A stretch of 64,000 nucleotides of DNA from Phaeosaccion multiseriatum (GCA_965112735.1 OZ218950.1:124001-188000); one strand, 5' to 3'; positions 1-64,000 are shown, counted from the first letter of the stretch. The notes: a model not told the origin generated them from the sequence alone. Numbers and translations are program-made.

Positions 1-346
1 GTGAACATATATATTGGCATTTTTTTTACTGAGCCTTACCCTTAATTGCGGCTGAGCGGGTTGGAAGGTTGGAGTCATTAAATTGGAAGGGCGGCACGGT
101 GGGAGGGGGAATGAGCGGCCGAAGATCAAAAATAGAGAGGAGGGGCCCTTTTTGTCTGTGTGTGCTGTGCATTTTTCTTTTGAGTCGTTATCCGTTTTAG
201 TCACCCCCTCACCCCCGTCATTTCTCACGCCAATATTTTTTGTGTGCGCCTGCCCATACTTGTACCTGCTGCTGCTGCCTGCCTACCTGCCCACCCATAC
301 TACAGCAGGAACGCCAAAGAACGGGAGCAGGAGCGGCGGAGGCGTC

Positions 347-1461
347 ATGACCTCATTCCATAAGGACGTCTTCTCTCCCTTCGGCACACCGTCCAACAGC
401 GTCTTCTCACCCTCTCCCTCTCCATTCGGCACGCCCTCCAAGTACATCAACACTCTGGGAGGAGGGGGCGACAACAGCAACGACTCCATGGGCTGTTACC
501 CCATGGGCTTCAATCTCTCCTCCTCACTGACCGCCGTGAGTCACAGCACACCGCACAGCTCGCCCATCAAAGGTGACAAGACGCGAGAGGGAGAGCATGA
601 AGCCGGCAAGGGCGCCGGAGCAGAGGGAGGGAAGGGCATCTTCAAGTCCAAACACCTCGAGAATCTCGAGCAGGTCCGGCCTTCGCAGGTGCCTGCCTCC
701 GCCGAGCAGTCTCCGTGTCCTGGCACCACCGCCGGCCTGGAGCTGTCAAAGAACCGCGACGGGGAGCGCCGCCACTGGGGAGATCAGCTCAAGAGGGGAC
801 GTGAGGCAGGCTTTGATGATGATGATGGCAAGCCGGCAGGATCGGCAGCGACCGCACTTGAAGCAGCAACAGTGTTGCGAAGGGCAGCAACGACGGGCAG
901 TTTCACGCCATCGAAACAGGGGCAGAAGAGCGACGGCATTCTCCGCCGATCGTTCAGGAGCGGAGCGGCGTTCGGCTCTCCTCGCAGCGTGACTCTCTCG
1001 CCTCGCAGACCGATGCGCAAGGGCGGCGAGACCATCAAGCTGGAGGAGGGAGTGGAGAAGAGGGCACCACGCAAGACTGGGCATGGGCATGGGCATGCTC
1101 ATCTCAGTAACTGTGTTCACGAGAGCTTCGGCTCCCCATTCGCCTCCCCCCCGCGCTTACGCGACAAGAGAGAGAGCTTGGCTGGTAGCGGTAGCAGCGG
1201 CTGCAGCAGCAGCGACGACGCCGCCTCTGCCCTCGTTTCGCTCGCGACACCTGTCTCCACCCCGCCGCCGACGCCGCCCACGAGTAGCAACGCTGGTCGC
1301 ACTGGGGCAGTGAAGAGAGGCACAGAAGCAGGGCCCTCACCTCTGGGGCTGGACGTGGATGGAGCTTTCCTCATGGGCAGCTTGGGCGGTGGGGGAGGAG
1401 GGGAGTCGACGCCTGGCCGATCCAGCAGCGAGTCGTCCGCCTTCACTTCCTTCTTCAGCTC

Positions 1462-1492
<31 letters not shown>

Positions 1493-4400
1493 GGTTCACC
1501 GGGCATGAAGCACGTGCTGCCCGCCGGGCAGATGGAGCCGTCCTCCCTGCCCAGCCACGCACACCACCAGTTGCAGCAGCAGCAGCAACAGTTGCTGGCA
1601 CAGCAGCAGCAGCAGCAGCTGCAGCAGCTCCAGCAGCAGGGCGGCTGCCAGACACCCAAGGGCTGCCAGACGCCCAAGGGGGGCTGCCAGACGCCGGCCA
1701 TGGCCCTGACGCCATTCAAGCAGGATTACAACGCCTTCCACGATTGCGTCAAGAACGCCGACGTGGGTGGTGCGGGCACGGGCAGCAACTGCAGTGCTGG
1801 AGAGGCGCTCGTTGCCGCAGCAGCCGCGCTGGGGAGGGAGGGCGGCGACAGGAACGACAGGAACGACAGGAACGGTAACCACGTGGACGATCATGACGTC
1901 GTTCCCGTGACGCCGGGGAGGGGCGGGGGGAGGCAGGCATGCTCTGCAGTGTCCGCCGACTCGTCACCCTATCCCTTCCGTATGGGCCTCATGGGCTCTA
2001 CCTCCTCAGCGCCGTGCTCCTCTCTCCTTGCGGCCGCCGCGGTGACATCTACTGCCTTCCCTTCTTCTGCCAATGCCAACGGAGACGCTTCTTCTCCGGG
2101 TCCTGCTGGCGTTGGCGGCGGGGGCGAGTACCGCGCGACGAGCAAGGGAATGGGGATGGGGATGGACGCTGACGCCCTGAGCAGCTGGGGGCGAACCGAA
2201 GGCAGGGGACTCACCATTGGCATCACCTCGCATGCAGCAGCAGCAGGAGGAGGAGGAGGAGGGGCGGGAGAGGACTTGGGCTTGACCGAGGGCAATTTCC
2301 AAATGGCGCTCGGACCCAATTTCCCCATGTCTCCCACCGCAGGAGGGGGGCGCGGAGGCTCTGTCTACCACTTCCCCGAGGCGGCTCACCACGGCGACAC
2401 CGAGGAGGACGATGATGACGATGAGGACGAGGAAGAGCAGCACCAGGGGCGAGGGGGTGGTCACAGACGGCGCCGATACAACCAACGCCACCAGGAGGAG
2501 GAGGAGGAGAGCGAAGACGGCTCCGAGTATGACTCCGATGCGTCTGACTATTATGATGGAGGGAGGAGGGGCAGACGGGCGAACAAGAGGCCCAGAGCAC
2601 GGGCAGGAGGGGTGGCGAGGGGAAGGGTGGCGGGCAAGGGCAAGGCCTCCGCCAGGGGCAAGAAGGGTTCGCCCAAGAGCACTCCGCAGAAGCGAAAGGG
2701 CTCGAGTGCTGCCAAGAAGGGCGTCAAGGGAGGCGCCTCCACAGGGGCAGGGGCGAGTGCAGGGGGGCTGGCAGAGGCGGTAGCAGCGGCAGCGGAGTCT
2801 GTAGGGAACGATGGAACGCCGCCTTGCCGAGGATCGTCGCGCAAGGGCAGGCGAAGTAAGGGCGGCAAAGGGAAGGGGGGAAGGGTCTTCGTCGATGACG
2901 CTGACATGGAGACCCCACCCGCGCGCAAGGGCCGAGGCGGCAAGGGGGGCAGGGGCGGCAGGGGAGGAGGAGGTACGCTGCACGCCGACCTTGTGGCGCC
3001 CTCTCCCTCGTCTCCTCGCACCCCGGGGGGGGGCAGCGGGCTTGTGGCCATGTGCGACAGCGACAACACTCCCGAAGTGGGGTCGAGGGTCGGGGTCAAG
3101 GGAGGAGGGAGGGGGGGGGGGTCGAGCCCCAGCTCTCCGGCGGCGGAGCAGCGTTGCAAGTGCAAGAAGTCTCGCTGCCTCAAGCTGTACTGCGACTGCT
3201 TCGCCCACAGCGTGTTGTGCGACCCTTCGCGATGCCAGTGTAAGGACTGCGACAACAACGACAATTCGAAGGAGTCCAGCACGAAGCGCTCCAAGGCCGT
3301 GGCCGTATGCAGGGAGCGCAACCCAGACGCCTTCACCAGCAAGCTCGTTCGACAAGTGAGTGCGCACGCGTGTGTCTCTCGTGCATGTGTATTTCTGCGA
3401 CAGTTACAGTTCTGCTGCTATTTTTCTTTCTCCTTCCTTTTTTTTTTTTACTGTTTGAAAGCGACGTGTCGTGCCAGCAACCGAATCCTTAACTCCCTCT
3501 CTCTCTCTCTGTCTCTGTCTCTTCCTCCCTCCCTCTCTCTGTCTCTGTCTCTGTCTCTTCCTCCCTCCCTCTCTCTCTGTCTGTCTCTGTCTCTTCCTCC
3601 CTTACTGCAGTCTCAAGGCGACGAGGGCAAGCTTCTGCACAAGACAGGCTGTAACTGTAAGAAGAGCGCCTGCCTCAAGAAGTACTGCGAATGCTTCAGC
3701 GGGGGCACCATCTGCTCCGCCAAGTGTAACTGTCAAGGCTGCGAGAACTACGAGGGGTCTGTGCGAAGGGAGCACCTCGTCAGAAACGGTCCACAGAGAA
3801 GGATCCGCTCGGCGTCGGCAGCGGCGGCAGCGGCGGTGGTCAATGCGAAAGTCGACGCCGCCGTGAAGCGCCAGGTCAACGCTCAGGCGGAGGCGGTGGT
3901 TGCTGATGTGACTGGAGACGCCCCCATCCCGCCGTCCCTCCCTGTGCCGCCGCAGCTCATGACCAGCAACGCTTCGCTAAGCAGCGCTCTGGTGCCCGGT
4001 GTGAGTGGGCAGGAGGAGAAACAGGCAGAGGAGGAAAAGGAGGGGGCGGGAGGGGGCAGAGGGGGGCATGGACAAGGCGCGGCAGCGTCCCCTATGAACC
4101 CAATGCAGGTGGAGCAGCAGCTGCAGAGCCAGCTTCAGCAAGCAGGCACACCCTCCACGCCTACTGCGGCAAGGGGCGCTTCCCCCGGGGTGGGGTTGTT
4201 CGGCCAGCAGACGCAGCAGGAGCAGCAGGGGCAGGAGGATAGGCAGATGCCCACCACACCCAACGTACACGTCCTGTCGAGGTCCGGGGGGAGAGAGCTC
4301 ACTTCCCCTTCCGGAGGAGGAGGAGGAGGAGGAGGAGGAGGAGGAGGAGGAGGAGGAGCAGGCGGACAGTCGGGGTTTGCCCCAGGCACCCCGCACCTGG

Positions 4401-4915
4401 CCGCCAGTGCCCCTACCCCCCCCCTCCATCAGGTCTACCACCGCGAAGGGTTCGCATCACCCGCGCTGATGGCGACGTCCAGTGCTGTGAGTGGTGCGAC
4501 TGCTCCTGCTCCTCTGGATGCGGAGGATAACAGCTCACTCCTGCACGCAGCTGGTGCTCCGGGGGCACCCGCCTTCGCAGCGACGGCAGCAGGAGGAGCG
4601 GCAGCAGGAGGAGCGGCAGCAGGAGGAGCAGCAGCAGCTGGAGGAGGAGGAGGAGGAGGAGGAGCGGCGCAACTTCGGCAAGGAGGAGCGCCTTCGTCTC
4701 CCTTCGTGCTCTTCTGTGCCGAGTCTCCGATGGCGGCCTCTCCAGGGGGGGGGCTCTCCAGAGGAGGAGGAGGAGGAGGAGGAGGAAGGGGGGGGATGGC
4801 AGCAGACGGAGGGGGTCACCACCACCCCGCCCCTCTGTCCTCCTCTGCCCGCCAATCGGCCCGTCTCGTGAGCGTGACTCGGCAGAAAGGGGGCCCAGCG
4901 GGGCTCTTGGGGTAG
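347..4915 (+). CDS. CRC/CXC-domain (Tesmin/TSO1/LIN54-like) DNA-binding protein
   Basis: Two CXC motifs (CKCKKSRCLKLYCDCF...C-C-CDN and GCNCKKSACLKKYCECF...C-C-CEN) joined by the RNPDAF linker. A GT-AG intron at 3356-3610 (CT-rich) separates them. Likely ATG at 347; an upstream exon cannot be excluded. Confidence 0.85.
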
Positions 4916-5901
4916 TTAAATGCCGCCCCGTGGCTGTGAATATGCATACGTACAATATAAGGAGGGGGTGATGTAGCGAGACATGAAATGCACACATGAC
5001 AAATCTTAGAAGGGGGGAGGGGTGATACAATAACATCAGTAATATGGCGGGGGCAAGGGAGTGACATTACAATGATAACTTGTCACGAATGGAGGCGGCG
5101 CGTCGTTGGCCGTCGAGCCCTTCGGCAGGGAGGGGCATGCGGACCAGGAGGGAGTGCAGGCAGAGGCGGGCAGCTCCATGAGGGGAGGGTAGTGGCCCTT
5201 CATCTCAAGCCAAGCCAAGCCAAGCCAAGAAGAAGAGGGAGGGATAGAGTGGTCGAGGAAAAAGTTTGTGTCTCAAGAGCGGCAGCTTGCTTCCTTGCCT
5301 GTCCCTTTCTTGTCTGTTGAGGCCCGGCCACGACCGAGGGGGGGGTATTTTTCCCTTTCATTATGTTCAATACTATAAACCTAATGACGTGTTCGTTTTT
5401 AAAAGTGAAGTTATCGCTCTTCCCCTTTCTTGGCTGGCCATGCCCTTGGCACAGCCGCGCCCCTCTTTTGTGAAGAGCAACTGGCCACGCCTCCCGTGCA
5501 GGGGATACACAGATGCAGCCTCCTGTCCGAGTGAGTGGCTGAGTGTGCGTGTGTTCTGCATGTGCGTGTGAGGTAACGGCCAAAGCGTGCTACGCCTGCG
5601 TGTCCCCCTCCTCGCGTGATACACACAAAAAATGCCCCACCAAAACTGTTGAGCCCTACTTCCCTCGCCCCCTACGTACATCTATACTTCTACAGTCAAC
5701 CCTCCTTCCGCTTCCCATCCATCCATCCATCCATCCATCTATGTACTAACGACAAAAGTTGGCGTGCCAGCGAACAACACACTCTCACATGTGATGCAGA
5801 TAGAGACACCACAGCCTTCGTCGCTGCTGAGAGACGAGACCAAAGTCATCGCCCCTCCACCCCTTCTCCCTCCCTCTCCCTCCCTCCTCCCTCCCCCTCC
5901 A

Positions 5902-6000
5902 CCTCCTCCTCCTCCTCCTCCTCCTCCTCCTCCTCCTCCTCCTCCTCCTCCTCCTCCTCCTCCTCCTCCTCCTCCTCCTCCTCCTCCTCCTCCTCCTCCT
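5902..6000. repeat. (CCT)n microsatellite
   Basis: About 33 uninterrupted CCT units, intergenic. Confidence 0.95.
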
Positions 6001-6066
6001 CCCCTTCCGACCACTCATCCCTGAGGGTGTTCCCACGGGCTCGACCTCGGGGCAGGGACGTCGATG

Positions 6067-6516
6067 GTCTCCCCAACGTAAGCAGAGCCCAGCTGCGAAG
6101 CCCAGCCCCCCACTCCGAGCAATGTGCGTTCGTGCAACACCGTGAGGTCGGTTGCGGTACACCTATCTCAGTGGAGCGACAACCTCGTGATCAGACTGGT
6201 CCGGATCTCACGGCCTACCCACGAGGCGGTGCTGCACGGTGTTGCACGAACGCACATTGCTCGGAGTGGGGGGCTGGGCTTTGCAGCTGGGCTCTGCTTA
6301 CGTTGGGGAGACGTAAGCAGAGCCCAGCTGCGAAGCCCAGCCCCCAACTCCGAGCAATGTGCGTTCGTGCAACACCGTGCAGCACCGCCTCGTGGGTAGG
6401 CCGTGAGATCCGGACCAGTCTGATCATGAGGTTGTCGCACCACTGAGGTCGGTTGCGGTACACCTACCTCAGTGGAGCGACAATCTCGTGATCAGACTGG
6501 TCCGGATCTCACGGCC
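6067..6516. repeat. Serial inverted/direct repeat (nested palindromes, 301-nt period)
   Basis: Arms 6167-6303 / 6311-6447 are near-perfect reverse complements. Arms 6399-6449 / 6466-6516 form a second palindrome. 6143-6215 is directly repeated at 6444-6516, and 6067-6144 is an inverted copy of ~6236-6312. Confidence 0.92.
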
Positions 6517-7239
6517 TGTCTGAACATGGCACCCAAAACCTTTGACCTCCTGTTGGCCCCGATGGAAGGGGGAAATTGAACTCGACGCGGAGTCCTTTTT
6601 TTGGCTCAGGGGCCAGTTTTTGTACCCAATGGTACTGTACCCGTCTCGGGTCAGTAGCATTGGGTAAAGTGTCCCACTCCGCAGTAGCGTTGACATATAT
6701 TGTCCCATCACCCACTTCCCCTTTCCCGATCTATTGCGGTGGGGGTCGGCCTGGCACTGCACTGCCAGGGCCTCCTTCGCTGCCTGAACAGCCTGCTTAG
6801 CTACTGCCGCCTCCTTGCACCACGTCGTGCACCTCATACATCGCGGCAATGATGCTCCCGATGGAACCATCTTGGCCTGTGTTGAAAGGGGGAGGGTCAG
6901 GACGGAGAGGGTTTCGGTGTGTTGTCAAAGAATTGAAAGCGAGTGAGGGGCGCAGGGAGGCCATCTCTCCTTCCCCACGAAAGCCATGAGCACGAAATCT
7001 CTCCCTCTCCCTCTCCCTCTCCCCCCCCTTGACTCACGTGCTTCAAGACGCCTCTTCTGCTTCGCCAGCGCGGCCTTCACGGCCTCTTCCTCCTCTTCCT
7101 CCTTCGGCGTGCCCCCTCCCCCCCTCCTTCTCGAAGGCCTGCCCTGTGGAGCTTCGCTCTGGCCTCCTCCACCCCATCGGAGCTGCCATGGCTGCCTCCG
7201 CGGGCGCCTTCCACACAATTTGTACGACAAGGGCAATGG

Positions 7240-7321
7240 GGGTGAGGGTGAGAGTGAGGGCGAGAGAGTGAAGGTGAGGGTGAGGGTGAGGGTGAGAGTG
7301 AGGGTGAGAGTGAGGGTGTGG

Positions 7322-7352
<31 letters not shown>

Positions 7353-7357
7353 CGAGA

Positions 7358-7420
<63 letters not shown>

Positions 7421-7425
7421 CGAGT

Positions 7426-7458
<33 letters not shown>

Positions 7459-7489
7459 CGAAAGAGTGAGCGTGAGGGTGAGGGCGAGA

Positions 7490-7540
<51 letters not shown>

Positions 7541-7663
7541 CGACAGAGTGAGGGTGAGGGTGAGGGCGAGAGGGTGAGGGTGAGGGTGAGGGCGAGGGTG
7601 AGGGTGAGGGCGAGGGTAAGGGTGAGGGTGAGGGTGAGGGTGAGGATGAGGGTGAGGGCGAGA

Positions 7664-7726
<63 letters not shown>

Positions 7727-7757
7727 CGAGAGAGTGAGGGTGAGGGTGAGGGCGAGA

Positions 7758-7796
<39 letters not shown>

Positions 7797-7845
7797 CGAG
7801 AGAGTGAGGGTGAGGGTGAGAATGAGGGCGAAAGAGTGAGGGTGA

Positions 7846-7886
<41 letters not shown>

Positions 7887-7887
7887 A
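7240..7887 (+). repeat. (TGAGGG)n telomere-variant-like hexamer tract
   Basis: About 650 bp of GGGTGA units interrupted periodically by GGGCGAGAGAGTGA variants. Probably intronic. Confidence 0.93.
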
Positions 7888-8530
7888 ATGGGGGCAAGGA
7901 CCCACGAGGAGAAGGAGGAAGGGGCGTATGTCAGCGGCTTGGGGCGAACTTTGTGCTGTCGTCAAGTGCAACCCAAAAGAGAAAAGAGAAAGAAAATACA
8001 CACCCCCTTCACTCACGTGCTTCAAAACGCTTCTTCGCCTTCTCGTACGCCGCTGCGGCGTCGCTGATGGCCTTAGCGTCCGTCCGCATTCGCCTTCTCC
8101 AAGTCGTCGAGCTGCTTGCGGAGGTCCGCCACTTGCTGCCTGGAGCTGAGGCTCCGGATCGATCTCGAAGACCCGCCGGTGCTTCTCGTAGAGGAGGCTG
8201 GCTGCGTTTAGCTTCCTGACTAAGCAAGGCATCTTCCTCCTCGGGTGGGAGTGGATGTCCGTTGTTCTTCTGCTCCCGCGCGTCGTCCAGCTCCTTCTGG
8301 GCCTCAGTAAAGGCAGTCTTGGAGTTGAGGAGCAGATCCGCAGCCCCCGTGCGTCGGGAAAGGCCGCTGAAGCAGTACGGCCCCGCGTGTCGAATCCCGA
8401 AGAGCTCGACGTTCGAGTACTGGGACGGGTCCATCGCCCTATCACCACCCCTCATCCGGAGCGTCATGGCGTAGGTCTCAAACACGTTCTTGAACCACGC
8501 TTGAACGTCCTCGGAGGCGCCCCTCATCAC

Positions 8531-8713
8531 CAAGGCGAACACGGTCCTTATCCTCTTGGGGGTCTTGTCTCCCCAGCCAGAGTCGATTCTGTTGTGCGGG
8601 CGGGACGAATCGTCAGCTACTATGGCCAGCACGGGACGTCCCGCCCGCAGTACAGAATCGACTCTGGCTGGGGAGACAAGACCCCCAAGAGGATAAGGAC
8701 CGTGTTCGCCTTG
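8531..8713. repeat. Long inverted repeat (hairpin, 77-bp arms, 29-nt loop)
   Basis: 8531-8607 is the reverse complement of 8637-8713 with only a 2-3 nt difference. Confidence 0.92.
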
Positions 8714-9429
8714 CCCTTCCCTTTTCCCTTCCAACATTTTCTTCAACACTCCTCCTGATTTTGGGTTACGAGCAGGAGACCCAACTCCAGGTACCTTTTG
8801 TTCGGCCATCGGGCTGATATCGGCCCCATGCACGCCTAGCGGTTTGTTTTGCTCTAGGCCGCTAGGCCGCTCGGCCTTCGGCCGAAATAGGCCTAGGCCG
8901 GCGGCCTCCGGCCGCTCTAGGCCGCTCACTTTTCAGTCCATGTTGCACGAGAAGTGGGGGATGGAAGGGCATCGCTGCGGAGACGGCGCAACATTTGGGG
9001 TTCTAGACCTTGCGGTGGTGGTCGAAGAGGGGGGATAGGTGTATGGGATAATGGAAGGTCACGGGATAGGCATTGGGGATGTTGGAAGGCCTGTTGGAAG
9101 GTCACGGGATAGGCATTGCATTGGTCCTCCTGTCCTCCTCCTCCTCTCCTCCTGTCCAGGGGTGTATCCTCCTGTGACCTAAACCTCTTGACGAACGCTT
9201 TTCTCGTCTCATCGTCTTATCCTCGCTGCTCCCGTGCTGCTGCTGCTCCTTTTCTCTCCCTCGCTCCCTCTCTCCTCTCCCCCCCCCCCCCCCTCTCGCT
9301 CTCTCTCTCTCCCTTCCCCTCCCTCCCTCCCTCTCTCCTCTCTCGCTCGCTCCGTCTCTCCCCCACCCGTCTGTCTCCCACCCCCCCTCTCCCTGTGTGC
9401 CATGTACAAATCACCAGAGCAGAGCAGAC

Positions 9430-10880
<1,451 letters not shown>

Positions 10881-11078
10881 AGCAACAAGCCACCTGTATG
10901 AGGACCTATTCCACGCGCTATCTCACGAGGAAACCCACAGAGAGTAAGCCAGCAAGCCAGAAGAAGGAGAGCAAAGAAAAGGGAAAAGGTGATTATTTTA
11001 CGCCCTTCCTATGGGTGCGCGCCGCTGCCTAATAGTAACGCGAAATTGGACATCAGATGGCGATCGAGTCGTTCCTTC

Positions 11079-11686
11079 TCAGAGGGGCTTGGTCCAGGTG
11101 GTCTCCCTCGTCTTCTTGTTGTAGTAGTACGTCTTACCGCTGCCCTTGTCCACCACGGCCTTCCACTTGCCCTTGCCCTTGCCCTTGCCCTGGCCCTTAG
11201 CAAGAGGAGTCCCCTCTCCTGCAGCGGCTGCTTCATCCCTCACTCTCTTCTCCGCAGGGGCTGCTTCATCCCTCACTCTCTTCTCCGCAGCGGCTGCCGC
11301 GGCCTGCACAGCTGAAGCATCTCCCCCAGCAGCGGCGGCAGCGGTGGCAGCGGCGGCGGCGGCAGCAGCGGCGGCGGCAAGCGTAGCAGCAGCAGTTGGT
11401 GATACAGCAGCAGCGATGTTGGTCGGAGCTTGAGGAGAGGCACCTTGCGCCGCTGTTTCAGCTTTGGCGACGCTTGCGCCGGGTGTAGCAACAACAGGCG
11501 CACCAGCAGCAGGGGCTGGAGCCGGCGATAACAGCGTCGAATCGGTTGCCACGGATATCCCCACGGCAGCAGCACCGGCATCAGGTGCAGCACCGGCATC
11601 GGCACCAGGTGCAGCACCGGCATCGGCCGCCTCCTCCGTCGTGGGCCCATTCGTAGTCGCATTTAGATGCTCCTGCTGTATCACCA

Positions 11687-11729
<43 letters not shown>

Positions 11730-14300
11730 ATTCTCCTCCTCCTGTCGCTGCTTTTCCTGCTCCTGTTGCTGCCTCAAAAGAGCCTGCTGCTCCTGCTGCT
11801 GCTGGTGGTACTCCTGCCATAGCTTCTCTTGCTGTTGCCTCTGCCTCTCGGCCTTCTCCTGCTCCTCCCGCAGCCGCTGCTGCTCCTGCTGTTTCCTCTG
11901 CTGCTCCAATGCCTCCTTCCTCTTCTGCTGCTGCCGCGCCAGTCGCTGCGTTTTCTTCTCCTCCTCCGCCTTCTTCTTACTCGCTGCGTCGCTGATCTTC
12001 TGGGTGAGCGCTGCCGCTATCGCCGCCGCTGTTGCCTTTGGACACTCTACGGCGGCGGCTGCTGCTGCTCCTGCTGCTGCAGCTGCCTCCAAAAGCTCGG
12101 GTGGTGCCTCTGGAGGGAGGGGCGGCTGTGGGGGTAGAGCTTCTTGGCTATCGGAGGGGAGGGGTGGGAGAGGAGTGGAGGGGAGGGGCGGAAGAGGAGT
12201 GGAGGGGAGAGGCGGGAGAGGAGGAGGAGGAGGAGGAGGTGCAGGCGTCGAATGTGCATTTGCCGCTCCCGCATCGTCCTCTGGCGGTAGCGGCGGTAGA
12301 GGAGGGGGCAATGGGGGGGGTGTCGACGCTGCTGCCGTATCACCAACTGGTGTCGATGATGGAAGTGGCGGCGCCTCGTCGTGAGCGACTGATGCACCTG
12401 CAGTAGGCGGCTCTGTTTCCGAGGGCCCATTGTCGGCCCCAAGGCTCACAGCTGCTGCCTCCGATGGCCGCCCCTGCCACCTCGTCCGCTTGGCCTTGCG
12501 CGCCAAGTGGGATGCCTGGTCCCCCCCCCCGGCGCCTGTCTTGCCGTCCTTCTCCCCCGTAGGTCTCTCCTGTTCTCCATGCCCCTCTTCCTTCTTGCTC
12601 TCCCCACTGCCCACTGCTGCTGCGGTTGGCTCCTCCAGCACAGAAGAAGCCGCCGTACCGCCTTTTCCGCTGCGCTGCTGCTCGTCCTCCTCACCGTCCC
12701 TTCCCTCCTGATGGGCCTGATGGGCCGTCGCCTGGCCCTCAGTACCCTCCGAGGCTTCTCCCATTACCGCCACAGCAGGTGCAGCACTTGGTGATGCAGC
12801 ACCGGGAGGCAGAGAGTCCAGCGCATCCGCCGGGCGGCCCTGCCATCTCGTCCTCTTCGCCTTTCGTTGTTCCTGTCCTTGCGCCGCCTCCCCCTCCCCC
12901 CCCCCCTCCTCCTCCCTCTCTGCCTCGCCCCCCCCGCCAATGCCCGCCCCTGTCAGCTCTGTTGCTGCTGCTGCTGCTGCTGTCTCAGGAGAGGACGCCA
13001 AGTCTTGTTGCCCCCCCCCTGGCTTGCCCCTTCCCCTCTTCCCGCTGCCCCTTCTCGACTCTTCCTCCATGTGTGCCTCCTCTTCTGCTGAGGACGGTTT
13101 GTTGGACACCTTGGTGCCACTGTCTCTGGGCTTCCTCCTACTGCTTGTCCTACTATTGCTGCTGCTGCTGCTGCTGCTGCCGCTGCTTCTCTTACTCTCG
13201 CTAGACTTCGCCTCCTTCCCCTCCTTGTCCACGCCCTCGTCTTCCACCCGACCACCAGCACCACGGGCGGGAAGCGACGGTCCGTCCTCACGCCCTCCAG
13301 GAAACTTCGCCGCATCGGTGCCTCGCCTGCCCCGTTTGGTACCCTTCGCCTTCCTCGCCCCCTCCTCCTGCTCCTCCTGCTCCGACATTTCGTTCTCCTT
13401 TTCCCCCCTCTTCTTCCGTGCACTCCCCCCCATGCCTGCCGGTGCTGCTTCTGATGCGGTTGCGGGCGTGTCCTCTCCATCTGTGCCACTCGCCCTACCG
13501 CCCTTTGCGCTGCGCTGCTCCTCCTCGTCCCCCCCCCCCCCCTGATGGGCGTCAGCCTGGCCCTCAGCCTGGTCGTCCGCATGGTCTTCCTCCAATGCCG
13601 CCACAGTACATGCAGGAGTTGGTGATACAGCAGCAACAGCAGCAGTAGCAGTAGCAGGAGGAGAGGGAGGCGCAGGAGGGGGGGGAGGCGCTGACTCCGA
13701 GTCCAGGCCCTCGCCACCGGCAGCAGTTGGTGATACAGCATCGGCTCGTGGCCGGCCCCGCTTCGTGCCTTTGGCCTTGCTCCGGCCCTTGCCATCAACA
13801 GCAGGCTGCTTTGGGGCGCTGAGTCTCCTCTGCTTCGTCTTCGTTTCCATCTTCGTCTTTGTTCCTGCCCCTGTCTCAAGCGCCGCCTCCTTCGTGGCGG
13901 CGGTGGCATTCGATGCAGCAGCAGCAGTTGGTGATACAACAGACGCTGCCCTCACCCCCGCATCTCTATCCGCCTTGGCTCGAGCCCTCAAGGCCCGAGC
14001 GTGCGCAAGAGCCTCTGCGGCATGCTTGGCCTTGGCCTGAGCGGCTCTGACTGCGGCTTCGGCCTCGGCCGCGGCAGAGGTGATGGCGGCCATGGTCGCG
14101 TCATCAAGACCGTCGCCCCCCGCGGCCCCCTCCCCATCTTCTGCACCCCCTTGGGCGCCGACTGCTGCAGCTCCGGCAGCCACGGCCTCCGGGCGGGCCG
14201 CAGGGTCTTGTAGTGCCGCCAGAGCGAGGGCGGTGGCAGCCTCGGTATCAGCCCCTCCACCCCCTCCCCCCGCCGCCTGCTCCTGCTCCTCCTCCTCCTC

Positions 14301-14341
<41 letters not shown>

Positions 14342-17300
14342 AAGAGGAGGCCGAGGCGGCGGAGACTCGGGCAGCAAGTTCAGCGGCATACGCCCCCGCG
14401 CCAACAGCAGCTCTTCCAGACACGGCCGCATCGGCAGCGGTAGCAGCAGCAGTTGGTGATACAGCAGCACCGTGGGCTCCATAGACTCCGAAGGCCCCAT
14501 AGGCAGGGTCGTACCCCTGCCCCTGCCCCTGAGCAGCCATGTTATTCATCATCTCCTCCTGACCCCCCACATACTGCTGCTCGTACTGCCCGTCCGTGTT
14601 GGGGTAGGACATGACCGTGCTGGAGCGAGAGAGGTCCACCCCCTGGGCGTCTACCTCGTCCAACCGCAGCCGCTTGGCATGGGGCATGGTGTAGTGCTCT
14701 GGGTAGTTGAGGTGCAGCACTGGTTCCCCCACCTCGTCGTCCACCCCCCCCTCCTCCCCCCCTCCCCCCCCACGCCGCCCGCCGTCCTCTCTTGCATCGG
14801 CGTCTTGCGGAGCAGCAGCAGCTTGTTCGTTTTGCCACAGCTCCCCTCCCTCCTCCCCCTGCTCTCCCTGCAGCCCCTCTCCGGTCCCTCCATACCCCTC
14901 CTCTCCTCCTGCCCCTCCCCCCTCGTCTCCTCCTTCCCCTGGCGCAGCGAGTGGCTTGGCCAGCTGGTGCGGCTGAGGCGTCTGAATAACCCCCCTGGCC
15001 TGGAGCATGGCCACCACTGCGTCCTGGTCAGCTCGCATCCCTGCCTCCCGAGCCACGGGGTTGGGGTCGTCGTATGCCCACCTGCACACACACACACACA
15101 CACACACAGGGCCGGACAAGGTCAGGGTCTCGGCTGCCCACTCACAGAGGCGACTTTTTTTGACATGGGGCAGGGAGAGCGGGTGGTAAACACGAAAATG
15201 AACGCCATCTGTGAGCGAGAAAGTTCCATGCCATGCTGGACCACACACAGACGCAAATCTTAGGTTGATTCCTATGAGTCAATCATAACAAGGTGGGCAT
15301 GCTCTCCGCTTGCTTGCGCTCCTCCCTTCACACTTGTCTCTTTCAAGCCCTCCCTCCTTCCTTCCTTCCTTCCTTCCTTCCATCCCTTTCTGCCCACCCC
15401 CTCTCCTCCTGTACCTTATATTGAGCACCTCCTTATCGCTCTCCCCGTCGATGCTCTGATTGGCCATGGCTTCCCTCGCGAACTCCGCGCTGGCCCGCAT
15501 GCGGTAGCGCACAAAGGCAATGCTCTTCCTGTGAATCACATTAATGTTCTCGACCTCTCCCCACTCCCCAAAGTGCTTCCACATGGCCTCGTCAAGGTCG
15601 GCAGGGGTGGGAAATCTCGACCTCGATATGCTGCCCACGTACAGAGTGCGGCTCGGGTTGGTGAAGCTGCCAACGCCCGACATGTCCTAGGGGGTATAGT
15701 CAGTATGGCAATGGAGGATACTGGTATGGGTACGTATGTATGCATGTATGCTTGCATGCCTGCCCCAAGGATACAGTCATCATCATCATCATCATCATCA
15801 TCATCACGGCGCTCCTCCTTGAAAACTCACCCACCCACTCCCTCACTGACTCACATCCTTGTTGTCCTTGTGCCTCTCTCTGCTGAAGCAGTCCTTGAGC
15901 TGGTCATGCACCGCGTCGTCAGTCGGCACGGGCACCCTGTGGAAGAAGTGGCAGTCCTCCCCCCTGGCGCAAAAGCCGCGTGCGAAGTGGATGCAAAAGT
16001 AGCTCGCGTTGGTGTTGACGTAGTCGGCCTTCGTCCGGCCTAAAGGGGCAATGGAGAGGACAGGGGCAGGGGCAACGCACGGCCGACGAGGGGGGAGGGA
16101 GGGAGGGAGGGAGGGGAGGAGGGAGAAGGCATGAGAAAAAGGAGACAAATCGACCCATAACGCCACCCAGAGAGACATCCGCCAGACGACAGACATGGAC
16201 ATAGGCCCACTCGAGAGGCCCATTCGAGAGGCCCACTCAGACCCACTCAGGCCCACTCACTCACCTGCGTCCGTCTCGAGGCAGCAGCGCGACTCAGCCT
16301 TGTCCTTCCCCCTGTGATAGCTCCAATGGTCCCCTAGGTGCTTGCCGTACCAGATGTTGTACTCGCCCGCCCCCTCCAGGATGCTGCGGCTCTTGTCCTC
16401 AATGTGCGCCTTCTGCTTACGGGCAGAGCGCTCCAGGAACTTGTTGTTGCGCTCAATGTAGAAGTCAGAGGAGACTTGAGTTGGGCATGGTTGGCATGGT
16501 TGGGCGTGTTTGAAGACGGGTCAAGGGATAGTTAGGGTTAGTAAGGGTGGCGTGCGAGAGGAAAGGGGAGGGGCACACGCAACATGTAGAAAAGAGGGAG
16601 GGAAGGAGGTCAGTTCGCCGCCTGCAAACATTGCCCCAAGAGCTCAAGACGAAGCCAAGCTCTCTCTCTCTCTCAGCGCGGTCAGTGCCATCCAGTGCCA
16701 TCCATTCCACCTGTTTGGGGGTGGTATTGTCCCCCCCCTCGCCCCCCAAGTCCATCCACCTACCTGCGTAGGGGCCGGACGCGCCTCTCCCGTACCATCC
16801 CGAGGCGTGAGGAGCCGCGCCCATCTCCTTCGGCCTGTCCCATACCGACTCCTGCGTCACAGAGTTAAAGTAGTACATGTGCTGGCTAGCAGGGTCCAGG
16901 GCTTCCCTCCAGGGGCAGGCGGGCGCCCCGTGCACGGCTGCTTGGAAGGCCGGATCCATGACAAAGTCCCCGCCCTGGTCGCCTTTGCGTTCCTTGCAGC
17001 GGTAGCAGCGCTACAGGGGAGAGCGAGAGGGGGTAGAGGAGCGAGCGAGAGAGGGCGGGGGTGGGGGGGTTGGGCGTGTGCGAGTGGGCGGAGGAAGAGC
17101 ACAGCAGTAGTGTGTCACCCTGGCCCCACTGCGTCACCACGCCTGTGTGTGCTCTGCCCATTTTTGCACTCACCGTCCTCCTGGCGAGGTTCTCGTTGCC
17201 GCACTCCTTACAGCGCCAGTTCCTCTCGAACACGGTGAAGCTCTGCCCCACCTCTCCGACCGTCCCCACCGGAGTCATGTCCCTTGTTGGTCCATCCCAG

Positions 17301-17409
17301 CCATTCGCCTCCCAGCCAGCCTGTTCCTGTGCTGTCGCTCCGTCTGCCTCCGTCTGCTGCCTTCCCTCCCAGGCCGCCATGGCGTGACCGGCAGCGCCGT
17401 TGGCCCATC

Positions 17410-17440
<31 letters not shown>

Positions 17441-17455
17441 GTGGTCTGCTGGCAT
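11079..17455 (-). CDS. CWC2: Pre-mRNA splicing factor Cwc2/Cwf2 (CCCH + RRM) with extra RanBP2 zinc finger, two WW domains and a long low-complexity tail; ~6 exons
   Basis: Spliced WRCKECGNENLARRT|RCYRC (RanBP2 ZF), WW PWREALDP..YYFNSVTQESVWDRP, EYNIWYGK, GRTKAD..FCIHFARGFCARGEDCHFFHRVP, DMSGVGSF..RTLYVG (RRM), AEFAREAMANQS..LNIR|WAYDDPNP, and C-terminal WW KWKAVVD..YYYNKKTRETTWTKP. Confidence 0.9.
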
Positions 17456-18092
17456 GATGGTTCTCTCCTCCGCCCGCGGCTACGACGATGAGTGGGGTTC
17501 ACCACAGGCGGAACGAGTAGCGCGCCCCCCCTCCAAGTGTCCTACCGCACTGCGCACCTGGGCATCTGGGAAGCAGCGGCAGCAAGAGTATAGTAGTAGC
17601 AGTAGCAGCAGCAGCAGCAGCAGCAGCAGCAAGTGTGAGGACGAGAGGGGGGGCGTTCAAGGGGAGCGGCTTCAGGGCTTGGCAGAGTATCTTTAATTTT
17701 CCCTTGTTAAGCACCGGCTCTGCAGAAGAGAGGAGGTCTCCACCCAGATGACGCTTGTGAGACTCACCACCGCTTATGGCCTTATCCCCGTGATACTTCC
17801 CTTTTCTCTCTCTCTACAATGAACAGCTTGCTGCGGGGGGCGGGGTACATTAGAGGCATATCGGCAGGATTCCCCCCCACCCAGCCTTTCCCTCCTTTTT
17901 CCTTTTCATCTCCCCTCATTTCCACTTGTATCATATATCTTTGGCTGGTGTCGCAGGAGAGGGAACGGGGTGGGAATTCATGCAGGAGAGGAGAGAAGTT
18001 TCCCTCCCTCAATGATGCGGGAGAAGGCTTAGTTTGAGAGCGAAGGAAGCAAGCTCTCTCTCCCCCTCCATCGCTTCACTTGCAGGGCCATC

Positions 18093-20346
18093 ATGTCACA
18101 AGCGCATACCGCTATCGATGACATCATGGCCATGCACGACGGTGAGGAGGGGGAGGAGGGCGGGGACAGACTGCTGGGCGGAGGAGGCAGCAACAACAAC
18201 AAAGGGGCCTATGCCTGGGAGAAGGGCTTCGATCGGACTTGGGAGGACCTGCGGGAAGACGAGTACGGAAACTTGCAGGTGGATAGTGAGCAGCAGCAGC
18301 TGCTGAGCAGGGCGCGGAGAGGGAGGGCGCTTGAGGGGAGGGCCATCAAGAGGGGCATGATCCGCTACCTGTACCTGGCCATAGACCTCAGTAAAGCGAT
18401 GGGGGAGACGGACATACGGCCCAACAGGTAGGTAGGAAAGTATGTGGGTAAGTAGGCTGTGTGTCGAGCTGAGCATCCGTCAGGGAGAGGGGGTGGGGGG
18501 GGGGGATATTCATTGAGGCTGAGGCGTCCTTCCCTTCCCGCTCACTCACTCGCTCCCATCTGGATGCCACGACTGAACGTGCGCCCCTCTGCGTCTCGGC
18601 TCCTTGTCTGTCTGTCTGCCTGTCTGTCTGCCTGCCTGTCTCTCCCCACCCCCCCTGGCCCGCCTTCGTGTCCCCTCCCTCTCACTCGGGCCTGTCTATC
18701 TACTGCTCTGCCTGATGTGCAGACTGGCGGCGACTTTGAAGGTGGTATCGTCGTTTGTAGAGGCCTACTTTGACCAGAACCCGCTGAGTCAGCTCGGCAT
18801 CATCGTCACTAGCGAGGGCATCGCAGAGGTGGTGACTGAGCTCTCCGGTAATCCCAAGGCACACATTGAGGCTCTCAAAAAAGTCATGAGCTCTAAGGTA
18901 GGTAGGGCAGGGTGGGGTAGGGAAGACGAGGCTTGCAGGGTAGGGTAGGGTAGGGCAGGGTAGGGTAGGGTAGGGTAGGACGAGAATTACAGGGTAGGGT
19001 CGGCCGAGGATTGCTCGGGCGGCTCGGGGCGGCAACGGAGCTCGACATGGTGCAGATGGCGTGGGACTTTTGCCTGCTTGTCTGCTGGCCTTGACGTTGG
19101 GAGGAGCTGTGCTGTTCTGTATTGCGTCGCCCTTCTGCTCTCCTCTCTTTCTCTCCCGCCCTCTCTGACTCTCTCTCTCCCTCCTCCCTCCCTCCCTCCC
19201 TCCCTCCCTCCCTCCCTCCCTCCTTCCCTCCTTCCCTCCCTCTCTCCCTCCCCTCTCGTATCTTTGTTCGACACAAAACCTCCTATGTCACTGAACAATA
19301 ACACAGGGCAACGCCTCCCTCCAAAACCTGCTGGACCTTGCCGTGGCCTCCTTGGAAGCGGCTCCCGAGTACGGAAACCGCGAGTTGGTGATAGTGTACG
19401 CCAGCCTGAGCACGTGTGACCCCGGGGACGTCAACGCCTCCATTGCTAAGGTTAAGGCCAGCCACATTAGAGCCAGCGTGGTGGGTCTAGGGGCGGAGCT
19501 GTTTGTGTGCAAGAAATTAGCGGAGGAGACGAGGGGGGATTATATCGTTGCGCTGGACGAGAGGCACTTTCGAGACTCGGTGATGGCGCACATTACACCC
19601 CCACCGAGGCTCATCACGGGCCAAGTGGATGCCTTTGCTGACTTAATGCAGGTAGGGGGGGGGGGGGGGGTCTGGCTAGGGTTGGGGTCGGGTGGGGAAG
19701 GACGGCGGCGTTGTGGAGAGATGGAGGGAGGAGAAGGGCTATGGATGGATGGAAAGGGAGGGGCAGAGGGTGGGGGACACTGCTCCGCACGGAACCCAAC
19801 GAAGCGTCTTGCTTGCTCCAGCTTCCGACCTCCCCTGTTGGTCTCTACCACCCCCCCCCCCCTTGCTCTATCTGTCTTGCTGGGCCCTGTCCTTGCTGCT
19901 CACTCACAGATGGGCTTCCCGAAGCGCCAGGACCTCTACCCGTCTCTGGGCTACAGCGGCACGCAGCAGACGCTCACCCCAACAGGCTACCACTGCCCCA
20001 GATGCAAAACCAAGACCACGGACCTGCCAAGCACATGCAACATATGCTCCTTGCAACTGGCGTCCTCCCCACACCTTGCCAGGTCGTATCACCACCTCTT
20101 CCCCGTGCCTGTCTTCGCCGAGGTGAGCCTCACCGGAGCAGCAGCAGGGCAGGGGGGGGGGGGGGCGTCAAGGGCGAGGAGGGACAGGAGGAGGGAGACG
20201 GAGGAGCGAGGAAGTCGTGCAGCGGTTGCCTCAAGATGCTGGCCACGGGGGCGCGCTTCCGCTGTCCTCGCTGCGCAGAGGTGTTCTGCCTTGCGTGCGA
20301 CATGTACATTCACGACAGCCTGCACAACTGCCCAGGCTGCTGCTGA
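18093..20346 (+). CDS. GTF2H2: TFIIH p44 subunit (Ssl1), 4-5 exons
   Basis: [34 protein letters not shown]...[55 protein letters not shown], and C-terminal [20 protein letters not shown]. The frame change near the G-run 20152-20165 is either an indel or a 65-nt intron (20123-20187). Confidence 0.95.
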
Positions 20347-21029
20347 CAGGGGCCAGCATTCATTCTAGTGAGACTGTACATTCGCACCCGCGTCGGTGTG
20401 CACTTAAAGACATGCGAGTTCACGTTTCAATCTTCAATCGCGTGCAAAAAAGTGCGCGTGTCAAGTCGAAAGCCGGTCATGGTCTCCGACGGCGACGGTT
20501 TCAGATAATTTGGCCCGGGCTACAGTATTTATAGCGCTTAGCGATACCTCTTGCTGCCTGCTATAAGCTCAGCAGCACGACTAGAGAAAGCCTTGCCGAA
20601 GCCTTGAGCCCCACCTCCCTACTGCAGAAAAGACTCATCCGAAGGCCTCCAGGGTGGGTGAGAGAGAGGGGCCGTCGAGCGAGAGGGTTGACGCGGCCCG
20701 CGGCGGGAGAGAGCCTGCTGCGTGAAAAGGGAACAACCTTGCGGCCCACAGTGCGAACGAGGCCCCAGGCCTCTCTTGGGCACGCCCGCACAGGTACGTA
20801 GGGCGAGGGGCGAGCCTGCCGCTGTAGGGTAGTGCGTGATTTGCTGCCCGGCTTTGCTCTTGTCAGTCTGCTCCATGTGCTTCATCTCTCGCCCCTTGCG
20901 TCAGCCAAACTCACAAGTCAAGCTCTTCTCTCTGTGTCATTTCCCCCCTTTCCCTCTGTCTACGCGCCGCGCTTCCTCCCCCCTTCTCTCTTTGCTGTAA
21001 CGGCGAAACATCAGCGCAGAGCCCTTGCA

Positions 21030-23132
21030 ATGGCACAATCACGATGGTCAGGAGGAGGAGTCGTCCCTTCTCTTGTTGTGGCAGCAGTCCTTCTGTGCAG
21101 CGCCCTTCCAATTGCACAAGCCGGGTTCCCTGTTGCAAAGTCGTCAGAGTACACATCCGATGACTTTATAACCTACGGCACTGAGTTGGGCTTGGCTACG
21201 GGGGGGATGGGTCTCGGCATCTCGGCAGTGTTTGGTCTCATCATGTTCATCAGCATGATTGTGTGCTGCTGCCGCTGCTGCCGCCTGAGGAACGACGACC
21301 TCGCGGCCGCCAACCTCAGCGACAAGGGTGACCCGGAGCTGGCCCAGAGTAACGAGACCGTGTCGAAGCACAAAAAGATTCTGTGGATCTCCTCCCTCTT
21401 CATCTTCCTCGGGTACATTGCCTGCGCCGCGACGGCCTACAGCAGCGTGTCCGCCACCGACGACACCTTCCTCTCCATCTACGAGGGCACCGACGCCTTC
21501 ATGGTGGAGCTCAACGATGCTCTCTGCACCAACGAAGACGAACAAACGGGCACTACCTCCACCAACAACTGCGAGGACGGGTCCGTGGGCTACTACTTCT
21601 ACGAGCTTGTGGACACGTTTGTTGTGTACGTGGATGAGGTACTGGAATTTACAGAGACCGTAGACGACCCGCTGGAGTGGGTGGGTACCAACGTCACAAG
21701 GGCTGCGGAGAGCCTAGCTCGCAGCGTCGTCATCCTTCAGAACATCAACAACTCCATCGTCACCATCAATCAGGCCTCAGAGGACGCGGCCGTGACCGGC
21801 TTCGACCTGGATCTGACCTATGTGAGCTCTGACCAGGCAGGGCAGCTAGACACCGCCTCTGACAACCTCGACGGCGTGGGGGACAACGTGGACGAGGTGC
21901 TCTCGGCCCTCACTGATGCCATCGACACAGAGGTTATCACGGAGCAGGCCGACAACGTCACCACGCTCATGTACGACCTCGTGCAGGACCTGTACGGGGT
22001 GACAGAGGACATCACCACCGCCAGGAATGGAGGGCTTGTTGACGCTCACGACGCAATTGAGTCCAACCTCGCCCTGGCTTCCGTCATCACAGGGGCCGTC
22101 ATCTTCCTGCCCGCGGTGTTCCTCTTTCTCTTCGCTGCGCTGTCAGTGCTGTGCCGCTCCGCCAAGCCCTTCTACGGCAACATGGGCTTCGTCTTCTTCG
22201 CACAGGGCACCTACGCCTTCATCGGGGGCTTTTTCCTGGTGCTCTACACTCTGCTCAGCGACACGTGCGACGTGCACCGCGACCTCATCACCGTCAATCT
22301 CGAAGGGGAAACCTTGAGCGTGGAGTCCGTGACATCCAACGACCTCGCCATGGCCACTCTGGCCATCCTGGACTGCGACGGGGAACCTGGCGACACGCCG
22401 GACTCGACTAATAACCTTGTTGACATCATGGGCATCGGAGACATCTTCAACATTACTGAGTACCTCTCGCCCATTTCAGAAGTTCTCGTGGAGGTGGCCG
22501 ATGCCGTTTCAGATAACATGGGCGACCTGACCTCCGCGCAGGACTCTCTGGACGAGCTGGACCTCTTTATCGAGCTCGACATTTCCAACGGTTTCAACCT
22601 CACCGAGTCCACCGCAGAGGTGGACGATGCAGAGGACACCGCCACGACCGGGGCAATGGACGACCTCGACACCATCCGGCAAGAGCTTGTGTACATCGAC
22701 GGCAACCTCACCCTCTTCGCGGCGGAGCAGGAGGAAATGGGCATTGTGCAGACTAACATGAACACGTCCATCGGGGTGGTGGGGTCGCGCACGGGGGGGC
22801 TCGTGGACAGCCTGCGTGTCAACCTCTGGACCATCAACGACGCAGCTATGGACGCCAACGAGTACACCATGTGCGGTTACATTGGCGACTTTTATCGTAG
22901 TGTATACACCGGTGCCATCTGTACTGACGTGACCACGGACCTGCGTGCCGTCGCCATCCCCGCCATCTTCGTGCTCGTGCTAATGTTCATCTCGTTTATG
23001 GTGCACGGATGCTTCGGGCCCTCTATGCGCAAGCGGCCCGAAGAGCTGTCCAGCGATGCGGCGACCCAAGGCTACGGCAACAAGGACAACAAGGGGGGCT
23101 ACCAGCGGCCTGTCAACCCCAATGACTTCTGA
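21030..23132 (+). CDS. Intronless 5-TM prominin/tweety-like membrane glycoprotein
   Basis: Signal peptide, TM1 followed by CCCRCC, TM2, large acidic helical loop, TM3-TM4 ending SDTC, second large loop with many NxS/T sequons, TM5. Strong coding bias. Family inferred from topology only. Confidence 0.6.
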   Translation: MAQSRWSGGGVVPSLVVAAVLLCSALPIAQAGFPVAKSSEYTSDDFITYGTELGLATGGMGLGISAVFGLIMFISMIVCCCRCCRLRNDDLAAANLSDKGDPELAQSNETVSKHKKILWISSLFIFLGYIACAATAYSSVSATDDTFLSIYEGTDAFMVELNDALCTNEDEQTGTTSTNNCEDGSVGYYFYELVDTFVVYVDEVLEFTETVDDPLEWVGTNVTRAAESLARSVVILQNINNSIVTINQASEDAAVTGFDLDLTYVSSDQAGQLDTASDNLDGVGDNVDEVLSALTDAIDTEVITEQADNVTTLMYDLVQDLYGVTEDITTARNGGLVDAHDAIESNLALASVITGAVIFLPAVFLFLFAALSVLCRSAKPFYGNMGFVFFAQGTYAFIGGFFLVLYTLLSDTCDVHRDLITVNLEGETLSVESVTSNDLAMATLAILDCDGEPGDTPDSTNNLVDIMGIGDIFNITEYLSPISEVLVEVADAVSDNMGDLTSAQDSLDELDLFIELDISNGFNLTESTAEVDDAEDTATTGAMDDLDTIRQELVYIDGNLTLFAAEQEEMGIVQTNMNTSIGVVGSRTGGLVDSLRVNLWTINDAAMDANEYTMCGYIGDFYRSVYTGAICTDVTTDLRAVAIPAIFVLVLMFISFMVHGCFGPSMRKRPEELSSDAATQGYGNKDNKGGYQRPVNPNDF

Positions 23133-24194
23133 GCCTCGTCGCCTCGCCGCCTCGTCGCCTCGCCGCCCAGCAGAGTTTGAGGCGAGTGAGCCACCCGGTC
23201 CGTCCGTCCGTCAACTTTAACTTATCCGTTGGGTGCGTCCATTCATGATTTAGCAACAGCACGAGGAGGAGGATGGGGGGGGGGGGCGTGGAGAGGGAGA
23301 GGGTGGTGGTGGCGCGGTTTCTGGGGGCGACGATGTGTGGCTGCCGGTACGGGGCCTGTCTACGGTGGGGATGGGCCCTCGGCTCACCGGAGAAGGTCAC
23401 TATTCAGTCCACACCCGAGTGAGTGTATATCGTTCATGTGATGCATACTTGTCTCTAGTATGCATGTTGTATGTCTGCATATCTGTGATTCGTTCATGTC
23501 GTTTGGAGCTCTTGGTGTGTGTGTGCGTGCGTGTGCGCCTTTCGTAGACCATAAGTCAGTAAGTGTCGTGGTAGATAAGTCAGGAAGTGTCAGTAGAGCA
23601 AGTAAGTAAGTAAGTACGTAAGTGTCGAAATATAGAGTGACGTATCATGCCTCTAGCACTCGCGCAAGTAGCCGTGCGTGCCGTGAAAGCTTCGCGTGCC
23701 GTGGTAGCTTCGCTTTCATATCCAGTCTGTCTGCAGAGACCAAGGAGGGTGGCTGCAAGCCGAGGTAGGAAAGAAGGAAAACAGGAAACAGGGGTAGCGT
23801 GGGCTCTTCGTCCAATAAATATCCTGTACAATGAGGGAGTTCGAGTTGGGTGCGATCAGCTCGCGAACCCCCTCCCCTCCTCCTCCCTTCTTTTCGAGCT
23901 CACTACTCACACAGCACCACTCTAAGCGCTTGTACAGCCCCGGCTCTAGTTGGGCTTCGCTGCCCCCTTCGACTGATGCGTGGATCTATCATACTCCTCT
24001 GCTGCCGATCCCCCTCCTCCTGTGCATCCTTCTCCTCCTCATTATGGTCGTCTTCCTCCCTCTGCGTCGCCGCTGAATGCCCCGCACAAGCTCAAAAGAG
24101 GAGCGGCCGCACGCCAGTTTCAGTTTGCTGCGACTCCGTCTGTTGCCAAGCGCCACTGTCTCCTCTCACACCGCCGAGGGCTTGCAAGTGTGGG

Positions 24195-24287
24195 GTGCTC
24201 CTTCTCTCTCCTAGCCTGCTCATGCTCTCCTTCTCTCTCCTAGCCTGCTGATGCTCTCCTTCTCTCTCCTAGCCTGCTGATGCTCCA
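24195..24287. repeat. ~29-bp tandem repeat x3
   Basis: TGCTCTCCTTCTCTCTCCTAGCCTGCTGA-like unit repeated about three times. Confidence 0.8.
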
Positions 24288-24329
24288 ACCCTTGAACCAC
24301 GCCATGCCAGGGTTCCTCTCACTCTCCTC

Positions 24330-25693
24330 CTACTTGAGGTCTTGTCCCTCGTCCGCATCCCCTCCCCTCCCCTCGCCCCCTCCTGCTCTTGCTGCTGTTG
24401 CCGCTGCTGCTTGTGCTCTTGAGCCCCCTGTCAGCGCCGCTAGAATCTTCATCAGCAGCACAGCACACGGGATAGAGAGACGCTCACAGGGGGGGGAGTC
24501 TCCCTTGAGAGCGAGCCTGACTCTCAGCCGTGCAAAGACCCTGGCCCTCAGACCCTGTGGTCCTCCGCCCTTGGACTGGTGCACCTTCATCGCTTCACTC
24601 TCAAGGCTTCTGTGTATGCATGTGTCGACTTGTCCCGCTGCCCAGCTTCGTCCCTGACCTTTCACTCTCGGCTTCGAGCGCCACTCTCTAATTGGTTGAG
24701 TAACGTCCTCCCCTCACCAACGAGTCGTCATCTCCAGACCCTCGGATAGAGATCTGCAGGCAGCTGGCAGTCCCTCCCGACCACCAGTCTGAATAGACAG
24801 CAAGCACCTGCAGGCAGACTCTCCAAAGCGCAGGTGTCACAACGCCCCAGCAAGAGTGTCCGCAGAGACGCAGGCAGCCTAAGGGGGAGGTTAAAAATGG
24901 ACATCATCTCGACCTCCTCAACACTGCTGACAGAACCTCCAGCCCAATCTGATGTTGCGTTCAAGCCTGATGATCTTCGGGTAGGCAGGCAGTTCCAGAC
25001 GGAGACTACACTGGCACCCCATCTCCACCTCCTCCACATAACAAGGAAGGATTAGGTGCTGATCGAACTTGCAAAAAACTCAAACTTTATCTTCTTCAGC
25101 GAGGCAGGCAGCTCCAAAGGGAGGTCAAAGTCACGCCCCATGTCCACCTCCTCCACTCCACAAGGAAAGACCAGGTGCTGATTGAACCTTGTTGAGTGCT
25201 TCTCAAATCTGAGCTTCTTCAGCGAGGCAGGCAGGTCCAGAGGGAAGTTGAAGCCCTTCCCCATCACCACTTCCTCAACTGTGCTGGGTAGACTGGGTAG
25301 ACATGCGTCGGCCTGGGTGGAAACAGTCGGAGAAACTCACACGTGAGACCGATGCTGGCAGCAGTGCCAGCACTTTCGATATCAGAGCCTCATCCGCAGA
25401 GGCCTAATCTTGTCCTTTGGATCTTGGTCGGTCCTGAGGCCGAGCTCCACAGCTACGACGCGAAAGAAGCCTCCCTCGCCATGAGATCCGGCCTCGTTGC
25501 GCTGCCTCTTCCTGCCCTGCTCCTCTTCCTGCCTTGCGTGAATCTCCCTCGACCTTCGCACCCATTCGGCAGGACCTCCTTCCTCAGGAATCGTAGCCTT
25601 CTCTCCTCCTCTTCTTTCTGCCGGCTCAGTCTGCTGGACATCCTCAGGCATGGAAGCGTTTATCACCAGAGTGCGGGAGGTGGACTCATCCAC
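24330..25693 (-). pseudogene. Frameshifted FNIP-type leucine-rich-repeat gene
   Basis: Repeats VEEV.MG..FN.PLDLPASLKKL.F / FNQHLVFPCGVEEVDMG.DFDLPLELPASLKKI / IFNLPLRLPASLRTLLLG are split over several frames with stops. Confidence 0.65.
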
Positions 25694-25836
25694 TTCCTTG
25701 CATTTCCCTCCATAAAGCTTGAGCTTTGTGCAAAGAAAAAAAGGGTAGAATCTGGCCCAGTCCCCTCACAGATGGCGGTGCCACCTATTTCCTATTTCCC
25801 TCCTCTTCCTCCTCAGAGAAAGGAGACACAATAGAA

Positions 25837-27168
25837 ATGAAGAGACCAGTCCGAAGTGTGCTTGTGACAGGTGGTGTGTTGGCCACGCTGTGCGCCTTGC
25901 CGAGCAGCGATGCCCTCAGGTAAGAAGCAACAGCACAAGGTGCAGCCTCGAAGGAAGGAGTGGGAAAGGCTTCATGGGGATAGCATACCCCGCGGCCGAA
26001 GGATAGATGGGACTTGAGTGAGGAACCAGCGGCAGTAGCAGCAGCCAACTGTTTGAAATTGCCCTCCTTAATTTTTGCCCTCCTTAATGTGGAAGTCTTG
26101 GTGCTCCATACTGCTGTAGCACTCTTGGTGCCTATCTCTCTATCCTTCACCCATACTCACCAGCCTGCGCCCCTCACCCCTCTCTCATCTCCCTGCTACC
26201 ACTTCCGAACTGTCACCCCCCTCCTGCCTCGGTCTCTCTTCCCGCGTAGGTTGACTCTACGCTGTGCCGCCTCGGGGCCTCCCCCTCTCCCCCTCCCCAC
26301 CACCTCCACCTCCACCTCATCCACAGCTGCTCCTGTTCCTCTGTCCCGGCGGCGCCTACTCCAGCGAGGCGCCTCCATCGCAGCCGCAGGCGTGCTCACA
26401 GGCGACAGTCTGCGAGGCCTGACTAGCACCGAGGGAGGAGTGCTGCTGCCGGCCTCTGTCTCTGCCGCTGTCCCAGCCTCTTCCCTTCCCGAGGAAGCCT
26501 ACACCACCCTGGGCAAAAGCGGCCTTCGCAGCTGCCGAGTCCTCAACGGAATGTGGCAGCTGAGTGGGGCACACGGCTTCCGCCCGAAGGTGGGTCCGGC
26601 CCTTGCCGCGATGGGCAAGCTCGGGGAGGAGGGCCTCACCACCTTCGATCTTGCCGACCACTACGGCCCTGCAGAGGATTTTGTGGGGGCATTTAGGGCA
26701 GAGCGGCCCAACACCGCACAAAAGGCCCAATTCTTCACAAAATGGGGTGAGTGGGTTGGCGCGGCTGGAGGGGGTGAGGAGTTTTATTGGCTTATGTGGA
26801 GGGGGTGGTGTGGATTCTTCCATCCATTGGCCTGCCCTCTCCCTCCCTGCGCAAAGTCTGCTTTGCTCCCTCTTGCTTATTGGCTGATGAGCTTAAGCCC
26901 CCCCCCCCCCCCTCTCTCTCCCTCTCTCTCTCCTCTCCCCCTCTCTTTCGCTGTGCTTCCTTCCAAAACACCTGCCCCTGCTCTAAGCAGTGCCCCGCCC
27001 CGGCCAGATGCCCAAGGAAGTAGTGGAGGCGGCTGTGGACCGCTCGGTGTCCAAGATGGGCGGGGCACCCCTCGACATGCTCCAGTTTCACTGGTGGGAC
27101 TACAACGCCCCGCAATACATGGACGCTCTCCGGCACCTTTCAGAGCTCAAGGAAGGCGGCAAAATCAA

Positions 27169-27227
<59 letters not shown>

Positions 27228-28744
27228 TGTGTATGTGTGTGTATGTGTGTGTGTATGTGTGTGTGTGTGTATGTGTGTGTGCAGTGTGTGTGTGTGTGTG
27301 TGTGCGTGCGTGTGTGTATGGTTGTATGTCTCACTCTCTCTCTCTCTCCCTTTTCCCCTCGCCACTCTCTTTTTCTACCATCCCCTGGGGACTCCCCCCC
27401 CCGCCCTCCCTTCTCTTACCGTATGACCACCTGCTGCTGCCTCTGCTCTTTTGGCCCATTCTGAACGGTCTACAGAGGTGTCTCTGACGAATTTCGACAG
27501 CGATCACGTAGAGAGGTAGGTGCGCGTGTGTGTGTGTGTGTGTGGTCCTTCGTGAGGAGGGAGTGAAGGGTTACGTCATGATGGCAGCAGATGGGCAGTA
27601 GATGGCAGTCTAAAATTGGTTCGGTGCAGCGGTGTGTGTGCGTGCGTGCGTGCGTAAGTCTTCGTGACGTAAAGTGTTGTCAGTGCGGTGCTAGTGGAGC
27701 GCCTCTGCTCACAGCCCACTCTCTTCTCCCCCCCTCCTCACCTCAACGACCTTCCCGCCACCCTTTCCCTTACTCGCGCACGCAGGATCACGGACAAGGG
27801 CATTGCGTTGGCCTCCAACCAGGTCAGTGCCACTCAGTACATGCGTTCCTCCGAGTGCTCGACGCGCTGTATGCCTTCAGCGCCCTGCTCCTTGCCGTTC
27901 CGATTTTCCTCACCTTTCTCTTCTTCTCTTCCACCTACCTTCCTTCTCTGTACCGTATCTTCCCTCTCACCCTCCTTCCTGACTCCCCCCCTCGGGGCGC
28001 TCGCTCCCTCGCTGCAGGTGCAATACAGCCTCATCGACCAGCGGCCTGGCCAGAAGATGGCGCAGGTGTGTGACGAGCGAGGCGTGAAGCTGCTATGCTA
28101 TGGAGTGCTCCTGGGAGGCTTCTTGTCGGACAAGTGGGTGGGACTGCCCGACCCTGCAAGCAGCGGCAGCATGGAAACCGTCTCGCAGAAGAAGTACTAC
28201 AACATGATACGGTATTGGGTGAGTACGGAGGGCGTGAGGGCGCGTGGGAGGGAGGGAGGGTTTTTGCTTGCCCCTTCACTAGTTCCGTTTCTGTCTCATT
28301 TCTCCTTCCCCGGAAGGGAGGAGAAACTGCTCGACAACTAACGTCTTTTCTTCTCTCTTTCTGTGTGCGTGTGTGCGTGCGTGTCAGGGCTCGTGGGAGA
28401 AGTTCCAGGAGCTACTCTCCGTCTGCAAGGAGGTGGCCTCCAAGCACGGCGTGAGCATCGCCCAGGTCGGCACCCGCTGGGTGCTCCAGCAAAAGGCGGT
28501 GAGTCTCAGGGAGGGGTGAGAGATTGATGAAATTAGCAAAACTGAACAATGCTTGAATTGACTGATGCAGGTTGGGGGCGCCATAATTGGCCAGCGTCTG
28601 GGCTACACAGAGCACGTCGCGGACACCAAGCGGGTGTTCGACTTCCAGCTGGACCGGCAGGACTTGGAGTCGCTGGCCGAGGCGAGCAGGGGGAGGGACC
28701 TCATGAGAATCATTGGAGACTGCGGCGACGAGTACAGGGCCTAA
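25837..28744 (+). CDS. Aldo/keto reductase (RSP5-like/plant plastid AKR type), ~8 exons, probable plastid targeting
   Basis: CRVLNGMWQLSGAHG, TTFDLADHYGPAED, LDMLQFHWWDY, VSLTNFD, SNQ|VQYSLIDQRP, LCYGVLLGGFLSDKW and C-terminal IGDCGDEYRA. GT-AG introns; hydrophobic N-terminus. Confidence 0.88.
27171..27320. repeat. (GT)n microsatellite starting at an intron donor
   Basis: About 150 bp of imperfect GT repeat. Confidence 0.9.
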
Positions 28745-29046
28745 AAATCTGACTGGAACTCTTAACCAACATATATAGACGGACTACAACCTCAACTCCC
28801 TCTCAGGGAAGCTCCTTCACCTTCAGCGCCAGAAGTGCAGGAGGAGGACGGGGTGTGAGGAGCCACTACACTTAACTACGCGCAAGAAAAAGAGGAAGGC
28901 GTGTGTTTGTTTGGTTAAAGTGCGGGTTTCATTATATTAAATACAGACAGGGGGGTGGCATGTGGCTGCGCGCTGCTTACCAAAGCCCTCTATATGCCCC
29001 AAATATGCCTCAAAATTTATCTAAACCCTGGTGGGGAGCAAGCTCC

Positions 29047-29700
29047 TTAGTTCCAGGTGTAAGCCTGTCCGAGGATGTCGTTGATGATGTAGGGGCGGCC
29101 GTTGAGCTGCTCGTGGACCATGAGGGCGAGGATGCCCATCTGCGCGGCGCGGCCGTTGTTGAGCTCGATGGAGCGCTTGCGGCTCTGGGTCTCCTCGTCC
29201 CAGGATGCCCAGGTGGAGTTCTCTCCGAACCTGTTCATGTCACCGGGGGTGGAGCCCTCCACCTGCTGCATGACGGCCAGCTCGAGGAAGCCGATGAAGG
29301 CGACCAGCTGGGCAATGCCGGCGGCGGGGATCTTGGAGAAGGCGGCAAGTCCGTTGGGCACGTCCGTGAACTTGATGTTCTCGGAGATGGAGAGGTATCC
29401 GGGCAGGCGCACGTTCTGCTGCACAAGGTGACCAGCGATGGCAAGCATGGAGATGCGTCCGTGCTTCACCTCGACGTATCGGAGTCGGTCGAATCGCTCC
29501 TGGTCGGCGTCGTTGAGGAGTCCGAGGGGGTCGAAGAATCCGAGAGGGGCCTGTGCTCCCTCGGCGTCCTCGAAGGCCATCTTCATGCTGCTGGAGCTCT
29601 TGGGGGCCTTGGCAACCGCGCTGCCGGTGAAGGCGGTGGGCGCCACGAAGGCGGAGGCGCACCCGAGGGTGGCCAGAGCGGCGACGCAGGCAGTCTTCAT
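29047..29700 (-). CDS. LHCF: Fucoxanthin-chlorophyll a/c binding protein (Lhcf family), intronless
   Basis: ASAFVAP bipartite presequence, GFFDPLG, FDRLRYVEVKHGRISMLA, ELNNGRAAQMGILALMVHE. Confidence 0.97.
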   Translation of the reverse strand: MKTACVAALATLGCASAFVAPTAFTGSAVAKAPKSSSSMKMAFEDAEGAQAPLGFFDPLGLLNDADQERFDRLRYVEVKHGRISMLAIAGHLVQQNVRLPGYLSISENIKFTDVPNGLAAFSKIPAAGIAQLVAFIGFLELAVMQQVEGSTPGDMNRFGENSTWASWDEETQSRKRSIELNNGRAAQMGILALMVHEQLNGRPYIINDILGQAYTWN

Positions 29701-29949
29701 TTTGTTTGCTTTAATAAAGGTGGGAGAAAGAATGTGCTTTTGTTTGTGCGGGAGTGGGGAGTGATTTCACTTGGGGAGGGCACGCTCCCAAAATCAAGAT
29801 AATCAAGGTGATGTCACCCCCTGAATTAAACTCATATTCACGTTTTGCTTGAGGAGGAGGATTTGGGATACATCGAAAGAATAAGGGCCGGCAGGAGAGG
29901 AAATAAAGAGCAGCAAGCAGTGAAGACGACTCATTTGCACAAGTTAAGT

Positions 29950-31107
29950 ATGCCTTCCCAAGCTGTCGTCACTCTTGCCCTGTTGGTGCCCTCCGTGGCG
30001 CTGCTCCACTCTGGAGCGCATGCCTTCACGGCGCCCTTGGCAGCAGGGAGGGTGGGGAGGGTAGGAGGGGCCAGCAGGGCAGCCAGCGCCACCACGCAGC
30101 TGTCTGCGGGCGCGGGGGCCTTTGGCACGGGCGGCTTCTTCGGCAAGAAGCCCGAGGTGGACTACATGACGCCCAAGAGTGAGTACGCCAACACTCCCGG
30201 CTCGCTCACCGAGACAGAGGAGCTTATCGGCGAGATCATGGTCACGGACGATGCCAGCGCCTCGAAGCTGGCCGACGACTGCATTTTGGAGGCCGAGCGC
30301 CTGTTCACGTCCAAGGAGGGCTGGAAGGGCGTGCTGGAGCAGGACGGGGTGTTCGTGGAGCAGAAGGACTTGCACGGGGCCTTTGGCAAGTCGGGCGTCA
30401 AGCTGGTGCGGGGCGTGGGCATCATCGACGCCTCGGCAGAGGACTTTTACAAGTTCCAGGTGTCCCGGGAGGGCTTCCAGGCCATTGACGAGTACCTGGT
30501 GAACCACCGCAATGTGGGCAAGTACACATGGGAGACGGAGGAGAAGAACGGCTACACCAAAGACGACTACGAGCTCATGATGAACAGGGTGGAGTGGCAG
30601 TACCCCACCAAGACCAGGGAGTTTGTGGCGCTCGACACTATCGACAGGAAGCGCAAGATTCTCATCTCCAAGAGCGCGCTGCACCCCGACCGCCCGGGGG
30701 GCAGCCGCTACCAGGACGACGTGCCCTTGGACGAGGACGAGTTTGTGAGGGCTGTGCAGTACTACGCCAGCAAGGTGGACGAGCTGGAGGATGGGCGCTG
30801 CTTGCTCACCATGGTCACCTGGGGGGAGATGTGCGACTCGTACAGCTCATGGTGGGTCAACAAGTTCAACGCACACGTGTTCATCACGCCCAAGTTCGAG
30901 CGCTTCAAGCGGGCCATGCAGGGGGAGGACGTGTTCGAGCTCAGTGACATTGTCAAGGAGGCGTGGAAGCTGCCTGCCCTGCTCATGGTCAAGCCCGACA
31001 CAGAGTCCTCCAACGCCTCCGACTTTGTCAAGAAGGAGATGGACAAGGCCGCGGCGGCAAGAGAAATCAGCAGAGACTCGGACATGTACGATGACAAGAA
31101 GGCATGA
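29950..31107 (+). CDS. Plastid-targeted START/SRPBCC-like lipid-binding protein, intronless
   Basis: Signal peptide plus AHAFTAP. START-like pattern: GWKGVLEQDGVFV, VRGVGIIDASAE, YPTKTREFV, LISKSALHPDRP, FVRA, VDELEDGRCLLTMV. Confidence 0.65.
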   Translation: MPSQAVVTLALLVPSVALLHSGAHAFTAPLAAGRVGRVGGASRAASATTQLSAGAGAFGTGGFFGKKPEVDYMTPKSEYANTPGSLTETEELIGEIMVTDDASASKLADDCILEAERLFTSKEGWKGVLEQDGVFVEQKDLHGAFGKSGVKLVRGVGIIDASAEDFYKFQVSREGFQAIDEYLVNHRNVGKYTWETEEKNGYTKDDYELMMNRVEWQYPTKTREFVALDTIDRKRKILISKSALHPDRPGGSRYQDDVPLDEDEFVRAVQYYASKVDELEDGRCLLTMVTWGEMCDSYSSWWVNKFNAHVFITPKFERFKRAMQGEDVFELSDIVKEAWKLPALLMVKPDTESSNASDFVKKEMDKAAAAREISRDSDMYDDKKA

Positions 31108-32396
31108 GCGCAGACCTGCTCGTTTTGATTGGTACCGTCGCATTAGGGCAGCGCTACTTTATTACGACGCACCGCTCTGCGGCGTAAACTCTCGGACCAT
31201 TGGAGACCATTGGAGTGTGAAGTCGAGCTTCTCTCGATAGCGACAGACATGATGGGGTTTGGAACAAGGGGCGGACGGACGACTCCATGGCAGTACGAGA
31301 CCACACAAGACAAGGCTACCCTGCATGCTCAGGGGTGATGAGAGCGAGGGCAGCACCATACAGGAGTACAGGCCGGGGCTGTTGGCTTGTTGGCTCTTGG
31401 CTGGCACAACGGGGCATGTACATACAACACGTGTAGCACAGAAGAGGGGGGGCGGGACTTTGAAGCCGAGTACCGCAGTCCCAGCCGGATGCTCACTAGA
31501 GAGCCCGAGGAACGAGAGCATCCGCAGGGGGAAGACCCTCTCCTTCCTCTTTCAATGTACTTAGTACTAATTACTCTAGAGAGAGAGAGAGAGAGGATGA
31601 TGCACCTCAAAGGCGATTGGCGTGCAGTGCCACTAATGTTACCAAAGAATCTGAGGTTCTTGTTGCACTCCCCTCACCCACCCCTACCTGGGACGCGTAA
31701 CCAAAACTGCTCAACTCGGCGATAGAGGCACTTTAGGGGGGGGGCGGAGGGAGGGCCCTCTGAGCTGCAAGACACCTTTATGTAAGACCCGCATGGCCAT
31801 TACGTAAGGACCAAGCTCTCTCTCTCTTGTAGAGGTTGCAGGCGGCAACGATGCCGACATTCGACTTGTCTCGACGAGGGCAGCACCATGCGCATGTTTA
31901 AGCGAAGTAGTTTGGGGGGATGTCTCTAAAACGGTGGTGTCTTGGAGGTGATTACTCTCTAGCACTATTCCCTTCAGCTGCCGTGGGTCCGGTGAAGTTT
32001 GTTTGAGAGACAATTGGGACCTTCCCTTCTTTATGTTTTCCCCTCTTCAGTAAATTTAACACTTTAATTTTAATTCGTTTAACATAAATAAATAAATGGT
32101 TTGTAACATTTGATACCATACAACCACCACAGAGCCCCTGAGAGACATCGGATGTGGCGGGGCAGCTTGACGCTCCATACATATCGCACTGCCGACGCTG
32201 GTGAACCTTCCTTCCGTTCCTTCCGTTCCTTCCTTCCTTCCTTCCCATCCCCCCTCTCTGTGCTCTGTGCTTGCCTATTCGCACCCCCCCCTCTCTCTGA
32301 CCGCACCTCCACCGCCCACTCCCCCACGCGAGGGGCATGAACAACAGTGCCGCCAAAAGAGCGCGTAGCCGCCCCTCTCTCTCCCTCTTTCTGAAG

Positions 32397-33762
32397 CTAG
32401 TACCCCCGCCTTCTTTGCTGCTGGTACTGCTGCTGTATCACCAACTGCTCCTGCTGCTGTCGCTGCACCTCCTCCCTGCTGAGCTGCGGTGCCCGTCCGA
32501 TCTGCTTCTTGACCTTGGCTTCCTCCCAAATCTCCATCACTTTCTTCTCCTGTGGGTGTGTGGGCGCGTGTGTGTGTGTGTGGGCGTGTCACCAGCAGCA
32601 AGACAGGAGGGGGTCAGAGGACCTCGGACGAGGTGGGAATCGATTGATCGCAGACATTCTATCATCATATAGGCATTGTGTCATCATATCAAGTGGACAA
32701 GTGGGGCCTCGGGGGGCGTCAAGTCACTCATAAGTGCTGCACCTGACCTGACGACCACGAGTGCGGAGAGAGCGAGAGAGGAAGAGATACATACAAACAG
32801 ACAGAGAGAGAGAAAGAAAGAGATACATACAAACAGACAGAGAGAGAGAGAAAGAAAGAGATACATACAAACAGACAGAGAGAGATAAAGAAGAGATACA
32901 TACAAACAGACAGAGAGAGAGAGAAAGAAAGAGATACATACAAACAGACAGAGAGAGAGAGAGAGAAAGAAAGAGATACATACAAACAGACAGAGAGAGA
33001 GAGAAAGAAAGAGATACATACAAACAGACAGAGAGAGAGAGAAAGAAAGAGATACATACAAACAGACAGAGACAGAATGAGACACGAGAGGGGTGCGTAT
33101 CGCACCTTCTCCTCGTCCCCCGCCGCACGACACACGTCGATGGCGATGTCGAATGTGTAGCTCGAGGCCTTACACCGCCGATTCAACATGACCTCAAGCA
33201 CCTCCACGGCCCACTGCCGATGCCGAGGGAAGGGAGGGGAGGGAGGACAAGGCCAGGACAAAGCACCAACAAGCACCACAGAGAGCAGCAGAGAAGATGA
33301 GATCGGCGTGTGAGGTTGTGAGTTTGCCAGGCAGTCCGTGTTGGGGGCGAAGTCAGTCAGTCAGTCAGTCAGTCAGGCAGTCACGGACGACTCTCTGTGT
33401 ATTGCCCCTCTACATCTGAACACTGTTTCTCTCCAGAGCCGCGGGCCCACCCTTAACCCCATCCGCTGCCATCCGCGGCCTCCGTCCTCCAATGGCCCAT
33501 TGGACCATCGCATGCCCCGACCCAAAGCGAGTGAGGAACACACTCTCTCTGGGTGGAACCCTCCCTCTCCCTTCTCCCCCCTCCCTCCCTCCCTCTCTCT
33601 CTCTCTCTCCTCCCTCCCCCCCTAGACTCACGTCTGCTTGGTTGGTGAGTGAGAGGAGGGCGGCGTCAAGGTGTCCGCTGTCGGGCCGAATCTTGCGCGA
33701 GTCCATGTCACGCAAGAGGCAAGCAGCAACCTTCCCACTGCAGAGCACAGGAAGGGTCGTGC

Positions 33763-33794
<32 letters not shown>

Positions 33795-36700
33795 GCAAGG
33801 CGGAGAGAAAGAGAGGAGAACAGAGTCAGTCAACAGCGAGCGAGCGAGGGGAGGGAGAAACCAGCGAAGACAAAAAGACAGACAGAAAGCGTATACGTGC
33901 GACAGCGAGCGGAACGAGCCTCTAAACCCAAGAGAGAGAGAGAAGAGAGAAGAGAGAAGAGAAGTATCTCTCTATCTCTCGATCTCTCGATCTCCCTATT
34001 ACTTACAGTTTGGCCTGAGCGCATGCATCCAACAGGGTCTTGTATGTCCTATCGTTGATGCGAATGTTGTTCTGCGCGATCTTACGGTGCAGGGCAATGG
34101 CCTGCTCGGGCCGTGACGCCAACACACACGTGTTCATGGCGGACGTCAGAGCGCGGCAGGACACGGGCAAGCGACGCCTGTGGGTGGGGATGGCAGTGGA
34201 TGGGATGGGATGGGATGGGATGGAAGGGGAGGGAAGAGGCAGCAGATGGCAGTGGAAGGAGGGGAGGGGGGGGGGGCGGCAGTGAGGCACGCGCACGACA
34301 CAGAGAACAAGGAAGGAAAGAAAGAAGGGAAGGGGACCAGCGAGGCGAGGGGCGGGAGGGGAGGGGAGGGGAGGAGTCGGACCAAGTCGGAACATGCACT
34401 CAATCCCTCCCTTCCCTCCCTGCCTCCCTCCCTCCCTCCCTCCCTCGCGTCTCTGTGCCCCTCTCTCGCTGCCCTGTCCGTCTGGGACGGTATCGCCTCC
34501 ATCCCTCCCTCCCTCCCTCCCTCCCTCCCTCCTGCCTCTTGGTCTGTCCCTCACCCCCAATCCACTGCCATCCTGCGCTGCTGCCGCTCACCTCTCCATC
34601 TCGGCGATGATGGCGACGGCTCTCTCCCACTCGAGCAGCCTCGCGCACGCCGTTAGAGCCCCGCTGCAGCTGTACGCGTCCCTGGCCACGCCTTGCAGTG
34701 GCATCTCGTCGAACAGCTGAGGATGACAGTGGATGGGGGAGGGGGATGGTAGTGGAGAGGGGGGGGGGGCGGAAATCTGGCATCAGACTACCGGCTGTGG
34801 GGTGTGAGTGAGGCGAGGGAGTCGAGCAAGTCTGTCCGTCTGTCATGCCTGCTCCACCATCCCAGCTTCAACTTGAGAGCTTCACCTTCAGCCCTCCCCC
34901 CCCCCCCGTCTGTCTCATTCTCTGTGCACTGCACGCATGCTCACGCACATGCCGCCAAATTGCTCTTCTATTTTGTCCATTCATTCAGTCATTCACTCTC
35001 TCACTCTCTCACCTCCAATGCTTGTGCGGGCATGTTGCTCCTCGTGAGGGCTGAGATGGCGCTGTTGTAGGAGAAGGAGGAGGGCTGAAGGCCCACCGTC
35101 TCCATCTCCCGGAACAAGTCCTGCGTAAGCATACGTGAGCATGCGTAAGCAACCCAACAGAAGCAGAGAGAACAGGCAAGAGACGGGGGGTAAGAGTTAG
35201 AAGGCACAGTCAAAGAGGGAGGCACCGGCAACGGGAAGACACACATACCATACCAACACACACAGAATTCTCGAGACAGGGGAGCAGGAGAAGGAGGGGG
35301 AGGAGGAAGCCAAGCCCCGCCCTGCCCTGCCCTATCCTGCCCTGCCCCAGTCTACTCACCAGTGCGAGCCTCCCTTCCTGGCTCCTGTCCCTCCCCAAGG
35401 CGGAGAGGCAGGCGTGGTAGGTGATGTGGTCGGGATGGCACCCCTCGGCCTCCGCCTCGCGCAGCAGAGAGAGCGCCTTGGCCCCCTTGCCGACAAGCTC
35501 ACACGCAGAAATTGCCGTGTTGTAGGAGATCTGTGGGATGGCAGCGGATGGGGGATGGGGGGCATTGACGCGATAGATAGAAAGGCGCATGTACGGACGG
35601 GCGTTGTGAGCTTGCTGCTTGTTGCATAGCCGAGAAGGGGAGCTTCCCTTACGTAAGAGGGCTTTCCCTCCCTTCCCTTTCTTGTGCATCTTTATGGGGC
35701 CCTCCTTCCCCCTCCACTCACGAGGTCCTCCTCGACCTTGAAAGCCTCCGTCCGCTGCCATCCCCCCTCCCTCAATCTACTGCCATCTCCACCTCCCCAT
35801 CGACTGCCACCCGCCCTGCCATCGACTGCCATCCCCCCCCCCCCCCATGGACGGTCGTCTCCTCACTCACCAGGTCCTTCTCAACCTTGAAGGCCCCCAT
35901 GGACTCAAACACGGTGAGCGTTTCGTCCCCCATGCGCGCATCGTTGCTGACCCCCATCAACGCGTTCATGCAGAAGCTGGCCACAGGCACAAGCACAACG
36001 GGAGGGTGGGGGGGAGGAGGAGGAGAGATGAGGAGGAGGGGGAGGAAGAGGAGGAGGAGGAGGAGGAGGAGGAGGAGGAGGGGGAGGAAGAGTGCCGGAA
36101 AAGGGAGGGCATGTAGACCACAGAGAGCCGCCAGAAATTCCCTCTGCCCACACCATATGCCTCCATCCACTCCACGCACGTACTCACGTGTCCGGCTTGA
36201 CACCCGCCTCCTGCATAACGGCAAGCACCTCCTTCGCCCTCGCCACGGAGTCCTTCCTGCCCGTCTTGCATGCGCTCACTAGCGACGCGTACGTCATGCC
36301 ATCTGGTGCCACCCCCGCCGCCAACATGTCCTGATAAAAGCCCATGGCGCGAGAGAAGGCCTCCGCCCTCATCTGCTCAATGCGGAAGGGGGTGCGTCCA
36401 TCCTGTTGTTGTTGTTGTTGCTGCTGTTGTTGTCTGCCGCTGTTGGCGCCGCCAGTACTGCTGCTGCCCCTGCTGCTGCCACCGTTGCGGCCTGAGTTTG
36501 AGCCTTTTGTTGTTGTGTAGGGAGACAAGAGGGATGATGCAACGGATGAGACGGACACCGGAAGTGATGTCTGCCTGCCTGTCGGCGTATCTATCTCCCT
36601 ATCTGCCTCTCTGTCTGTCTGTCTGTCTGTCTGTCTACTTATCTGCCTCCTATCTGCCTGCCTGCCTACCTGCCTGTCCGTCTCCTTCCAGCAACTTCAC

Positions 36701-38366
36701 ACACTACCTTCCTTACCTGGGGGGTGCTTCGCTCTCGCAAGACAGCCCGTGATGAGGGCATTGTAGCAGTGCACGTTGGGGGCTGAACAAGGGGGAGGGG
36801 CACATTCGGGTGCGAGGGATAGTGGTGAGGAAAGGGGCCAAGGCAACACCCGAAGGAGCAAGCGTCGCGCAATTCTCTCTCCCGCTCTGCTTCTCTCCCC
36901 CCCCCCCCTCCCCCTTTCTCCCCTCCCTCCTCTCTTGCCCCTCCCTCCCTCCCTCCCTCCCTCTCTCTCTCTCACCGATGCCCTCCGTCCTGAAGAGGTC
37001 CTCAATGAGGCTGTACTGCGATGCCTTGGCCATCTCCGACAGAATGGCCGTGAACGTAATGTCGTTGGGGGCAATGTCCATTACGCGCATCTGAACAGCA
37101 CATAACGGGGGTTAACGGTTAGGGGGGGGGGTGTTAGGCAGGCCTGTCCTCGTTGCCCTCACTGCCCTCTTCCTCCCTCCAGTCGTCCTCTTTCTAATCC
37201 ACAGCCTGCGGTGGTGTCTACCGTTTGCTCTCGCGCAGGAAACGCACCCTCACACCCTCACACCTCACCTGATGCAAGATTTGCGCCACCATGAACCATC
37301 TCCGCGCCTTGGCCGCAGCGTGGGCAATGTTGGTCATGCCCACCACGCTGGGGGGCATGCCGTGCCTGCAGGCCGTGTCAAGCACCCGCTGCAGCAGCGG
37401 CATGTCCAGGTGTCGGGCACAGGCGATGCCCATGCCGCTGAAGTGAGAGGGCGTGATGCGGGTGGGCTGTGAGAGAGCGGCGAGGACGGTCTCGCGCACC
37501 TGGGCAGAGTCAAGGTGCCACTTGGTGATGCCGCCGAGTCGCTCTTCGGGGTACGGGGGGGGTGAGGGTGGGGCAGCCGCAGGGTGCTGTATCACCAACT
37601 GCTGGTGCTGCAGGAGCTGCTGCTCCTGCACACCCTCCTTGCCGACCTGCTGTTGCTGCTGCGGCTGCTGCGGCTGTATCACCAACTGCGGCTGCTGCTG
37701 GTGCTGCCCTGAGGCGGGTCGAGCTCGCCTCTTGCAAGGCGTTGCAGGGCCTGTGGCTGCCGCCGCCACCGTTGCTGCAGCTGCTGCTGTTGCTGCTGAA
37801 AGCGACGATGGAGATGACGGCGACGACGATGACGATGACGAGGAGGGGGAACGTGAGGGGGACGGGGACAATGGGGTTGCCGCCGCTCCCTTCTCCTCGG
37901 CCAAGACTCCTTGCACCCGTTGCGGTGCGCGCATGGGCAAGGGTGCCGGTGTAGCTGCTGTGGCCGTGGTGGTGGTGTCTGCGACGCTGCCTCCCGCACT
38001 GGCTTGCATTCCCGTCTGCTGCTGCTCCTCCCGCCGCCGCCTCATCCCCGCTGACCTCGTGCCAACCCCTGGTAGTCGCCCTGCTGGCGCCCCGTCTACT
38101 GCTGCCACGGCTCTACAGCCGCAGCCAGGCACGCCCTCCCCTCCCCTACCACCCATGCTTCTACTGCTGCTGCTACGGCTACCAAAAGCGCTGCTCTTAC
38201 TGCAGGTAACCGGCTTGGGCTGCATGAAAGCTTCACATGCGACGTTCCCCGTCGCCAACAAAGTCAGAAGCCTCCATCCCTGCTGCTGCTGTGCACGACT
38301 GCTGCTACCACCGGCCGGTCCAGCTTTCCTCCTTCCCTTGCTGCATTTCATACTTCTCCCCCGCAT
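32397..38366 (-). CDS. Pentatricopeptide-repeat (PPR) protein, multi-exon, probable organelle targeting
   Basis: PPR motifs across many exons: IAPNDITFTAILSEM, PNVHCYNALITGC, VAPDGMTYASLVSAC, SYNTAISAC, PDHITYHACLSAL, PSSFSYNSAISAL, RTYKTLLDACA. N-terminal hydrophobic stretch plus CEAF. Ends approximate. Confidence 0.85.
32780..33075. repeat. ~34-40 bp minisatellite x8 in a PPR intron
   Basis: Unit GAGATACATACAAACAGACA(GA)nAAGAAA. Confidence 0.9.
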
Positions 38367-38693
38367 AGCTCCTCTCTTCACACGGCCTCCAAGCCTCTAT
38401 ACTTGGTGCTCTTGTCCTTCAGGCCTCTGTGGATCACTGCCTCTCCTTCATTTCCAACCTCACGAGCGGCAATCCTCCTCCTGCTACTGCTGCAGCGTGC
38501 ACTTACTGTGCCACCACTGCCACCAAGAAGCAGGGCAAGAGATTGAGACGACAGAGAGAGAGAGAAGAGGAAGAGGCGCCAATGGATGGGGGGCAGGGCA
38601 AAATTCATGATAAAGTTGGACCCCCCGGGGTTGCCTCTGCATCTCCCTCCTCCTACAGCAATAAAGGAGAGAAGAGGGAGAGAGAGAGACAAG

Positions 38694-39781
38694 ATGGGGA
38701 TGCTTCATGCGACAAGAAGCAGCAGTAGCAGCCGCAGTAGTAGTAGAAGTAGCAGCAGCAACACCGGCAGATCTCCTGCTCCTCCTACTCTCTCTCTCTT
38801 GCTGCTAGTTGTACTTGCATTGGATTTGTGCAGTGTGCAGGCCTTCCTGCCGTCGGCAACAGTAGCGGGAGTGGGTGGTAGCAGCAAAAATAGGATCATC
38901 AGTAGCAGCAAGAGCAGCAGCAGCAGCAGCAGCAGACGGCGACCAAGAGAGAGTGGGGAGAGGTGTAGTAGCAGTAGGAGGACTTCGTCGCTCCAGTCCT
39001 CTCCCCACGAAGACGACGGGCTGGAGGAGCTGCCGGAGGTGCCAGCGTCCAAGGAGGACATGGACAAGAGCTTATCAAAAAGGTTCCTGCAGTTCTCGCC
39101 CAACAAGTGGAAGGGGCAGAAGCTCGAGCCGGGCTATGGAGGCGTGTGGCCGGGCAACCCCAACGCCAAGACATACAAGGTCAGGGGGGGGTGCGGTTGG
39201 TTGCCTGCCGGCCGGCGGCAGTGGTAGGCAATGCGGTGGGGATGGGCTGTGTCCATCTCTGGTAGCCAGGCTTCCCACCCTTGCCTTTTACCTTCCTACC
39301 AAAGCGAGGCCGATGAGGAATTTCATGTACCAAAGTCGTCTTGCTCCCCCTCTCTCTCGGACGGCACCTCACTCTCATCTCTTCCCCCCACCTTTCTCCT
39401 TCCCCCATCCTCAAGGTGACCGTAAAGAAGGACGGAGAAGTGGTGGAGACCATGGATGTGCCGCGCGACAGATACATTTTCTACGCCTTTGAGGACGCCG
39501 GGCAGCCCATCCCCTTCATCAACAAGCATCGCATGTGCAGGAACGGCTGCTGCACCACGTGCGCCGCCAGGGTCACAGAGGGGAAAGTCAAGATGGAGGC
39601 GGGCCTGGGCTTGCTCAGAGACCTCAAGAAGGAGGGATACACGCTGCTGTGCTGCTCTCTGCCACGCAGTGACATTACGGTGGAGCTGCAGGACGAGGAT
39701 GAGGTGTACAAGAAGCAATGGGGGGAGACCTTCGAGGGGGGGGGCGTGGAGTGGGGCGGCTTCCTGCCGGAGGACGACTAA
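38694..39781 (+). CDS. Plastid [2Fe-2S] ferredoxin, FdC2-like, 2 exons
   Basis: CRNGCCTTC...LLC cluster motif and acidic ELQDEDEVY C-terminal extension. Signal peptide plus QAFLP. Exons 38694-39179 and 39416-39781. Confidence 0.88.
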
Positions 39782-41012
39782 CTACGCCGAGGAGGAGGAG
39801 GAGGAGGAGGAGGAGGAGGAGGAGGACGTAGCCGAGGAGGAGGAGGAGGAGGACTTTAGCGAGGAGGGCCCTCACGCCCCTTTTGGGTGTAGGGCTTGGT
39901 CAAGAGGGCTTGGTCAAGAGGCCGCTTTCGGCACCGGTCATTCCTTTGCCAAGCAGAAGCAAGGGGGGGTTAGGCTTAGCCCCTCGTGCTCCGGGAGGTA
40001 GGCGACTGGAGGGAGATGTTGTTAGTTGTGACGTGACACATATGCTCACGGCACTCCAGATGCCCGTGCCTATGGCGGCCGTTACGCATGTATCGGCTAC
40101 TACGGCTCGATTGATGGATGGGTGTGGGGTGAGGGGTGAGCTCGCCCGGCGAGTCTGGCATTGGCGCCGTTGGACGCATCTGCTGGCTTGGAGCGGACGT
40201 GCTGTGACATGCTGTGTTCAAAATGTGAACCGTAGCCAGGTTCACGGCATGTACTGCTCCAACGAGCAGATGCGTATCAGCGGCGCTGATGCTGTGGACG
40301 TTCAGGCAGCAGCCTCGCCCACCCAAGTCCAAACTCGGAAACCTTGTCACTGACTTCCGTGAAGCGCTTCTGAGCTCTGACAGCTGCCAAGTTGTAGCTC
40401 GGGAGCATGTCGCACGGGATTCCCTGCAAGTGTTTGTGGGCTGTTAGGACTACATGTACGGGCCTGTGTACTGTACAGCCCGAGGTGGTGTGGTGTGGTG
40501 CGGCTGCGATGGCCTCTTGGGCGGACGGAAGTGAAGGGGATGGCAGTGGATGGAACGACATGTCTGGGAGAGTATCGCACACCGTGACAGTGGCGGTGCT
40601 GAGTCTTGGCAAGGCCTTTCAGTGTTTGTGCTAGAAGGAAGGAAGGAAGGAAGGAAGGAAGGAGGTGCGTCCGTGTTAGGTTTGACACACGTATTATACC
40701 TACCTACCTGGCTACCCACCTCATCTACCCAGCCTCCGTGGGACAACCCCCCCCCGCCCGGCCCGGCCTGGAGCTGCTAACGTTGGAAGAACGGAAGTAC
40801 ACGACGCACAGTCTGGGCTCTGCCTTGGACGTGAAACGGCACAACGCCGAGTGTGTTCTGTGTTTCTCCGACGGCAGCAGCTTGGGCCCGTTGGGAAAGC
40901 ATGCCAGCTGTTAGCTCTATAAAGTCTCTCTCTCTCTCTCTCGATGTGGCTCCATATTTGTGATTTAATTTAAGTTTTAGTATCTTACTTACAGAAGAGA
41001 TGTGTATGTCAC

Positions 41013-42268
41013 CTACCCCAGCATTTGGCTGCAGTGGGGGCACTGTATGTCTGCCGCTGACAAGCCTGTGGGCAGGAACAACACCTCCTGACACTTCAAG
41101 TTGCTACACCTCACAATTTTCGTGTGGTCCTCCTGCTTTTGACGGGCCAAAGCGGACTGCACATCGGCAGCGTCCGCCACGGCGCAGGCAGCCGCAGCAG
41201 CAGCAGTCACCGCATCTTCGCGCTCTCTCTCTCTTTCATCACTCCACCTCGTCGCTCTTTCATCACTCCACCTCGTCGCCTCACTCTCTCTCTCTCTTTC
41301 ATCACTCGTTTTTTTCCTCGTGGCCTCAATGGCCCCCCTCACTGCCGCGTCTTCGTCTTGGCGCGCTCTCTCCCTCTCCCTCTCACTCTCCCCCCTTCGT
41401 ATGGCCTCGCTCACTGCCTCCACCGCCGCTGCCTCCTCCGCCTGTTCCCTCGTGGCGTGAACCCTACTTGACACACTGCTTGACACACTGCTTGACTGCA
41501 ATTGCGTGGGGCTGGGCCTGTTTGGGGAGTTGAAGCCGCTCCATCGGAGGTCCGCTGCAGGGGATGCCAACAGGCGGTCTCCCACTGCTGCCGTATCACC
41601 AACTTCCCCTCCTCCTCCTCCTCCTCCAGCGCCAGCAGTCGAAGGCGGCCGCTGTTGCTGGAGCACCCCCTCAGGACTTCTCAAGAACCCCCCTGGGCCC
41701 CCAGTCAAGGCTTGACTACTGTGGGCGTCGTTGTGCCGTATCTGCCTTGCTTCCGAGGCGGGGAGGGGGGTGCGAAGGTGCCGATGCCCACGCTCACGCA
41801 CACGCACATTCAGCAGCGAAGCCAGCACACGTATCCGCCGTGCGCAGCGCGCCCCTTCCCATCCACTGCCATCCCCATCCCCTCCCCCTTGCCGATATGC
41901 CCGTCTGCAGAGCTCCAAGCAAGCCTCAAGTAAGAGACGCACGTGCCCTCCTCCTCCTCCTCCTCCTCCTCCTCCTCCTCCTCCTCCTCCTCCTCCTCCT
42001 TCTTCTTCTTCTTCTTCTTCTCCTCCTCCCTCCCCCTCGCCCCTCTCCTCCTCGCCCCCCTCGCTGCTGCCCGCCGCCAAGGTCCTCCCCAGCCCTCTTC
42101 GGACGGTATCTCTATCCCTCCGAGAGGCTCCCACCACACAGAGAACGCGTACAGCGGAGTCAGCGAGGGAGATGCCGATCGACTGCCATCGCTGGAGAGG
42201 AGCATCGCCGTTGTCTTCGCGTGCAAGTCCTGCCCTTCCTCCTCCTCCTCCTCCTCCTCCTCCTCCTC

Positions 42269-42306
<38 letters not shown>

Positions 42307-45300
42307 ATCTCTACTGCTCCAACTCCTGCTGCTTTGGCTAGCAAGTGCCCCACTGAGGCTAGCCCCCCGTCTCTCAGAAAAGCCTTCCTGCCCTCCCTTC
42401 CCTGCACCAGGCTCTCCATAATCGACAGCACAGCATAGGTGCCCTCAAAGGCTGAGGAGGAGCTTCCCGGAGGGGGAAGGAGGGCACCTTCTGCTGCGTT
42501 GTCCCAAATCCGAGCAAAGCAGTCCTGCAGCTGGCGAGAGAGAGCAGGAATGAGCCCCTGTGCAGGCGACAGAAGCGTCTCCAGAAGCACTCCTTGGCAG
42601 TTGGAATCCCCCGCCCCCCCTTCGTCGCCATCGATGTCATCGTCGTCAACACACCCCTCGGCGGCCCACAGCATGTGCTGCACACATGTCAGGGCGTAAA
42701 GTTGAAGCTCGCAGAAGGGGGCCTCCTGCTGTATCACCAACTGCTGCTGCTGTTTCCCTGTCAGAGTGGTCGCGGGAGTGCATAACACAAGCGCCAAGGC
42801 CTCCGCGATGAGGTGAATGACTTTCGCCCCTCCGTAGTCGCCATCTGTGGAGGCCATGCATGGCAGCGCCAGATAGCCGAGCAGCTCCACCCCTGCCCAC
42901 ACACAGCCCCTCTCCTCTTCGCTCAGCCTCACTATTGTATCACCAACTGCTGCTGCTGCTGATGATGATGATGATAATGATGAGCCCCGTAAGGCCGTGC
43001 GAAGAGCTCCGGAGGCCCTCTCGACGAGCCCGTGTAGACTCGCCACCCCTGCCTGCAGCTCGTCCAAAGAGGCAACAGCGGCCACCGTCTGCAGAGCCAG
43101 AGCCACCGTCTTCTGAAGAGCCGCCGCCCCACCGTTGTCCCTCCTCTCCAGCAGGGAGGGGGAGGGAGGCAGCAGGGCGACGACGCTCTCGAGTAGCCCC
43201 TCCTCCTTGGCCAAAGCGTGGAGCGAGCCGGAGGAGCGAGGAGAGGCCAGGGCTGCCAGAAGTGCCAGCACCATCACCACTTGGGGGCTGGCCGCTGCAT
43301 CACCAACTGCTCGTGTATCACCAGCTGCCGCTGTATTGCCAACTTTTGCTGCTGTATCACCAACTGCTGCTGCTGCTGTATCGTCAACAACTGCTGCTGT
43401 ATCGTCAACTTCCGCTGCTGTACCACCAACTTTTGCTGCCGTATCACCAACTGCTGCTGCTGCATCACCAACAGCTTCTGTATCACCAACTTGTGCTACG
43501 TCGTCGTCATCCTTTCCTCGTCTCTGGCCTCTCTGGCCCTGCTTCTCCTCCTCCACACGAGGGGGCCACTTGAGCAGCGCGTGCAGCGTCCGCAGCCCGC
43601 CGCCGGAGAGGATAGATGAAACGGCCCTTTCCGGCAGCACCGATACCAGGTTCTGGAGCAAGAGGAGGGCACAGAGGCAGCAGCCGCCTCCCCCCCCACC
43701 TCCCCTGCCGCCATCCCGCCGCGGAGCCCCTCCCTTCTCTGCTTGGCCATGCGGCTGGCAGTGCCTTGCCTCTGTGGTCTTGTCCTTGCTGTGTCTGTCC
43801 AGGAGCAGGAGCATCTGAGGCACCGCCCCACCTGCGGAGCAAACAGCAGCCAAGGCCAAGCAGTTGGTGATACAGGGACAAAGGCAGAGACAGGGACAGA
43901 GTGAGAGAGAGGGAGAGGAAGAAAGAGAGAGGGGGAAACAGAGAGAGAGAGAGAGAGAGAGAGAAACATGAGTAGAGCAGCACAGCAAGTGCAAAAACGT
44001 GAAGCGCAACCTCTCGGGCTTCGTTGGGATGGCACAACTCAGTCCCGTACACGCGGATTTACTGACTGACACCGATGACTTACTGACCCACTGACTCACT
44101 GACTCACTGACCTACTGACACCGACTCTGACAAAAAACACTGACCTTCGAACAGGCTCTCTGCGCAGGTGCTGTTCGTGCTCAGCCCCACCAGCAGCCCC
44201 AGCACCCCTCCCTCCTTGTCTCCGTCCTTCTCCCCCTCCTTTCCCTCCTTCTTCAGGGAGAGGGCTGACAGGGTTCTCAGCAGCTGCCCACTCACGCCCG
44301 CGACAAGTATACTCTCTCTTCCATCCAGAGGGTCGAGCCTGTCCACGTCCGGCCTGCTGTCGTCGTCTCCTTCCTCCTCTCCCTCCCCCGCCACGGCTGA
44401 GATGAGAGCGACGAGCAGCTCCATTGGCAGTGAAGAGGCGGGGGACGGATGGGAAGGGTGGGGAGGGGAAGTGGAAGGGGAAGTGGGAGGGGCCGAGCGG
44501 CGGCCACTCGGAGTGGCGAAAGTTGCCAACAGCTCAATCACTGCTCAAACAAGGAAGGCAGCAAAAGGGTGTCGTAGATGTGTTGAGGGAGAGCACCAGG
44601 ACAGAAGGAAGGAAGGAAGGGGGGAAGGGTATGGGAACAATTCACAGCAACAGAGCTACGTCAGTACTTGCTCACTCATTCACCTCCCTCCCTCCCTTCC
44701 TCCCTCCCTCCCTCCCTCCCTCCCTCCCTCCCTCCCTCCCTCCCTCCCTCCCTCCCTCCTTCACTCACTCACCGCACGTCCGTAGCCTGTTCTCCTGCAG
44801 CCTCAGTGCCAGTTTCCGTCCGCTGCCATCCCCGCACAGCTCGAGGAGCATTCCGCAGATCGTTCCTCGCACCTCCTCCACTTGCTGGTCCAATCCCTCT
44901 TCGCCCGCCCCCGTCCCTCCGGGGCCCAACGAAGCCCCTTCCCCACCTTTAGCCAAGGGGCCCGTCCCCACTCCTGTAGCCATGACCTTCACAAGGGCGG
45001 GCACCGTATCGCTCTCCCTTCTCAGCATGGCCTGCAGCCCCACACTCAAACTCAAACTGGAGGAGGTGGTGCTACTACTACACGTGTTGGTGGTTCGGCT
45101 GGAGCAGTCCAACAGGGCCCGCCAAGTGGCCAGCACGAGCGCGTTCTCCCTCAGAGTGGCGCGCATGTCGAAGGGTCTCGGAGGTAACTGCAGAAGCAAC
45201 TTGGCCAGCGCCGCCACACCCTCCTCCACCACGCCTACCTCCAACTCCTGCATCTCCTCCACTACCTCCCTCTCTCCTCCCCCCCATTCCCCTCCTCCTT

Positions 45301-48300
45301 CTCCTCCTCCTCCTCCTCCTCCTCCTCCTCCTCCTCCTCCTCCTCCTCCTCCTCCTCCTCCTCCCTCTGTCGGCGGTCGTCGCCATTGCTGCAAGATGGG
45401 CTGCAAGGCGTGACATACGTACAGCGGAGCCGCCCACCTCCTCTCCCTTCTGCTGCCTTCTTCTTGGGCGTTCTCCGACGAAGGTGCCGCCCTCCCCTCG
45501 GCCTCTGCCTCCGTCGCTGTTGCCCCTCTGTCCATGTCACTGAGGGTGGAGGATGGCAGTGGATGGAGTAAGCGTAGCAGCAGGAGAAGGTGGCTTCCGC
45601 CCCCCCTCCGCGTGCCCTTGAGGATGTGCAACACTGAGCATGAGGAGAAGCAGGAGGTGGTGCTGTCCTCGCCCTCTTGCTGTGCCGTCTCTCCCCCCCC
45701 CTTCCCCTCCTCCTCCTCCTCCTCCCACAGCGAAGCCTCGGCGACCACGAGCTGTCGCACTGCGACGAAGGCAGAGTCGCCGATGGCCGCACACAACGCA
45801 CTGGCGCTCCTCCTCTTCTTCCTCCTCTTCCTCGACAATGACAATGATGATGATGACGCGTCGCCTCCACTCCCGTCCCCATTTGCTTCGTCTTCGTTGT
45901 GTTGCGCAGCAGCAGAGGCTTGATAGCGGCGGTGCTCTTCAACCCTTGACGCGATGTCCAACAACGACGCTAGGCCTTGGTGAGTCTCGCTCTCGCTCTC
46001 CACCCCTCTCCCCCTCCCTCCCGCCATCGAGGCGCTAGAGGTCTTATTGAACGCACTGTATCCTCCTCCTCCACCACCACCACCACCACCTGGCGACGCA
46101 ATCTCGAGAGCCTCCATCACCGTCCGATCGAGGTTTGGGTCGCTGGACAGGAGCACAATGCACTCAATCGCCTTGCGGAGGACCAACAAGTGAACCTCAG
46201 ACTGACACGAGTCTGAGTCTTCATCTTCGTCTTCGGCATCGGCACCCAGCTCCACCCCATATGCCTCCACCGTTCCTCCTCCTCCTCCTCCTCCTCCTCC
46301 TCCTCTCCCCCCTCCCAAGTGGGCAGCAAAGTCGAAGTGGCGATGGTCCAGCACCTCCAGCAAGCAGCCAAGATCACCCGAGTGCAGCACCGGCTGTACG
46401 CACGGGGCGTGAGACGCGACTGCCTGGAGGGCCGCTAGGGCCTCAACGAGCAAGGCTTCTCTCAGCTCTGTCAGCGGACTGACGTGGGTGCGTGCGTCGT
46501 CGTCGTCCGCCGTCGTCGGCTTGGAAAATGCCGCTAGCGCGCGTCTGACCAGCGCCTGACAAGGAACACGGGTATTTGAAGGAGTACGGGTAGGCGAAGG
46601 AATACGGGTTGTTGGGTACACTCTGCCATTGCCTTCCCTCTCCTCCCCTCTCCTACCCTCCCCTTCCTCTGACGTACTGTACTACACCACGTACCGTGAG
46701 CATGAAGACGAGTCCTTCTCTAGTGAGCCTCACCGCCATCTCCTCGTCGCTGCACACATTCCTCACAATCTCCAGCGCCTGCAGTGTCGTGGCGAGTCTC
46801 ATCACTTCTCTCCGTTCCCTCTGCTGGCGCTCCTTCTGCCTCCTCCTCCGCCGGTCGTCGACATCTGTTGCGCCTGACGCCTTCCGTCCTGACACCAGGC
46901 CGCCCCCATCAGGTGCCATCGCTTCCTCTCCTTCCTCCTCCTCCTCCTCCTCCTCCTCCTCGCAGAGCAGCAGGTCCAGTATGTCAGCGAAGGAGGGATG
47001 GTCGGAGATGACGTGTCTGAGGGAGGGGTTACTCGACACCACAGAAAGGACCTTGAGGGCCGCGGGCACAATACACCGCCCTTGCTCCGACCCCGCCGCG
47101 TTATTGCTGCCGATGATACCCCCACCACCGCCGCCACTAGTGCTGCTGCTGCTGCTACTGCTGCTGCTGGTGCTGCTGCTACTACCACTGCTCAGCAGCA
47201 CCTCGCAAAGCTGCCCGATTCCCTTGGACACAACCTGTGTATGGCAAGGGAGGGATACACACATTACGTTTACATAACATTCCATTCCATTACACCAAGA
47301 AGGGGAGGGGTGGGAGAGAGGGGAGAGGGAGAGGAGAGGAGGCGGAGGGAGGTGGACGTTACAGAAAGAAGCAACACGCACAATTTCCACCCCCTCCCTC
47401 CCTCCCCCCATCCCCTCCCCTTACCCGCTGCTGGTCGCTGTCCCCGAGCTGCTCCACAAGAGCAGCGGCAAGGACCTCGAGGGCCAGCACCCTGGATGGC
47501 GCGTCGGACAGCGTCATGCCTGCTCGCTGGAAGGAGAGAAGGTCCGTTACCTTCTCCAAGAGACCCCTATCGAGCAGGAAGGGGATGGCCTCCCTGTCTC
47601 TCGTCATTGCCCACAGTACCCTCAGTCCAGCCCGACAAACCCCTGCCCCTTTCTCTCCGCTCAAGAGTGTCAGGACGAGTTCGGCCGTGCCCGCGTGGGC
47701 AAGAAGCCGTCCCGCCTTTTGAGTTAGAAAGGTTGTGTGACAAACGGTACGACCCCCACGCACGCACCCACGCAAAGGAGCAATGAAGGAGCCATGATCC
47801 ATATACATGCAGGGGCGTGGGATGGCAGTGGATGAGCGTGCAGAGAGAGGGAGCGGGGGAGGGAAGGAGGGTTCGTCAGAGTTCCCGCCAAGTCAAGTCC
47901 GGGAGGCAGCAGGGTCAATCACCAACTTGTCCATCACTCGTGTACTACCATTTGCCATTTGTGAGTCACATCTCACCTGGCGACTATCGTGCCCCACCGC
48001 CCTGGATGCAAAGAGTTCCCAGCCAGCCTGCGTGGTGCCACGGACGCTCCTCCTCGCCTCGTCCCACCCCACGCCTGCCCTTCCCCCTCTCTGTCCCCCC
48101 CCCCACGGACGGCTCGTCATCATGTCCACGCCCCCTTCGATGGGCGGAGCGCCGCACACACTCCCCACCGCCATCAATGCAGCAGCGAGGATCTCGGCCT
48201 CTTTCTCCTCCTCCTCCTCCTCCTGTATCACCAACTGCTGCTGCTGGCTTGACCCTCGCGTGTGAAGAAAGCCGACCACTCGACTGAAGAGCGACACACC

Positions 48301-51212
48301 TTGCCCCTGCCCCTGCCCCTGTGCGCTCTCTCCAATGTGCAGAGCTGCGAGCAAGAGCACGCGCACCTCCTGACTGGGGCTGACCGCCAGGCAGTGCAGC
48401 AGATAGAGGGCCTGGGGGCAGCAGATGTGGATAGAGCAGTTGGTGATACAGTACGGACCAGCACAAGAATATAGACAGCAGGAGAGAGAGAGAGAGAGAG
48501 AGAGAGAGGGCGCCACCAGCCACCAGCCATACAAGCACACACACATGACACAGAGGCATGAATGACTTGCCTGCTCCAGCAAGGCGTGTCGAGTCGCCCC
48601 CCCTATCCCGTCCATCCCTTGGATCCATGGCGCAAGGTAGCGGCCAATGAGGCCCTCGGAGACCGCAGCGAGCACAGCCTGAGAAGCGACCATAACCCCC
48701 CCGCCACCCTGACCTTGACCTTGCTTTTCCTGGCTCATCCGACCTTCGCTGCTGACGTCCTCATGCCCGTCACCGATGGCGGCGTAGAGGAGGAGAGAGC
48801 GAAGGGCGGTGACGGCGCTGAAGAAGAGAGGGTGTGGGGGCTGGCGCTGGCGCTGGTGCTGCTGCTGGTGCTGCTGCTGCTGCTGCTCTTGCTGCTGAAA
48901 GGAGAGGAGGGCGTGGGCTGCCGGGGCGAGGCAGGAAGGCCCCTGCAGATGCGGGCTTGCCAGCTGGCGAACGTACACGATGCAAGCCATAATTAGCGCC
49001 ATTGGGGGAGTGAAAAGTGATTGAAGGAGGAGGAGGAGGGAGGAGGAGGAGGAGGGAGGAGGAGGAGGAGGAGGAGGAGGAGGAGGAGGAGGAGGAGGAG
49101 GAGGAGTGGGTGATGCAGCACGGGCCCTAAACCGCATGCATCGCCTTCGAGCACCAATCAGAGTCCAGGGACCTCCTTCTCCTCTTCACTGACTTACTCA
49201 CCTGCCAGCAGAGAGCGGCCACAGCCCCTCCTCCCAAGAGAGCCGCGCAGTGACGGCGACTCACGGCAGGCAGGGAGGAGGAAGAGAGGGGGGGGGAAGG
49301 AGACGGAGTGGGGCCCTGCAGCGACGCGCGGACATCGGCTGAGGGGTGAGGGAGACGGGGTGGGGATGCATGAGTGAAGGCTCCAGAGCAACACTGCGGA
49401 ATGAATACACTTGGAGCAGAGCTTGAGCAGCTTTGAAATTTGAACCCGTTTTGAAACCAAGTCTGACACACACACTAACTATAACTGTGCGTAACATTTA
49501 CGTACGTACGCACGTACCTATGGGCCCCATCGATGCCGAGCAGCCCACGCTGGCCAGCGCTTGCACGAGCGAAGCCGCCTCCTCCGCCAGGCACGCCTCG
49601 ACCAGAGGGGAATGCCCTTGGGCAGTTGGTGATACAGAGGCAAGGGCAGGAGGAGCCCTCACGAGATCGAGGAGGCTTCCCACCCCCGAGGAGGAGGAGA
49701 TTGCCCCCCCTGGATGGCCCAAGCCGAGGATGACGTCAGCAATGATGACGTCAGCGGCCTTCCCCTTCTCCGTGTTGTCGTTGTCGTTGTCGTTGTGGAT
49801 GTCGACCAGCCGTGAGGCGCTCGACAGAAGGGCGGATAGGGCCCTCACCCCGCCTCGCTTCAGCTCCAGGCTACAGCAGCGTAGGCAAGAGGGGCGAGAG
49901 GGGCAAGAGGCACCGTGTGTGAGTAGTGAGTAGGACAGCAGGGAGGTGTAAGCTCTACCCTCTCTCACACACAACACCCTCTACTTTTATGTCCAGCGCA
50001 GGACTGACTTTCCCTAGAACAAAAGTACTTCCAAAAAGGAACAAACCATTCTGAAGACAAAAGAAAACCCCTCCAACCGTCCCTCTGACCGCCCCATAGG
50101 CGTGAGACAGTTAGACAAAGAGACACAGACACAGACACAGACAGAGGCAGAGACAGAGACAGTCCGGCTCGGACTGACCTCACGGACTGACTGACTGACT
50201 GACTGACTGACTGACTGACTGACTGACTGACTGACTGACCTGTTGCGGCCCTCGAGGCAGCCCACGAGGGTGCGTATGCCCCTGCCCCGGCGGGAGGAGA
50301 GAGAGGGGCGGTGCTGCTGAGAAGACGAAGGTGGTGGTGGAGCAGGAAGGGGGTGTTCGATGGCCTCCCTGAGGAGTGAGTCGGCGGTGAGGGGGAAGCC
50401 GCACAGCTCCACCACAAGCTCAATGAGGGTCTGCTCATATGGCTGCCCATATGCCTGCTGCTGTTGCCTATATGCCTGCTGCTGCTGCTCACCGCCCCCC
50501 TGGGCCCTCTGCAGTAGCAGCGCGTCCACCCGGGCGAGAAGGAGCGGCATGACATTTGTGCTGTCTGCGGCAGAGGCGATTGCGGCGCCGTCCTCGTAGC
50601 GGGCGACTCTGATGCAGCAGTTGGTGGTACAGGGTACAGCAGTTGGCGACATGCCGTACATACAGGGGTTGGTGATACAAGTTTGGCAGTGGCGGGAGGA
50701 GGGAGGGAGAAGGCGGCAGAGGCGAGGCAGAGGCAGACGTTCGTACAGCGAGATGGGCCAAGATTGGCAATGATCGGCCTCACTCACTCATTCACTCACT
50801 CCACTCACTCACTCCACTCAATTACTCACTCATGCACTCACTCATTTAAAACACACCTCACGCCACTCCCTCCATCTCGCACTCCCTCCCTCCCTCCCTC
50901 CACTCCCTCCCTCCCTCTCTCCCTCCCTCCCTCCCTCCCTCCCTCCCTCCCTCCCTCCCTCCCTCCCTCCCTCTCTCCCTCCCTCCCTCCCTCCCTCCCT
51001 CCCTCCACTCCCTCCCTCGCTCTTTGCCTCCCTCCCTCACCTCAGGGCGGAGAGGAGGGCGACAGCGGCGTGCGTGAAGACGTCGTCTCTCGGCCTGGTC
51101 CCTCCCGTCGCCCCCATGAGTTCAAACAGAACACCCGCCCCTCTCCTCGCCAGCGCCGCCGCCGCCGCCCCGCTCACCCCCCCCTTCTCCTGCTCGTCCG
51201 CTCCTCCGTCTC

Positions 51213-51248
<36 letters not shown>

Positions 51249-53137
51249 CGGCGTCGAGTAAAGGACGCAGGCTCGCACAGAGCCACAGCTGCAGCGAAAC
51301 CGAGGAAGGGTCTTGGGTCACCCCCCCGGTACCCAAGTCTGTGAGGGAGAGAGCAAGGAGGTCTGTGGCCACGTGGATCCACCCCAGGCGCTGCAGTTTG
51401 GCCGCTGTGGTGGGGAGGAGGGCGGCGTAGAAGACGGCCTTGACGGCTCTCTCGGCGGAGTAAGGCAGGTGGGCGTTCTGAACCAGCGCTTGGAGGGTGG
51501 CAAGGGGGATGGCAGAGGAGTAGCGCACCAGAGTGTCTGTTGTCGTTTGTTTGTTTGGAGAGGGGAGGGGGGCGGGCGGGAGGCAGGAGATTGGGAGAGG
51601 GATAGGGAGAGGGATAGGGAGAGAGGAGGTTGGAGAGAGGGAATGCGAGGCACGCGGGCATGCAAACCTATATATACCCACACCTCAAGCCTTCAGGACA
51701 GAGCTACACCCCCCAATCGGCGAACTCACCCTTTCCCTGAGAGGCCATGTAAAGTACAGCCCCCATGATCTCACACGCTTGCACAGATACGTCCAAGGGC
51801 ACCTATGTCAGTGGGGGAGGGAGGGAGGGAGGCATGGAGGGAGGGAGGGAAGGAGGGAGGGGGGGGGGAGGGAGAAAGAGAGGGAGAGAGGGAGAGAGGG
51901 AGGGAGGTCGGAGCAGCCAAAGAGAGACGGAACAAGGGGATGAGCGACACTGACTCCCTTTTCACTTGCTCGTCTGCACGCCTGCAGAGCCGTTGCACCA
52001 TACCGCACCGTACCAGCGTCTGCTCGTCAAGGAAGGGCAGGATGGACGTGAAGAGCGCAGCGGCACCCCCACAGCGTTCCACCTCCACCAAGCCCAGGGG
52101 GGTGCCTACTTACAGATGGCGGCGATTGGGGGGGGGGGGGGAGTGGGGAAGGGAACGGAGGAAGAGAAACAGGGTAGAGAGAGTGGAGAAAGGTTCAGTC
52201 AGTTACGCAATCGTTTCAGGACTGTGAGACCAGCAGCAGCAACATCAGCAGCAGCAGCAAGTGGTGATACAGAAGAGCTGGGCCAGCCCTTTCACCGTGT
52301 GCTCATGGCCTGACTTGTGTCTCTCACCCTCTGGCAGCAGGGCCCCTCTCGACGTTGCGGACACCGCTGCTGCGAGAGCGGCCGGCTGCGTGGTGCGGTG
52401 TTTCAGCACCCCCGACAAGTAGCGCACCGCCCTGTGCTTGTAGAACATGTCGCATCCCGAGCAGTGGAGGATGGTCAGGAAGCGGGCAACACAGACACCT
52501 GGGTCCCCATCGTCGATGGTCTGCTGCTGCTGCTGATAGGCTGGCTGTGAGTGCTGATGAGCAGCCTGCCGCTGCCAGTGTTCCTCGCAGAAGTCGCACA
52601 CTCTGCGCTCATGGTCCTCGTACCCCTTGGCCGCCACCGGGAGCTCGCGTTTTTGACTGGGATGAGTGAGACCAGGGAGGAGTACAATTGTAGAGAGGAA
52701 AGAAAAGCACCAGGCAGGCAGGTAGGATCAGCAGCATTTTTATGGACCCCATGCCTCACTGTTCTATTCCCGAGCTCAGCTACCGAGAGCTTCGCCTGGC
52801 TTGACTCACCTTGCTCCTGCTGATGAAACGACCTCTCCGCAGCATCTGCAGTGATGTCTGGGGTGGGACAGGGAGAGAGGTGTGGAAAGTGGGAAGAGGG
52901 AAGAAAAGCACCGGGCAGGCACGATAGCGCAGCGGCGTTATTGATGGACACCCCCTGTGGTACCCTTCTGTTCCTGAGCCCAGCCCTCCCACACCTGTTT
53001 CTCTCTCGCTAACTCATCACTCACCTCCTCTGCAGAGGTCCGAAAGAATTGCCGGTCACGAAGCATGTCTGTCTGTCTGTGTCTGGCACAGCAAAAGGGG
53101 GCAAGGCGATGCTCTCTTTATCGAAAGATCCTTCCAT
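41013..53137 (-). CDS. Very large multi-exon protein: N-terminal FYVE finger, helical (ARM-like) body, C-terminal zinc ribbon
   Basis: Splicing exons 1-3 gives PDTDRQTCFVTGNSFGPLQRR-HHCRCCGEVV...RRVCDFC (FYVE signature). Chained GT-AG exons of Leu/Ala-rich helical sequence follow, ending CSNLKC..IQCPHC. That it is a single gene is inferred. Confidence 0.7.
43295..43495. repeat. Coding minisatellite, ~10 units of 18-24 bp built on GTATCACCAAC
   Basis: Encodes (VGDTAAA)n variants on the minus strand. Confidence 0.9.
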
Positions 53138-53268
53138 CCGCGCGGCGTCGGTTGATGATGGTTGATGATGATGGACCGGCGCGAAATGGAGAATTTTCCG
53201 AGCGTGTTGGTGATTCGGTCTCACAGATGGAGACAAGAAGGCGGGAGCGGGAGAGACAGAGAAAAGAA

Positions 53269-53776
53269 ATGGCAGCTCCAGCGAGAAAATTGCTCTCCTC
53301 TATTGTGCGCATGGAGACGGAAGACCCCCGAATGTCCAAGCTGGTTATACACAATGGCGTGGTTTATATGAGTGGACAAACAGGTGACGAAGAGACAGGG
53401 GAAAAATTCCTCACACCTTTCCTCTATAACTCTTTGTATCTCTCCCACTCCCTCTCGCACCTCTCCCCTCTTATCTCTCCTTCTCTCTCAGATACCACTG
53501 GCACGGGAATCAAGGCGCAGACGACCCGAAGTTTTGAAGAAGATCGACACCTTCCTGACCAAAGCCGGAACTGATAAATCCCATCTACTGACGGCCACGA
53601 TCTGGGTCAAGGACATTGCTGCCGACTTTAAGCCGATGAATGAAGTGTGGAACGCGTGGCTGGACCCTGAGAACAAGCCTGTTCGAGCCACCGTGCAGGC
53701 TTCCATGGCGCGGCCTGAGATTCTCGTGGAGATCCAAGTCACCGCGGCCACTGCAGCAAAGACAGGCGAGAGTTAG
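53269..53776 (+). CDS. Rid family (YjgF/YER057c/UK114; YoaB-like) protein, 2 exons, one apparent +1 frameshift
   Basis: RMSKLVIHNGVVYMSGQ, LKKIDTFLTKAGTDKSHLL.ATIW, DF..MNEVWNAW, PVRATVQA, LVEIQVTAA. Intron 53384-53491. An extra C at ~53525 (ACGACCCGAAG) breaks the frame. Confidence 0.85.
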
Positions 53777-55370
53777 AGTATAGCTTGAGTACGCGTCACG
53801 AATAGAGAGGAGGGAGTAGCCCAGCGTGCCACCCCGGGAAGCACTTCTCACAGAGCGCCACCTTGATGGTTGATAGCGGCATTGTATCTTGTACCTTTCG
53901 TCGCAGCGCTCTGCTGCGACACTTCTTCTCCTCGCATAGCAGCAGACAGACACTTCCACTTCGGTCAGTCATTTTTTGTCAATTGGGAGCCTGATCCCAC
54001 CCTTTCTCACTGTGGCGGGGCAGTCGATCTCATTCTCTCCGTACGCGGGCTGTACACACGAAATCACCATCATCACAGCAGCTCCAATGGAATTCTTCAC
54101 TACTCGGCCCCTGACAAGGTTCTGAGGCGGCCCTGGCCAGAACCTGCAACCTGGCCGGCTGATGCCGGCCAGAACCTGCAACCCAGGTTTTAACAGGGTC
54201 AGGGGGACCTTATCATTGCCTTATTACACGGCTTTTTCCGGGGAACCTGGAACCTACTATTTTTTTTCGATAATTCACTCTTGTCCCTCACTGCTATCGT
54301 ACGAGCTTTGCACAAACTGTCCCTTCCACTCCCGGTGTCACAGACGGGGGGGGAGGTCGGTTTATACATACGAAAAGGGAGAAGTGGCGGCAAGGCTCGG
54401 GCCTATAAACGGAAACTGAAACTAGATCGCATGTTCCTGGGCTCCTCCCTTCTTCCCCCCTCCCTGACTTCAGACGGCGGCGCGGACTTGTTGGAAGCGT
54501 TCGAGTTGGCGTAACAAGCATTCGTTTGGTTCTCGAGTACCCTGGTGTCGTTACCACTTGGGCCAGGCGCTTGGGAACCCCCTTTGTCTTCAGACTGAAG
54601 CATTCAATTTTCACTCCTCGTCAGGATTAATAAGACCCTATTTCTCAGGTGGATCGAGAGAGACAGTGAAAGAGCAGACGCAGTGGATGGACTTGAAGCG
54701 CGTTATGCCCTAAGTTGGATTTGGACCTGTTGAAGAAACGCAAAGGAGGTGCAAGGAGGATTGTTTGAAGGGGGGGGACCGTGAGAATGTGGCAGAAGTG
54801 TACTGTGGAGGGGTGCGACAAGCATCGGCAGCAAGGAGGAGTTTGCATTGGGCACGGAGCTGTGCCGAAGAGGTGTACTGTGGAGGGATGCGACAAGCAA
54901 CGAAGGCAGGGGGGACTTTGCCAGGGCCATGGGGCTGTGGTGAAGAGGTGTACTGTGGAGGGGTGCGACAAGCAGTCGCAACAGGGAGGACTTTGCCTGG
55001 CCCACGGGGCTGTGCTGGTACCGAAGAGGTGTACTGTTGAGGGGTGCGACAAGCAACCGAAGCAGGGGGGACTTTGCCTTGGGCACGGTGCTGTGGTGGT
55101 ACGGAAGAGGTGTACAGTTGAGGGGTGTAACAAGCAGCGGATCCAAGGAGGACTTTGCCTGGCCCACGGAGCTGTAAAGGTACGGAAGAGGTGTACTGTT
55201 GAGGGGTGTAACAAGCAGCGGATCCAAGGAGGACTTTGCCTGGCCCACGGAGCTGTAAAGGTACGGAAGAGGTGTACTGTTGAGGGGTGTAACAAGCAGC
55301 GGATCCAAGGAGGACTTTGCCTGGCCCACGGAGCTGTAAAGGTAGTAGTGTACTGTTGAGGGGTGCGATA

Positions 55371-55978
55371 TGTATATTAGAGCTTATGGGCTCAGTATTG
55401 GAGCGCTCGAGGTAAGTTGTAACCATGTGTAGATGTGTGTATGTGTGGTATAGATGGAGCGTGATGTGGAGGGGAAGAGGATGGTAAGGGTGGTAGAGTA
55501 GAGGATAATGGGGAATGGGAAGGGAGTGAAGGGGGGAGGAGGAGATGAAGGGGTGTGGGAAGGAGTGAGGTGGTGGAGGTGATATGTGAACTATCCTACT
55601 GTGGGTGGTGCGGGTGACAAGGCGTGACTAACTGTGGTTGCTATGCTGTGTGCTGATGGTCTCGCTGTCTGCTGGCTGGTGTACTCCGGCTCCTCAGGCG
55701 GCCGCTCCGTCGATGGCTCCCATGAGCCCCCAGTCGAGGGTTTCTGCTGCTTCGTGCTGCGTCATCGTGGCTCGAAGGAGGGTGCCATACCTGATCTCCC
55801 GCTGTGAGAGGGCGCGTTGAAGGGCGAGGGACAGTTGTTGGCGCAGGAGGCCCTTGATGGGGCCCGTGGCTGCCGCCGCTGCGGGGCCGAGCCCTCTTGA
55901 TGCCTTGTGGATGGCCATCGCCTCGATGAGCTCGTCCGTTTGGTGGCCCAGTCTGCCGTACGTCTCGATTGCAATGCA
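55371..55978 (-). mobile_element. 5'-truncated copy (608 bp) of the CRE-like non-LTR retrotransposon
   Basis: Matches 56065-56672 with about 6 substitutions seen by eye. Flanked by direct repeat GGGGTGCGATA at 55360-55370 and 55979-55989. Confidence 0.95.
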
Positions 55979-56064
55979 GGGGTGCGATAAGAGGGGGGTC
56001 CAAGGAGGACTTTGCCTGGCCCACGGAGCTGTGACCAAGAGGTGCACTGTTGAGGGGTGCGAGA

Positions 56065-59000
56065 TGTATATTAGAGCTTATGGGCTCAGTATTGGAGCGC
56101 TCGAGGTAAGTTGTAACCATGTGTAGATGCGTGTATGTGTGGTATTGATGGAGCGTGAGGTGGAGGGGAAGAGGATGGTAAGGGTGGTAGAGTAGAGGAT
56201 AATGGGGAATGGGAAGGGAGTGAAGGGGGGAGGAGGAGATGAAGGGGTGTGGGAAGGAGTGAGGTGGTGGAGGTGATATGTGAACTAGCCTACTGTGGGT
56301 GGTGCGGGTGACAAGGCGTGACTAACTGTGGTTGCTATGCTGTGTGCTGATGGTCTCGCTGTCTGCTGGCTGGTGTACTCCTGCTCCTCAGGCGGCCGCT
56401 CCGTCGATGGCTCCCATGAGCCCCCAGTCGAGGGTTTCTGCTGCTTCGTGCTGCGTCATGGTGGCTCGAAGGAGGGTGCCATACCTGATCTCCCGCTGTG
56501 AGAGGGCGCGTTGAAGGGCGAGGGACAGTTGTTGGCGCAGGAGGCCCTTGATGGGGCCCGTGGCTGCCGCCGCTGCGGGGCCGAGCCCTCTTGATGCCTT
56601 GTGGATGGCCATCGCCTCGATGAGCTCGTCCGTTTGGTGGCCCAGTCTGCCGTACGTCTCGATTGCAATGCACTTCAGGGTTGAAGTCCCGGGCAGAAAA
56701 CTGCCCAGGTAGTGGGTGCGCTTGCGTTCTTCGGCGGCGGCTGCTGCGTGGCCTGGCGTGGTGGAGGCCCGTCCCACGTGAGTGGGGGCGGTGGGGTTGG
56801 TGACGGTGATGTCGCAGAGGAGGTTTCTCCGCAGGGGTGCGTCCGCTCCCGGGAAGCTACCTGCGGGATAGGTCAGGTCCATGCGTAGGTCTCGGCCTGC
56901 TCGGGTGCCCGTGGGGCCGTCGAAGCAGGTCTGGTCCTCTACACGTGCTCCTCCAATGCCCACGCTGTGCATCATCCTCCCGAAGGCCTTGACGAGGAGG
57001 TGGTGTGTGTGGTTGTGGAGGCCGGTGCGGGGGCAGATGGTGGCGTGGGTAGTGCTTGCCGTGCGGGCGCAGCCTGTGCCAAGGCAGGGTGGGGGCGGGT
57101 CCGCGTATGGCGTGTTGACACCGAGGTTGCGACGAAGGGCCATGGTCCATTCTGCGGGGGCCATGGTGTTGTGGCCGTGGGGGAGCGCTCCGAGGAAGGC
57201 CATGGCGCCCCTTCCTCGCTGTGAGTGGAGTCGGGCTGTTGCCATTTCCTGTGTCTCCTCTCCCCTCTGTGCCTCTGCCGGTGTGACGTCGATGGTGGCG
57301 ATGCTCTGCGTCAGCTCCTCATGGCGGCGTTTGTGGATGAAGGTGGTGAGGGCCTTCTGGACGCCGTGGGTCGGTTGACGGCCTGCCTGATGGCTCCTGC
57401 GCACGTTGCGTCGCGCTGTGTCCTGGGCTTGGTGGTCAGGCGGCTCGAGTACGCGTGAGCGGGCCTCGTCGAACTGTGCCTGACCCACTGCTTGGATGAG
57501 GGGGGCCTCAGGGACCCCCTCCTCGTGCAGGAGGTTGACGCTGTCGGCGACGCTCTTGAGGGCTCCGTTGGTGAACAGCTGGTCCGGTAGGGCGCTCTCT
57601 TGGGAGCCTTCCCGGCGTGCGGTGCGGCTGAGCAGGGGGGGAGGGTGAGCATCTTGTTGCCAAGGTATGCTGCTGGGGCGATGTCGTGGAGGCTGGTGAG
57701 GCCGAGGCCGCCGAAGCGCCGTGCCGTATGCATTTGTAGGCGCTGTGTCTCCGTCCATGGCTCCTCTTGTGCATCTGCGGCCTGCTCCAGAGGGGGGCAT
57801 CGGGGAGTCGCATGATGTGGGCCATTGTCGCTCTGTTGGTGCGGTCTGCCCTGCTGCCGAGGGCGCGTCGGAAGATGGAGGGGTCAATGGCTCTCGCCAG
57901 GTGTGTGAGCCTGGCTGGGAGGCATTGGAGGAGGACGAGGGTGGCCGCCTGGGTGTTGTCCCACTCGCTGCAGTGTTTGGCGAGTTGGAGGTAGCCCCTG
58001 GGGTCTTCTTGGCCGAGGATGTTGCGGAGGTACTCTTCGATGTACTCCTCCGTGCCGACGGGGATGCCGGCTACCACGGTACCCTCGGTGGCAAGTGTGG
58101 CGCCCTGCCGTTGGGCGTGGTCCCTGTCAGCCTGTGTTGGCTGCTTGCCTTTGCCCATGAGGTAAACCGTTTTCCTCTCGTTGAACTCGAGGCCCAAGCC
58201 TCGGAATTGGGCTTGGAGATGGGCATGGCGTGGGGCGTAGGTCTGTAGGGGTGCGTCGGGTTCCAGCTGGTCCATGAGGTCGTCTGCGTAGGCGGAGATG
58301 GTGGGGCGGTTCGCTGCGGTGTCGGCTGTGTTCTGAACTTTCAGCACTGGGTGGATGGCGGCTGCGAACATGAGAGGCCCTTCTGGTGCTCCTTGGTTGA
58401 CTCCGGAGCTCTGGTGGATGGTCTGGGTGCCGTCTGGTGTGAGGGCGTTGTGGGCGGAGGCGTGGGAGAGGCTGGCGATGGCGTAGTTGATGCCTGCTGG
58501 GTCGATGGTAGGGAGTGCTCCTGAGGCTAGGACGCCTCTGGCACGCGACACGCGGGTGTAGGCCTTGGTGATGTCATGCAGCACGACGGTTTTGCCGGCA
58601 TCGTGCGCTAGCTGGGCTGCTGCGGCGTGTGTTTCCCCTCCGCCTCTGACCGCTACCGCTAGCTGTCCTGCGCTTCTGAGCTCTGGGCCCACCCTGTCCG
58701 CGATGAGCTTCATGTGACAGCTCTCCACGAGGCTGCGGTAGAGGTTGGGGGATGTCACAGGACGCGCTTTCTCGCCGAGGGCTGCGGCGCTGGTGCTGAA
58801 CCACCGTTTGGCGAGCTGTGGAGGCAGTGGAGTGTCCCCCGTTCGGAGCAGCTCGTAGGTGTCAGTCAGAGCCTCCACGATTGCGTACTCCTGGGGGCTG
58901 TCCGGGGGGTACTTGACGTGGCTCGCCCTGCGCCCGTCTGCTCCTTGGCCCTTCCAGAAGTTGACCCTCCGGTAGGTCAGCAGCATGGCTGTGCTGATCT

Positions 59001-62000
59001 CCTCTCTGGTGACGTCGTTGCCATTCTCGGGGTGCTCCTGCACCTGGGTTCTGGCGTACTCCCTGGCTGCTGCTGCTGCTGTGTTGATCTCTTCGAGGCT
59101 CTCGTCGACGTGCGCTTGCTGGAGGCGTCTAAAGGTCTCGTGTGTGGGAGGGAGGTGGCCGTCTCTGCTCTTTGTGCTGAGCCTCGCCGCGGCCTTGTGC
59201 AGGCCTCCGGGTTTGGTGAGCAGGTGGGCGCAGGTTTCTCTCCGTCGCTCCTCTGTCTGTGCCTGTGCTGGGGGTGGTGGGCGGCGTGCGTGTGCTGTGG
59301 CTATCGCTGCTTGTGCGAGTGGGGCGATGTCGAGGTCGAGGACCATCTGTATCCGCTGCTGGCGGCTGTAGGCTCCGTCTTTAGAGAAGAGCATGGCAGG
59401 GAGGAGGTGGTGGAAGACATCCCATGCCAGAAGGGTGTGGAGGGTGGCGTCGGTGGGGCCGTTCTTGTGGGCCCTCAGCGCCCTGTTCCAGTTGTTGAGC
59501 GCTCTTTGCTGTAAGCTGATAATCGAGCTGACGTGGCGGGGGTTGCACTGCGCTACTGTCTCAAACACGAGTGTTGAGAGGATGGTACCCTGCGGGTCCA
59601 GGGCCCCTAGGCGGAGGACGTTTGGGTGCTGCATGGGCCATCCTTCCTCGGGTGTATCGTCGTTGGCTGGCCCTTCTCCGTCCCCTCCGTCCCCGCCGCT
59701 ACCTCCTTGGCCTCTGCTCCGTCCTCCTCCCCCTCGTCTCGCTGCTGCTGCTGTGGTTCCTTGCGTGCGTGTGCTATCTCCCCCTGCCCTTTCTCTCTGA
59801 GGTCCCCTCTCTGCTGCTGCTCCTTGTCCGTTTCCTTCCCCCTCCCTCGTCCTCCTCTTCCTCCTTCTACTCCACTTGGCGCTGCTGCGATTGCTCCTCC
59901 TCCTCCTCCTCCTCCTCCTCCTTCCGCGTGCCCTCGCCCTCCTCCTCTGCCCGTGGGGGTGGTGGGTTGGTACGGGTTGAGCCTGGCCGTTGCTGTCGTG
60001 TGCTGGGGCGTTGCCGTACGCGACGGGTCCTCGTTTGGGTCTGGGCCTAGATAGGCGTTCTCGAGGTCGTTGAGGGGGCCTTGGTAGGCCGATGCTGCGT
60101 TGCCTTGGGTGAGGATGGTCCTGAGGGCGGGGATGGCTCGTTGAGCTTGGTAGCCAGCCATGCAGCCTTGCGCGGGGCAGGGGAGGTTGCCTGGTGGTAT
60201 GACGGGCTGCTGGTTGGCTCTCCTCAGTGTGGCTTGGTCGTTCAGGTGGTGAAGGAGGCACGCGGGGTGAACGGTGTGTTGGCAGCGTCGGGTGCGTACT
60301 GGCCACTCCGTGGTTGGTGCGATGAAAGGGGGGTCCGCGTCTGACATGCATATGCAGCATATCGGGGCTGGGGGGGCGGTAGGTTGGGGTGGGGGTGTGT
60401 GTCGGGTGGTGGGGGGTGGCTGGGACTGGCGGCGTCGCCCTTGGCTGGCCTGCGCGTGCTGCTGATGCGACTCTCTGCGCTCCCTCGCTAGGCGATCCCT
60501 TGCGCGGCCCATAGCTCTCCCTCCTTGTGCTGTGATGGCCTGCTCGATCATGTGCCGGTAGCAGGGGTTGCGGCAGTAGGGGCAGAGGTGGTCGTTGCGG
60601 TTGGGGTACCTGCTCATGACTCCCAATGCGCAGTGGTTGTGCACGTGATGTTCGCCTTCGTGCATGGCGACTTGTGCTTGGCCAGTGAGCGGTTCCATAC
60701 ACACCGGGCAGTTGGGTAGCTCCTCGTTGTTGGTGGGGTCGCCTCCTCCTTCTCCTTCGTCACCTCCTCCCGCTGCTTGCCCTTCCCCTCCTTCTGCCGC
60801 TGCTTCCCGTGCCAGTGCTGGGCGCTCTCCTCCGCCTCTGCTGTTTTCGCCCTCTTCCCCCCCTGCTACTACTCTTCCTTCGCGGTCTCCTCGTCCCCCT
60901 CCCCTGTGTCCCGCTCGCTCTCCTCTCCCTCCTCCCTCCTGGTCGTGCTCTCGTGTAGTGTCTGTCCCACCTGCTCTTGTCGGTGGGGGCATGCTTCGAG
61001 CTCGTTGGATGGTTGGCGGTGCTGGTAGGCTTGCGGCTTCGTGTGCTCGTATGCAGGCGTTGCATAGGGGTTGTCGTAGGCCTGATTGCGGGAAGCGGGT
61101 AAGGAAGGATCTGCCGGAGTTTCGGTGGGCCAGGTTGCCGCATCCACTTGTGCAGTCCCGGAGCTGGTACGTATTATTCTGTGGTCCGCTCTGTGGGCCG
61201 TTGGCGCGGTACCACAGGATTGACGCGGCCTGGGGGTGGTGTTCGCGCATCCATCGGTCCCACTCTCTGCCGCGGTTCGGGTGGTGGCTCGACTGGTGCC
61301 TGATGAGGCGGTCTCTTGTGTTGCCTACCGTGACGAAGGTGTCGTGGCATTCGCCAAAGTTGCAGAGGATGCCCCCTTGAATGTTTCCATTGTCGGGGTG
61401 TCTTCGGTACACTCGGGCGTTGTTGGGGTTGTCCTCCGGTGTTGGTGGGCTGGGTGTGGTTGCGTCGCTTTGGGCGGGGGGTGGTGGCGGTCCTGGTGCG
61501 GTTCCCCGGGGGGCCTGTCTCGTGCGTAGGGCGAGGGCTTGCCCCGGCGCCCACCACGGTGTGGCCATGGTGTTGGCGAAGGGGGAGGTGGTGGTGTTGT
61601 TGGTGTGGTCGCGTAGGGCGTGGCCGTAGCGCTCAACGATGGCTTGGACGTCGGGTAATACCGCGATGAGTTCCTCCTGTCGTGAGGCGGTGATGTAGTC
61701 GTTGACCAACTCGTTGGAGGTGATCTCTTGGCCTGCGAGCGTGTGGGCATAGGCCTCCACGATCTGTTGCCATCCAAGGGGGTAATCTCCTCCCCCATGT
61801 GGTCTTCCGGGGGTGGTGGGGGGGCCTCCGCTCCTTAGAGCTTGTCTGAGGAGGGGCATATAGAAGTGCGAGTTGGTAGGCGGGAGCGCCGCGTCGCGCT
61901 GGTGGCGTATGGTGTTGCTCCATGTCGTTGGTGCGTGTCCATGCGTGTCTGTTTCGAGTGATGCTGTCTCTTCCTCGTGCGTCGTGGGGGGTGGTCGTAC

Positions 62001-62808
62001 GAGGTCGGCGATGGCCTCGGCCGTGTTGTGGTGGGTCAGTTCCGTCGCGGTGAGGTTTAGGCTTGCGAACTCAGCGCTGATGCGTCGGCTGGCGGATGCT
62101 GGCGCTTGTTCGTTGAAGAAGAGGTTCGGGTGTTGCCGTATGGGGGTCGTGGCTGTGAGGTGGGTGTCTTCGTATTCGTCTTGGAGGATGGAGACGATTT
62201 GCTCTGTGATCCCGTGTGCGTTTCTGTGAGTTGACGCGTTGGTGGTTTGGGCTGGATCTGAGGCTCGGAAAGTGGCGGTTGGCCTTTCCGGGCTGCGTGC
62301 TCGGGGGGTCCTGCTTCGTCCCCTTGGCCTCGTGGTTGGCTGCATGGGTGCTGGGCTGGTCGCTGTGGGGGGTGGTGCTGTTGTAGGGCCTGTTGTCTCG
62401 CTGGCGGGCGTGGTAGATCTCCTGGCGGCTGGTGCTGTTTGTTGCCGTGTCGTTGAGATCGGTTGTGGTTGCTGCTGCTGGGGGTGGGCTTCCGCTGCTG
62501 TTGCTGTGGGTTCCGTGAGTGCTGGTGGGAGCTGTGGGTCCTGCGGGAGGGTGTTGCGGGGTGCTGCGGCCGCTGGTGGAGCCGTGATGGGGGTGGGCAC
62601 GCCTTCCCGTGCTGGTGTTTGGCGAATTGCTGCTGCCGCTGCCCGTCTCTCCCTTCTTTCGAGCCGCTGCTGATCGCGGCTCATAGGTGGCTCCTGCTGG
62701 GTTGCTGTGAGGTTTGCTGGTGTCTCCTGGGCTCCGGGGGGCCGCGTGGCCCCCCTGTCGTCCCCTTCCATGGTGGCCCTGTCTTAAGCAGAAAAAAAAG
62801 AAGGGTGT
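56065..62808 (-). mobile_element. Apparently full-length (6744 bp) CRE-like non-LTR retrotransposon with restriction-like endonuclease
   Basis: Exact TSD GGGGTGCGAGA at 56054-56064 and 62809-62819, RT and RLE motifs, no LTRs or TIRs. Confidence 0.93.
56388..62771 (-). CDS. Retrotransposon polyprotein (~2100 aa): C2H2 finger, 2 RING fingers, reverse transcriptase, CCHC knuckle, PD-(D/E)xK endonuclease; 3 frameshifts
   Basis: RT motifs: KARPV, QLAVAVRGG, LHDITKAYTRVSR, GVNQGAPEGPLMF, AYADD, GLEFNERKT, GIPVG, GGLGL..APAAY. RLE motifs: C..C..H...C, RMDLT, LCDITVTNP, EERKRTHY, IETYGRLG. Frames change at purine or homopolymer runs near 59845, 57795 and 57638. Confidence 0.88.
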
Positions 62809-64000
62809 GGGGTGCGAGAAGCATCGGAAGCAAGGTGGGATGTGCGAGAGGCATGCACGAGTGAAGAGGGAGGGAGCGGAGCAGAAGGAGGAGAATGCCC
62901 GTTGTACGCCTGTGCCCAAGCGAGGAGCTGCGGAGGACATCAATGGGAGAGGAAGGAAGAGGGCAAAATGCGCCCCTTCAATGCCTGAGGGAGAGGAGGA
63001 GAGGAAGGAGGAAGGGAAGGAGGCACTGGAGGATGGGAATGGGGTGGGTTTGCTTTCGGGGCTGGGGCTTCATGTCGGGGACGAGGTTCAACTGCCCTGT
63101 GACCTGTGGAGAGGGCTGGAAGATGGCGGGGCTGATGCTGCCACGGCCTTCTGCGGTCGTCGGGACAGGGAGCTATCGAATGGCGTGGTGGTGGCTGTGG
63201 GCCGGAGTAAAGTGTTGCTGCTGCCCCACCTCGCTGTGCGCACAAAGAGGAAGGGGGCGAGCCTGGAGAGCATGATCCGAGGCTTTGCGTCTGCCTACCA
63301 CCGCTATCGCTCAGGAGAAGTAGGGGAGGATGATGATGACGACAAGCTGAAGGAGGAGTGGGCGGTGCTGGAGGAGAGCATGGTGACGGCGAGTGAGAAG
63401 AAGAGGCGCGGACGGAAGGCGCTGCGAGCGTGCGTGCGTGTGGAGGGCTCTGCTGCGGATACCTCGGGACTTGGGATTTAGTGACCCGATGGCCTTAATC
63501 CGCAGTGAAGCTTGGCACGTGCAATGGGCGAACCGTAGAGTAAGTCAATTGAAGTGAATTGCCCCACCCACTCGCCACACACTGTGCTTCATTTGGGGGG
63601 GGGGGGGGGGGGCGAACGAATGGTTTTAACATTCACAATGGACTTGGCAGCCTACGGGCACGCTGTGTGTGTCACTTGGCGCTGGAGCTGCAGAGATGAC
63701 TTGGCACGACATCGGTTACAGGTATAGAAGGAAGGCTTGATGGTAGATGGATGGCACACAGAATCCGAGGAGGGGGCTTGGAAGTGACTTGAAGACGAGG
63801 CTCGCTGGGGGGATGGGGCACGTAAGCTTACTTGATGATCAGTGTATGGATTGATTGATTGATTGATTGCACTCCCTCTCGTGTCTACTGCAGCCCTGCC
63901 CCGTGTGTGTGTGTGTGTGTGTGTGAAGAGAGGAGTCAAGTCCAGGCATGGCCGCAAAGTCAGGCGTGGACTCGTCTCCTCTCTGCACATCACCCCACTT

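Follow-up and report, generated by a model that had tools for sequence, protein, structure and literature searches.

R2 is an animal LINE with a restriction-like endonuclease (RLE) and is specific for 28S rDNA. The CRE clade (CRE1/2, SLACS and CZAR) uses spliced-leader genes, and MoTeR and Cnl1 are telomere-specific. In reviews, the listed targets of sequence-specific LINEs are rRNA, spliced-leader, tRNA and snRNA genes, transposons, microsatellites and telomeres (PMC4640811). NeSL/Utopia elements are found in spliced-leader and U2 snRNA genes, and Utopia is present in oomycetes (PMC4640811). The nearest precedent found for a protein-gene family as a target is TcTREZO of Trypanosoma cruzi, which resides mostly in MASP pseudogenes. 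TcTREZO is non-autonomous, a composite assembled out of different genomic regions, and a reverse transcriptase (RT) or nuclease of its own is not reported in the review (PMC5814959).

The element described here was found in a 64,000-nucleotide stretch of Phaeosaccion multiseriatum DNA, the whole of which was analysed and is called the window. It is very probably an autonomous, R2-like RLE non-LTR retrotransposon whose integration proceeds via target-primed reverse transcription (TPRT) at one fixed phosphodiester bond in the tandem Zf_WRKY19 coding repeat. The mechanism is ordinary TPRT by an RLE LINE; the novelty is the target class.

Two element copies in consecutive zinc-finger units

The host gene begins with an ATG at 54787, which is followed by seven complete C-x4-C-x9-C-x2-H units and then by units 8 and 9. 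The units are 75 or 81 bp long (25 or 27 codons). Pfam Zf_WRKY19 (PF24906) matches the open frame of the array in 7 stretches with E 3.5e-43. The locus is arranged as follows.

54787..55341 (+): host gene from its start codon through zinc-finger units 1-7 (translation, Pfam Zf_WRKY19, repeat family D2)
55342..55370 (+): unit 8, left part, up to and including the left target-site duplication GGGGTGCGATA at 55360-55370
55371..55978 (-): copy 1, 5'-truncated, comprising the 3'-terminal 608 bp (3' UTR and ORF2 end)
55979..56064 (+): right GGGGTGCGATA (55979-55989), remainder of unit 8, left part of unit 9 ending in GGGGTGCGAGA (56054-56064)
56065..62808 (-): copy 2, full-length element of 6744 bp; LTRs and poly(A) tail absent
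62809..63481 (+): right duplication of copy 2 (62809-62819), remainder of unit 9, conserved C-terminal domain of ~200 aa, host stop codon

The sense strand of the element is the minus strand; hence TGTATATTAGAG, with which both copies start on the plus strand, is the element 3' end. The left junction of both copies lies directly after ...ACTGTTGAGGGGTGCGA(T/G)A. Perfect 11-bp duplications flank each copy, GGGGTGCGATA in the case of copy 1 and GGGGTGCGAGA in the case of copy 2. Aligned over 608 positions, the two copies show 6 differences, and their 3'-end haplotypes are T-T-C (older) for copy 1 and G-G-G (major) for copy 2. As each copy has its own duplication and a different haplotype, they correspond to two separate integrations. 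A first-pass annotation had described two antisense copies of one element in consecutive units 8 and 9, joined at the identical position, each with its own target-site duplication, one of them 5'-truncated and both integrated independently. Direct reading and alignment agree with this description.

Just upstream of the insertion, unit 8 carries a 5-bp deletion (GTAGTAGTGTAC instead of GTACGGAAGAGGTGTAC), and the host frame is broken. The left junction of copy 1 (55315-55399) is bridged with 0 mismatches by short contigs of three public runs, one of which has a different organism label; the right junction (55950-56025) is bridged by short contigs of one public run. The shorter side of these contigs measures only 26-29 bases, just below the 31-base rule. 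The joints of read contigs are uninformative on empty alleles because the units are repeated.

Architecture of the element

Copy 2 serves as the reference for the anatomy of the element.

56065..56387 (-): 3' UTR, 323 nt, sense strand pyrimidine-rich, RNA end ...CUCUAAUAUACA
56388..57640 (-): C-terminal part of ORF2 with linker, CCHC knuckle (57033-57086) and restriction-like endonuclease
56874-56888, 56802-56816 and 56709-56732 (-): endonuclease motifs LRMDL, CDITV and EERKRTHY, respectively
57641..57798 (-): third-frame stretch of copy 2 with the GGLGL motif (57698-57712)
57799..59634 (-): N-terminal part of ORF2, reverse transcriptase; ATG 59634-59632, Pfam RVT_1 core 58156-58677
59607..62771 (-): ORF1, 1054 aa in copy 2
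60564-60710 and 60162-60359 (-): RING-like fingers of ORF1
61284-61364 and 61053-61154 (-): zinc modules of ORF1
60994..61484 (-): divergent cassette over both zinc modules, from the comparison of two subfamilies
62772..62808 (-): 5' leader, 37 nt, ACACCCTTCTTTTTTTTCTGCTTAAGACAGGGCCACC, first bases target-like (ACACCCCTC)

ORF1 and ORF2 overlap by 28 nt across the ORF2 ATG, with ORF2 in the -1 frame. Inspection of the overlap by eye revealed no in-phase slippery heptamer of a -1 frameshift signal. The third-frame stretch is bounded by 1-bp length differences in the C-runs at 57798 and 57641. Near-identical copies likewise differ in their reading frames at G/C homopolymers, which may be due to assembly error or to real decay. 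In the window, the homopolymers on whose length one ORF of ~2250 aa or two ORFs would depend are at 60863, 59843, 59785, 57798 and 57641. Of 8 full copies, 4 have a +1 within a G-run that makes the ORF1 and RT frames continuous. One natural copy (L048:814-3804:-) is read from RT through RLE in a single frame and was used as the intact frame; broken frames entered the searches in the pieces that occur naturally, with neither consensus nor repaired frames used.

A repeat search found no LTRs within 56065-62808. The folding of the whole 3' UTR is no better than that of shuffled sequence (z 0.25); its last 100 nt reach a z of -2.0 and contain one small hairpin. A variant of the 3' UTR that lacks 286 bp is found in other public runs. 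The two subfamilies are ~99.9% identical outside the zinc-module cassette. Inside it, the DNA diverges by ~17% and the proteins are 74% identical (26% of residues differ), with all Cys and His residues kept.

Protein domains and classification

The RT domain scores 30.9-31.7 bits with Pfam RVT_1 (cut-off 29.6). In a profile search of the PDB it matches the RT cores of L1 ORF2p and R2 equally (E ~1e-14), and the nuclease has no match in that search. R2 is the only match in a single-protein search of the PDB with phmmer (E 0.22), with very low RT identity, and a word-index protein search yielded one weak match. Metagenome proteins include 853 homologues, all of which share the order RT-GGLGL-CCHC-D..D..K. 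The CCHC knuckle (C-x4-C-x8-H-x3-C) is located N-terminal to the nuclease, and an alignment of 13 homologues shows conservation of the Asp, Asp and Lys of the nuclease and of the Cys/His residues.

The AlphaFold model of the C-terminal domain has a pLDDT of 90.8. Its top 7 Foldseek matches in the PDB are all R2 proteins (probability 1.0); Prp8 and cap-snatching PD-(D/E)xK nucleases come next. For the predicted identity of the nuclease, this fold comparison by itself is decisive. The corresponding model of the ORF1 zinc modules (pLDDT 35.7) is unusable. RING and RVT_1 are the sole Pfam matches on the element frames. Accordingly, Pfam detects no AP-type endonuclease, no Myb domain in ORF1, and neither an Ulp1 protease nor an upstream RNase H domain.

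The RT domain, constant 3' end, variable 5' truncation, duplications and lack of LTRs are those of a LINE. The predicted PD-(D/E)xK nuclease C-terminal to the RT, the CCHC knuckle in front of it and the lack of an AP-type endonuclease are those of an RLE LINE. Insertion into spliced-leader genes is characteristic of the CRE clade and the target here is the Zf_WRKY19 coding repeat. R2 elements use 28S rDNA and have a single ORF with an N-terminal zinc finger and Myb; rDNA is not the target of this element, and no Myb was found. On the basis of sequence and predicted fold, membership extends to the wider RLE group only. The nuclease would nick its target in a sequence-specific manner. With an RVT_1 score above the cut-off, an R2-like fold, a fixed 3' junction and variable 5' truncation, the earlier description of the element as RLE-type and using TPRT is well founded.

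Genome-wide copies and the target site

The 3'-terminal 19-mer of the element occurs 108 times exactly in the 67-Mb genome, and the 3'-terminal 31-mer is present in 123 copies with at most 3 mismatches. Of the exact 3' ends, 97/108 are positioned behind TGNGNNA (pattern TGNGNNA plus 2 nt), a motif expected by chance at ~0.4% of random positions, and 84/108 behind GTGNGNNA. The reversed-pattern controls gave 0 in both cases. The motif is missing in the pattern search at 11/108 ends, for example on C4, C7, C11 and C12, and thus some off-target insertion is possible.

A total of 237 kb was read, and of 100 listed copies the first 20 were obtained with 7-kb flanks; the other junctions were judged from motif patterns alone. 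In the sequence read, element base 1 is the start of 45/45 good copies. The shortest copy measures 57 bp and the longest 6744 bp, distinct truncation points number more than 20, and there is one case of a twin-priming-like inversion. Target-site duplications reach 11 bp but are often shorter (3-9 bp), at times with a few extra bases. The 45 sampled junctions represent 38 distinct 60-nt flanks, 31 of which are zinc-finger units. The remaining 7 belong to insertions beside or into earlier copies, where a partial target (G)GGTG(T/C)GA(G/C)A is retained. The pairwise identity among copies is 98-100%; judged from the sequences, the element is young.

In the first-pass annotation, the multicopy target had been named as the coding repeat of an expanded family of zinc-finger genes, to be recognized from a genome search with the terminal sequence and a count of the flanks. 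The counts of motifs and of distinct flanks are both in line with this. Copies in unrelated flanks with no shared target motif were considered an argument against it. All distinct flanks read are either zinc-finger units or lie beside earlier copies, which upholds the proposed target, but some of the 11 ends without the motif may depart from it.

The element is antisense to the host gene throughout, and on the host coding strand its 3' end directly follows ...GARGGGTG(C/T)GA(G/C/T/A)A. With this fixed 3' junction, the first nick falls between the final A of the sequence and the AGC next to it (codons E-G-C-(D/E)-K). The same 3'-end haplotype is present in both GTGCGA and GTGTGA targets, and whether a target reads GCGA or GTGA showed no association with the 3'-end haplotype. 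The strict empty-site motif occurs 279 times in the genome (control 0) and the core 12-mer 367 times (reversed control 66). Roughly a quarter to a third of the units are occupied.

Possibly, only a short DNA word, the core of 11-12 bp, is recognized and the gene family is hit merely because this word abounds there. Such an explanation is unlikely. It would agree with the tolerance of the core, which accepts C/T at -5 and any base at -2, and with the insertions beside earlier copies, for which 7-10 bp of one-sided target together with one flank are enough. The 66 control occurrences imply that ~18% of the 367 core sites are expected outside the arrays, yet 0/31 primary insertions read are located there (0.82^31 = ~0.002). 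The width of recognition is unreadable from the logo, since the flanks are conserved through the repeat's own conservation. The zinc-finger motif is absent from the 3' flanks of six distant relatives (contigs L051-L056). Judged from these flanks, the zinc-finger specificity may be confined to this lineage.

The host gene family

Members of the host family share a conserved upstream region (500 bp), an open array and an open C-terminal domain, and paralogues are present on several contigs. The family is plausibly stramenopile. If its arrays belonged to another mobile or virus-derived element, the specificity would be that of a transposon for a transposon, as in Tx1L. The nearest Atlas cluster of Zf_WRKY19 proteins, 56% of which is from giant viruses (score 0.86, a lead only), points in this direction. 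So do the clustering of the family in few regions, its many broken members and the only moderate constraint on the C-terminal domain (dN/dS 0.4-0.9). The organization in gene units with conserved upstream region and open frames is that of host genes, however, and through divergence the protein identity of paralogues on other contigs is down to 50-60%. Furthermore, the GC content of the array is the same as that of the surrounding host genes, and no transposase, integrase or virus hallmark is situated beside the array within the window. A mobile origin of the arrays is thus very unlikely.

Tandem duplication and recombination

Part of the copies results from tandem duplication or recombination and not from integration. 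A ~4.1-kb block containing two copies, one of 949 bp and one of 2985 bp, occurs four times with identical flanks at C1:678-694 kb. The 608-bp copy 1 has a twin with the same truncation point at C1:196917, 17.5 kb off, which is recombinant because its left flank differs. That the pattern stems mainly from amplified arrays already carrying a few old insertions, rather than from repeated site-specific integration, is extremely unlikely and as a sole cause largely refuted, given the numerous truncation points, the 38 distinct flanks, the duplications matching each copy's own unit, the different haplotypes of the two window copies and the insertions in diverged paralogues on C1, C2, C5, C8 and C13.

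Proposed integration mechanism

In site-specific TPRT, the element nuclease would nick the host coding strand first. The free 3' OH would prime cDNA synthesis with the element RNA as template, and the second strand would be cut 11 bp away. The N-terminal zinc modules are the putative readers of the target. The RNA starts with ACACCC, the cDNA of which could pair with the target, so that a near-complete core (GGGTGT+GAGA) would be rebuilt at the 5' junction. A rebuilt core would explain head-to-tail tandems. Several hundred repeat units would provide a renewable multicopy harbour, comparable to rDNA for R2.

Comparison with known systems

The element shares with R2 the succession of RT, linker, CCHC knuckle and PD-(D/E)xK nuclease, and R2 proteins are the best structural matches of its C-terminal domain. 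Both are also strictly specific for site and orientation, have a fixed 3' junction that lacks poly(A), and vary in their 5' junctions and truncations; tandem insertions occur in both, and each has a multicopy target as harbour. In contrast to R2, the target is a protein-coding repeat instead of rDNA, no Myb is detected and the N-terminal part contains two RING-like fingers. As the element is antisense to its target gene, its RNA is not supplied by co-transcription and ribozyme processing, unlike that of R2.

The CRE clade and MoTeR/Cnl1 are protist and fungal RLE LINEs that likewise carry Cys/His fingers at the N-terminus and insert precisely into a multicopy gene arranged in tandem, but the target class differs. 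SLACS and CZAR have two ORFs, and the element described here may have two as well. NeSL/Utopia elements, also RLE LINEs, are strictly specific for a small multicopy gene and are present in the SAR supergroup. The element differs from them in its protein-coding target and in the lack of an Ulp1 protease or upstream RNase H detectable by Pfam. Tx1L, R4/Dong, Kibi/Koshi and other sequence-specific LINEs similarly exploit abundant repeats (transposons, microsatellites) as renewable targets. These targets are non-coding, and the endonuclease of Tx1L is of the AP type.

Like TcTREZO, the element is a site-specific retroelement residing mostly within a large protein-gene family. It differs in being autonomous and in targeting a repeated domain inside each gene. 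The target class had been considered unfamiliar for CRE-like elements in the first-pass annotation. Protein-coding repeats are indeed absent from the reviewed LINE targets, but TcTREZO in MASP pseudogenes is a partial precedent.

Significance

R2-type proteins are under development for site-specific gene insertion. A relative whose putative N-terminal recognition cassette is different and apparently modular is therefore of practical interest. It is doubtful whether this zinc-module cassette is a swappable, fast-evolving targeting module and whether the element is possibly in conflict with the zinc-finger family. If so, the element would be a natural retargetable RLE retrotransposon that reads protein-coding sequence. 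If the zinc-finger proteins bind or repress the element, it would, in choosing this target, attack a host defence instead of merely finding a safe harbour.

Young insertions in the genome number more than 100 and empty sites, natural variants included, ~300; together they offer a natural system for the reading of sites by an RLE LINE and its tolerance of target variation. The same system could be used to follow how disruption, tandem blocks and unequal crossing-over reshape a gene family. Since a repeated protein domain of tandemly arranged genes is the harbour, the strategy of hiding in a multicopy target also works within coding sequence.

Two insertions in consecutive units of a zinc-finger gene

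Two copies of a 6744-bp R2-like retrotransposon interrupt a host gene whose tandem units of 75 or 81 bp each encode C-x4-C-x9-C-x2-H. The units belong to Zf_WRKY19 (Pfam PF24906; E 3.5e-43, seven stretches).

Host gene start and element insertions in the window (coordinates, strand, feature)
54787, +, ATG of the host gene; the translation runs directly into the tandem units
55371-55978, -, copy 1, 608 bp, in unit 8
55360-70 and 55979-89, duplications of copy 1, GGGGTGCGATA on both sides
56065-62808, -, copy 2, 6744 bp, in unit 9
56054-64 and 62809-19, duplications of copy 2, GGGGTGCGAGA on both sides

On the plus strand both copies start with TGTATATTAGAG, immediately 3' of ...ACTGTTGAGGGGTGCGA(T/G)A. 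Coordinates and alignment agree with the first-pass annotation, which had placed two copies in consecutive units 8 and 9 with 3' junctions at the identical position. Copy 1 has 6 mismatches to the first 608 bp of copy 2 and is, as claimed, 5'-truncated. The proposal of two independent integrations also holds: each copy has its own 11-bp target-site duplication, and the different 3'-end haplotypes (variants of the element 3' end) are a further sign of separate events.

Downstream of copy 2 the host frame resumes with the remainder of unit 9, followed by a ~200-aa C-terminal domain and a stop at 63481. Immediately left of copy 1, unit 8 has a 5-bp deletion (55342-55352, +; GTAGTAGTGTAC vs GTACGGAAGAGGTGTAC in other units), a frameshift in the host gene unrelated to the two insertions.

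The copy pair (55371-62808) is duplicated 17,546 bp downstream at C1:196917-204350. The twin of copy 1 at C1:196917 shares its truncation point and right flank, but its left flank is different and its duplication mismatched (GAGA vs GATA), suggesting that a recombination breakpoint lies within the element. This twin arose by recombination or segmental duplication and does not count as a third integration.

Read support comes from short contigs of public runs, which are blind to transcripts and empty alleles. The left junction of copy 1 is spanned with 0 mismatches in three runs, one of them under another organism label, and the right junction in one run; the bridging contigs have 26-29 bases on the shorter side. 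Contigs of two other runs, X5 (high depth) and X6 (another organism label), join 55409 to 55696 and thus represent an element variant without 286 bp of the 3' UTR (55410-55695, same part of copy 2). The last ~40 nt of the element may suffice for priming.

The remaining window contains ordinary eukaryotic genes, including 83-4915 (+) and 11079-15248 (-), a Tesmin/TSO1 CXC protein and a WW-domain protein. Within the 64-kb window, zinc-finger arrays and element copies are confined to the region described above.

Three parts recur in paralogues of the host gene: an upstream region of 500 bp, the array and an open C-terminal domain. Identity of this domain is 88-90% within contig C1 and 50-61% to copies on C2, C5 and distal C1, with dN/dS of 0.4-0.9. 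The data are consistent with a genuine gene family under weak constraint, in which many members are now broken. As a lead only, the nearest language-model (Atlas) cluster of the array (54787-55356, +) is Zf_WRKY19 and 56% giant-virus (score 0.86); the next nearest clusters are diatom.

Site specificity in the genome

Allowing up to 3 mismatches, the genome has 123 matches to the 3'-terminal 31-mer of the element; the terminal 19-mer has 108 exact matches. The exact ends are preceded by GTGNGNNA in 84 of 108 cases and by TGNGNNA in 97, and reversed-pattern controls for both motifs gave 0 matches. Junctions were read directly in 237 kb around 50 places. All 45 good copies start at element base 1, and they vary in length from 57 bp to full length, with over 20 distinct 5' end points inside the element. 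The copies read are 98-100% identical to the window copy. Their 60-nt left flanks comprise 38 distinct sequences: 31 come from zinc-finger units that vary in sequence (C1, C2, C8 and the far end of C1), and 7 are junctions with earlier copies that retain 7-10 target bases. Counted back from the nick, the target shows little or no variation at positions -13 to -6, -4 and -1, has C or T at -5, and mostly has G or C at -2. A single 3'-end haplotype is found in both GTGCGA and GTGTGA targets.

These flanks and ends bear out the proposal that the zinc-finger coding repeat is the multicopy target. Counts of the strict empty-site motif TGYNNNGTNGARGGGTGYGANAAG (279; control 0) and of the core 12-mer (367; control 66) correspond to ~300 empty units against roughly 110-120 occupied ones. 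Of the 31 primary insertions read in the 237 kb, 0 lie outside the arrays, where ~18% of the core words are expected (P ~0.002). Their absence there suggests either a recognition sequence longer than the 12-mer or a regional preference.

Six exact 3' ends in the whole genome have GAGA-AG-TATATT in place of GAGA-TG-TATATT. Since AG follows the nick in the empty site, priming of these copies seems to have occurred two bases further on. In about ten other 3' ends the start is TT, not TG.

5' junctions and rearranged copies

Some copies have perfect 11-bp duplications, like the two in the window; others have duplications of 9, 8, 7, 6, 5, 4 or 3 bp, a few of them with 3-4 extra bases, and one junction has a small target deletion. 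Such junctions are expected when the first nick is precise and the second half of the reaction is loose, as in R2. At C8:1571974-1572369 (loci L029, L030) the order is a 323-bp copy, 70 bp of the element in inverted orientation (positions 410-479), GGGGTGTGAGA and the next copy. The inverted 5' piece resembles a twin-priming inversion. At C1:678487-695032 (loci L008-L012, L023, L025, L026) a block of ~4.1 kb occurs four times head-to-tail, each time with copies of 949 and 2985 bp on either side of a zinc-finger remnant; the insertions were duplicated in tandem here and do not represent four new events.

Full-length copies start with ACACCC..., similar to ACACCCC of the target, and head-to-tail junctions read GGGTGT+GAGA, nearly the whole target core. 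This likeness would aid 5' joining and rebuild the site for the next insertion.

Organization of the element

Features of the element (coordinates, strand, feature)
Upstream of ORF1, -, 5' leader, 37 nt
62771-59607, -, ORF1, 1054 aa in the window copy
61284-61364 and 61053-61154, -, two Cys/His modules of ORF1
60162-60710, -, two RING-like fingers of ORF1, between zinc modules and RT
59634, -, ATG of the RT frame, 28 nt before the ORF1 stop, -1 frame

The RT frame matches RVT_1 above Pfam's cut-off. The RT is followed by a GGLGL motif, a linker, C-x4-C-x8-H-x3-C (57033-57086), LRMDL, CDITV and EERKRTHY; the 3' UTR (323 nt) has no poly(A). The fingers of ORF1 match zf-RING_2 under Pfam's cut-off (E 1.5e-5), and their language-model neighbours, a lead only, are all RING proteins (scores 0.80-0.86). 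Seven distant relatives have N-termini without any Pfam domain, which suggests that this element's lineage acquired the RINGs.

Frames were taken unrepaired from individual natural copies. RT, GGLGL stretch and C-terminal domain lie in three different frames in the window copy and in one frame of 997 codons in another copy (L048:814-3804:-). Eight full-length copies are 99.4-99.9% identical, apart from a divergent zinc-module cassette in two of them and 1-bp differences, almost all in runs of at least five G or C. In 4/8 copies, one extra base in a G-run (sense position 2966 or 3024) brings ORF1 and RT into one continuous frame; in 5/8, one G fewer at sense 1946 cuts ORF1 short. These length differences look like long-read homopolymer error, with real slippage as a possible alternative. 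Given frame differences at G/C runs, one long ORF, as in R2 and CRE, and two ORFs both fit.

Two subfamilies were compared on the basis of two divergent full copies (C1:190017 and C5:95766), which differ from the window copy almost only at sense 1325-1815 (60994-61484). This cassette shows ~17% DNA difference with in-frame indels, 74% protein identity with all Cys/His retained, and dN 0.15 vs dS 0.32; changes are concentrated in and beside the two zinc modules. The near identity of the rest points to recombination between lineages or homogenisation of everything else.

Relation to R2 and other site-specific elements

A full HMMER pass over 1.84 billion representatives yielded 853 homologues, metagenome or genome proteins, the best with 34% identity across RT to nuclease. 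An alignment of 13 homologues keeps the RT motifs, GGLGL, the Cys/His knuckle, two Asp and a Lys. In a PDB sequence search the family profile had matches of similar strength to the L1 ORF2p and R2 RT cores (E ~1e-14) and none to a nuclease. Among PDB matches to the AlphaFold model of the last 336 residues (33 homologues, mean pLDDT 90.8), the top seven are all R2 proteins (Platysternon, Taeniopygia, Bombyx; probability 0.97-1.0, E 5e-4 to 5e-2); Prp8 and viral cap-snatching PD-(D/E)xK nucleases follow. No AP endonuclease was found in the element's reading frames with Pfam. The predicted R2-like fold, together with RVT_1 and the architecture, supports membership in the wider restriction-like endonuclease (RLE) group of LINEs, within which the first-pass annotation had proposed a CRE-like element.

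Targets of sequence-specific LINEs named in reviews are genes for rRNA, tRNA, snRNA and spliced leaders, as well as other transposons, microsatellites and telomeres (PMC4640811). No RLE element targeting a protein-coding repeat turned up in full-text literature searches. The nearest precedent found for a protein-gene-family target is TcTREZO, a composite site-specific retroelement located mostly in MASP pseudogenes of Trypanosoma cruzi (PMC5814959). The mechanism is ordinary and the target class, as initially proposed, is new.
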